Part shown: positions 1 to 27,409 of the stretch, in pieces | Position numbering within the stretch: the first letter of the stretch is position 1 | How the letters are laid out: every line of letters starts with the position of its first letter | Assembly (NCBI GenBank): GCA_965649825.1 | Contig: OZ287703.1 | Coordinates: 588,213 to 615,621 of the forward strand | Origin: Penicillus capitatus | Taxonomy: Eukaryota > Plantae > Chlorophyta | Direction: 5' to 3' | DNA: 27,409 bases | Position numbers and translations under genes: made by a program | Notes under the pieces: model-generated | What the model was told of the DNA's origin: nothing | Seen by the model: only the letters and a program-made list of their open reading frames with translations | Databases searched by the model: none

Positions 1-3000
1 ATGCGGCATGGAAGCCATCGTCGTCCATGTCCTCAGTCGTTCCGCCCAAGTTTTCTAAGACTTGACGATCCAGCTGTTCGATCAGAGCATCGACTCTTTC
101 AGAACTATCGGGAAAAACAGGGAACCGTGAGTCATTGTCTTGAATGTATGCCATTGATGCAAGGAATCCTTTGCGATAACCGCGAGAGCCATTCAGAAAT
201 CTGCGTCTCGATCTCAGTCCACTTCCCCGAGTTGGACGATTCAGCAAGCGATTCGGGAGAGTGCTCTGATTGAATCCGAAGAGAATGGCCACATCGTGTC
301 CGGAGAACTTCGGGCATGCGAAAGACAATTCGACATCGTTGGATGTCGAAAGGGTATTCAAATGACGATGCAGCTCTCCGCTGTGGCATCTGAGATCCTC
401 TAGAATGGGACGCACTGTGATCATCAAGAGATTTTCTGCACGACAGACATTGAAAATCGCATCCACAGCAGCTTTCACTTTGCCAGTCGTCCACCCAGAC
501 AACACACCTGCGTACTTGCCCAGCAAATAACGGCCACGCAATTGAATGAGCTCATCGAATGCAGCGTCTTGCACTTTGTCGCTATCTTTTCCATCCGTCT
601 GAAAGGCCATTCTCATGGAGAGGTCATCCGAAAAGATGTGAAGATTGGAGAGTCCTTTCAAAATCGCGCATCTCTCATCCACCTCTTTGCACGAACAAGC
701 TTCATACAATGCCACAAGAGCATTGTTCCACACGGAATTCTCTTTGCAGCTGGAGAGCATATCCAGCAGATAGCGAATCTCATCTTTCATGGTTGGCCGA
801 TATGAGATGATCGCATCCAATTGCTTCCACTGATAATTGAAAGACTCCAGATAAGCATGATCACATTCGGCATGCTGTACATCTGTAAGAGAAAGATCCA
901 TTGCATTGATGCAGTTCATCTTTTCAGATTCGAGATCATGGAGCTCTTTTGATGTGACAGTCACTTCGTTTTGTGTTTCTTCTGCCCTGAATTCGGATAG
1001 CTTTGTCCTGAGGTTGTTTAACTTGACCTGATATGTGGCCACTGAGATTTCGTTAAGCTCGTGGTGATTCATGCGATCGAGTGCCTGGACAGCCTTGATG
1101 GCTTCCTGCATAATTGCCGTCAGCGGTTGCGGTCGGTCTTTGGCATTCTTCCACAGATCTTTGAATTGCTGCTTCAACTCAGTAATCTGCTGCGCAACGA
1201 TATCTCTCTTGCGGCTCATATCTTGGTCCCGCGAATATGCCGAGCTTCCTTCGCCCGCACTAGGTTGGGATGTGCCCGGATCGTGGCCGGCTCCACTTCT
1301 TTGCAGATCTTCATATTTTGCCTTCAGTTTGCCAAAAAGGTTGTCCAGATCGTTCTTCTGGAGCCAGTCCTGTTCAATCGACAGTTTCTTAGTCAGAGCA
1401 TTCAGATCCTCCTGCCAGGTATCGAAATCCGTGACGGGTTTCGTGCTGTCAAACTTCATGTCTTCTCCTTCGATGATCAAGAGACCAGTGAAATAGGCAA
1501 CGGTTTTTGAGACAAGCACACAAATTTCGTTAACTGTCTCCCAGATTCTGGAACCTCTGGGTTTGAAGTATCTCGTCGAGTACCGTATCAGAAAATCTTT
1601 GAGCTTCAAGACTGGCAAAATGAAGTCCAGAGCAACGAAGATGTCTCCGAACTTATCCTCTGCCTGTTGCAGAAGACCCTTGAGACGCAATGTCAGCTCC
1701 TGGACTGGACAATCCTTCAGTTTGTCCACAAGTAGCTTAAAACTGAAAGCAAACGATGCAAATTCACGTTCCGATGACAGCAGTCTCTTCTCGATGTCTT
1801 TCAGTTTATCCTCGATGTTCTGCTCCATCATCTCGATCTCTGTCTGGTCAAAGGGCTTGGCTGCCGCTGCAAGCATCTTTCGAGATTTTCTGCTTAGGCG
1901 ATTTGATTCTGTCTCAGTTTCTCTTATGCTATTATCAACACGCAAGAGATGACGCGTGAGTGTATCTTCCGACTCTTCAAAGAGGAGACTGATTGCATCC
2001 TTGTACGCCACCATCTGATTCTTCAGGTCCGTGGTGAACTCGTCGACTCTCTTGTGATCAGATGCGGCAGAAGCATTGTTGAGGTGGGGAAGAGTGGTCA
2101 ACGTGTAGAGACAGGCTACCAGAGTGGATCCCAGTCTCGATAGGCGACCATCAAAAGAGCAATCTCTCGTTAACTGGCATTCTTTCAACGATATGGCATA
2201 GTCCATCTCACGAGATTTCTTCCACTGCTCAAGCCATCTCTGAGCTGATGAGCTGCCCGGATTCCACGTGTAGTTCATCACTTTGATCGACTTCTTCTTG
2301 CTGTTCTCAGTCGGTTTCTCATCTTCGATGATGACAAGAGAGACAAGATCCGAGAGGGAACTGCAAGAGCTGAGTTCACCGACCAAGAGTGCTGCCCTTG
2401 GACAGCCACCATCAGCCATATCCACATCGAGATTTTCATCACAGCACTTCACCAGTCTATAAGGTATGCTGCTCTTGATCGTTTGGTTAAACAGAACTGC
2501 CCAGACCATGCAGAGTTCGCTCTTGCAGATGCTTTCTTTGGACTCTTTGAGTCGCATGCGCAGTCGACATCGAGTGGTAACATCGATTTTGCTGAGCGCC
2601 GGATGATTAGATTGCACTTCTTTTAAAAGATACTCCAGAATGCTGCCATGGAGCTTGACGGCATCATCGAATTCGCTCTGCACAATGAATGCGCAATCCG
2701 ATGACCTCAACAGATCGTCAAACCTCTCCATTGGTGTCCGCGGCGCCATCTGACAGGAAGCTTCTTCCCCGTGAGGCACGGCAGTCGATGTCGATGGTCC
2801 ACCTTCTTCAGAGCTTTCCGTCCTTCTGCCTTTCGTGACTGCATCAAAGACTCCTTTTACCATACTGAAGCATTGAGCAATGGCGCCTTTGCCTTCAGAC
2901 GGTTCCTGTGGTTTTGGATTCAACAAATCATCCAACAAGGAGCGCATGTCTGACATGATTCTCAGACGACTAAACAATCTCTGAATCTCCAGTACTTCAT

Positions 3001-6000
3001 CTGCAGCGATGCTCTCTTGATGGAAGAGCATCAGCCTCTCGTCCAGAAGGAGAGATACCTTGAAGTCGAGTGCAGAAAAGACATACACCATGGCAATTCT
3101 GTTGGCTTCTTCCTTCGGCTTTCCTGTCTCTTTCAGCAGTCTCAGAATCGATCCCCTGAGCTTGTCCCTATCTATCTCTGCGAAGGTGTCAGCCAGTCTC
3201 TTGTGGAGATTGAATTTCAATGCCTTGTCTTGGCAATTTTGCTGATGTTCGCCCAAATCCTCTGCTTTCTTGGCAAAGTCGTCGCCTTCAAGGGGATGGA
3301 AGTAATGCACCAGATGTCGCACGGAAGAGAGTCTTTCTATGAGTTCTTGAATGTCTTCCAGATCTTGACTGCAACAACCGACATCGCTGTCCAGAACACA
3401 ACTCAGTGTCTTGAGGACGAGACTCAGATCCAGGACAAATGCTTTTCTCTGCTTCCAGTCGACAAACGAGGAGTTGTTGACAAATCGCTTGACCATTCTC
3501 TCCAACTTTTCCGGTGTTTGCTTGAAAAGTGCCAGTGTCTTGTTTTCTGTCGTACTGAATTCTTTCAGATAATCAGCTAAGGGGCCTCCCTTCTCGCTGC
3601 AGAACTGAGAGAATTCTGATGCACTGTGAACTGTTCTGGAGATCTGTTCTGCATGCGCCATCTCATGAGGGTACAGATGCGCAAAGAGCTTTTCAAGAAA
3701 CAGAGCCAATGCCTTAGAAAAGCTGCCCTTGTTCTCAATACTCATCACTTGCCTCAACAGGTGTTTTGCGCAAGTGTGAACGAATGGAGCGAAAACAGAT
3801 CGCAGCACTCTGCTCTCTTTCTGGAATGGTGTCAGGGTATCTCTCTTGCCGTCGATGACAGAATAGAATCTGTGCATCGGAAGCAATGTCCTTTCTTTGC
3901 AGGTTTCATGCATGGCTGTCCGCAACTCCTCCAGATCGTCGTCTGGCTCAACAATGGCAGTGTAGACTCTCCATAATCCCCATACAGTAGCACTGAACAG
4001 CGGCTCTCCTCTCTTCAGCCAGGTACGGGCGACAGACAGGGCCTGCTCAAGCATCCTGAAACTTATTTTGGAGTCTTGCATGATGGTGATTTGAGACGTC
4101 TGCGCCAGTTTCCGTGCCTTAACATGAAAAGCGACGGCGAGAATGGCGGCCACAATGCCGCCTTCGACGGATCCGAGCGCTTCAGAGGCAATCTCGACCG
4201 TTTCATGGCTCTCCAGTGAGCGTAAGTCTGGATCAAGGACATCTCCATCAATCTCGGGCAACCAGATCTTGATCATTCTGTTCAGCAGCGGGTTGGAGAG
4301 TCCGAAGGTGTTGATCTTCTTCCTGTCCGCCGTCGCAAAGATGCGGGTGGTAAGATGGATGCCGGCACCAGGCTTGAGCTCCTCGCCCTCCGAGTGCTCG
4401 TAGAGGCTGAGAAACGGAGTCTCTTCGAACAGGGACAGCAGTCGCTCGATCACGTCCGGCGATGCTGCATTGATGTTGTCGAAGAGGATGAACGACCCTG
4501 ACTTCAGCGCCTTGATAAGATCAGACTCCACAAACTTAAAAACAGTCGATGAAGAATCGAGCTCAATCGATGACAATGTGTTCTTAAGTGCAGCTGTCTT
4601 CTTCGCCAACGCTTCCTGCATCTCCGATCCACACTCTTCAAGGATTCCAAGCACCAACTCCACATTTTCAATGACTTCATGCATTTCGTCAATCGAGAGA
4701 TTTGATTTGTTTTTGGAATAAAGCATCTTCATGGCCTCATAGAAAGCAGCACGGTTGATCTGAAGAATCTCTCCCGAGTGCCCGAGTCCAAATCTCGCAA
4801 CATCATCTCTCAGCTCAGGTATAGTTTTCTTCAGTTCCTTGGTAATGTCGCTTGTGGTAAAGGGAAGCCACTGTCCGATGAGATCGGCGACTTCGAAATC
4901 CCGATGAAGTGACAAGACAAGCAGAGGGATGCCTGTGATGGCAGCCAGCTCCTTCACGAGGGATGTCTTCTTGGAGCAGGTGGGTCCTTCGAGCAGCACT
5001 GCCCTCTGGGACTGGCTGGCCGTTGCCAACAGCTCCAGCTGCCGGATCGTGTTTACTGTGTGCACCAACGATCCCTGAGACGCACGAGCTTCGTCCTTCT
5101 CCATGTAGACATTTCCAATTCGCAGAAGATTGCCCACAGACAAGTCGATGGATGGATGGTCTCCCTGATCCAATTCCATCTGAGGTGGCTCAACAACTTC
5201 GTCGATGACGTCTTGGATCTGCCCGGCGGCTAATCGATTGTCGAATCGATGTTTGAACACCAGCTGAAGAGCCTTGCGGATGACGCTTAGGATAACTGAG
5301 TTCTGATCAAATGCCTGCTCGGTCTCTTTGCTTCCATCGCATACCATCACTGTGTGATGCGATATCTGCGTCTCGATATTCCCGGTCACAATATCCCGGA
5401 CAGCCGCCAGGTCTCTCAGGTTAAACTTGTGCTTTCGATTGGCTCCCGGAATCTGTCCACTCTCCACTAACTGTTCGACCCTCTTGTAAACCTCAAAGAT
5501 GTGCTGCAGATGATCTTCAGTGATCAGCTTCTTCGAACTGAGTGTTTGAAACTGTTTTTCCAGAATCTGTGTAAGATCTGTGTCTGTATAGGATTCCATT
5601 TGAACAGCTGTAAAGATATTCTTAATGGATCTCGACAGCTTGGCTCTGCCGCCTCCCTGCGCTGCCGGATTCATTGTTGCAAAAATCCGTATACCTTTGA
5701 GGGAAAGGCGACCTGAATCCAGTTTGCCTGGAATGGAAAATCCTTCTGTAGCGGCAGATCCATCGAGCAATGGGACAAGAGATTCCAGCACTTGCGCAGG
5801 CAGCAGATTGATTTCGTCTAACAGGATCCATTTCTGAGATTTGAGAGCCTTTAGCAGCGTGCCATCTCTCCATTTGAATTCTCTTCGGTCGTCGACATAA
5901 AGTGGCATGACAGCGCCATAAAACTGCTCGATGGAGGTGTCGCCCGAGCAGTTGATGCGTTCCAGATCCGTTCCAAGAAACTGGGCAACCTGAGTAATGA

Positions 6001-9000
6001 CAGCAGTCTTGCCTATTCCGGGAGCTCCTTCGAGCAACAACGGCGAATTTGTGCAGACAGATGCAAAAACGCGAGCCATGTTCTCAACGACCGAATCCGT
6101 CGGACACAGAAACAGATCGGGCAACTCAGATTCTTCAGATGCCTCTGCTGCATTCGACATCATGCTCAAGGAGAGGCCGATGCCTTTCAATGAAACCACT
6201 CGGCCGCCCTGATCTTCACTCTCCTCCACAGTAAACGGATTGTCTTCCACAGGAAGTGCATGATCGGGTTTCAGATCCTCAAATGCGTTTGGAAAGAACT
6301 TCTGAAGCACCTCGTTCTGGATATCAGTTGGATAGCCTGCCAGATAGAAGAACTTAGCTCCCAGCATGCATCTCTTCTGGAGGCTGAGGTTCCTTGGATG
6401 CTGTGTTACAAACGTGATCCATCTCAGAATCCGTCTGAAGTCTTCACAGGGATGCTCGGGGTGAGCTCCGACGATTTCGGATCGGATGTCTTTTACCTGG
6501 CTCATGAGATATGGCAAAGAGTCCATTTCGCTGTAATGGAGCTCCTGTCGAAACTTCTCCTCTGCGATGGACATGATGTCAGACGTCTGATAGACAGGCA
6601 CTCGAATCTGCGTCAGTCTGCTCATTGTGGCAGCGCTGAGCTGCGGCTTCTTGTTCGCCGAGTCCAAATGGGAAGTGGCTATGAAGCAATAGCCTTGATT
6701 GGGGATGTTCATTTCGGCAGCGATGCTGTCTGAGAACGACACGTCTTCCGGAATGCTGAACGTCGGATCCACTTCCAGAGCACTGTTCAGTCTTTCAGTC
6801 ACTGCCTGAGCACAGAGATCGTAGTCTTCCACGACAAACGCATGCTCCATGGTAATGGCCTTGACGAACGGACCGTCCCTGAACATGAAGCAGGGTTTGC
6901 TGTTTTTCACATCTGTCGAACGAATGAACAGTCTCAGTTGCTTCAGCCGATGCACCATTCTCTGCATGGCAGCAGGTATGCTCTCGCCCATGATGTTATT
7001 CGCCAATTCTGGTATCTTTGCGACGACATCATCTATGAGTGTCAGGTGATCATCTTCTGTTAGCTTGGCACTGTTCTCTCTCGGTGAGTCTAGATCTTTG
7101 TTGTGATCATCAGGATCTGCAGATGTGGATGCTTGGATGCCATGTCCTTCCCTCTGTGCGTTCGAGTCTTCTGTATCTCCATCGTCATCCACATCAGTCT
7201 CGCCGTTGACACTGCCATCCGATGAGCGATCGAATTCGAATTCCGGGTATTCGTTTTCGTATTCGCCATCAGAGGCTGACTGCTCGTCTTCGGCATCGGT
7301 GCCAATCGGGTCTGACAGATCTTCGTACCCAGGATCGAATTCTTCTCCATGCAATTTGCATTTGAAGCGCAGCACTCTTCTGTACAAACTCTGGCGAAGC
7401 CGGCGAAGATACGTCCTTCCTCTCACTGTCTCTCCCGAACGTGGTTGAACTTCCAGCTCGTTGTCTAGATAAGAGAAAATGAAGTCCCCCGTAGATGCCA
7501 GACTGCTCAGCACGTCCACGAAGGACACCAGCTGCACTTGGCCAATCAGGTCCGTTGCCTCAGACTGCGACGTCAAGTGGACGCGCTGCACGCTCTTTGT
7601 CATCCCTGACAGCTCCAGCCACGTCTTGATGAGTTCTGTCTTGAATGCAGATTCTCCGTACAACAACACGGGTTCGTTGGCCTTCATGGCAAAGGCAAGA
7701 TCAATCAGCTTGTGCTGGAAGACAGCAGGAGGTCCATGTCGCGAACGGCTGCCTCTCCACAGAGGACTGTTGTCGAGTTTGAATCCAGGGAAGTGGACGT
7801 GAAGGTGTCCCCGGCAGAAACGCACCCCATTTTCCTCCTGCACGATGTTCTTCTTTGTCAATGCCTCTGCCTCAACCTCTTCACTGGCTCCAAAGCTCGA
7901 TTCAACGAGCCTCAGCAGTTTGGCTGTCTCTTCCTCTGTGATGGCTTGCGGAGCCAGCAATGACATGGTCACACTGGTCCAAGTCACTCTTTGCCTTTCG
8001 TCTTTCAGGAGTTTGTATCTTCTCACGATCTTGATGATATCTCGCATTGTTAGCTGAAATCCTTCAGCAGGAGATAGATGATATAACTTGGCCAGCCCAT
8101 CGACATTAAGCTGCCCATCAAAACCGGCATATCTTTCGCCATGAAATCGCTTGGCGAGGATTTCCATAAACTCATCTCGTGGGAAGTCTTCGATGTCAAC
8201 TGTCAAGAATCGATTCCGTACAGTGACCGGCAAGAGTTTTCGACCATCTCTCCCTCCTCGAGATGGATTCTGAGTGGCGAAGAAGCGGAAGTTTGGATGG
8301 ACACTCAATCGCATGTTGCTTCCAGGGATCTGCACAGTACAGTTTCCTTCCAAGAAAGGCATCAGCGCCGATGTCACAGCCACTGGAGCGAGATTGAATT
8401 CATCGGAGATGAACCAGTGACCGTTCTCCATTGCCTGCACAAGGATGCCTTTCTGAAAAACGAAGCCATCGTTTGCTGGCATCCAGCTTCCAAAGTAGTC
8501 CTGCACTGTTGTCGTGTCGCTGTTACTCAACAGCAGCACTCTGTTGGTTACACCAGCAAATCGACGCAGACCATAGACGAGTGCCGTCTTGCCGACAGCA
8601 GGTTTTCCTTCCAGCAGAACGGGCTTGTTCGTAAGGGCACCCAAAAGAAGTGCCTGTGCATGGCGCTTTCTGGAAGATGTCAGGACCAGATCGCCATCGA
8701 TCGTAAAATCATCAAGCAGTCCTAGTGTATCCAGCACGTTGCTCGGGCACTCCATCTTGCAACAGAGGGAATCCCTGGCAAGAGGGTCCCTTATCTGAGC
8801 AGCGAAGGTTGACATCATTGCGCAATGAAGGGCCCTCTGATCTCCAAGTCTTGGCATTTGGACCATCAGCATCGTCGCCATGTCGATCAACGTGACAAAA
8901 TCTCTGAAGGATGTCAGCATGTGCCGGTTCTCTGCAAAGAAATCTCTGATTTTGAAGCAGTAAGTGTAGATGATTGGGGCAGCCGCTGCAAGACGGTCCA

Positions 9001-12000
9001 GGGGCAAACAGCACCTTAACATGGACTTCAAAGCAGAGAAGAATTCTTCGACGGGCATTCTTGCGGGATCATCGATGTGGACGACAACGAAACGATTGAA
9101 CAGTGCAGCTGTGAGCTCACTGGATGCGCTATCCTGTCCTCTGCCTGCAATGCCTTTTGGAGTGAAGGTCGCCACAATCTGAAAGCCTCTTGCCGGTCCT
9201 GGCACATTAGATACTGTTCCGTCGGCAAGGATGCGAGAATGCAATGGTTTCCTGTCTCCTTTTTCTGTCAGGCACAGCACTTTGGGAGATTCCAGCACAG
9301 GGTTCATTCTCTCCTGCAGAACGGACTCGGCTTGGCCAATGTTGTCGACGATGCAGACACTGCCGTCTTTAAAGGCTCTGGTCAGTGGACCATCTCTCCA
9401 TTCGACTTTCCGTTGAGCGCCAATGATGTCTCCTGGCAGATACTCTCCAAGCATCATTGCCGGTTCACTCTCGCGCGTCAGCGTGACGTGCTCGTACTGA
9501 TTGCCCAAGAGGAAAGCCACTGCCTTTCCGATGCACGTCTTGCCGGATCCGGCATTTCCCGATATCAGAATGGACTGTTCGATGCGGATGGCTTCGGCAA
9601 TGACATCCAGGTTCTCGCACATGTGATTGTCGAGTGCAATCGGCATTTCTGGAACGGAACAAGCAGACCATGACACGATGCCGAGATCGCCGCCAAACGT
9701 GTTCATAAAGATGTCGAGAACCATGTCCCGTGCTTCCTTGAGTCTGAATCGCATGCAGTATCCTTCTGCGCCAATGCGTCCCAATGCTATGAGCATCTTC
9801 GTCTGCAGAACGTCTTCTTTCATGGCGTCTGCTAGCCACTTCGCCAGCCAAGATTCAGAGAACGAGGAATAGATGCCGAAGGTGTTCATGAATTCAGGAC
9901 TCTGAATCATCTTCAGAACGGCAATGTGCGCATCAGCACAAACATTGAAAGCTTTCATCACGTCTTCATTCGGAAACTGATGGAACGGGAAATGTCTTTG
10001 CCAGAATTGGCTGACAAGAAGGATGTCACTCGCGCGACATGGACTCTTGATCTTTGAATACTTCTCAAAGAGACGTTCCAGTGGAGTCTCGCCTGAGTGG
10101 ATGGTTAGGTTGTGCCGATTGATGACGTTCTGAACCAATTGGCGTCCCTCTCCGCGGAATCGACAGCCATAGATCAGCCATGCGTACTCCCCTAGCTTCT
10201 CTTCCGCATGAACAAGGCGTTCTTCTGCCAGGATCATGTCTGTCCACATGAGAAGCTCCCGATTGGTGATCGTGGCGTAGCTGCCCTTTTCGGCGCATCC
10301 TTTGAGCTCTTCTCTGAGATTAGAATGAAAACCTGTCATAAGTTGAGACAGTTTTTGAACCCGGTCGACATCGTCGTCCTCCTTGATGCCTTGGTGCATT
10401 TTCTTTGCCACGATCGTTCTCCATTCCTCTGTGGGCAGTTCTTTGAAATGCATCACAGAGAACTGCGACAGAAAGGCATCGCTGATCCGTTCTCTCTTGC
10501 CAGCTTGCCACGGGTTTTGAGATGCAAACAGTCGAAAGTTGGGATGTCTCGGAATGATCTCGGTAGGGGACACGGCAGAGCTTCGGTCAGTAATCGCTAT
10601 CTTTCCCGATTCTATGGCATCGATCACGACCTTCAGAGCGCCCTCTTCGGCCAGATTCATTTCGTCCAGCAGAACCCAGAAACCTTTCTTGAAGCTCTCG
10701 GCAAAGGGCTGAAGCTTCCGGATCGTTTCTCCTTCTCTGTTAATGACAACCTTTGCCAGAAAGTCTTCAGGAGTAAGATTAGAAGACATGTTGATTCGAA
10801 CGAATATCACTTCCTTGCGGCGACACACCTCTGTGAGCGTCGCTGTCTTCCCCACGCCGGTGGATCCGACCAGCAGCACGGGGCTACCATCCTCGGCCAC
10901 CTCTTCTATCTTGGCTATATTCTCTTCTGTAGTGGGGGTCAGTATCATGGGGCAGATCGGTTCGGTGTCTTTCTCCCTTGAATGTGGTACCGTATGTGTC
11001 TGGAGGACAGTTCTTCGCAGATGACTGCTCTTTAGTGTGAGATCGGAGTGCCCGAATGTTTTGACCATTCTCTGCAAATCTGCCAAGGGCGCATTCTCTG
11101 ACGTGATGTTTTGGCCTTGTGGAAACTTGGCGGAAAAGAAGGCAGGAACAGTCGTCATGTACTCGATCGACTGAGCTAGTTTATCTTCCTTCTGTGACTG
11201 AGACTTGCCATCGATCAGAAGAGAGACAAGCTCTTCGACTTTTGCAAGAACACTGCTTGCGTCATTTCTTTGCAGCAACCCGAAGAGCCTGTCAAGCATG
11301 GCAGTGAGTGACGTTTTCAGAGGATCATCTGTCGAGTCAGCAGGGACATCGATTACATACTGCACCAGCCAATCGAAGAGCTTGACGTCCTTCAAGGATT
11401 CCGTATCAGCTGCTGTGCTGTGTGCGATCGTGAGCCATTCACTGAGCTGATGAACTGCCTTGTCTGCCAAGACACGGACAAAAGATCTGAAATCTTCCGA
11501 CGGGATGTCGCACAGCAGCATCTGGTCCACGTTGGACATCAGTGCAGCGATTGGATACTGGCAATCTTTTAGATCAAGGGCACAGGCCAAACGGATTACA
11601 GCTAGTACAGCATCACTGGAAACGCCGGCGTCTCCAGGGGAAGGACACAGCAATGCCTTACACACTTTTGGCCAATCAACGGATCCTTTCGCGATGTTGC
11701 GAACTTCACAACGACCAGTGTCTGATTGCAGAAGAACGTCGAGGGACATCAGCAGCGGTGCACTATTGTTGCTCTTCATGTTCTCGCAGAGTTTAAAAAG
11801 ACGCGTCACATCATCCACATTAAGATTCCTGCACCACTTGTGCAACCATCTGGCTAGGCAATCTTCTTCAGAAAGCACAACAAACGCACGAGGGTTCACG
11901 TGAGACACGCACAGGAGACAGGAAAAAATAGAGAAGGATGCTTTTCTGTGACAGTAATTCGAAATTGTTTTGAAATCCGAAGACACACTGAAAGGAAAGT

Positions 12001-13324
12001 CTTCTGCATCGATCGATGCCATATTGTCTCGCAGGGTCAGATAGAAAGAAAACAGCGATTCGACAAAGGCCTTGTTAAGATCAGAGACCTGCACAAATTT
12101 TGTCTCTTCTGCAAAGAACAGGGATAGAAAGTGCAAACGCTCACAGATCCACTGTTCTGGCTTTTTATCTAGGATGTCAGAATTCAGAAGGCACTGACAG
12201 CAAATGTCTAGAAAGCAGGGATAGGCAGTGGACAGTGTGTTTTCAGCACAGAAGGTAACAAACTCACAGATTTTTTCAAACAGCACATCAGACAGAGCAA
12301 AATGCACAACAGGTGATAAAAACAGAAACTCGATTGTGTGAAAGAGAAGGATACTATTATCGGATGCCCCGACGAGCAATCCGTCAAGAAAAAGAGTGGC
12401 GATGTCCATTTCAATGCCATTCAATACCATCTCTAGAATTCCGTTGAGCTGAGCTTTTGTGGAAGAAACGTCAGGTCGGTAGAGATCGATGAGATTCGAA
12501 ACGAATGCATCGAATGCATTTCTAGATGTCCTTGCCGTTATGGCAGCCGTCAGAATTTTCTGAACGTGCTCACTAGTGTCACATCTCCCTTTCTGCGCGA
12601 CATCGAATCCACCACCATCCAAGGTCACTTCTGATGGTCCATCCATACGCGTGTCTTCTTGCTGAGAACTGTCACTGGAATCTGGAGTCATGCCAGCGGC
12701 GACAAAAGGATCGAAAACCAGCGATAGCAGTTCCTGAGAAGCAAGGATATCTCCCACAATCTGAGGGCCGTTCTTAATCTTTCCATGTATCTCCTTGCCG
12801 GTGCCCAATTCGCCACAAACGATGTGTTCCAAGAGGCCAAGGACGGCATCGATATCATTGCCCAAGACGTCTTTCAGAGTCAGCATTCCGAGCAGAATCT
12901 CAGCACTGGGGCCATCATCCTCACTCTGCAGCTTCATTCTCACTCTTTTCTTTATTGCCACCTCTTGTACTGACAACTTCGAATCGTCGTATTCTCTTTT
13001 GCGAAGGAGAATGTCGTAGACGCTGCATGCTTGCGATGTGGGCACTTTCTGCACGAACCAGTTCAGGATCTGTGCCAAAGGACCACAGGCGGCCGTCTTC
13101 GCTTTGAGCACTCTGACTGCATGCGCTTGGACGATGCAGTGGAAGAATGCGGCAGTGCCGTTCTTGGTCAGATCACTTTCCGTCGTTTCGATGGAACCGC
13201 GACGCGTGATCGCATCAACGGCTAGACGGATATCCTGAACTGCCGAGTCTTCTCTCTCGTCCAATGCGCGTTTTAGCGCGTCTTGGAGCATCGAAAGGTT
13301 AACCCACTTTGATGTCGCTTCCAT
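1..13324 (-). CDS. Giant midasin/Rea1-like protein with six tandem AAA+ (MoxR/dynein-related) modules; 3'-partial, >=4,441 aa, continues past the left edge
   Basis: The minus frame with codon starts at positions =1 mod 3 is open from 13507 (in-frame TAA at 13510-13508) to the window edge, and the first ATG is at 13324 (MEATSKWVNLSML...). No ORF in this frame is listed in the track, as expected for a frame with no stop. Walker A-type motifs: GSTGVGKT 10867, GNAGSGKT 9559, GKPAVGKT 8608, GESAFKT 7657, GAPGIGKT 6028, GPTCSKKT 4987. Each is followed by MoxR-clade signatures such as RINCSGDTSIEQFYG, FKWRDGTLLKAL, WILLDEIN, HPNFRLFASQNP and RIFATMNP. About 820 aa of helical N-terminal region precede the ring and >=1,300 aa of helical/coiled-coil linker follow it. 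No MIDAS/vWA domain lies inside the window. The start could extend by an upstream exon. Orthology to MDN1 is not established. Confidence 0.92.
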   Translation of the reverse strand, partial: MEATSKWVNLSMLQDALKRALDEREDSAVQDIRLAVDAITRRGSIETTESDLTKNGTAAFFHCIVQAHAVRVLKAKTAACGPLAQILNWFVQKVPTSQACSVYDILLRKREYDDSKLSVQEVAIKKRVRMKLQSEDDGPSAEILLGMLTLKDVLGNDIDAVLGLLEHIVCGELGTGKEIHGKIKNGPQIVGDILASQELLSLVFDPFVAAGMTPDSSDSSQQEDTRMDGPSEVTLDGGGFDVAQKGRCDTSEHVQKILTAAITARTSRNAFDAFVSNLIDLYRPDVSSTKAQLNGILEMVLNGIEMDIATLFLDGLLVGASDNSILLFHTIEFLFLSPVVHFALSDVLFEKICEFVTFCAENTLSTAYPCFLDICCQCLLNSDILDKKPEQWICERLHFLSLFFAEETKFVQVSDLNKAFVESLFSFYLTLRDNMASIDAEDFPFSVSSDFKTISNYCHRKASFSIFSCLLCVSHVNPRAFVVLSEEDCLARWLHKWCRNLNVDDVTRLFKLCENMKSNNSAPLLMSLDVLLQSDTGRCEVRNIAKGSVDWPKVCKALLCPSPGDAGVSSDAVLAVIRLACALDLKDCQYPIAALMSNVDQMLLCDIPSEDFRSFVRVLADKAVHQLSEWLTIAHSTAADTESLKDVKLFDWLVQYVIDVPADSTDDPLKTSLTAMLDRLFGLLQRNDASSVLAKVEELVSLLIDGKSQSQKEDKLAQSIEYMTTVPAFFSAKFPQGQNITSENAPLADLQRMVKTFGHSDLTLKSSHLRRTVLQTHTVPHSREKDTEPICPMILTPTTEENIAKIEEVAEDGSPVLLVGSTGVGKTATLTEVCRRKEVIFVRINMSSNLTPEDFLAKVVINREGETIRKLQPFAESFKKGFWVLLDEMNLAEEGALKVVIDAIESGKIAITDRSSAVSPTEIIPRHPNFRLFASQNPWQAGKRERISDAFLSQFSVMHFKELPTEEWRTIVAKKMHQGIKEDDDVDRVQKLSQLMTGFHSNLREELKGCAEKGSYATITNRELLMWTDMILAEERLVHAEEKLGEYAWLIYGCRFRGEGRQLVQNVINRHNLTIHSGETPLERLFEKYSKIKSPCRASDILLVSQFWQRHFPFHQFPNEDVMKAFNVCADAHIAVLKMIQSPEFMNTFGIYSSFSESWLAKWLADAMKEDVLQTKMLIALGRIGAEGYCMRFRLKEARDMVLDIFMNTFGGDLGIVSWSACSVPEMPIALDNHMCENLDVIAEAIRIEQSILISGNAGSGKTCIGKAVAFLLGNQYEHVTLTRESEPAMMLGEYLPGDIIGAQRKVEWRDGPLTRAFKDGSVCIVDNIGQAESVLQERMNPVLESPKVLCLTEKGDRKPLHSRILADGTVSNVPGPARGFQIVATFTPKGIAGRGQDSASSELTAALFNRFVVVHIDDPARMPVEEFFSALKSMLRCCLPLDRLAAAAPIIYTYCFKIRDFFAENRHMLTSFRDFVTLIDMATMLMVQMPRLGDQRALHCAMMSTFAAQIRDPLARDSLCCKMECPSNVLDTLGLLDDFTIDGDLVLTSSRKRHAQALLLGALTNKPVLLEGKPAVGKTALVYGLRRFAGVTNRVLLLSNSDTTTVQDYFGSWMPANDGFVFQKGILVQAMENGHWFISDEFNLAPVAVTSALMPFLEGNCTVQIPGSNMRLSVHPNFRFFATQNPSRGGRDGRKLLPVTVRNRFLTVDIEDFPRDEFMEILAKRFHGERYAGFDGQLNVDGLAKLYHLSPAEGFQLTMRDIIKIVRRYKLLKDERQRVTWTSVTMSLLAPQAITEEETAKLLRLVESSFGASEEVEAEALTKKNIVQEENGVRFCRGHLHVHFPGFKLDNSPLWRGSRSRHGPPAVFQHKLIDLAFAMKANEPVLLYGESAFKTELIKTWLELSGMTKSVQRVHLTSQSEATDLIGQVQLVSFVDVLSSLASTGDFIFSYLDNELEVQPRSGETVRGRTYLRRLRQSLYRRVLRFKCKLHGEEFDPGYEDLSDPIGTDAEDEQSASDGEYENEYPEFEFDRSSDGSVNGETDVDDDGDTEDSNAQREGHGIQASTSADPDDHNKDLDSPRENSAKLTEDDHLTLIDDVVAKIPELANNIMGESIPAAMQRMVHRLKQLRLFIRSTDVKNSKPCFMFRDGPFVKAITMEHAFVVEDYDLCAQAVTERLNSALEVDPTFSIPEDVSFSDSIAAEMNIPNQGYCFIATSHLDSANKKPQLSAATMSRLTQIRVPVYQTSDIMSIAEEKFRQELHYSEMDSLPYLMSQVKDIRSEIVGAHPEHPCEDFRRILRWITFVTQHPRNLSLQKRCMLGAKFFYLAGYPTDIQNEVLQKFFPNAFEDLKPDHALPVEDNPFTVEESEDQGGRVVSLKGIGLSLSMMSNAAEASEESELPDLFLCPTDSVVENMARVFASVCTNSPLLLEGAPGIGKTAVITQVAQFLGTDLERINCSGDTSIEQFYGAVMPLYVDDRREFKWRDGTLLKALKSQKWILLDEINLLPAQVLESLVPLLDGSAATEGFSIPGKLDSGRLSLKGIRIFATMNPAAQGGGRAKLSRSIKNIFTAVQMESYTDTDLTQILEKQFQTLSSKKLITEDHLQHIFEVYKRVEQLVESGQIPGANRKHKFNLRDLAAVRDIVTGNIETQISHHTVMVCDGSKETEQAFDQNSVILSVIRKALQLVFKHRFDNRLAAGQIQDVIDEVVEPPQMELDQGDHPSIDLSVGNLLRIGNVYMEKDEARASQGSLVHTVNTIRQLELLATASQSQRAVLLEGPTCSKKTSLVKELAAITGIPLLVLSLHRDFEVADLIGQWLPFTTSDITKELKKTIPELRDDVARFGLGHSGEILQINRAAFYEAMKMLYSKNKSNLSIDEMHEVIENVELVLGILEECGSEMQEALAKKTAALKNTLSSIELDSSSTVFKFVESDLIKALKSGSFILFDNINAASPDVIERLLSLFEETPFLSLYEHSEGEELKPGAGIHLTTRIFATADRKKINTFGLSNPLLNRMIKIWLPEIDGDVLDPDLRSLESHETVEIASEALGSVEGGIVAAILAVAFHVKARKLAQTSQITIMQDSKISFRMLEQALSVARTWLKRGEPLFSATVWGLWRVYTAIVEPDDDLEELRTAMHETCKERTLLPMHRFYSVIDGKRDTLTPFQKESRVLRSVFAPFVHTCAKHLLRQVMSIENKGSFSKALALFLEKLFAHLYPHEMAHAEQISRTVHSASEFSQFCSEKGGPLADYLKEFSTTENKTLALFKQTPEKLERMVKRFVNNSSFVDWKQRKAFVLDLSLVLKTLSCVLDSDVGCCSQDLEDIQELIERLSSVRHLVHYFHPLEGDDFAKKAEDLGEHQQNCQDKALKFNLHKRLADTFAEIDRDKLRGSILRLLKETGKPKEEANRIAMVYVFSALDFKVSLLLDERLMLFHQESIAADEVLEIQRLFSRLRIMSDMRSLLDDLLNPKPQEPSEGKGAIAQCFSMVKGVFDAVTKGRRTESSEEGGPSTSTAVPHGEEASCQMAPRTPMERFDDLLRSSDCAFIVQSEFDDAVKLHGSILEYLLKEVQSNHPALSKIDVTTRCRLRMRLKESKESICKSELCMVWAVLFNQTIKSSIPYRLVKCCDENLDVDMADGGCPRAALLVGELSSCSSLSDLVSLVIIEDEKPTENSKKKSIKVMNYTWNPGSSSAQRWLEQWKKSREMDYAISLKECQLTRDCSFDGRLSRLGSTLVACLYTLTTLPHLNNASAASDHKRVDEFTTDLKNQMVAYKDAISLLFEESEDTLTRHLLRVDNSIRETETESNRLSRKSRKMLAAAAKPFDQTEIEMMEQNIEDKLKDIEKRLLSSEREFASFAFSFKLLVDKLKDCPVQELTLRLKGLLQQAEDKFGDIFVALDFILPVLKLKDFLIRYSTRYFKPRGSRIWETVNEICVLVSKTVAYFTGLLIIEGEDMKFDSTKPVTDFDTWQEDLNALTKKLSIEQDWLQKNDLDNLFGKLKAKYEDLQRSGAGHDPGTSQPSAGEGSSAYSRDQDMSRKRDIVAQQITELKQQFKDLWKNAKDRPQPLTAIMQEAIKAVQALDRMNHHELNEISVATYQVKLNNLRTKLSEFRAEETQNEVTVTSKELHDLESEKMNCINAMDLSLTDVQHAECDHAYLESFNYQWKQLDAIISYRPTMKDEIRYLLDMLSSCKENSVWNNALVALYEACSCKEVDERCAILKGLSNLHIFSDDLSMRMAFQTDGKDSDKVQDAAFDELIQLRGRYLLGKYAGVLSGWTTGKVKAAVDAIFNVCRAENLLMITVRPILEDLRCHSGELHRHLNTLSTSNDVELSFACPKFSGHDVAILFGFNQSTLPNRLLNRPTRGSGLRSRRRFLNGSRGYRKGFLASMAYIQDNDSRFPVFPDSSERVDALIEQLDRQVLENLGGTTEDMDDDGFHAA

Positions 13325-14296
13325 CGTTGCCTGGAGACACAGCGACGCATTGGGCAGTCCGTCGCCGAACGAGGATTCTTCGTAGGATTGAGATTTTTGG
13401 ATGCCGCTCTCGTCGTTGACGAAAAAGGCGAAGGCGCGAAATGTTGCAAGACATCCGAACGACCGCGTGCGCTTGAACGAGACTGTAAGGATCGTTGTTT
13501 TGTGTTCTTACTTTGCAGGAGGTATTTTTCTTGAAGTCGCGAGAGGATCGTTGCTTCCGAACGAATGAATAGTCAACGACCCTTGGAAGAAGATATTCCG
13601 TGCTGGGCACGATGCGTCGCGTCAGGATTTAACGTTGAAAATGACGCGACATGGTGGATGTATCAAAGTAAACGAGATGCTTCGACGGTCGACGCCACTT
13701 CTTGCGGAACACTACGGTCTTCTATCTCCTCTATCTCGCCTTACCTTTTGTTATGTTCATGTCCAGCATGCATTCGGTCTACTCCTTCCTCCTGGAGTAA
13801 TCTCCCATGAGGCGAACATAAGTGAACACGTGAAGATTTCTGTATCGCTCTGATTTCAGAGACAGAAGTTCATCTCCTTTCACAAAAAGACTAGCCGTTA
13901 TGAAGAGACAAGTTCAACGGAACTCTTTTTTCATGCGCATTGCTGGTAAGGTAGATGGTGTGTATATTAAGGCGTCCATAGTTGGTTGGACCTGCAAGGT
14001 GCATACATTCAGTAAGAAGTCTGAAGACTGCGTGGCAATCGCTCTTAATCTTCTATAAGATGGAGGCTCTTTACTTGCACTGTTATGAAATGCACATAGT
14101 ATGTGTGCTATCAAATAGGGTCGGGACGTCCAGATACGGTGGGTGTCTCTTCATGACCACGTATGTACTCACTGAATTCAACATGCGCATGAAATGCAAT
14201 GCATGACGATAATGCCCCATTTTGGCCGCCCTACTGTTCACAGACGTTTCTTCCTCTGTTCTTTCTGGACGTGTTGTTGTGGTTGTCGACACAAGT
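13325..14296. promoter_or_regulatory. Divergent (head-to-head) intergenic region between the giant AAA gene and NOG1; presumed bidirectional promoter/5' UTRs
   Basis: Inferred from gene orientation only. No convincing coding frame and no specific motif was identified. It could hide 5' exons of the giant gene (GTAAG donor-like sites on the minus strand at 13511 and 13744). Confidence 0.4.
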
Positions 14297-16474
14297 ATGG
14301 TGCTCTACAACTTCAAGCAGATTCCAATTGTCCCAACGGCTTCCGATTTTATCGATATCGTTCTATCGCGTACCCAGCGCCAGACACCGACCGTCTGCCA
14401 CGGCGGATGGAAGATCTCGCGTATTCGGCAGTTTTACATGCGCAAAGTGAAACACACTCAGACCACTTGGCACGAGAACCTCGGCAAAATCCTCGAGGCC
14501 TTTCCCACTATACAAGATGTTCATCCCTTCTACTCAGATCTGCTGAATGTCCTCTACGACAAGGACCATTACAAATTGGCACTTGGGCAGCTCAATGTCG
14601 CTCGCAATCTCATCGATCGATTAGCACAAGACTACGTACGTCTCCTGAAGTACGGAGATTCGCAGTATCGATGCAAACAGCTCAAACGAGCAGCTCTGGT
14701 GCATCGCGCTTTCATGGTATCTCTATGGGTCAGTGAGAAAAACTGTAGGGACGCATGGCAACGATCATGAAGAAGCAAGGGCCGGGATTAAAGTACCTAG
14801 AGCAGGTACGGCAGCACATGTCTCGTCTGCCGTCCATTGACCCGAACACACGGACTCTACTCTTGTGCGGTTATCCCAATGTTGGCAAGAGCAGTTTCAT
14901 GAACCTGGTCACGCGTGCCGATGTGGAAGTGGAACCTTACGCTTTTACCACGAAGTCTCTCTATGTGGGACACATGGACTACAAGTATCTCAGATGGCAA
15001 GTGATTGACACACCAGGCTTGCTGGATCGTCCACTGGAGGATCGAAACACGATCGAAATGCAGAGCATTACCGCATTGGCACACATCCGTGCAGCTGTTG
15101 TTTACATCGTAGATATCTCGGAAGAGTGCGGATACACCATAGCACAGCAAGTGACGCTGTTTCAGTCCCTCAAACCGCTCTTTGCCAACAAGCCCATCCT
15201 TATCTGCTGCAACAAAGTCGATGCACGTCCTATGGATACACTCAGCAAAGAAGAATTGACCTGTCTTGAAACTCTCGCAGCTGAGACGCTGAAACTTGAA
15301 GGCGGCGTGGAGTTCATGGAGAGCGATGTGTCCGGAATGCTCTGGCCGATGAGTACAATGAGAGAGGAGGGCGTTATGGAGGTCAAACGTGCTGCCTGTG
15401 AGAGACTGCTGCAACAGAGAGTGGATGCCAAGTTGCAAGGCCATCGATGCGAGACGATCCTCAACAGAATCCACGTCGCCATGCCCAAAGGCGGCATCGA
15501 TCCAAACCGACCCCCCTGTATTCCAGAGAGCGTGTTGAGAGCAAGAGAACAGGCAGTCACTGAGAGTGCCTCCGAAAAGAAGCTCACTGAGAAAGAGATC
15601 CAAGAGGTGATGGGAGGCGGCGGCGTGTACTGGTCGGATGAGCGGAAGGGCTATCTACTTGAAAAGGCCGAGTGGAAGTACGATATCATGCCGGAGATAT
15701 GGGACGGGCATAACATCCTCGATTTCGTCGATCCTGACATCGATCTGAAGCTCAAGGAGCTGGAACTCGAGGAAGCGGAATACGAAGTGAGCATACATAA
15801 CAGACGTGTGCGAGATCTGGGTGGAATGTCATGCAGCATCGAATGGAAGATGACGATCTAGAAGTGGAAGAAGAAGGACCATTGGAACAGGACGAAACGG
15901 AACTGTTAGAGCAGATCCGCCGCCAGAAGCGCATCAGGAAACAAGAGAGCATCCGCGAAAAGACATCCAGGACGAACAATCCCATTGTCTCCAGGTGGGC
16001 CATCCCTATCGACACGCCTCCCTTGACGTGTTTACCTGTGCTAGACTCAATCGTTCGCGTCGTTTGGATCAGATGGCGGAGAAACTCACAGAATTGGGCA
16101 TGGATCCGAGTCTTGTCGTGGAAAGAGTGCGCAGTGCGTCGCGTCATCGCCGACGTCGTAGTCAGAGTCGGGCCAGTAGTGGTTCGCAGATGGATGAGGA
16201 CACCGAAGAGGACGGCACTTCACGGAAGCGGCTGCATTCCTCCAAATCGCGTTCGCTTTCTCGTGGTCGCAGCGTGTCTCTGGCCAAGCCTGCGCAAGGC
16301 AGTGGGCTGAAAGACGTGGCTCAGCGCAATCGTGCTATGCGCCTTGCCGATCGTCACCAACGCCGTCGCAACAAACAGGCACGTCGCGGTGAAGGAGATC
16401 GCCACATTCCAACCCTCAGACCCAAACACTTGCTCACCGGTATTCGAGGCATCGGCAAAACGTCCCGTCGCTAG
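14297..16474 (+). CDS. NOG1: Nucleolar GTP-binding protein 1 (60S biogenesis GTPase), 675 aa; join(14297..14698,14749..15786,15837..15994,16045..16474)
   Basis: N-terminus [32 protein letters not shown]; G1 GYPNVGKSS; [12 protein letters not shown]; G3 DTPGLLD; G4 NKVD; NOGCT-type [22 protein letters not shown]; C-terminal [17 protein letters not shown]. Three GT-AG introns, each exactly 50 nt (14699-14748, 15787-15836, 15995-16044), restore one frame including RAAL|GRMAT. Confidence 0.97.
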
Positions 16475-16547
16475 AAAAGGATGTGATGTGACGGGTGTGT
16501 GATGGCGGTAATGACGCGACTTTCTGTCTTGGATATTGCACGACGCG

Positions 16548-17368
16548 ATGCGTCAGCGCGAGAGCGTTGCCTTTCAGAAGATCGCCGATCTGCAGAAAAG
16601 CATCGTAGCGCTGCAAAAAGAATGTGCCGAGCTGCGCGACGACGGCCGCCGACGACAGGAGTCCTATCTCCGACGCGAGGCGCAAATGCGCGCGACGATT
16701 GAAGAGCTAGAGAATCGAAAACGAGTGATTCACGAAGACGACGAGCCCGATGACGATATGATCATCCAGTCGATCTCACTCTTTTGCCCTTCGCATCTCA
16801 CTCTTTCTGGCGAAACAGGAAATGCCAACAGCAATTAGAGGAAGGGATTTATGCCCTGTTGGAGAAGCAGCGAAAACTCATGGGGCGCTCCGAGATGGAT
16901 GACTTAGAGCGATTCGATGAGAAACTCAAGTCGATCGAAGCGTCCATCCATCAGCGACAGCAACCAAGCAGCACTTCCTCGGCTCGTGCCGTGCAGAACA
17001 GGAAGACAGTTTGTCGATAACCTCGAGAGCGTGTCGTCCAGGTGGTTGTTCGTTGGCAGATCGAAGCGATGGAGGAGCTGACCAATTTGAGGAAGAGCCA
17101 CGCAGCATTGCAAGAGAAGTATCGAGAGGAGTGCCAGAAATCGGCGCAACTCCGAATCGAATGTGCCTGTCTCAAAGACACGGAGGCGCTTCTCTCAAAG
17201 TATCCCACGCTTCCTCAGCCATCTCACTCAAATTCCATGTCCTTAGACAACTTGTCGAGCTCAAATGTGATCTCCGACGAAAAACGAAAGAGACCAAAGC
17301 ACCATAGCACAGTCTATGGAAGCGATATCGCCAACCGTCGCTTTCGAGTGGCGGATCAAAATGTGTGA
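16548..17368 (+). CDS. Uncharacterised coiled-coil protein, 239 aa; join(16548..16768,16819..16990,17042..17368)
   Basis: Three track ORFs are joined in frame by GT-AG introns 16769-16818 (50 nt) and 16991-17041 (51 nt). Heptad-like segments include FQKIADLQKSIVALQKECAELRDD and AMEELTNLRKSHAALQEKYREE. Family not recognised. Confidence 0.75.
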
Positions 17369-17388
17369 GAAAAGGAATTGTGTTATCT

Positions 17389-17893
17389 CTATGACTGTTT
17401 GGCTGTAATGTGTTTGGCAATGAAGTTTTGGAGATCGGATTTGGTTTGACTCAGATTGGCTTCGCCCGAGATCTTGATTCCGCTCTTGGACTCCAATGAG
17501 ATCATCAGCTTCGCATCGAATGCCGTCGGAAAGGCATTGGGATTGCAGATCACTTCAAGCGCAGCGATATCGTCCACATTACCCTCTGGATTCTCATAGC
17601 TGTACCGCATCAGATCCCATCTCTGCGGCTTCTCTGCTGCCTGTTTTTCCTTAAACGTTTGCAACAGTCCATTAAAAGAGCGCCCCAAGTTGCGCGCCTC
17701 ATCTGTGCTGAAGGGCAATTCCACTGTCGATTCGCCCAGATGCAATACCAGTGGCGTCTCTGCGTCCGAGGAGATCCATAACGATCCAGTTCGATAAGGC
17801 GTATCATAAAGCACCTCGTGATAGACATCGAAGACGCCATGGACGACTCGGCCGAGGATGACAGAGAAGCATACGTCTAGCAGCGATCTTCAT
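17389..17893 (-). CDS. Probable plastid-targeted homolog of a conserved cyanobacterial hypothetical protein, ~149 aa; complement join(17815..17893,17389..17759)
   Basis: Exon 1, MKIAARRMLLCHPRPSRPWRLRCLSR, is basic and acid-free, like a transit peptide. A 55-nt GT-AG intron (17760-17814) joins it in frame to ETPLVLHLGESTVELPFSTDEARNL...LEVICNPNAFPTAFDAKLMISL...ISGEANLSQTKSDLQNFI. From memory this matches small cyanobacterial proteins with LEVFCNPNIWPTPFAAKVL...TTEAEL. Start codon uncertain (17893 or 17872). Confidence 0.78.
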
Positions 17894-17979
17894 CGACACG
17901 AAGAGACGTCACATCACGCAGCAGAATCGAATCGACAGACCCTTCAACTGTGTCTGCCGTGCCACATCCACCGTCCCAC

Positions 17980-18540
17980 ATGATCCGCACCGTCAACTTC
18001 CCGAAGAGTGCGCCCATTGCTTCACGGCGTCCAACTCGGCAACGCTCTTACGTCGTTGAAAAGTGCGTGCGCACTCGGTTGTTGTGTGCGAGTGCAGTGT
18101 TGAAGTCATATTAGGTGGGATGAGGAAGCTCACGGGAAGCTGACCTCGGAATCTTTTCGGCAGTTCTTTGGATCACAAGGATATACCGCTGCAGATAAAG
18201 TCTACGATACCGGTTTCTCATTTTCTCGACATAAACACGATGGACGAACGACCGTCGTGAACCTTGGAGGTCCCGCTTACGTTGTCGATTTCGACGATGA
18301 GCAGGTATGACGCCACAGTACTGCAATCGGATGCATGAAGGCAGCTGGTTCGTACTTTAGGTGCTGGTCAAGTCTGGAGAATACTTTACCTTTCCAGCGG
18401 GAGCATACCATGTGGAAACGGCACCGGATGGCATGCACTTTGGTATTGCAACGAAGGAACCGGGGTTGGCTGCCTTTCTTTTACTGGGCATAGCGTTTCA
18501 ACGCGTCGAAGCTTTTTTCAAAGGTTGGGTTGCAAAGTGA
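17980..18540 (+). CDS. Cupin-domain protein (bacterial Cupin_2-like) with a transit-peptide-like leader and hydrophobic C-terminal tail, 150 aa; join(17980..18062,18115..18304,18361..18540); not in the ORF track
   Basis: Spliced translation: MIRTVNFPKSAPIASRRPTRQRSYVVEK|WDEEAHGKLTSESFRQFFGSQGYTAADKVYDTGFSFSRHKHDGRTTVVNLGGPAYVVDFDDEQ|VLVKSGEYFTFPAGAYHVETAPDGMHFGIATKEPGLAAFLLLGIAFQRVEAFFKGWVAK*. Cupin motif 1 is HKH and motif 2 is GEYFTFPAGAYH. GT-AG introns 18063-18114 (52 nt) and 18305-18360 (56 nt) keep the frame. Confidence 0.85.
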
Positions 18541-18756
18541 AGTGAATCTGTGGAGTTTCTGTATCCGCGTTTTATCATGGCAGCCTTTGGATCAGACAGT
18601 GAGACATGCGTCATGCCATCGATAAAACGAGGCGGTAAGAAAGTGGATGGCATCGTCGCGTAATTTGACAGATTTTTTCATGGGACCCTTTTGAAAACGA
18701 CGCGTCATTCTTTATGTATCCACGTGGATGATGGACACTGTGTAAGAACATGAGGA

Positions 18757-21700
18757 TCAGGGGAGCGAAACAGATTCTGATTTCTCTATCAGCGATTTCA
18801 TGCAAGGGGAGAGAGAAGAGAGAAAAGGACGATCGCCAACGACGATCAAATGATACCTGGCACGCGTGAGGGCAACATTGAGGCGTTGAGCATCCGATGC
18901 GAAAGAGCCAGCTGTGTCGATACTCATAGACAGGATAATGACGTCTTTTTCCATACCCTGCATAAAAGGACACGTGTCTATATGCAGAAGAAAGCACAGA
19001 TGGTTTTCTTGCCTGAAAAGAATCGACGGTGGCAACCTGAACGGCTTCGGATTTCTCTGCCAGGAGAGATGAGATGAGGTGCACCTGCACGACACAGATG
19101 AACAGCGTTTTCGTTCCTTACCCAAACCTGTGCTCTAAAGAAGCAGATAACGCCCAATTGATTGTCCGGCAGTCCATGGCTTGCGAGTAATTTGACGACT
19201 TTGACGACCGCACGTGCCTGCCATTGAAGCAATGTGAGATTTTTAGGGGGGAGGGGTTGGACCTCTGGTCTATTTAAGTAACTGTGCGAGTTCTCGTGTT
19301 TTGTTGCCGTTCCTGCGACTTGGACGTGACAGATCGCCGACCACTGAGGAATCAAAGCTGCGCGATCTTCACGTGTACAGCCATCGATTAGTCTTCCATC
19401 ATAGAAATGTTTATTTGGAATCGAGCAGATATCGGGATGGCATCTACAGTGCAATGACTGTATTCCAGTCTTAGCGCGATGCCGTACCTGTATTGCGTTC
19501 GAAGCATGTATGGTACATGACCCAAAGACTGAAGTCTACTGAAAAGGGGACGGGCAAAGCCATGACCTCTCTGCGGTTCCGACGGTGAAGAAACAACGGC
19601 AGGCAGTTGGCACGGATCGCCAGCAGCAATCAAATACCTAGAGTCATAGACAAATCAATATCCTGTCTTGTCTTCTATGATGTATGTCTCCCACTTCGAT
19701 CCTGTCTTGATAAGAGGCAGAATACTAAGAGGCTCGATGATCTGGCAGGCTTCATCCAACAGGATCACATCGAATGTGAGTCCTTGCAGAAAAGAACTGT
19801 TCACAGAGCAACAGGTCACGCCCACAACACAAGCGCTCGAGAGTTTTTCTCTTCTTCTATGCATCATGCCTTTTTCCACCTCTTGGAGCTCATTCCTGTT
19901 CTGTGACCCATCTACCAACCACGAGTGTGATGCCAGGACGTGCCTGAGAATAGACGCGTCTTCTGGAGATTGGACGTTCTGTAGCTGTCGCTTGAGCTCA
20001 GCCGCCGTTCCTGTATTCTCGTTTGTGTCGGAAGTGTAATAGAGTGCGTAGGGCAGAACAGATCTTGCAATTTTGTCAAGCAATCCCACGCGCAGGAAAT
20101 CTGTGTAGCCAGATTTCAGCAAGCCCTCCATAATGCGATCCACTGCTTTGTTTGTGTGTGCACACATCAGCACACGCATCGGCTTGCACTGCAAAAGGAA
20201 CAATAAGCCAGTTGTATGAGAGGATGCATGGCGGCAGTCACATCAGCACGAGATGCTGTCAGGAGATGAATGATGGCCACCAGCAGCGAGCTCTTTCCAG
20301 TTCCAAAGGGGCCGTGAATCAGACAGATCGGCGATGACGGCGCAACCTCAGCCTCCTGGTTTTCCTGCAATGTCTCTGACTGCCAATGCGAAATGCATCG
20401 AACAGTTTCTGCTTGATCGTCATTCAAACAAAACTTCTCAATACAGGCATCCACTTCACTGCCGGTTTCTAAAGCAGTTGTTATATGCGAAGGCTGTTCT
20501 CGTTGAGTTAACCTTGCTCCGGCGGCGGCGGCGTTTGAGATTCTGTCTTTGGCTGCTTTGTGATCAATGCTTCCATCAGAGGGTCCGAAATGCTTTTCGT
20601 ATGATCCATGGCTTCCCAGACCATCATCTCCAGGCCGGCAGGCAACGCATGAATCACATAGACTTTGTCTGCGCTCTGCCAAGGACGCTGTTTCGAAACG
20701 AGGTCCAAATGAATCTTCCCTTCTCTCGTGACGCCATGCCACATACTAGCAAAGACAGCAATCCAGGGGCCCCGACCGCCCGTCACATGACGTGTGAGAT
20801 TCCCTTTCTTGTATAAGAACGTTGGATCGGAACTCACAATCCACAGATCATGTTTCCTAACAAACACGGCTCAGATACAGAGCAAGTGTCCGTCCTCTCA
20901 CCTCGCCGTTTTCTTTGTCTCTTCCATCACATTCTGTAGCTCGATAAAATAGAGATCGTCTTCTCTCTTGTCTCTCTTGACCACATGCATACGGCAGTCG
21001 TCATAATACATAATGCCACTCTTTCTCAGCCAGGTCAACGTCCGCAACGGGGCAGCTTCTGTTGCCTTCTTCTCTGTCGATGGCGCTTGGTTTCGTTCCT
21101 CATCCAACGACTTCAAAACCATTCGCAGTTTTGTTCCAAATGCCTCCAGTTTTAGCTGCATCTCTTCATGCACCGCCGCTTTCCACATCTCCGAATACAA
21201 CTCGGGCTGATCGAAATGATCTGGAATGGTGACTCGGCGTTCGGAACGTTTGCCAAAGAGCTGAAAGCGCAGATCGAGGACATCGGTATCGAAACGATCC
21301 CCATCGAACTTCTGTTTGACAGAAGGACGTTTGAATGCCCGCGATCGCACATCGCCACTGACAGATGGCGGAGCGACGGCAGGAGAATTCTCCTTCTGCG
21401 TTTCCTCCTCCGGTTTGAGAAAGAGACTCAAAACCTCGGCATCTGCATACACCACAAATGTGTCAGCTTCGTAACAGCTTCCAGATCTGTCTACCCGATC
21501 GGGGCTTCTCATCGGCGATGGCTGCCGATCGCGTTTTCTTCGCACCCGGTTGCGTCTTCTCTTTCGATGAGCATCGTTTTCTCAGTCCAATCCGCATCGT
21601 CGCTCTTTCGCATCTGGGTCTGGGAGGCGACGCCGCTTTTGCTGGCACCGTCGTCGTGGCGTTTCGCTGTCCTGCCGTCGGGATCTCTTCTACAGCGCAC

Positions 21701-21930
21701 GTTTCATCGCAATTGACCAGAAATCCGTGAAAGCAATCGATTCCTTCACTCTCAGTCGTGATCCCGCCTTTGAGTCGACCTCGGCTCAGTTGCCGCCCCT
21801 CGTCGTCGCACAGCACTGCTTGGCGATTGGGCATTACTTTGAGAAACCCATCGTGGTATGTCTTGTGCTTTTTTGTAAGGTGACGCGAGTAAAGAACGCG
21901 AAAACACTGAAGGACGTCGCTGCGCGTCAT
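18757..21930 (-). CDS. ZGRF1: ZGRF1-like protein: N-terminal DUF2439 plus Upf1/DNA2-NAM7-like SF1B helicase, 911 aa, 10 exons
   Basis: DUF2439 signature FRVLYSRHLTKKHKTYHDGFL. Helicase motifs: LNDDQ, IHGPFGTGKS, CAHTNKAVD, LDEACQ, GDPCQLP, LRTQYRCHPDI, ATVDSFQGMEKDVIILS, RLNVALTRAR. Introns (minus): 21443-21494, 20857-20901, 20469-20512, 20189-20241, 19638-19694, 19444-19487, 19218-19262, 19085-19127 and 18958-19012 (GC-AG). The spliced length of 2,736 nt is a multiple of 3. The track's 21933 start is a TTG; the ATG is at 21930. Confidence 0.9.
18958..19012 (-). other. Non-canonical GC-AG intron (55 nt) in the ZGRF1-like gene
   Basis: CAG|GCAAGA...TTTTATGCAG|GGT. Only this splice rebuilds the conserved helicase motif VDSFQ|GMEKDVIILS. 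Confidence 0.88.
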
Positions 21931-22008
21931 CAAGGGCGAACGTTGTCAGGCGCCGTGTGAAACTGTCGATGATGTGACAGCCTTTAACAAGACCGACAGA
22001 CATCATGA

Positions 22009-23750
22009 TCATGTCATAGACAAGTTCACAGAATTGCGCAGCAGTTTTTTGAATTTGGGCAGCTTGTTTTGGAAGTCCTCCGTCTCGAGTCTCGGCGATT
22101 GTCCACCAGCAATGGTCAAGTACTCCAGATTTTTCATCTCTCCATTCATCAAGACACGAATGCCATCTTCCGTGATCTGAGGGCACATGACGAGTTCCAA
22201 TGTGCGCAGGGAGGTAATCAGGGACAAGTGCTTCAGAATGCCATCATTGATTCCGGTCGAAAATTGGAAGACCATGGTGTTGAGTTCCGTCAACTGAGAG
22301 AGCTGCCCAAACTGCTGTCCCTTGATGGAAGGACAGGCCGAAAAGTAGAGCTGCTCCAGATGTGACAGCCACTTGAGAAAATGCACGATCTCGTCATCCA
22401 ATCGATCACAGTTCTCGAACTGCAGCACACGAAGCTGTCGCAGCTGAGAGAAGCCTCTCATGTTTTGAGAGCACAGCAGGGGACAGCCTTTCAGATAGAG
22501 CTCCTTCAGAGACGTGAGATTCGAAACATCGTCTCCTGTCAGAGAAACGGGATTCCAGAGAACCAGTTCCGTCAGTCGGGTCAAATCGGAGAGCCCATCG
22601 AGTGAGGGTCCTGTCGATGGTGGATCGCAGTTGCTCCGAGACGATTGTTTGATCGTCAGCGAATGAAGATGTCGTAGCGTAAAAAGAGCGACCAATGGGG
22701 CAGTCGAAGGTCCGACGTTGCACAGCTCGAAGGTTCTGAGTGCCGGTAGACGGGAAACGACGTCGCAGATGTGCTTCTTCATCAATCCACGTCCGGCCAC
22801 ATGCAAGAACTGCAAAAGAGAAAGAGATATCAACGCCTCGAATCCGTTAAGGTCCACAGCAGTGTCCGTTGCCAAATCCAATCTCCGCAGCTGTGGCAAG
22901 TAGCAGGCCAACCCCTACGACATCGCAGTCCGCTTCCCATCCCAGATATTATCCTTGCGATTACTTGTAGCAAAGCGTTCGTGTCTGGCAGTTGAGTGTC
23001 ATCGGCTTTGAGCTGTAGGGTACGGAGAGATGTGAGTTTGAATAGAGGGTCGATGCCTTGGCCGATGGCCGCCGAACAGTAATTCAGTTTCAATATTTTC
23101 AAAGAAGAGACGATTCCGATCAAAGACAACGCCTCAAAGCGAAGTCCCGGACAGCCACTGGCGTTGAAGCTCGTCAACGACGACAGACATTTCAGTTCTG
23201 CCAGTCCATCGCTCGTCAAACTGTAGCAGCATTTGACGTTTAGATGCCGCAGACGTGTGAGATGCTTGCAGAGAGTCGAAAGTCCATCGTCCGTGATGAG
23301 AATGCATCGACCGAGATTGAGACTCTGAAGCTGCGTGAGGGGATGCAGATGCGCCAATCCGACATCCGTGATCTCGCGACATCGTTTTAATCTGAGGGCT
23401 GTCAGATTTTCCAATCCGACCAAACAAGGCAGCCGTTCATCTCGCACTTCACAAGCAGCGCTGAGGTCGAGGCAACCGACTTTCGGAAATCCTCTCCTCA
23501 GTGCCAAGGGGAGAAAATTGTTGGGTCGCAGGATAAAGGGAGCGAGATGTCCCACGGCGTTCCAGGTCTTGGATACGAGAAGCAGAGCTAGGTGGTCACT
23601 TGGAGAGGCGTGTACAAAAATCCTCAACAGGACGTGGTGGTAGAGCTCCTCTGGCAGAGAGGCAAGGGAACAGATAGGCTCTGTGGGATAAAAGTCGACA
23701 TTGGCTGTCCCTTGTTTTAGACAGAACCAGGTGAATACGTCGCGCAACAT
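22009..23750 (-). CDS. F-box/leucine-rich-repeat protein (FBXL/AMN1-like cysteine-containing LRRs), 563 aa; complement join(22965..23750,22009..22914)
   Basis: F-box-like SLASLPEELYHHVLLRIF...LLLVSKTWN, followed by many LxxLxLxxC..ITDxGL repeats (LTALRLKRCREITDVGLAHL, LQSLNLGRCILITDDGL, LRTLELVMCPQITEDGI). A 50-nt GT-AG intron (22915-22964) joins two track ORFs. Confidence 0.88.
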
Positions 23751-24180
23751 GCTCGAACAGAGAACGAAGAGCGTATGTTGAAGAATGCTTTTAAGAACAT
23801 GACCTCGGCGCTGATACGGTGTCCAACATGTGATGGGACGTGAGACTGTCGCTGGACACCTTATTCACGAGGAACAATGGCGAAGAGTGATGACCGTTAG
23901 GTCGATTTAGAAGTCTTTTCGCAGGCAAAGAACAGGATACGCATCTTGCCGAGCGATGACGTCGGTCGCCTTCTCTTTGTCGACGCTTCGAGCAATAGAG
24001 ACCTCCACTGAAGAGAGATGAATAGATGTGTATTCGAAGGCAAAGAAAAATGAACAGCATTGGTGACGATGAAAGAGAAGATCGAAAAATCCACGATTCT
24101 CTCTGATTCGAAAAGGGAAGAGAGGTCGTGCGAATATCAAATCGAAGCGTTGTCCATTGACACACCGCTGTTCGAAATGC

Positions 24181-24453
24181 AAAGCCATCTGTGGCCTGAC
24201 AGTAACGAAGTTCAAGACGCCGCAACGATTTTAGATTCTCTCTCAAAGTGTGCGCCTTGAAATGGAAATCTCCAGTGATGCAAGCGAATCATATGGATGC
24301 CTTGGTTTGGAGGCCATATGAGAGACGCCTGTCGGTCAGCTCTGTTTCCTGTCATGCGAGCTCTGTCAATTTCGTCATATTCGTTAGATCTTTTGCATCT
24401 CCCTTGAAGAGGATGTTGTTTGATGCAATCCAAAGGACACCTGCATCCAGCAG
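24181..24453 (-). pseudogene. Possible degenerate LRR gene fragment upstream of the F-box/LRR gene
   Basis: One frame reads LLDAGVLWIASNNILFKGDAKDLTNMTKLTELA*QETELTDRRLSYGLQTKASI*FACITGDFHFKAHTLRENLKSLRRLELRYCQATDGF. This is LRR-like (compare VLWNPVSLTGDDVSNLTSLKEL in the neighbour) and has in-frame TGAs at 24354-24352 and 24291-24289. Confidence 0.35.
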
Positions 24454-24731
24454 TCACATCAACAAATCTTATGACGACGACGTTTTGTGTCTGCTATTCG
24501 TCGCCAAATATGTTAACGCATTCGGTCGCCGCCAGATGGCTCTGTCCTCGGGTGTTGCGTAAAAGCAACCTGCCTTTGGCGTCCCGCTTCCGGCACGGCC
24601 GATCAAACAGGCCAGAAATCAAGATTAGGACATTCCTGCAGATCGCCGTGCGTCACCTTCCAATATCAACCAAACCCGAATCTCTGTAGAGAGTTTTAAA
24701 CGGTCCGAGCGATTTTGACTTCTTTAACGGA

Positions 24732-25357
24732 ATGGAGCTCGGTAGCCATTTGGCACCGACAGAAGCACCTCCAGATCTCGAATTCGCCACCTTTGCAGGC
24801 ATAAGACATATGCCATTGCCATCTATGCCTCTTCTATCGACTTCTTCTGTAGGAGGTTCGTTTTGGGGTCTTCAACTCGCCTATCAACGCGTTCCTGGTA
24901 TCGTCGCCTCTGTCGTTGGATACACACAGGGTCGTCTCCCCTTTCCTTCCTTCTCCATCGTCCTCACCGACACCACAGACCACGCGTTCGCTGTTCAAGT
25001 GAACTCATAGATCTAGATAGAGTCCACATAGAATTTTGACGGGTTCAGGTGTTGTACAATCCGGGAACGGTGAGCTACAGTGAGTTGGTCGATGAGTTCT
25101 TTTCCCATGTCGATCCGACAACGCTCAACCGCCAAAGAGACGATGTCGGCAGACTCTATCGGTCTGGAATCTATTATCACTCGGAGGAACAGAAAAACGT
25201 TGCCGCAGAGAAGCTAAAGGAGCTGCAGGAACTCATTGACGCCGGTGAGTTTCGGAAGACATTGGAAAAGACGGTCGTCGTCGAACTGAAACCTGCGGTG
25301 GACTTTTTCATGGCAGAAGAGATCCATCAGCAATTTCTGGCAAAGGGCGGAAAGTAA
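24732..25357 (+). CDS. Peptide methionine sulfoxide reductase A (MsrA)-fold protein lacking catalytic residues, 173 aa; join(24732..24798,24853..24998,25049..25357)
   Basis: FATFAGGSFWGLQLAYQRVPG, VGYTQG, TTDHAFAVQVLYNP, DPTTLNRQRDDVGRLYRSGIY and FFMAEEIHQQFLAKGG are unmistakably MsrA-family, but the GCFWG Cys is Ser. Introns are 24799-24852 (GC-AG, 54 nt) and 24999-25048 (GT-AG, 50 nt). An upstream transit-peptide exon (~24471-24685) is possible but unproven. Confidence 0.87.
24799..24852 (+). other. Probable GC-AG intron (54 nt, in frame, no stop) in the MsrA-like gene
   Basis: GCAG|GCATAA...TTCTTCTGTAG|GA. Removal gives the family-length ATFAGGxFWG; retention would insert 18 aa just before the active-site loop. 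Confidence 0.7.
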
Positions 25358-25542
25358 AGACCCTTATTCAGCTGCTCTGCTCGTCAAGTCTTCACGCATA
25401 GGTATGGAAAACCCCAATCGGCCGAAAAGGGATGCAAGGACCCCATACAATGGTTTGTTTAATACCTGAGGGAATTCCGATCGATGGGAGTTGCCGTGCG
25501 TAAAGAGAGACCGATTTTGGGCTCTGTCGTGTGGCAAGATGT

Positions 25543-26565
25543 TTACGGGATCGTGTACTGTTCAATGATATAGTCGATGATTTTCTCCGAGTCGCCGACA
25601 GATGTGTTCGTGTTGGGATCGACCAAGAAGGGCACCGTCGTCGATCCAGATACATCTCTCAGTCTGTCTCTGTTCTGGCTTCCTTTCCCGGCACTGATGC
25701 ATCGATACGGAATCTCCAACTCGCACAGCACTTCCCTCACCTATGCGGCGGCGCTCTCGCGGCGTGGGAGTGGATGATGGGTGTCGGTCTTACCAGTCGC
25801 GAGAATTGATTGTTTTCGTAGTTGTAGAGTTCCAGCAGCTTGAGTGATCCCTCGGCATCACGCCGCTTCTGATAGCGATTTAGTCCTCGTCCGATTCTCA
25901 GCACGGTTGGCATCCATCCCGTCAGCATCGTTGTCTCCAACATTCCAGTTGGTGGATCTGCAACTCTCCCTCGAGAAGAGCGACGATCATGGGAGATGTG
26001 CTTGGATACCTCGTGAAGAGCCGTAGGTGCCGTATAGGTATTGCACAATGTCGCCGCTTTCATACAGCTGTGTGTCCGTGTTTTCATCGACCATGAATGG
26101 AAACTGCAGTTTGCCACCGAGGTCTTGTACCAGATCGCGATGCACTTGTGCGTTTTTGGGACAGGGGTAGACATCGACGGTCAGATCCAGATCGGTGACT
26201 GCCTCACGTACACGACGGCAGAATGGACATCCTTCGAATTCGTAGATCCGGATAGGAAGTGATGGTGTCTTCTTGGAAGGGGAAGTCGCATTAGTGCCGT
26301 AAGGGAGCCGTGCCACAGATGCCAGTCCCGAAGTCGTGACCTCGAGCCAACGTGGACGGGGGTCCCTCAGGTCCGCAGAGGAGAAGACGTTAAGCAGGGG
26401 GCACAGATACGACAGAAAGCTTCGAGATTCATCGCGACCGTCAGCGACATCGTCGTTTTTGACGCGGACAACGAGAGAACGTCGATAAAGAGGCGGCGTT
26501 TGGCGATGCAGGCAAGGTTGGGCAAACAGATGCGGTCGGTTGGAGCGAGGCGTAGTAACGGACAT
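25543..26565 (-). CDS. Tandem glutaredoxin/GST-N-terminal (thioredoxin-fold) domain protein, probably plastid-targeted (plant At4g10000-like), 305 aa; complement join(26010..26565,25794..25957,25543..25740)
   Basis: Domain 1: IYEFEGCPFCRRVREAVTDLDL...GGKLQFPFMVDENTDTQLYESGDIVQYL. Domain 2: LYNYENNQFSRLVREVLCELEIPY...VPFLVDPNT...DSEKIIDYI. R/S/P-rich N-terminal leader. GT-AG introns 25958-26009 (52 nt) and 25741-25793 (53 nt). An in-frame TGA lies two codons upstream of ATG 26565. Confidence 0.88.
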
Positions 26566-26904
26566 CCTTCAACAGGGCTATTCGCCAGAAGGATTTGTGA
26601 AAATGCGAACGATCTGATGACCCATGGGTCGCATTCCATGCAGTGGATAACGACGATCTGGTTGTGACTCTAAATAAGAAGACCGATGATCACTCTCTGT
26701 GTGCGCAATACCCAAACATCCTCTCGACAGTGCTCAAGAGAGATTGCTCGTTTCGACCGATAATAAAACGCATAGCTAGTTGGCTTTGTCTGCTTTATAT
26801 GGCTCTGGGCGATAGGCACAGGGGCGTGGAAGATTCTGTCGGCAAGATAGGAAGACGGCTCCATAATGAGGTCATGATGGGGCGAACACAGAGGACGGAA
26901 AACG

Positions 26905-27409
26905 ACTGAGGGGACTGCCTGGCTGGTCCTGGGGCCACACCGTCAAGGGACACTCAGGGTCTTGTCAGAGGGGGTCTTGGGCTGAAAGGGGGCACGCGTC
27001 TCTGGCTAGGGGCGAGGGGTGACTCACCGTCGGTGAGAGTCACATCGTTGAGGGAACATAAAAGGAGACTTTTGGTGAACGTTTTTGAATCTCTGACGTT
27101 GTAAGGTTTTCGGGTGCGATTTCAGCCTGGCAGACGACGACGAGCAACGTCCGGTTTCGCACGCGACTGTCCATTATCCCCCGCTGCAACAGGGTTCGCC
27201 CTACCTATCAGCCCTACGGTTTTGGAGGGAGGGAGAACGTCGGAGTGTGGACGCTTCCGACTTATTCCAACGCGGTGCCGAACAGGTAGTGCACAACGCC
27301 GAACTGTACGAGTCCCGAAGAAGCTCCGCACAAGAAGAGCGGGGTGATAACCTGAACGGGGCTGGTCCGTCAAATCATCGAGAAGTGGAAGAACATCAGT
27401 CGTCTTCAC
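26905..27409 (+). other. G-run-rich segment with a hairpin followed by an ATG-less open frame running off the edge; possible mobile-element end or GC-rich promoter/5' exon
   Basis: Nine G3-G5 runs between ~26910 and 27019; a near-perfect inverted repeat GTGACTCACCG-T-CGGTGAGAGTCAC at 27019-27043; CATAAAAG at 27057-27064; a + frame open from 27097 to the edge. No second copy or target-site duplication is visible in the window. Confidence 0.25.

What the first reader, a model, noticed from the sequence alone, without database searches (positions are those of the whole stretch)
1..13324. Hidden >=4,441-aa six-AAA giant protein, absent from the ORF track
Seen: a single minus-strand frame with no stop over 13.3 kb, carrying six tandem MoxR-type AAA+ modules. 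Established: only a few eukaryotic families have this architecture (midasin/Rea1, dynein heavy chain, RNF213/mysterin). Inference: the module motifs are closest to midasin, but the ~820-aa N-terminal region is far longer than the ~300 aa of canonical midasin and the catalytic pattern differs. It may be a divergent midasin-like paralog with a non-ribosomal role, for example a remodelling or defence machine.
Basis: partly seen in the sequence, partly recalled or inferred. Interest (0 to 1): 0.85.

Follow-up and report, generated by a model that had tools for sequence, protein, structure and literature searches.

The report
Giant second midasin-like AAA+ protein
The window holds the front half of a real gene of about 8,300-8,600 codons for a giant six-ring ATPase that is a distinct, uncharacterised sister family of the ribosome-assembly motor midasin, found patchily in algae, protists and bdelloid rotifers alongside the ordinary midasin.

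Summary
The minus strand from 13324 to 2 is one intron-free reading frame of 4,441 codons that runs off the window. It carries six AAA_5 (MoxR/dynein-class) modules and is under purifying selection (dN/dS 0.23 against an 81%-identical syntenic ortholog).

It is only the N-terminal half. Complete relatives are about 8,200-8,600 aa and end in an acidic stretch plus four tandem VWA/MIDAS domains. The second of these matches the Rea1 MIDAS domain specifically (E 2.8e-10).

It is not the organism's MDN1. Both assemblies that hold close relatives also hold a canonical, intron-rich midasin gene at matching coverage and codon usage.

The family has about 40 representatives at 50% identity. Named members come from Bryopsis, Ectocarpus, Hondaea, Epipyxis, Prymnesium and bdelloid rotifers. 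It separates from MDN1 with 100% bootstrap and has its own invariant signature:
- Walker B is intact in AAA1, AAA3 and AAA5 only.
- AAA4 has lost its P-loop and carries a 200-400 aa insert.
- The AAA2 regulatory helical bundle is absent.
- The N-terminal arm is an 800-aa HEAT-like solenoid.
- At least three paralogs appear to sit in one genome.

The most likely mechanism is a Rea1-like, ATP-driven puller that uses MIDAS heads. This is inferred. The substrate and the cellular role are unknown.

The parts
2..13324 (-). N-terminal 4,441 codons of the giant midasin-like gene. It has no intron in the window, and its C-terminal part of about 3,800-4,200 codons lies beyond the left end.
   Evidence: Stop-free frame. 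Conserved start. Six AAA_5 modules. dN/dS 0.23. Full length taken from L001, L002 and L006.
10955..13324 (-). N-terminal arm, residues 1-790: an all-helical HEAT/ARM-like solenoid.
   Evidence: AF2 model with mean pLDDT 63 (about 75 over residues 250-705), all helices. Foldseek finds only generic alpha-solenoids, with TM<0.3. No similarity to the MDN1 N-terminal domain. Conserved only within the green-algal clade.
9647..10924 (-). AAA1 (residues 801-1226): Walker A GSTGVGKT, Walker B LLDE. Predicted to hydrolyse ATP.
   Evidence: the same motifs occur in about 40 family representatives.
8696..9646 (-). AAA2 (residues 1227-1543): Walker A GNAGSGKT, Walker B IVDN. Predicted to bind but not hydrolyse ATP. 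It lacks the H2 helical-bundle insert of MDN1.
7745..8695 (-). AAA3 (residues 1544-1860): Walker A GKPAVGKT, Walker B ISDE. Predicted active. Colinear with MDN1 AAA3.
6116..7744 (-). AAA4 (residues 1861-2403): P-loop lost (GESAFKT), Walker B replaced by VVED, and a large insert between the two halves. Colinear with MDN1 AAA4.
6995..7402 (-). Acidic low-complexity stretch inside the AAA4 insert (residues about 1975-2110; 35% D+E).
   Evidence: It is the least constrained part (dN/dS 0.40).
5075..6115 (-). AAA5 (residues 2404-2750): Walker A GAPGIGKT, Walker B LLDE. Predicted active. It has a midasin-type lid (AAA_lid_7) and is colinear with MDN1 AAA5.
   Evidence: L001 and L006 carry a 47-nt intron inside this Walker A codon run; the window does not.
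3935..5074 (-). AAA6 (residues 2751-3130): Walker A variant GPTCSKKT, Walker B LFDN. Predicted not to hydrolyse ATP. It has an H2 insert.
2..3934 (-). Start of the post-ring region (residues 3131-4441). It is predicted to be mostly helical and has no recognisable domain.
   Evidence: No Pfam hit. AF2 model at pLDDT 40, unusable. No similarity to the MDN1 linker. Conserved in Bryopsis (E 2e-30).
13325..14296 (.). Head-to-head intergenic region of about 970 bp between the giant gene and NOG1. It is presumably a shared promoter region.
   Evidence: ORF layout. The same arrangement is seen in L001.

Best explanation
The window encodes the N-terminal half of a protein of roughly 8,300-8,600 residues (about 0.9 MDa). 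It belongs to an uncharacterised eukaryotic family that is a sister (paralog) of midasin/Rea1, not the organism's MDN1.

Shown here:
- The chain is built of an 800-aa helical-repeat arm and then a ring of six concatenated AAA_5 modules. Odd modules (1, 3, 5) keep Walker A and Walker B. Even modules are degenerate: AAA2 and AAA6 have DN, and AAA4 has no P-loop and a large acidic insert.
- After the ring comes a very long, fast-evolving middle region.
- In complete relatives the chain ends in an acidic stretch and four tandem VWA domains with MIDAS motifs. The second VWA is the counterpart of the Rea1 MIDAS domain.

Inferred, by analogy with Rea1 and with bacterial MoxR-VWA pairs:
- The MIDAS heads at the end of the long tail clamp acidic residues of one or more ligand proteins through a bound metal ion.
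- The tail folds back so that a head docks on the ring.
- ATP turnover at AAA1, AAA3 and AAA5 remodels the post-ring linker and pulls the ligand out of, or reshapes, a large complex held by the ring and the N-terminal arm.

With no AAA2 auto-inhibitory bundle and a different set of active sites, its regulation must differ from that of Rea1. The substrate is not the pre-60S particle's known ligands by any evidence here, and it is unknown.

I put the identity claim (a distinct midasin paralog family) at about 0.9 and the puller mechanism at about 0.45.
For: Gene reality.

Midasin relationship:
- The only strong matches among solved structures are Rea1/Mdn1.
- The midasin lid domain AAA_lid_7 is present.
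- Profile-profile matrices keep the odd/even alternation. They give clear one-to-one matches for AAA3, AAA4 and AAA5.
- A profile of VWA2 plus its N-terminal extension hits the MIDAS domains of S. cerevisiae, S. pombe and C. thermophilum (E 2.8e-10 to 2.4e-7). Generic VWA domains score 1e-6 or worse.

Paralogy:
- A canonical MDN1 (45-49% identical to plant and fungal MDN1, only 26-28% to the window) lies in the same two assemblies. Coverage there is 185x against 139-173x, and 47x against 38x.
- Its codon usage correlates with that of the giant genes (r about 0.7, against 0.0-0.2 for control organisms), and it has the same tiny introns.
- MDN1 and the family split with 100% bootstrap.

Family signature: it is invariant in 5 close paralogs and about 40 representatives.

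Architecture of the missing half. The four-VWA tail is conserved in a Rotaria protein.

Expression: members are present in transcriptome-derived sets (TSA GEMP01, Epipyxis).

Mechanistic template: the Rea1 ring, linker and MIDAS docking (PMC6286127).
Against: - No experiment exists on any family member.
- The post-ring region shows no detectable similarity to the Rea1 linker, and its AF2 model is unusable. A Rea1-like lever is therefore assumed, not shown.
- The window's own C-terminus is not in the window. Its VWA tail is inferred from the 81%-identical ortholog's Pfam marks and from paralog B (L002).
- The claim that MDN1 and the paralogs share one genome rests on coverage, GC, codon usage and intron style in metagenome assemblies, not on a closed genome.
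- One ortholog pair differs by an in-frame loss of about 3,390 middle residues, so much of the length may not be mechanically essential.
- The module tree is neighbour-joining on 360 columns only.
Confidence: 0.65

Rival explanations
1. It works as a MoxR-VWA-type assembly chaperone. A fused AAA_5 ring and its VWA partner domains would insert a metal or cofactor into a target enzyme complex, or activate it, as RavA-ViaA, NorQ-NorD and CbbQ-CbbO do. It would not pull factors off a particle.
For: NorQ, CbbQ and a MoxR protein are the next-best solved matches after midasin. AAA_5, AAA_3 and bpMoxR are among the Pfam hits. The VWA domains carry intact MIDAS motifs. Literature on NorQD and MoxR-VWA cooperation turned up.
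Against: The ring is a single six-module chain whose AAA3-5 are colinear with midasin. The MIDAS-like VWA2 matches Rea1 MIDAS better than any bacterial VWA. An 0.9-MDa chain with a spacer of more than 4,000 aa is unlike any known MoxR chaperone.
Confidence: 0.15
2. It is a component of an immune or conflict system. In this reading it is a giant NTPase scaffold that senses or neutralises invaders, as proposed for RNF213 in animals and for MoxR-VWA ternary systems in bacteria. The mechanics could still be those of an AAA+ puller.
For: At least three diverged paralogs (52-57% identical) appear to sit in one genome. The distribution across eukaryotes is patchy. The N-arm and middle evolve fast, and one ortholog pair differs by a large in-frame deletion. 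Neighbours in other loci include a VWA plus C-type lectin gene (L003) and Death, Roc-COR and ankyrin genes (L004). A truncating LTR insertion persists in wild Rotaria (PMC7943196).
Against: There is no defence domain in the protein and no conserved gene neighbourhood. Here the window's neighbours are housekeeping-type genes (NOG1, a helicase, an F-box LRR). dN/dS of 0.23 shows no positive selection at this resolution. PADLOC was not searched.
Confidence: 0.15
3. It is simply this organism's own MDN1, evolving fast, and still works in 60S ribosome maturation.
For: Midasin is the best match. The gene sits head-to-head with the pre-60S factor NOG1 here and in L001. UniRef auto-names two family members 'Midasin'.
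Against: A canonical MDN1 coexists in both related assemblies. Rotifers, Ectocarpus and Bryopsis carry family members, and MDN1 is expected in all eukaryotes (established knowledge). The MDN1/family split has 100% bootstrap. The active-site pattern is different, there is no AAA2 bundle, there are four VWA domains and the chain is 8.5 kaa long.
Confidence: 0.02
4. It is a decaying or non-functional open frame: a relic, an assembly chimera or a selfish element.
For: No introns in 13.3 kb of a genome that otherwise has many. No annotation exists anywhere.
Against: 4,502 stop-free codons. dN/dS is 0.17-0.31 in every region. The catalytic motifs are invariant across paralogs and phyla. Synteny with L001 is conserved. 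No repeats or transposon marks lie inside it.
Confidence: 0.02

Closest known systems
Midasin / Rea1 / MDN1 (eukaryotic pre-60S remodelling AAA+ ATPase)
   Same: One chain carries six AAA_5 modules that alternate between an 'odd' and an 'even' type. AAA3, AAA4 and AAA5 match one-to-one. The midasin-type lid is present. AAA6 has Walker B DN in both. The tail carries an acidic stretch followed by a MIDAS domain with the midasin-specific N-terminal extension.
   Different: The protein is about 8,500 aa, against about 5,000. It has an 800-aa HEAT-like arm in place of the MDN1 N-terminal domain, which precedes AAA1 at residue 120-390 in the canonical sequences. It has no AAA2 helical-bundle regulator. 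The active sites are AAA1/3/5 instead of AAA2-5. AAA4 has lost its P-loop and gained a 200-400 aa insert. The linker is not detectably similar and is much longer. It has four VWA domains instead of one. It occurs in several copies per genome and coexists with a true MDN1.
Bacterial MoxR-class AAA+ ATPases with VWA partners (RavA-ViaA, NorQ-NorD, CbbQ-CbbO)
   Same: The ATPase class is the same (AAA_5/AAA_3), and it works with VWA/MIDAS domains that bind the target through a metal ion. This is the likely ancestral logic.
   Different: Those are homohexamers of a single-module protein of about 300 aa with the VWA on a separate protein. Here six diverged modules and four VWA domains are fused in one chain, in a eukaryote.
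Dynein heavy chain and RNF213 (other single-chain six-AAA+ giants)
   Same: They share the general design: six unequal AAA+ modules in one polypeptide, only some of them catalytic, plus long helical appendages.
   Different: There is no sequence match at E<=1e-3 to any dynein or RNF213 chain. There is no stalk, microtubule-binding domain or E3 module. A VWA tail is absent from both.
The 7,479-residue Rotaria magnacalcarata protein 'of unknown function with partial similarity to midasin' (Nowell et al. 2021, PMC7943196)
   Same: It probably belongs to the same family: that paper describes about 1,000 residues at about 25% identity to midasins, and proteins from other Rotaria assemblies carry the same ring signature and the same four VWA domains.
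   Different: It was mentioned only in passing, as the target of a transposon insertion. It was not analysed, named or recognised as a family.
Mg-chelatase BchI/BchD (from general knowledge, not tested here)
   Same: Active and inactive AAA+ units are combined. The inactive unit is followed by an acidic linker and a C-terminal MIDAS/VWA domain.
   Different: It consists of separate small subunits of a different AAA+ clade. This is a conceptual parallel only.

Membership tests
Midasin (MDN1/Rea1) orthologous group | Six AAA_5-type modules in one polypeptide | tested here: met
   Pfam AAA_5 with six stretches, E 1.3e-85; module map.
Midasin (MDN1/Rea1) orthologous group | AAA2-AAA5 catalytically competent; AAA1 and AAA6 lack Walker B | tested here: not met
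   In the window, AAA1/3/5 have DE, AAA2/6 have DN, and AAA4 has no P-loop. The canonical pattern was confirmed in 8 MDN1 sequences and in PMC6286127.
Midasin (MDN1/Rea1) orthologous group | Alpha-helical bundle insert in AAA2 (the ATPase regulator) | tested here: not met
   Canonical AAA2 is split by a 35-100 aa insert. In the window and in about 40 family members AAA2 is contiguous.
Midasin (MDN1/Rea1) orthologous group | Linker of about 1,700 aa after AAA6, homologous to the Rea1 linker | tested here: inconclusive
   hhalign probability below 1% with both shallow and deeper profiles, and no hmmsearch hit. The AF2 model is too poor for a fold comparison. Structural similarity cannot be excluded.
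Midasin (MDN1/Rea1) orthologous group | D/E-rich region followed by a single C-terminal MIDAS domain | tested here: inconclusive
   This part is not in the window. In paralog B (L002) there is an acidic stretch at about 6,800-7,100 and then four VWA domains. VWA2 matches Rea1 MIDAS at E 2.8e-10. A MIDAS domain is therefore present, but it is not single.
Midasin (MDN1/Rea1) orthologous group | It is the genome's midasin and groups with MDN1 sequences | tested here: not met
   A separate canonical MDN1 lies in both related assemblies. The MDN1/family bipartition has 100% bootstrap.
MoxR-class (AAA_5) AAA+ ATPases, broad sense | AAA_5/AAA_3 profile match with Walker A/B and MoxR-like solved relatives | tested here: met
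   (NorQ, CbbQ, 2r44).
New midasin-like giant family (defined here) | Signature AAA1 DE / AAA2 DN / AAA3 DE / AAA4 without P-loop and with a large insert / AAA5 DE / AAA6 DN, colinear over AAA1-3 in one stretch | tested here: met
   Window motifs. About 40 representatives carry the same pattern and match the profile over its full length.
New midasin-like giant family (defined here) | C-terminal tetrad of VWA domains (DNSGS, DISxS, DCTxS, DESGS) | not testable with these tools
   The window ends before this region. The tetrad is present in L002 and in Rotaria P0307. The window's ortholog L001 carries VWA/VWA_2 marks in its 5,708-aa second ORF.
Dynein heavy chain / RNF213 | Sequence similarity of the motor to dynein or RNF213; stalk with microtubule-binding domain, or an E3 module | tested here: not met
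   No dynein or RNF213 chain matches at E<=1e-3. There are only weak partial AAA_6/AAA_7 P-loop hits.

The most novel reading that the evidence does not exclude
This is an ancient second midasin-type motor, possibly dating to early eukaryotes, that was lost many times. It would be an ATP-driven puller of about 0.9 MDa with three alternating active sites and four integrin-like MIDAS heads. It would act on a non-ribosomal substrate still to be found, for example a large cytoskeletal, membrane or immune assembly. In the window's green-algal lineage it has expanded into several paralogs.
Probability: 0.3. Interest if true: 0.8.

Novelty: new variant of a known kind. Interest (0 to 1): 0.62.

Why it matters
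Single-chain six-AAA+ giants are very few (dynein, midasin, RNF213), and each has opened a field. This family has the midasin ring and the MIDAS head. It differs in its active sites, lacks the AAA2 regulator, has four ligand heads and is nearly twice as long.

It therefore gives a natural comparison for asking which features of Rea1 are needed for force generation and which are specific to the ribosome.

It is also a widespread and completely unstudied protein of about 0.9 MDa. It occurs in organisms that can be manipulated: Ectocarpus, thraustochytrids such as Hondaea, and bdelloid rotifers. In databases it is currently mislabelled as 'midasin', 'dynein heavy chain' or 'MoxR-like ATPase'.

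Tried and rejected
- Profile-profile comparison of the N-terminal 800 aa and of the post-ring region with the MDN1 N-terminal domain and linker: no signal, with either shallow or deeper alignments.
- AF2 of the post-ring 1,200 aa from a 3-row alignment: pLDDT 40, so I did not run a fold search on it.
- Foldseek of the N-arm model: only generic HEAT/ARM solenoids with TM<0.3. There was no dynein-linker or Rea1 N-terminal domain match.
- First module tree by hmmalign plus neighbour-joining: too noisy for the split modules. I replaced it with hhalign matrices and a tree on the contiguous AAA1 and AAA3 cores.
- Naming the organism:
  - The nearest named NOG1 hits are green algae and plants at only about 63%.
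  - The nearest named MDN1 hits are land plants at 48-49%.
  - The giant gene's nearest named relative is Bryopsis.
  - A green-lineage affinity is likely, but the species is not identified.
- Showing co-occurrence with MDN1 in a named species: a search with Ochromonas MDN1 failed once and then returned mostly unnamed fragments. It did, however, yield the two MDN1 loci in the relevant assemblies.
- Giant-virus origin: a scan of IMG/VR found only two short single-module matches.
- Literature: nothing on this family beyond one passing mention in rotifers.
- No tRNA genes and no tandem repeats in the window.
Full report
**1. The observation**

The minus strand carries one frame without a stop codon from 13507 to 2, a run of 4,502 codons. 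It is the only stop-free stretch of 400 codons or more in any frame of the window. At about 50% GC the chance expectation is about (61/64)^4502, roughly 1e-94 (my arithmetic).

The first ATG is at 13324, which gives 4,441 codons. This Met and the residues after it are invariant in the five closest homologs. The ORF tool does not list frames that run off the source, which explains why the gene is absent from the ORF track. One search shows only short plus-strand ORFs there.

Pfam finds six AAA_5 stretches (E 1.3e-85) and the midasin lid AAA_lid_7. Against an 81%-identical, syntenic ortholog (L001), dN/dS is 0.23 overall. It is 0.17 in the ring, 0.31 in the N-terminal region, 0.29 after the ring and 0.40 in an acidic insert. 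The gene is real, coding and constrained along its whole length.

**2. The window holds only about half of the gene**

The closest relatives came from ENA long-read metagenome assemblies.

- L001 is the syntenic ortholog, with the same neighbours: NOG1, a helicase and an LRR/F-box gene. Its reading frame is interrupted once, by a 47-nt GT-AG intron inside the AAA5 Walker A motif. It then continues for another 5,708 codons beyond the stored locus. The total is at least about 8,200 aa.
- L006 has the same intron and a second ORF of 5,869 codons.
- L002 holds a whole gene. After removing two tiny introns (41 and 48 nt) the product reads 8,153 aa, followed by about 380 more residues across further short introns. 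The total is about 8,530 aa, or about 0.9 MDa.

The C-terminal part of L002 has weak Ig-like (HYDIN/Cep192-type) matches and an acidic stretch at about 6,800-7,100. It ends in four VWA domains with MIDAS motifs: DNSGS at 7521, DISAS at 7897, DCTGS at 8136 and DESGS in the last exon.

**3. Anatomy of the part in the window**

- **Residues 1-790.** An AF2 model from a five-row alignment is all-helical, with mean pLDDT 63 and about 75 over residues 250-705. Foldseek matches only generic HEAT/ARM solenoids such as karyopherins and SF3B1, with TM below 0.3. This is a solenoid arm, not a recognisable MDN1 N-terminal domain or dynein linker.
- **Residues about 800-3130.** Six AAA modules.
- **Walker motifs.** They are identical in all five close paralogs:

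| Module | Walker A | Walker B |
|---|---|---|
| AAA1 | GSTGVGKT | DE |
| AAA2 | GNAGSGKT | DN |
| AAA3 | GKPAVGKT | DE |
| AAA4 | GESAFKT (P-loop shortened) | VVED |
| AAA5 | GAPGIGKT | DE |
| AAA6 | GPTCSKKT | DN |

- **AAA4 insert.** AAA4 is split by an insert that includes a 35% D+E stretch.
- **Residues 3131-4441.** No Pfam domain. The AF2 model has pLDDT 40 and was not used.

**4. Relation to midasin**

Among solved structures, only Rea1/Mdn1 match strongly (E 7e-97 to 2e-94). NorQ, CbbQ and a MoxR protein follow at 1e-8 or worse. No dynein or RNF213 chain passes 1e-3.

Profile-profile matrices of single modules show three things.
- The window clade and its distant relatives P0005 and P0006 match strictly on the diagonal, AAA1 to AAA6.
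- Against canonical midasin, with 22-row and 20-row profiles, AAA3, AAA4 and AAA5 find their own counterparts (scores 396, 266 and 434).
- AAA1 prefers the odd modules K5 and K3. AAA2 prefers K4. AAA6 prefers K2.

The odd/even alternation and the central colinearity point to a common six-module ancestor.

The homology extends to the tail. A two-row profile of VWA2 with its N-terminal extension (L002 plus a Rotaria protein) hits the MIDAS domain of S. cerevisiae Rea1 at E 2.8e-10. It hits S. pombe Mdn1 at 4.8e-9 and the C. thermophilum MIDAS crystal chain at 2.4e-7. Other VWA proteins score 1e-6 or worse (a weaker single-sequence hit).

By contrast, the N-terminal arm and the first 1,500 residues after the ring show no similarity to the MDN1 N-terminal domain or linker, with either shallow or deeper profiles.

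**5. It is not the organism's MDN1**

- **Active sites.** Canonical midasins in my alignments have Walker B in AAA2-5 and DN in AAA6. [quoted passage not shown]
- **AAA2 regulator.** Canonical AAA2 carries the insert that forms the regulatory helical bundle (PMC6286127 abstract). The window family has none.
- **A separate MDN1 exists.** A search with a canonical midasin fragment found P0434 and P0401. They lie on long contigs of the same two assemblies that hold the window's relatives. One is ERZ26696514 ctg303768 at 185x, where the giants sit at 173x, 162x and 139x. The other is ERZ25074695 ctg340356 at 47x, where the giant sits at 38x.
- **That gene is canonical.** P0434 is 45-49% identical and colinear with fungal and plant MDN1 over AAA3-5, and only 26-28% identical to the window protein. 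The gene is cut by many tiny introns.
- **It fits the same genome.** Its codon usage correlates with that of the giant genes (r 0.71-0.72). Two unrelated organisms used as controls give 0.02-0.24.
- **Tree.** A neighbour-joining tree of the AAA1 and AAA3 cores (360 columns, 200 bootstraps) separates six MDN1 sequences from all 35 family members with 100% support. The MDN1 set covers fungi, a shark, Ginkgo, an oomycete and a red alga.

**6. The family**

An exhaustive HMMER search of 1.84 billion representatives with an AAA1-3 profile returned about 45 proteins that match the profile over its full length. Several are single ORFs of 7,500-7,950 aa. They rank above the canonical midasins, which match only piecewise. 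About 40 of them show the same six-site signature.

Named members:
- Bryopsis sp. KO-2023 (GMH34713.1)
- Ectocarpus sp.
- Hondaea fermentalgiana (GBG29381.1, labelled 'dynein heavy chain' and 'Midasin')
- Epipyxis sp.
- a Prymnesium MAG
- the bdelloid rotifers Adineta, Rotaria and Didymodactylos
- a transcriptome contig (GEMP01)

A Rotaria protein has the same four VWA domains in the same order. [quoted passage not shown]

The N-arm and post-ring regions of the window are recognisably conserved only in the green-algal clade, namely P0158, P0169 and Bryopsis.

**7. Paralogs and organism**

The close relatives fall into three types that are 52-57% identical to each other:
- type A: the window and L001, 81% identical;
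- type B: L002 and L003, 74% identical;
- type C: L006.

One assembly (ERZ26696514) holds A, B and C on three contigs at 139-173x. That organism probably has at least three copies.

In the tree the A/B/C clade has 100% support. It is sister to P0158, and then to Bryopsis plus P0169, also at 100%. The nearest named NOG1 and MDN1 hits are green algae and land plants, at only about 63% and about 49%. A green-lineage alga is likely. The species is unknown.

The B copy in L003 lacks about 3,390 middle residues in frame relative to its ortholog in L002. Its VWA1 MIDAS motif has changed from D to N.

**8. How it most likely works**

Shown: the ring with three intact and three degenerate sites, the long tail, the acidic stretch, and four MIDAS-bearing VWA domains, one of which is the counterpart of Rea1 MIDAS.

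Inferred from Rea1 (ring, linker and MIDAS docking; PMC6286127) and from MoxR-VWA pairs:
- The MIDAS heads bind carboxylate residues of ligand proteins through a metal ion.
- A head docks on the ring.
- ATP turnover at AAA1, AAA3 and AAA5 moves the post-ring element and pulls on the ligand, while the ring and the HEAT-like arm hold the substrate complex.

The loss of the AAA2 bundle and the shifted active sites imply a different control of docking. The substrate and the cellular process are unknown. I give the family assignment about 0.9 and the puller mechanism about 0.45.

Rival readings are a MoxR-like metal or cofactor chaperone, and an immune or conflict role. The second is suggested by the paralog expansion, the patchy distribution, the fast-evolving arms, and the lectin, Death and Roc-COR neighbours at other loci. 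The fast-evolving-MDN1 and pseudogene readings are effectively excluded.

**9. Verdict**

I rate it a new variant of a known kind, with interest of about 0.6. It is a surprise to AAA+ specialists and can be tested in tractable organisms. No functional evidence exists yet.

Noticed in passing
window 13325-16474 (+ strand gene from about 14297): A NOG1 (nucleolar GTP-binding protein 1, a pre-60S factor) gene lies head-to-head with the giant gene, about 970 bp away. It is split into at least three frames (14222-14770, 14755-15861, 15995-16474), which implies small introns. The same head-to-head pair is present in L001. It is curious next to a midasin relative, but paralogs B and C have other neighbours.
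   Followed up: partly
window 2-13324; L001 17277-17323; L008 7000-22700: Intron density is strikingly uneven. The giant gene has no intron in 13.3 kb. Its ortholog in L001 and paralog C in L006 have a single 47-nt intron that splits the AAA5 Walker A motif. The canonical MDN1 of the related genome is chopped into many short exons by introns of about 45-50 nt. This suggests intron gain or loss between close relatives, or an unusual history of the giant genes.
   Followed up: partly
window 18611-21933 (- strand): A helicase gene with a ZGRF1-like N-terminal domain (21466-21933) and Upf1-type AAA_11/AAA_12 helicase core pieces (18760-20742). It is spread over several frames, so it is also interrupted by small introns.
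   Followed up: partly
window 22009-23750 (- strand): Two overlapping-frame ORFs (300 and 306 aa) that look like leucine-rich repeats in the window's translation. The syntenic L001 genes carry F-box-like and LRR_FBXL15 marks. This is probably one F-box/LRR gene with an intron or frame change.
   Followed up: no
window 25987-26565 (- strand): An ORF of 192 aa with a GST_N_3/glutaredoxin-like thioredoxin-fold domain in its C-terminal half.
   Followed up: no
L003 10001-25647 versus L002 10001-35840: The B-type paralog in L003 has an in-frame loss of about 3,390 residues (L002 positions about 4,044-7,429) compared with its 74-79% identical ortholog. This gives a version of about 5,200 aa that keeps the arm, the ring, about 1,000 post-ring residues and the VWA tail. 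Its first VWA has MIDAS D changed to N (CILVNNSGSM).
   Followed up: partly
L004 (ERZ18545485 ptg000068l) and L003 3487-5256: P0006 and P0156, two family members that are sisters in the tree (100% bootstrap), are both recorded on a contig of 841,558 bp, probably the same one. Next to P0006 are Death-domain, Roc-COR and ankyrin genes. Upstream of the L003 paralog is a gene with VWA plus a C-type lectin domain.
   Followed up: no
protein records GBG29381.1 (Hondaea), UniRef A0A2R5GM63, A0A814FQM5, JGI 'MoxR-like ATPase': Public names for family members are inconsistent and misleading: 'Dynein heavy chain, cytoplasmic', 'Midasin', 'MoxR-like ATPase'.
   Followed up: no

Follow-up and report, generated by a model that had tools for sequence, protein, structure and literature searches.

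An intron-poor family of giant midasin-like genes in intron-rich genomes

Introduction

Midasin (Rea1/MDN1), an AAA+ ATPase that acts as a motor of ribosome assembly by remodelling pre-60S particles, is a giant protein in which six AAA_5 modules, with a midasin AAA-lid domain, lie in one chain and a C-terminal VWA domain carries the DxSxS motif (MIDAS). The gene described here likewise encodes a protein of giant size with six AAA_5 modules in a single chain, the same order of AAA3-AAA6, and the midasin AAA-lid domain, and its relatives also have an acidic stretch and a C-terminal VWA domain with DxSxS. In contrast to midasin, the giant protein has a 790-residue N-terminal extension, and its post-ring region of ~5,000 residues has no similarity to the Rea1 linker that is detectable at the level of sequence. 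Relatives of the giant gene have 3-4 VWA domains and an Ig-like domain, whereas midasin has one MIDAS domain, and the giant gene is nearly intronless and restricted to a small clade.

Very long exons are known in giant genes of intron-rich eukaryotes, and a single exon of >13 kb in an intron-rich genome resembles them. The difference is that nearly all of the ~24-kb body is exon in every member of the family, while a paralogous long gene is normally interrupted; the contrast is between gene and gene, not between exon and exon within one gene. Where splicing works by intron definition, the long exons that result from intron loss should be tolerated (PMC2614967). Two routes of precise intron loss have been documented. 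In the reverse transcriptase (RT) model, poly(A)-primed cDNA predicts intron loss that is biased to the 3' end (PMC3652778, PMC3488318), and direct repeats at intron flanks are the configuration described for microhomology-mediated loss (PMC3698931). Among prokaryotes, the bacterial MoxR/AAA_5-VWA systems and giant prokaryotic proteins combine AAA_5 with VWA and have very long uninterrupted frames, as the giant gene does, and the domains listed for genes in the vicinity of Omnitrophota giant genes include AAA_5 (bioRxiv 10.1101/2023.11.21.568195).

The giant gene and its start

The window analysed is a 27,409-nt stretch of contig OZ287703.1 in the Penicillus capitatus assembly GCA_965649825.1. 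Its minus strand holds 4,502 codons without a stop at 2..13507, and the frame continues past the window start; the absence of any frame-breaking intron from this 13.5-kb stretch, reported earlier from the letters alone, is confirmed. The first ATG is codon 62, which gives a coding sequence at 13324..2 (-), with codons 1-4441 in one unbroken exon and the C-terminus missing; the C-terminal ~4,000 codons fall outside the window. The start is backed by a residue-1-to-residue-1 alignment with P0233 (5,842 aa), the homologue at locus L006, and by the ORF at the syntenic locus of a sister species (L002). The in-frame leader at 13325..13507 (-), 61 stop-free codons with no ATG, lies 5' of the start codon and was part of the originally reported 13,507 nt, yet it is probably noncoding, as the predicted proteins of relatives start at the homologous Met. 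The giant gene and NOG1 are divergently oriented, with a 972-nt spacer (13325..14296) between their start codons. The open stretch is the first half of a ~25-kb gene. This gene is nuclear and resident, the ORF forms its exon 1, and the full protein has about 8,200-8,500 residues. Searches of the window for tRNA genes, Rfam families, and tandem repeats found none.

The N-terminal extension (residues 1-789; 10958..13324, -) has no family match, the only Pfam feature being the start of AAA1 at its end, and it evolves fastest within the gene (Ka/Ks 0.30). Pfam and Walker motifs place six tandem dynein-type AAA_5 modules at residues ~790-3040 (4205..10957, -). Their Walker A/B motifs are GSTGVGKT/DE in AAA1, GNAGSGKT/DN in AAA2, GKPAVGKT/DE in AAA3, a degenerate A with ED in AAA4, GAPGIGKT/DE in AAA5, and GPTCSKKT/DN in AAA6. 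AAA4 contains an acidic insertion (residues 1997-2077, 36% D+E; 7094..7336, -). The post-ring region (residues 3041-4441; 2..4204, -) has homologues confined to a small clade of giant ORFs.

Relationship to midasin

Pfam AAA_5 matches six stretches of the giant protein (E=1.5e-85), and AAA_lid_7, the midasin AAA lid, scores 26.4 bits against a cut-off of 22.7, while AAA_lid_5 stays under its cut-off. AAA3, AAA4-5, and AAA6 match Rea1 1030-1188, 1424-1856, and 1998-2239 with the order kept. All 4,441 residues together reach just 328 bits against yeast and PDB midasins, and identity to canonical midasin is ~28%. In comparison, the 917-aa exon P0039, which belongs to the canonical midasin on a separate contig of the sister assembly (L007), scores 1,027-1,035 bits against midasins. 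By sequence comparison, the giant gene is a divergent midasin/Rea1 paralogue and not the MDN1 orthologue, its parentage from a midasin-type gene being suggested by module order rather than by a tree. The idea of an MDN1 orthologue that shares a ribosome-biogenesis promoter with NOG1 was rejected, since the sister assembly has its canonical midasin on a different contig and the adjacency to NOG1 is missing in L003, L001, and L006.

Residues 3101-4441 and 3,340 further residues from L001 gave no Pfam or PDB sequence match, and a Rea1-type linker after the ring was not found by Pfam, PDB, or phmmer searches. In the relatives, the ring is followed by ~5,000 unrecognisable residues, an Ig-like domain, an acidic stretch, and the 3-4 VWA domains, one of which bears the DxSxS metal-site (MIDAS) motif. 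In L006, the C-terminal part includes an acidic stretch, where D+E reaches 34% in 100 aa, and a VWA domain with DISAS, besides 2-3 further VWA domains. By analogy with midasin, the protein would probably act as an AAA+ ring formed by one chain, with the VWA domains holding the partners on which the ring pulls.

The canonical midasin of the sister assembly is built differently from the giant gene. On L007 it splits into at least 16 ORF pieces, and its exon chain has 9 introns in ~5.6 kb of CDS (~1.6 per kb), eight of 45-61 nt and a first, uncertain one of 87 nt. A second such gene occurs in L009, and the two differ by 31 non-3n indels over 14 kb. L007 and L002 come from one sample, with coverage of 185x and 173x, GC of 48.5% and 49.8%, a tetranucleotide correlation of r 0.95, and the same intron style; from coverage and composition, L007 is taken to belong to the L002 organism. 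Compared with green algae, plants, fungi, and animals, NOG1 and the canonical midasin show about the same distance to each group (44-64%).

Neighbouring genes and the expected number of introns

Codon bias is weak here, and exon chaining from codon usage alone was therefore unreliable: it over-chained exons or missed introns. Two-species conservation was then added, and the neighbour models were rebuilt against the 84.6%-identical syntenic locus L002 with junctions curated by hand. NOG1 (14297..16474, +), the comparator, has 4 exons and introns of 50 nt each at 14699-14748, 15787-15836, and 15995-16044. It is followed by a coiled-coil protein gene without a Pfam match (16548..17307, +; 3 introns of 50, 51, and 47 nt), an intronless 141-codon ORF with a GTG start (17389..17814, -), whose frame is broken in L002 and whose model is uncertain, and a cupin-like gene whose start is not fixed (18104..18540, +; 1 intron, 56 nt). 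Further on lie a ZGRF1-like SF1 helicase gene (18757..21930, -; 11 exons, 10 introns of 39-57 nt) and an LRR (FBXL-type) protein gene (22009..23750, -; 1 intron, 50 nt). The MsrA gene (24732..25462, +) has 2 GT-AG introns and a probable in-frame GC-AG intron at 24799-24852, and a GST_N/glutaredoxin-like ORF (25987..26565, -), which has no L002 coverage, shows no intron.

Altogether, the eight neighbours have 20 GT-AG introns in 9,063 nt of CDS (2.21 per kb), with lengths of 39-57 nt (mean 48.2), and their longest exon is 1,038 nt. The sequence-only reading had given 22 introns in 9,519 nt and lengths of 43-57 nt, figures correct within ~10%, and its estimate of ~30 expected introns agrees with the 29.4 now computed for the 13.3 kb of the giant gene at neighbour density (Poisson P(0)=1.7e-13). 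NOG1 intron positions are common to the window, L002, and the 76-88% relative L003, and because they persist in L003 the introns of the neighbours are old.

Such a deficit could be apparent only, if introns of 3n length without stops sat in the ORF and were invisible from the reading frame. Introns of this kind do occur nearby (2/21 neighbour introns): the 39-nt intron of the helicase gene is open in the window and has an in-frame stop in L002, and the probable 54-nt GC-AG intron of MsrA keeps its frame open. In the giant gene itself, a few in-frame GT..AG intervals show an intron-like substitution pattern where the N-terminus is poorly conserved, although among the 186 in-frame GT..AG candidates of the big ORF none stands out (maximum LLR 5.4, all in this variable part). 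Just ~10-15% of introns could go unseen in this way, which leaves no fewer than 25 of the ~29 expected introns to disrupt the frame; 0 do. Against L002, substitutions in the big ORF amount to 11.1/8.6/25.3% at codon positions 1/2/3, compared to 19.5% in introns, and this codon-position bias spans the entire aligned 8.5 kb. The non-3n indels over the same 8.5 kb are one intron, present in L002 and not in the window, and two compensating gap pairs of 1 and 2 nt within ~10 nt. Relative to the ~47%-identical L001 homologue, there is just one insertion of ≥8 aa in 4,434 residues. Given zero visible introns, the hidden ones expected would number at most ~0.5. The variable N-terminus may contain a small number of stop-free 3n introns, while hidden introns as the explanation of the whole deficit are very improbable.

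Native character of the gene

The giant gene does not have the composition of a newcomer. Its GC3 is 0.556 compared to 0.564 for the neighbours, and its RSCU correlates with theirs at r 0.75, as high as neighbour with neighbour, so that the comparison which the sequence-only reading had proposed shows a match. Against L002, Ka/Ks is 0.20 and Ks is 0.475, inside the range of the neighbours, and no foreign composition or codon usage was found by GC3, RSCU, or Ks. The gene is native and under purifying selection. The divergent arrangement with NOG1 is kept in L002 and is not seen in L003, L001, and L006, and the synteny that had been suggested as a check thus holds for the nearest relative and not for the more distant ones. 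With native GC3, RSCU, and Ks, with NOG1 synteny kept in L002, with no viral relative found, and with one architecture common to members just 27-53% identical, the earlier proposal that the gene arrived late is not supported as a recent arrival.

Family-wide intron poverty and a recent intron loss

In 1.84 billion representative proteins, phmmer found just 12 relatives of the post-ring region, and 9/12 are ORFs of 562-5,842 codons. Close relatives were also sought in viral and metagenome contigs, and none was found. The family members are 27-53% identical and have a common architecture. With one copy per locus and members so deeply diverged, the suggestion of a young expanding family is not supported.

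At L002, ORFs of 2,494 and 5,708 codons are parted by a single 47-nt intron; at L006, 5,844 and 2,377 codons are uninterrupted; and L001 has two introns and a 4,388-codon ORF. More distant members have ORFs of 1,500-1,800 codons. Every sampled member is thereby shown to be intron-poor in the ~24-kb body, with 0-2 introns compared to ~50 expected. The 3'-terminal VWA exons of L006 have introns at about normal density, while its first 5,844 codons have none. A third intron in L001 (J3) was considered and rejected; there is no room for one at that site, which shows a 1-nt frame change, possibly an assembly error.

Two residual intron sites were located in the AAA modules. J2 falls within the glycine codon of Walker A in AAA5 (GIG|K; 6011..6013, -). 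Relatives have a phase-1 GT-AG intron there, of 47 nt (L002) or 53 nt (L001), at the same site, in the same phase, and with the same start GTAAGCG. Three further giant ORFs start just after it. The intron is precisely missing from the window, with flanks intact, and it is also missing from L006. J1 lies after GVGK of the AAA1 Walker A motif (10846..10847, -), where L001 has a 52-nt phase-0 intron that is absent from the window, L002, and L006. The canonical midasin is uninterrupted at both positions, and no intron is shared between the two genes at these two sites.

The lineage of the window has therefore precisely lost J2, which its 85%-identical sister L002 still carries. In L002, this intron is flanked by a 6-nt direct repeat, AGGTAA, that spans both splice junctions. 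The event resembles documented precise intron loss (RT model, PMC3652778; microhomology deletion, PMC3698931) in the exact removal of 47 nt, in the intact coding flanks, and in the direct repeat at the splice junctions of the sister allele. It differs in being a single event, and the introns kept at the extreme 3' end of the gene do not fit the 3'-biased cDNA model. Low intron content is thus specific to this gene, runs through the whole family, and is old, and one loss is recent.

Origin of the intron-poor body

The favoured origin is an intronless birth of the body, through retroposition or acquisition of a copy, which is preferred to massive loss and given about an even chance. It is the best reading as an ancient event because the poverty is family-wide and the canonical midasin of the sister genomes is intron-rich; the retroposition or acquisition named by the sequence-only reading thus survives as an ancient birth and not as a recent event. 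Most likely, the body would have begun intronless in the ancestor of the clade, when a midasin-type gene was copied through reverse transcription (a processed copy) or a copy of one was acquired by another route, and VWA exons with introns may have been attached at the 3' end. Later gains of introns would have been rare, and the gained introns removed again. Splicing in this genome would depend on very short, length-defined introns with exon length unlimited, and therefore no pressure would return introns to the gene.

Processed retrogenes offer a parallel for such a birth. An intron-poor copy coexists with an intron-rich gene of the parent type in the same genome, the Walker A sites of AAA1 and AAA5, the two that were checked, show no parental intron position, and the 3' end is possibly chimeric with intron-bearing exons. 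Unlike typical retrocopies, the body is far longer, at ~24 kb, and just ~28% identical to the presumed parent type, and the event, if real, is older than a deep radiation, so that any poly(A) or target-site marks would be erased. The retrocopying of a >15-kb mRNA is mechanistically demanding, which counts against a retroposed birth.

An ordinary intron-bearing DNA duplicate of midasin may instead have shed ~50 introns in a massive or sustained loss, by cDNA recombination or microhomology-mediated genomic deletion, perhaps favoured by the risk of splicing errors in a 25-kb message. Ongoing loss is demonstrable, as J2 is absent from the window and L006 and present in L002, L001, and others, and the AGGTAA repeat around J2 of L002 fits microhomology-mediated loss (PMC3698931). 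Reverse transcriptase exists in these genomes, since the pol ORF of a retroelement (RVT_1 + rve) is found close to the L006 copy. The 5' splice sites are weak, with conservation limited to GT, and the same family-wide pattern would be expected if a DNA-level duplicate had undergone a sweep of intron loss in the ancestor. Against such loss, the canonical midasin is also very long and retains its ~1.6 introns per kb in the sister genome, and length alone does not purge introns. The only normal intron density in the giant gene is at the 3' end, the opposite of 3'-biased loss; the 5'-biased retention of introns that classical cDNA-mediated loss would leave was looked for and rejected, since the introns of L006 cluster at the extreme 3' end. 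Neither of the two sites tested has a residual intron in common with the canonical gene, and the most divergent family members are already intron-poor. Massive loss is thus rather unlikely. The same canonical gene weakens the earlier idea of selection against splicing errors in a very long transcript, and it answers a refuting condition named in the sequence-only reading, since another very long conserved gene is not equally intron-poor; a length-driven effect as the cause is not supported.

Horizontal acquisition would derive the ~24-kb body, intronless from the start and later fully ameliorated, from a prokaryote or virus with a giant multi-AAA_5/VWA protein. Bacterial giant proteins commonly show the mix of domains seen in the relatives (VesB/HYDIN-type Ig, weak BACON-like, several VWA), the distribution is very narrow, and the body is intron-poor. 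Bacterial multi-AAA_5 proteins (partial Omnitrophota) match at ~25% identity, about as canonical eukaryotic midasins do. In the protein search, which used a 1,001-aa segment of the giant protein, canonical midasins nevertheless scored 230-341 bits with up to 99% coverage, compared to up to 210 bits and 62% for the bacterial matches. As to the taxonomy of best matches, another point raised from the sequence alone, eukaryotic midasins outscore bacterial proteins outside the clade, yet all are ~25% identical. Further points against a horizontal origin are that the alignment of the six modules follows the order in Rea1, that the gene is native by composition, codon usage, and Ks, and that the viral contigs scanned yielded no relative. 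The nearest out-of-clade matches, moreover, lie on contigs with short interruptions of eukaryotic style. In contrast to the bacterial AAA_5 systems, which are ~25% identical over at most 62% of the tested region, the gene in the window has eukaryotic neighbours, relatives with spliceosomal introns, and native composition. A prokaryotic or viral source is improbable.

A further reading, offered tentatively and short of an even chance, is that the ~24-kb body entered a eukaryotic ancestor as one intronless unit, was fused to resident intron-bearing VWA exons, and resisted colonisation by introns over the course of a deep radiation. The unit could have come from an exceptionally long retroposed transcript, or by transfer from a prokaryote with giant AAA_5/VWA genes.

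Significance

The giant protein family appears to be undescribed, and it combines six midasin-type AAA modules, ~5,000 unrecognisable residues, and several VWA domains. Two paralogous, very long AAA+ genes in one lineage differ ~30-fold in intron density, at ~1.6 and ~0-0.1 per kb, and within the intron-poor gene a single intron is present in one and absent from the other of two 85%-identical species. This is a clean natural contrast for separating explanations of intron density such as gene length, expression, origin through an RNA intermediate, and selection against mis-splicing, and it is usable for estimating rates of intron gain and loss in a genome with tiny, weakly signalled introns. 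If the entry as one intronless unit is true, the gene would be a long-running clock for intron gain and loss in genomes of ~2 introns per kb.

The giant open reading frame

The left half of the window holds a single long stop-free frame (2..13507, minus strand), which spans 4,502 codons and continues past the window start. Its first methionine is codon 62, and the partial coding sequence from that point (13324..2, minus strand) encodes 4,441 residues. In the alignment with a 5,842-residue relative (53% identity over ~4,500 positions), residue 1 of that relative falls on this methionine, and the open reading frame (ORF) of L002, the sister syntenic locus, begins at the homologous ATG. Judged by this alignment and the L002 ATG, the codon-62 methionine is the real start codon, and 13325-13507 (minus strand) is thus an open, non-coding leader rather than coding sequence.

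The giant gene and NOG1 lie head to head with a spacer of 972 nt (13325-14296). NOG1 is a pre-60S GTPase. Synteny with NOG1, which the sequence-only reading proposed to compare among relatives, is kept in L002 and is absent in L003, a NOG1-bearing relative, and in L001 and L006, the more distant loci carrying the giant gene. The adjacency is therefore probably coincidental rather than the sign of a shared ribosome-biogenesis promoter.

Introns of the neighbouring genes

One NOG1 exon of the window is matched at 95% identity by a relative on an ENA metagenome contig. The surrounding locus, L002, runs collinear with positions 4765-25614 of the window, at 83-85% nucleotide identity. Gene models were curated with L002 as the second species, with GT/AG present in both, frames open in both, and protein conserved across each junction. 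The resulting GT-AG introns number three in NOG1, three in a coiled-coil gene, one in a cupin-like gene, ten in a ZGRF1-like helicase, one in an LRR gene, two in MsrA, and none in two other ORFs. These 20 introns in 9,063 nt of coding sequence give a density of 2.21 per kb, and the intron-dense neighbourhood described from the window alone is thereby upheld in two-species models. The introns (14699-25401) are 39-57 nt long with a mean of 48.2, and the longest exon is 1,038 nt. Their 5' splice sites are weak, as GT alone is conserved and the next four bases are almost any, and their 3' ends are YAG. The length difference between an intron in the window and its L002 counterpart is often not a multiple of three. 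All three NOG1 intron positions are kept in L003 (76-88% identical, without synteny), so the intron richness is old. The narrow length band and the near-signal-free 5' sites suggest that length-based intron definition dominates splicing in this organism.

A 54-nt in-frame GC-AG segment of MsrA (24799-24852, plus strand) has a pyrimidine-rich 3' end and is open in both the window and L002. Its removal restores FAG|GSFWG and makes the PMSR match contiguous, and it is a probable 21st neighbour intron of the GC-AG type. In the MsrA GCFWG motif, the usual catalytic cysteine is serine in the window and L002. A 141-codon ORF with a GTG start (17389-17814, minus strand) gains five stops when projected onto L002 and has no family match; it is either a mismodelled gene in which introns or indels were missed, or an ORF that does not represent a conserved gene.

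Absence of introns and the question of hidden ones

The neighbour density predicts 29.4 introns for 13.3 kb (Poisson P(0)=1.7e-13), and the claim that the 13.5-kb stretch lacks any frame-breaking intron is correct and highly significant. Introns that are stop-free and a multiple of three could nevertheless hide inside the giant ORF, and such invisible introns are present nearby, as 2 of the 21 neighbour introns are of this type in the window. In the window, one 39-nt GT-AG segment of the helicase (19901-19939, minus strand) keeps the frame and has no stop; its L002 counterpart contains an in-frame TAA, which marks it as an intron that the window reading frame alone does not reveal.

Against hidden introns stands the comparison of the giant ORF with L002 over 8.5 aligned kb, in which mismatches follow a coding pattern of 11.1/8.6/25.3% at codon positions 1/2/3 versus 19.5% in introns. 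Setting aside two places where a 1-nt and a 2-nt gap lie ~10 nt or less apart and compensate each other, the indels measure 3, 6, 3, 27, and 3 nt, and L002 has in addition a single insertion of 47 nt. The LLR reaches no more than 5.4 in any of the 186 in-frame GT..AG intervals whose ends are conserved, and the top-scoring intervals all lie within the fast-evolving N-terminus. Moreover, the ~47%-identical homologue differs by one insertion of at least 8 residues in 4,434 residues. Given no visible intron, fewer than ~0.5 invisible ones would be expected, and hidden introns are very improbable.

The encoded protein and the canonical midasin

The giant protein has six AAA_5 modules (Pfam, E=1.5e-85) and a midasin AAA lid. 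In the PDB it strongly matches only the midasins of yeast and S. pombe, and in alignment to midasin AAA3, AAA4-5, and AAA6 follow the Rea1 order. The Walker A and B motifs are intact in AAA1, AAA3, and AAA5, while Walker B is D-N in AAA2 and AAA6 and Walker A is lost in AAA4. Pfam and PDB gave no match for the 790-residue N-terminal extension or for the post-ring region (residues 3041-4441).

The first protein search also matched P0039, a 917-residue exon on another contig (L007) of the sample that contains L002. The two contigs are alike in coverage (185x versus 173x), GC (48.5% versus 49.8%), and short, weak-signal introns, and the tetranucleotide correlation with L002 is 0.95 for the P0039 contig versus 0.43 for a bacterial locus. 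P0039 scores 1,027-1,035 bits against solved midasins, which identifies it as the canonical MDN1 orthologue. The giant gene itself is ruled out as MDN1, as it totals 328 bits over 4,441 residues and the canonical orthologue lies on a separate contig.

On L007 the canonical midasin gene is broken into at least 16 called ORFs, and one junction chain has 9 introns in ~5.6 kb of coding sequence: an uncertain first one of 87 nt, and eight others of 45-61 nt. The canonical locus of a second species, L009, shows the same fragmentation, with 31 non-3n indels over 14 kb of gene. Its exon is 89.7% identical to that of L007 (Ks 0.34; 86% nucleotide identity over the locus), the same distance as between the window and L002. 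Other long genes had been named as a check, and this very long conserved gene of a sister genome is not intron-poor.

Sample ERZ25074695 is the source of L001, L006, and L009, and ERZ26696514 of L002 and L007. One metagenome assembly contains at least three related eukaryotes of this lineage (coverage 344x, 47x, and 38x), whose NOG1 and canonical midasin are at most 44-64% identical to any named organism.

The family of giant genes

An exhaustive phmmer search of 1.84 billion representatives with the post-ring region matched 12 proteins, nine of which are ORFs of 562-5,842 residues, six exceeding 2,000. In L002 a phase-1 GT-AG intron of 47 nt (J2; L002 1250-1296) divides ORFs of 2,494 and 5,708 codons and falls within the glycine codon of Walker A in AAA5. 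Two introns interrupt the L001 gene, which shows ~47% identity in the AAA-ring part: J1 (52 nt; ~4976-5027) follows GVGK of AAA1, and the other (53 nt; ~9913-9965) shares the AAA5 site and phase of the L002 intron. Further on is a 1-nt frame change, and after it a 4,388-codon ORF. At that change (L001 ~13998-14014) the open frames overlap by only 17 nt, too little for an intron, and it is either an assembly error or a genuine frameshift.

L006, 53% identical, reads from its start codon through 5,844 codons without interruption and then through 2,377 more; at the extreme 3' end come short exons split by introns such as the 48-nt GTGAGA..TCGTAG. Where midasin has a single MIDAS domain, the C-terminal part of L006 (27415-35838) has three to four VWA domains, one with DISAS, besides an acidic stretch and an Ig domain of the VesB/HYDIN type. 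Only the last VWA domains show a normal intron density. About 4 kb upstream of the gene, L006 3326-6229 is a 967-residue ORF with RVT_1, Integrase_H2C2, and rve, as in LTR-retroelement pol, and by its domain content it shows that reverse transcriptase sources exist in this lineage.

More distant members lie on contigs of 1,100-1,800-codon ORFs with short gaps. Read through the loci of these relatives, the whole gene has ~8,200-8,500 codons, and in every member the ~24-kb body contains 0-2 introns, against ~50 expected.

Loss and retention of the residual introns

J2 has an identical site, phase, and GTAAGCG start in L002 and L001, and three further giant ORFs start just past it. These alignments show that it is ancestral at least to the group of the window, L002, and L001, that the window lineage has lost it precisely, and that L006 has lost it too. 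Intron loss may follow a cDNA route (PMC3652778) or microhomology-mediated deletion (PMC3698931). An AGGTAA repeat spans both junctions of the L002 intron, which makes deletion as good a candidate as the cDNA route for the recent loss. Both residual introns lie within P-loop codons, J1 after GVGK and J2 inside GIG|K. The corresponding AAA1 and AAA5 codons of canonical midasin are uninterrupted. The strong GTAAGCG start of both J2 alleles is unlike that of most neighbouring introns.

Native or foreign origin

The proposed comparison of composition finds the giant gene like its neighbours in GC3 (0.556 versus 0.564) and codon usage (RSCU correlation 0.75, versus 0.725 among the neighbours themselves). 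Its Ks of 0.475 falls within the neighbour range of 0.29-0.63, and Ka/Ks is 0.20. In addition, the window and L002 have its NOG1 synteny in common, and the viral contigs scanned hold no close relative. On this evidence a recent arrival is excluded, and the suggested late arrival of the gene could stand only as an ancient event, about which composition says nothing. Prokaryotic or viral transfer of the body is unlikely: outside the clade, eukaryotic midasins outscore and outcover bacterial multi-AAA_5 proteins, with all ~25% identical.

Origin of the intron poverty

The loci compared show that intron poverty is particular to this gene and common to its whole family, and it is thus old; the idea of a young expanding family finds no support. 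Massive ancestral intron loss is a doubtful explanation. The intron-rich canonical midasin is hard to reconcile with gradual loss driven by transcript length, and it also weakens the earlier proposal of selection against splicing errors in a very long transcript; introns that remain only at the 3' end are likewise a poor fit to conversion by poly(A)-primed cDNA. For both reasons an intronless birth is favoured, at roughly even confidence. The body would have been born without introns by retroposition or acquisition of a midasin-type gene, was possibly fused to intron-bearing VWA exons, and would thereafter have rarely gained and rarely lost introns. Very short, length-defined introns imply intron-definition splicing, which tolerates long exons (PMC2614967).

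The gene represents a new, giant version of the midasin type, restricted to one clade, and its intron structure is of value as a natural contrast, not as a new mechanism.

What the first reader, a model, noticed from the sequence alone, without database searches (positions are those of the whole stretch)
4260..10870. Alternating active/dead AAA ring (1,3,5 intact; 2,4,6 degenerate) with matching arginine-finger losses
Seen: Walker B is DE in modules 1 (LLDEMN), 3 (ISDEFN) and 5 (LLDEIN), but DN in 2 (IVDNIG), ED in 4 (VVEDYD) and DN in 6 (LFDNIN). Walker A is corrupted in 4 (GESAFKT) and 6 (GPTCSKKT). The arginine-finger motif keeps Arg in 2 (LFNRF), 3 (VRNRF), 4 (TMSRL) and 6 (LLNRM), but loses it in 1 (FLSQF) and 5 (IKNIF). 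Established: in dynein-like rings the finger of module n+1 completes the site of module n, and canonical Mdn1 has AAA2-5 competent with AAA1 and AAA6 degenerate. Inference: the fingers serving live sites 1, 3 and 5 are kept and those serving dead sites 4 and 6 are lost. This implies a pseudo-three-fold motor with three catalytic interfaces, a different mechanochemical design from midasin, possibly built from an active+inactive module pair.
Basis: partly seen in the sequence, partly recalled or inferred. Interest (0 to 1): 0.85.

Follow-up and report, generated by a model that had tools for sequence, protein, structure and literature searches.

The report
Midasin paralog with alternating ATPase sites
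The window holds the first 4,441 residues of a roughly 8,000-residue relative of the ribosome-assembly motor midasin; it belongs to an undescribed, widely scattered eukaryotic family whose six-module ATPase ring keeps catalytic residues only in modules 1, 3 and 5, a conserved design unlike midasin's that is so far known only from sequence.

Summary
All 14 quoted motifs lie in one intron-less minus-strand reading frame (13324→2, running off the window). Alignment to solved Rea1/Mdn1, the published Mdn1 motif definitions and an AlphaFold model all place them at the true Walker A, Walker B, sensor-1 and arginine-finger positions. The pattern is not drift. It is invariant in 10 orthologs down to 40% identity and is the hallmark of a family of at least 39 clusters at 50% identity: Walker B is DE/DN/DE/ED/DE/DN and finger 5 is never Arg (0/39). 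This family separates from canonical midasins with 100/100 bootstrap and includes rotifer, brown-alga and green-alga members. Canonical midasins, including those of a green alga and an oomycete, keep AAA2–5 active. The "dead" module cores are under purifying selection as strong as the live ones. Orthologs show the full protein is about 8,200 aa, with HYDIN/CFAP65-type Ig domains and two VWA/MIDAS domains in the tail. The three-stroke mechanism remains an inference from sequence.

The parts
2..13324 (-). Intron-less coding sequence for residues 1-4441 (from Met62 of the open frame) of a giant midasin-like AAA+ protein. The C-terminal ~45% lies beyond the window edge.
   Evidence: Open frame. 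Orthologs start at the same Met. Downstream pieces of 5708, 5869 and 4388 aa in the orthologous loci. dN/dS 0.23 against L001.
10931..13324 (-). N-terminal region (~800 aa) of unknown fold, longer than midasin's N-terminal domain.
   Evidence: No Pfam hit and no PDB sequence match. dN/dS 0.31.
10418..10930 (-). AAA1 large domain, with a complete cis motif set: Walker A GSTGVGKT (10844-10867), Walker B LLDEMN (10655-10672), sensor 1 FASQNP (10511-10528). Finger position FLSQF (10460-10474) has Gln in place of Arg.
9038..9622 (-). AAA2 large domain: intact P-loop GNAGSGKT (9536-9559), Walker B IVDNIG with no catalytic Glu (9335-9352), sensor 1 Thr in VATFTP (9158-9175), finger LFNRF (9089-9103), which serves site 1.
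   Evidence: DN in 23/24 family members.
8153..8674 (-). AAA3 large domain, complete: GKPAVGKT (8585-8608), ISDEFN (8393-8410), FATQNP (8264-8281), finger VRNRF (8207-8221), which serves site 2.
   Evidence: Best match to midasin AAA3.
6563..7720 (-). AAA4 large domain, degenerate: P-loop GESAFKT is one residue short with Phe for Gly (7637-7657), Walker B VVEDYD (6818-6835), sensor 1 His in IATSHL (6665-6682), finger TMSRL (6614-6628), which serves site 3. It contains a ~185-aa acidic, fast-evolving insert (6923-7477).
5558..6094 (-). AAA5 large domain, with a complete cis motif set: GAPGIGKT (6005-6028), LLDEIN (5807-5824), FATMNP (5666-5683). Finger position IKNIF (5612-5626) has Ile in place of Arg; it would serve the dead site 4.
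   Evidence: Finger is never Arg in 39/39.
4223..5050 (-). AAA6 large domain, degenerate: GPTCSKKT (4964-4987), LFDNIN (4469-4486), sensor 1 Asp in FATADR (4322-4339), finger LLNRM (4274-4288), which serves site 5. It has a ~110-aa helical insert (4538-4867).
2..4222 (-). Post-ring region (AAA6 lid plus a helical region of >1,400 aa), continuing beyond the window into Ig-like and VWA domains.
   Evidence: No Pfam or PDB match. The model is confident only for the first ~390 residues, which are all helical. Tail domains are seen in the ortholog-clade protein P0159.

Best explanation
The window encodes the N-terminal 55% of a member of a deep, uncharacterised paralog family of midasin (MDN1/Rea1). 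It is a single polypeptide of about 8,200 residues made of an ~800-aa N-terminal region, six tandem dynein-type (AAA_5) modules forming one ring, a long helical region, HYDIN/CFAP65-type Ig-like domains and two C-terminal VWA domains with DxSxS MIDAS motifs.

Shown: complete sets of catalytic motifs (Walker A, Walker B DE, sensor-1 Asn, and the trans-acting Arg finger of the next module) exist only for sites 1, 3 and 5.
- Site 2 keeps the P-loop and its finger but has DN, so it is predicted to bind ATP without hydrolysing it, as dynein and RNF213 AAA2 do.
- Site 4 has a shortened P-loop with Phe for Gly, ED, His at sensor 1 and no finger, so it is predicted to be empty.
- Site 6 has DN, as in midasin. 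In this clade it also has a Gly-to-Lys P-loop, Asp at sensor 1 and Gln at the finger.
- The pattern is conserved family-wide, and the degenerate modules are as strongly constrained as the active ones.

Inferred: the ring works as three rigid pairs (2+3, 4+5, 6+1) hinged at three hydrolytic interfaces (1|2, 3|4, 5|6), an F1-ATPase-like alternation of catalytic and non-catalytic sites within one chain. By analogy with midasin, the VWA/MIDAS tail would hold a protein ligand, and ATP-driven ring changes would pull or remodel it in a larger assembly. The target is unknown; a ciliary or flagellar assembly is a weak guess based on the Ig-domain type.

By parsimony the ancestor shared with midasin had AAA1-5 active and AAA6 DN. 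Midasin then lost AAA1, and this family lost AAA2 and AAA4.
For: - One open frame, six AAA_5 modules, best PDB relatives Mdn1/Rea1 at E ~1e-98.
- Motif positions verified against solved midasin and the published definitions and on an AF2 model whose best fold matches are Rea1, Mdn1 and dynein.
- Ortholog table invariant.
- Family statistics over 39 representatives: Walker B DE 19/20, DN 23/24, DE 25/26, ED 28/33 (DE 0), DE 38/39, DN 30/35 (DE 0). Finger Arg 19/21, 19/19, 24/26, 33/33, 0/39, 34/34.
- Each module of distant members matches its own-numbered module best.
- Family and canonical midasins split 100/100, with the rotifer proteins inside the family clade.
- Canonical midasins, including a chlorophyte and an oomycete, show AAA2-5 active (literature).
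- dN/dS of the cores of modules 2, 4 and 6 is 0.05-0.11, against 0.09-0.16 for modules 1, 3 and 5.
- Tail domains: HYDIN/CFA65 Ig 36.9 bits, Ig_CFAP65_4th 29 bits, VWA 41.5 bits in two stretches, VWA_2 35.9 bits in P0159. Several VWA domains in P0128. Faint VWA hits on all three orthologous downstream products.
- Precedents: ATP held as structural glue in a non-hydrolytic AAA2 (RNF213). Alternating active/inactive rings that still work: linked Msp1 dimers and the Pex1/Pex6 trimer of dimers.
Against: - Everything about activity is inferred from motifs. There is no ATPase, nucleotide-occupancy or whole-ring structural evidence.
- DN or ED sites can retain nucleotide binding (Rea1 AAA1 and AAA6 hold nucleotide) and might hydrolyse slowly.
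- Sensor 2 and lid residues were not analysed.
- Finger 1 is retained in most of the family, so the neat finger/site matching holds fully only in the window's clade.
- The midasin-like pulling mechanism rests on the ring and VWA domains alone. The N-terminal and post-ring regions show no sequence or detectable fold similarity to midasin's N-terminal domain or linker.
- The VWA tail is not in the window and was seen in relatives only.
- Co-occurrence of this paralog with a canonical MDN1 in one and the same genome was not shown directly (searches missed).
Confidence: 0.65

Rival explanations
1. It is simply this lineage's MDN1 ortholog whose motifs have drifted. The pattern would then be the lineage's normal midasin state.
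For: The best solved relatives are midasins. UniRef automatically names the rotifer members 'Midasin'. The AAA6 DN and the VWA tail are shared with midasin.
Against: Bit scores fall from 500-3245 within the family to about 400 for all canonical midasins. The split has 100/100 bootstrap, and the rotifer members group with algal and protist family members, not with animal midasins. Canonical MDN1 with the AAA2-5 pattern exists in a chlorophyte and an oomycete, while Bryopsis and Ectocarpus carry the family type. The size (~8,200 against ~4,900 aa) and tail architecture differ. There is no similarity outside the ring.
Confidence: 0.04
2. The ring is a regulated conformational switch and not a three-stroke motor. 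Only one or two of sites 1, 3 and 5 drive work. The others, together with the ATP-binding site 2, act as regulators, as in dynein (AAA1 drives, AAA3/4 regulate) or RNF213.
For: In every characterised single-chain ring the motif-competent sites are functionally unequal. Site 2 keeps its P-loop and finger. The large module-specific inserts in AAA4 and AAA6 resemble the autoinhibitory inserts of Rea1 AAA2.
Against: Nothing in the sequence distinguishes sites 1, 3 and 5. All three are near-invariant in Walker A, Walker B, sensor 1 and trans finger across the family.
Confidence: 0.3
3. The ring arose by triplication of an active+inactive two-module unit, so the alternation is primitive.
For: Profile-profile scores show an odd/even periodicity. 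Even modules match even canonical modules best (2->AAA4, 6->AAA2/AAA6) and odd modules match odd ones.
Against: The same periodicity exists within canonical midasin, whose AAA2 and AAA4 are active. Modules 3, 4 and 5 correspond positionally to AAA3, 4 and 5. Related single-module ATPases (NorQ, CbbQ, which match the P-loop regions) are ordinary ATPases, so by parsimony activity is ancestral for every module. Part of the even-module similarity reflects shared long inserts (numbers of aligned columns).
Confidence: 0.08
4. The degenerate modules are decaying remnants in a gene that is losing function, or the locus is a pseudogene or retro-copy, given that it lacks the intron its orthologs carry.
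For: The window copy lacks the AAA5 P-loop intron that all orthologs have.
Against: There are 13.3 kb without a stop codon. dN/dS is 0.23 overall and 0.05-0.11 in the 'dead' cores. The degenerate motifs are themselves invariant. The copy sits in conserved synteny with NOG1, the helicase and the F-box genes, as in L001.
Confidence: 0.01

Closest known systems
Midasin (MDN1 / Rea1), the pre-60S ribosome remodelling AAA+ ATPase
   Same: Single chain with six AAA_5 modules. Modules 3-6 are colinear with AAA3-6. AAA_lid_7 is present. AAA6 has Walker B DN. There is a long helical region after the ring and C-terminal VWA/MIDAS domains. Midasin is the best sequence and fold match.
   Different: Motif-complete sites are 1, 3 and 5 instead of 2-5. 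AAA1 is complete, whereas midasin's has ED. AAA2 has DN. AAA4 has a broken P-loop. Finger 5 is absent. The protein is ~8,200 against ~4,900 aa, has an ~800-aa N-terminal region, HYDIN/CFAP65-type Ig domains and two or more VWA domains. It forms a separate clade (100/100). There is no detectable similarity outside the ring.
Dynein heavy chain motor domain
   Same: Single-chain ring of six AAA modules from the same clade. It mixes hydrolytic, ATP-binding-only (AAA2) and dead sites. The AF2 model of AAA5-6 superposes on dynein with TM about 0.57.
   Different: No stalk or microtubule-binding domain, no N-terminal linker or DHC Pfam domains. Dynein's active sites are AAA1, 3 and 4, and AAA5 and AAA6 are dead; they do not alternate.
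RNF213 (mysterin)
   Same: Giant single-chain protein with a dynein-like six-AAA core and few active sites. Its AAA2 holds ATP as structural glue without hydrolysing it, which is the model for site 2 here.
   Different: RNF213's active sites are the adjacent AAA3 and AAA4. It has an E3/RING module and no VWA. No sequence match was found.
F1-ATPase alpha3beta3 and Pex1/Pex6 (functional analogues, not homologous assemblies)
   Same: A six-member P-loop ring in which two kinds of member alternate. In F1 (own knowledge) catalytic sites alternate with non-catalytic nucleotide sites. Pex1/Pex6 is a trimer of dimers. Engineered Msp1 WT/E-to-Q linked dimers still hydrolyse ATP.
   Different: Those rings are built from separate subunits. 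Here the alternation lies within one polypeptide, and the three non-catalytic sites differ from one another.
VWA8 (eukaryotic AAA_5 + VWA protein)
   Same: Dynein-type AAA modules plus a VWA domain in one chain (own knowledge; discussed together with midasin in the paper read).
   Different: VWA8 is about 1,900 aa and mitochondrial (own knowledge). No reference sequence was on hand, so no direct comparison was made. The window protein's nearest relatives by every search were midasins.

Membership tests
Midasin / MDN1 / Rea1 (ortholog) | Six tandem dynein-type AAA modules in one polypeptide | tested here: met
   Six AAA_5 stretches, E 1.3e-85. Six modules also in all relatives.
Midasin / MDN1 / Rea1 (ortholog) | AAA2-AAA5 carry Walker A, Walker B DE and Arg fingers; AAA1 and AAA6 lack Walker B | tested here: not met
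   Here DE is in modules 1, 3 and 5 only. AAA2 has DN, AAA4 has ED plus a broken P-loop, and finger 5 is absent. Canonical pattern verified in 13 midasins and in the literature. Only the AAA6 DN is shared.
Midasin / MDN1 / Rea1 (ortholog) | Groups with MDN1 orthologs in phylogeny | tested here: not met
   NJ tree of AAA3+AAA5: family and canonical midasins separate in 100/100 bootstraps, with the rotifer members in the family clade. Bit-score gap.
Midasin / MDN1 / Rea1 (ortholog) | C-terminal MIDAS (VWA) domain after a D/E-rich region | tested here: inconclusive
   The window ends before the tail. The ortholog-clade protein P0159 has two VWA domains with DxSxS motifs and a short acidic stretch. 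P0128 has several VWA domains. So VWA is present in relatives, but in a different number and context.
Midasin / MDN1 / Rea1 (ortholog) | Midasin-type N-terminal domain and helical linker (stem, middle, top) | tested here: inconclusive
   No sequence match of residues 62-859 or 3100-4502 to any PDB chain. The AF2 model of the post-ring region has low confidence (pLDDT 52.7) and gave no significant Foldseek hit.
Midasin / MDN1 / Rea1 (ortholog) | Removes Ytm1 and Rsa4 from pre-60S particles | not testable with these tools
   Functional assay needed.
Midasin superfamily (broad sense: single-chain AAA_5 x6 ring + VWA) | Ring homologous to midasin's, with positional correspondence of modules | tested here: met
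   Modules 3, 4 and 5 match AAA3, 4 and 5 best, and module 6 matches AAA2 then AAA6. AAA_lid_7 scores 26.5 bits against a cut-off of 22.7. Foldseek top hit is Rea1 6hyp at E 4.9e-19.
Dynein heavy chain | Coiled-coil stalk with a microtubule-binding domain between AAA4 and AAA5; N-terminal linker; DHC Pfam domains | tested here: not met
   Only partial P-loop-region hits to AAA_7 and AAA_6. No DHC_N, stalk or microtubule-binding families. The AAA4-AAA5 spacing is filled by an acidic insert and a lid.
RNF213 | AAA3 and AAA4 active, with a C-terminal E3/RING module | tested here: not met
   No RNF213 chain among the PDB sequence hits. No RING in the window or the relatives' tails. The site pattern differs.
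VWA8 | ~1,900-aa protein with AAA_5 modules and one C-terminal VWA domain | not tested
The size and tail architecture are clearly different.
MoxR / CbbQ / NorQ single-module ATPases | One AAA_5 module per chain, assembling as homohexamers | tested here: not met
   They match only individual P-loop regions (E 1e-9 to 1e-5). Here six modules are fused in one chain.

The most novel reading that the evidence does not exclude
This family is a third, previously unrecognised ancient lineage of single-chain hexa-AAA+ mechanoenzymes beside dynein and midasin. It would run on an F1-like alternation of three hydrolytic and three non-hydrolytic interfaces, and would use a tail of Ig-like plus MIDAS domains to remodel a large, possibly ciliary or flagellar, assembly in the scattered eukaryotes that retain it.
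Probability: 0.35. Interest if true: 0.8.

Novelty: new variant of a known kind. Interest (0 to 1): 0.66.

Why it matters
Single-chain AAA+ rings (dynein, midasin, RNF213) are the model systems for asking how unequal ATP sites cooperate. All known ones cluster their active sites. A conserved natural ring in which motif-complete and motif-deficient sites strictly alternate, with the dead modules under strong selection and the trans-acting finger lost exactly where its target site died, is a natural experiment. It bears on whether such rings need neighbouring active sites (sequential hand-over) or can work as a trimer of rigid pairs. It also shows that midasin has a deep, giant, unannotated paralog in rotifers, brown and green algae and uncultured protists. 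Databases currently label these proteins 'Midasin' or leave them unnamed, so transferring the 60S-biogenesis annotation to them is probably wrong.

Tried and rejected
(1) The ORF listing first suggested a fragmented, intron-rich region. That was an artefact, because ORFs running off the window are not listed.

(2) I looked for a canonical MDN1 from the same organism by checking the sample and coverage of long ENA contigs carrying canonical hits (P0118, P0148). They came from other samples, so co-occurrence in one genome is not shown.

(3) The listing of cluster members gave no names or accessions for the close orthologs. The taxon could only be approximated through NOG1.

(4) My first hhalign script misparsed the output and was redone.

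(5) The post-ring and N-terminal regions have no PDB sequence match. The AF2 model of residues 3096-4295 was poor (pLDDT 52.7) and Foldseek found nothing significant, so whether a midasin-like linker exists is open.

(6) Pfam found nothing in the 1,300-1,400 residues just beyond the window edge in L001 and L003. The Ig and VWA domains lie further downstream.

(7) Literature searches for a described midasin paralog, or for an alternating single-chain ring, found none. That is absence in the searched library only.

(8) Rfam and tandem-repeat scans of the window were empty.

(9) Rejected readings: pseudogene or retro-copy, lineage-specific MDN1 ortholog, and dynein, RNF213 or MoxR membership (see the rival explanations and membership tests).

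Full report
WHAT IS IN THE WINDOW. That frame is open for 4,502 codons, from 13507 to 2, and runs off the left edge of the window. It was missing from the ORF list only because ORFs that leave the window are not listed. Orthologous gene calls begin at its Met62 (window 13324), so the window holds residues 1-4441 of the protein, without any intron. Pfam finds six AAA_5 (dynein-related) stretches (E 1.3e-85) and a midasin lid (AAA_lid_7). The only strong solved relatives are S. pombe Mdn1 and S. cerevisiae Rea1 (E ~1e-98), with modules 3, 4, 5 and 6 aligning colinearly to AAA3, 4, 5 and 6. The rest of the window carries a divergently oriented NOG1 gene, an SF1 helicase, an F-box/LRR gene and a GST. 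The order matches the orthologous locus L001.

ARE THE MOTIFS CORRECTLY ASSIGNED? Yes.
- Kawashima et al. 2016 define the Mdn1 finger as a motif with two Arg in R2, R3, R4 and R6 and one in R5, the second Arg being the critical one.
- Direct phmmer alignments to solved midasin pair AAA4's VVEDYD with LLDEIS, IATSHL with FATMNP and TMSRL with LRNRF.
- They pair AAA6's GPTCSKKT with GETGTGKT, FDNIN with LDEVN, ATADR with ATMNP and LLNRM with LRNRF.
- AAA4's GESAFKT needs a one-residue gap against every one of Rea1's six P-loops and places Phe at the Gly of GK[ST].
- An AlphaFold2 model of AAA5-AAA6 built on a family alignment (pLDDT 82, pTM 0.76) puts each Walker A after beta1, each Walker B at the end of beta3, sensor 1 after beta4, and the finger position at the end of alpha4. 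Its best fold matches are Rea1, Mdn1 and dynein.
- The direction of action (the finger of module n+1 completes site n) and the canonical pattern (AAA2-5 functional, AAA1 and AAA6 without Walker B) are stated in the Rea1 structure paper and in Kawashima et al.. The 13 canonical midasins I tabulated reproduce them.

IS IT MORE THAN CHANCE? The pattern is invariant in ten orthologs at 40-84% identity, and the degenerate motifs themselves are invariant (IVDNIG, VVEDYD, LFDNIN, GE[ST]xFKT, GxTCS[KR]KT). Sensor 1 follows the same alternation: Asn in modules 1, 3 and 5, and Thr, His and Asp in modules 2, 4 and 6. An exhaustive HMMER search of 1.84 billion representatives returned at least 39 family clusters (50% identity) among the best 150 hits. 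They are recognisable because each of their modules matches the same-numbered module of the window protein best. Over these 39:
- Walker B is DE 19/20, DN 23/24, DE 25/26, ED 28/33 (never DE), DE 38/39 and DN 30/35 (never DE) for modules 1 to 6.
- Sensor 1 is N 21/21, mostly T, N 26/26, H 30/33, N 38/39 and N 22/35.
- The finger is Arg in 19/21, 19/19, 24/26, 33/33, 0/39 and 34/34.
Between the window and its 80%-identical ortholog, dN/dS is 0.05-0.11 in the cores of modules 2, 4 and 6 and 0.09-0.16 in modules 1, 3 and 5. It is 0.39 in the acidic insert of AAA4 and 0.23 overall. The 'dead' modules are therefore maintained parts, not decay.

ORTHOLOG OR PARALOG OF MIDASIN? Paralog.
- Scores drop from 1,400-3,245 bits (orthologs) and 500-1,041 bits (distant members, including proteins from Adineta and Bryopsis) to about 400 bits for every canonical midasin. 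Brachionus and Ectocarpus members appeared in the second search.
- A neighbour-joining tree of AAA3+AAA5 separates family and canonical midasins in 100/100 bootstraps. It places the rotifer proteins with the algal and protist family members, not with animal midasins.
- A chlorophyte (Parachlorella) and an oomycete (Phytophthora) midasin have the canonical pattern, while Bryopsis (a chlorophyte) and Ectocarpus (a stramenopile) proteins have the family pattern.
- I could not show both genes in one assembled genome.

FULL ARCHITECTURE. In three orthologous loci from long-read metagenome assemblies the gene is split only by short GT..AG introns. One of these lies inside the Gly codon of the AAA5 P-loop and is absent from the window. 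The pieces add up to about 8,100-8,350 residues. The tail of a representative of the window's clade (P0159) contains HYDIN/CFA65-type Ig-like domains (36.9 bits against a cut-off of 25.5), a CFAP65 Ig domain (29 against 27) and two VWA domains (VWA 41.5 against 23.8; VWA_2 35.9 against 27). By eye these VWA domains carry DxSxS MIDAS motifs. A distant member (P0128) has several VWA domains. The N-terminal ~800 residues and the post-ring region show no similarity to anything solved. A model of the post-ring region was confident only for its first ~390 helical residues and gave no significant fold match. Its NOG1 is closest to green-algal NOG1 (63%), slightly ahead of plants, fungi and animals (57-61%). 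The closest named homolog of the giant protein itself is from Bryopsis. A chlorophyte affiliation is therefore a weak guess.

HOW IT PROBABLY WORKS. Shown: only sites 1, 3 and 5 have the full set of P-loop, DE, sensor-1 Asn and incoming Arg finger (from modules 2, 4 and 6).
- Site 2 has an intact P-loop and an incoming finger but DN and Thr.
- Site 4 has a shortened P-loop, ED, His and no incoming finger anywhere in the family.
- Site 6 has DN, as in midasin. In the window's clade it additionally has a Gly-to-Lys P-loop, Asp at sensor 1 and Gln or His at finger 1.
Inferred: three hydrolytic interfaces (1|2, 3|4, 5|6) alternate with three static ones. The 2|3 interface is perhaps glued by permanently bound ATP, as in RNF213 AAA2. 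The 4|5 interface is empty and 6|1 is non-catalytic. The ring would then behave as three rigid pairs hinged at three active sites, an F1-like alternation inside one chain. Heteromeric and engineered AAA+ rings made as trimers of dimers function. By analogy with midasin, whose MIDAS domain binds the substrate and docks on the ring, the VWA tail would hold a ligand that ring movements pull on. The Ig-domain type hints weakly at ciliary or flagellar assemblies. A serious rival (confidence about 0.3) is that the three complete sites are functionally unequal and the ring is a regulated switch rather than a three-stroke motor.

ORIGIN OF THE PATTERN. Profile-profile comparison shows that modules 3, 4 and 5 correspond to midasin AAA3, 4 and 5. 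It also shows an odd/even periodicity (2->AAA4, 6->AAA2/AAA6, 1->AAA3/AAA5). The same periodicity exists inside canonical midasin, whose AAA2 and AAA4 are active. Together with the shared DN of AAA6, parsimony suggests an ancestor with AAA1-5 active. Midasin then lost AAA1, and this family lost AAA2 and AAA4 together with finger 5. The window's clade later lost finger 1.

VERDICT. The comparison with midasin is correct. The mechanistic reading is plausible but untested, and two details need correction: the generality of the finger matching, and the pair origin. I found no description of this family or of an alternating single-chain ring in the searchable literature. I rate it a new variant of a known kind (a midasin-superfamily mechanoenzyme), of above-average interest.

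Noticed in passing
window ~6005-6028 (minus strand); L001 17279-17323; L002 ~17446-17493; L003 ~14833-14880: All orthologs carry a 50-60 nt GTAAGC...CAG intron in phase 1 of the Gly codon of the AAA5 P-loop (GIG|KT). The window's gene lacks it and is intron-less over 13.3 kb, which points to intron loss in this species.
   Followed up: partly
window 6923-7477 (minus strand), protein index 2011-2195: AAA4 carries a ~185-residue acidic (D/E-rich) insert between its P-loop and Walker B. It evolves much faster (dN/dS 0.39) than the module core (0.05-0.09). AAA6 has a ~110-residue helical insert at the equivalent place (window 4538-4867).
   Followed up: partly
L001 and L002 (both ENA ERZ26696514): Two family members, 84% and 60% identical to the window protein, come from one sample at similar coverage (173x and 162x) but have different neighbouring genes. 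They are either two paralogs in one genome or two related species.
   Followed up: no
canonical midasins P0018, P0025, P0049, P0093, P0106, P0108, P0112: Within canonical midasin the modules show an odd/even similarity (AAA2~AAA4~AAA6 and AAA1~AAA3~AAA5 by hhalign score). This hints at an ancient two-module repeat in the whole superfamily, though part of it reflects shared long inserts in the even modules.
   Followed up: partly
window 14222-15861 (+ strand): The NOG1 (nucleolar GTPase) gene is the divergent neighbour. Exon 1 starts at a Met near 14297 (MVLYNFK...), followed by a short intron, and exon 2 lies within the ORF at 14755-15861. It is 95% identical to the L001 neighbour. About 970 bp separate it from the giant gene's start, a likely shared promoter region.
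   Followed up: partly
P0215 (7,557 aa): Another giant protein has AAA_5-like modules only at residues ~4065-6331, so its ring lies in the C-terminal half. Its module order fits neither midasin nor this family. It may be yet another single-chain ring architecture.
   Followed up: no
window 18611-26565 (minus strand): SF1 helicase fragments (AAA_11; 19655-20742), an F-box/LRR gene (22009-23750) and a GST-like gene (25987-26565) appear as several short ORFs, presumably split by short introns. The helicase and F-box/LRR genes lie in the same order as in L001.
   Followed up: partly
family table: Gln or His at finger 1, Asp at sensor 1 of module 6 and the 'CSKKT' P-loop occur together only in the window's clade. 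Most other family members keep Arg plus Asn, and some have a canonical GxxCSGKT P-loop. Site 6 may therefore still bind nucleotide in the wider family and has decayed stepwise.
   Followed up: partly
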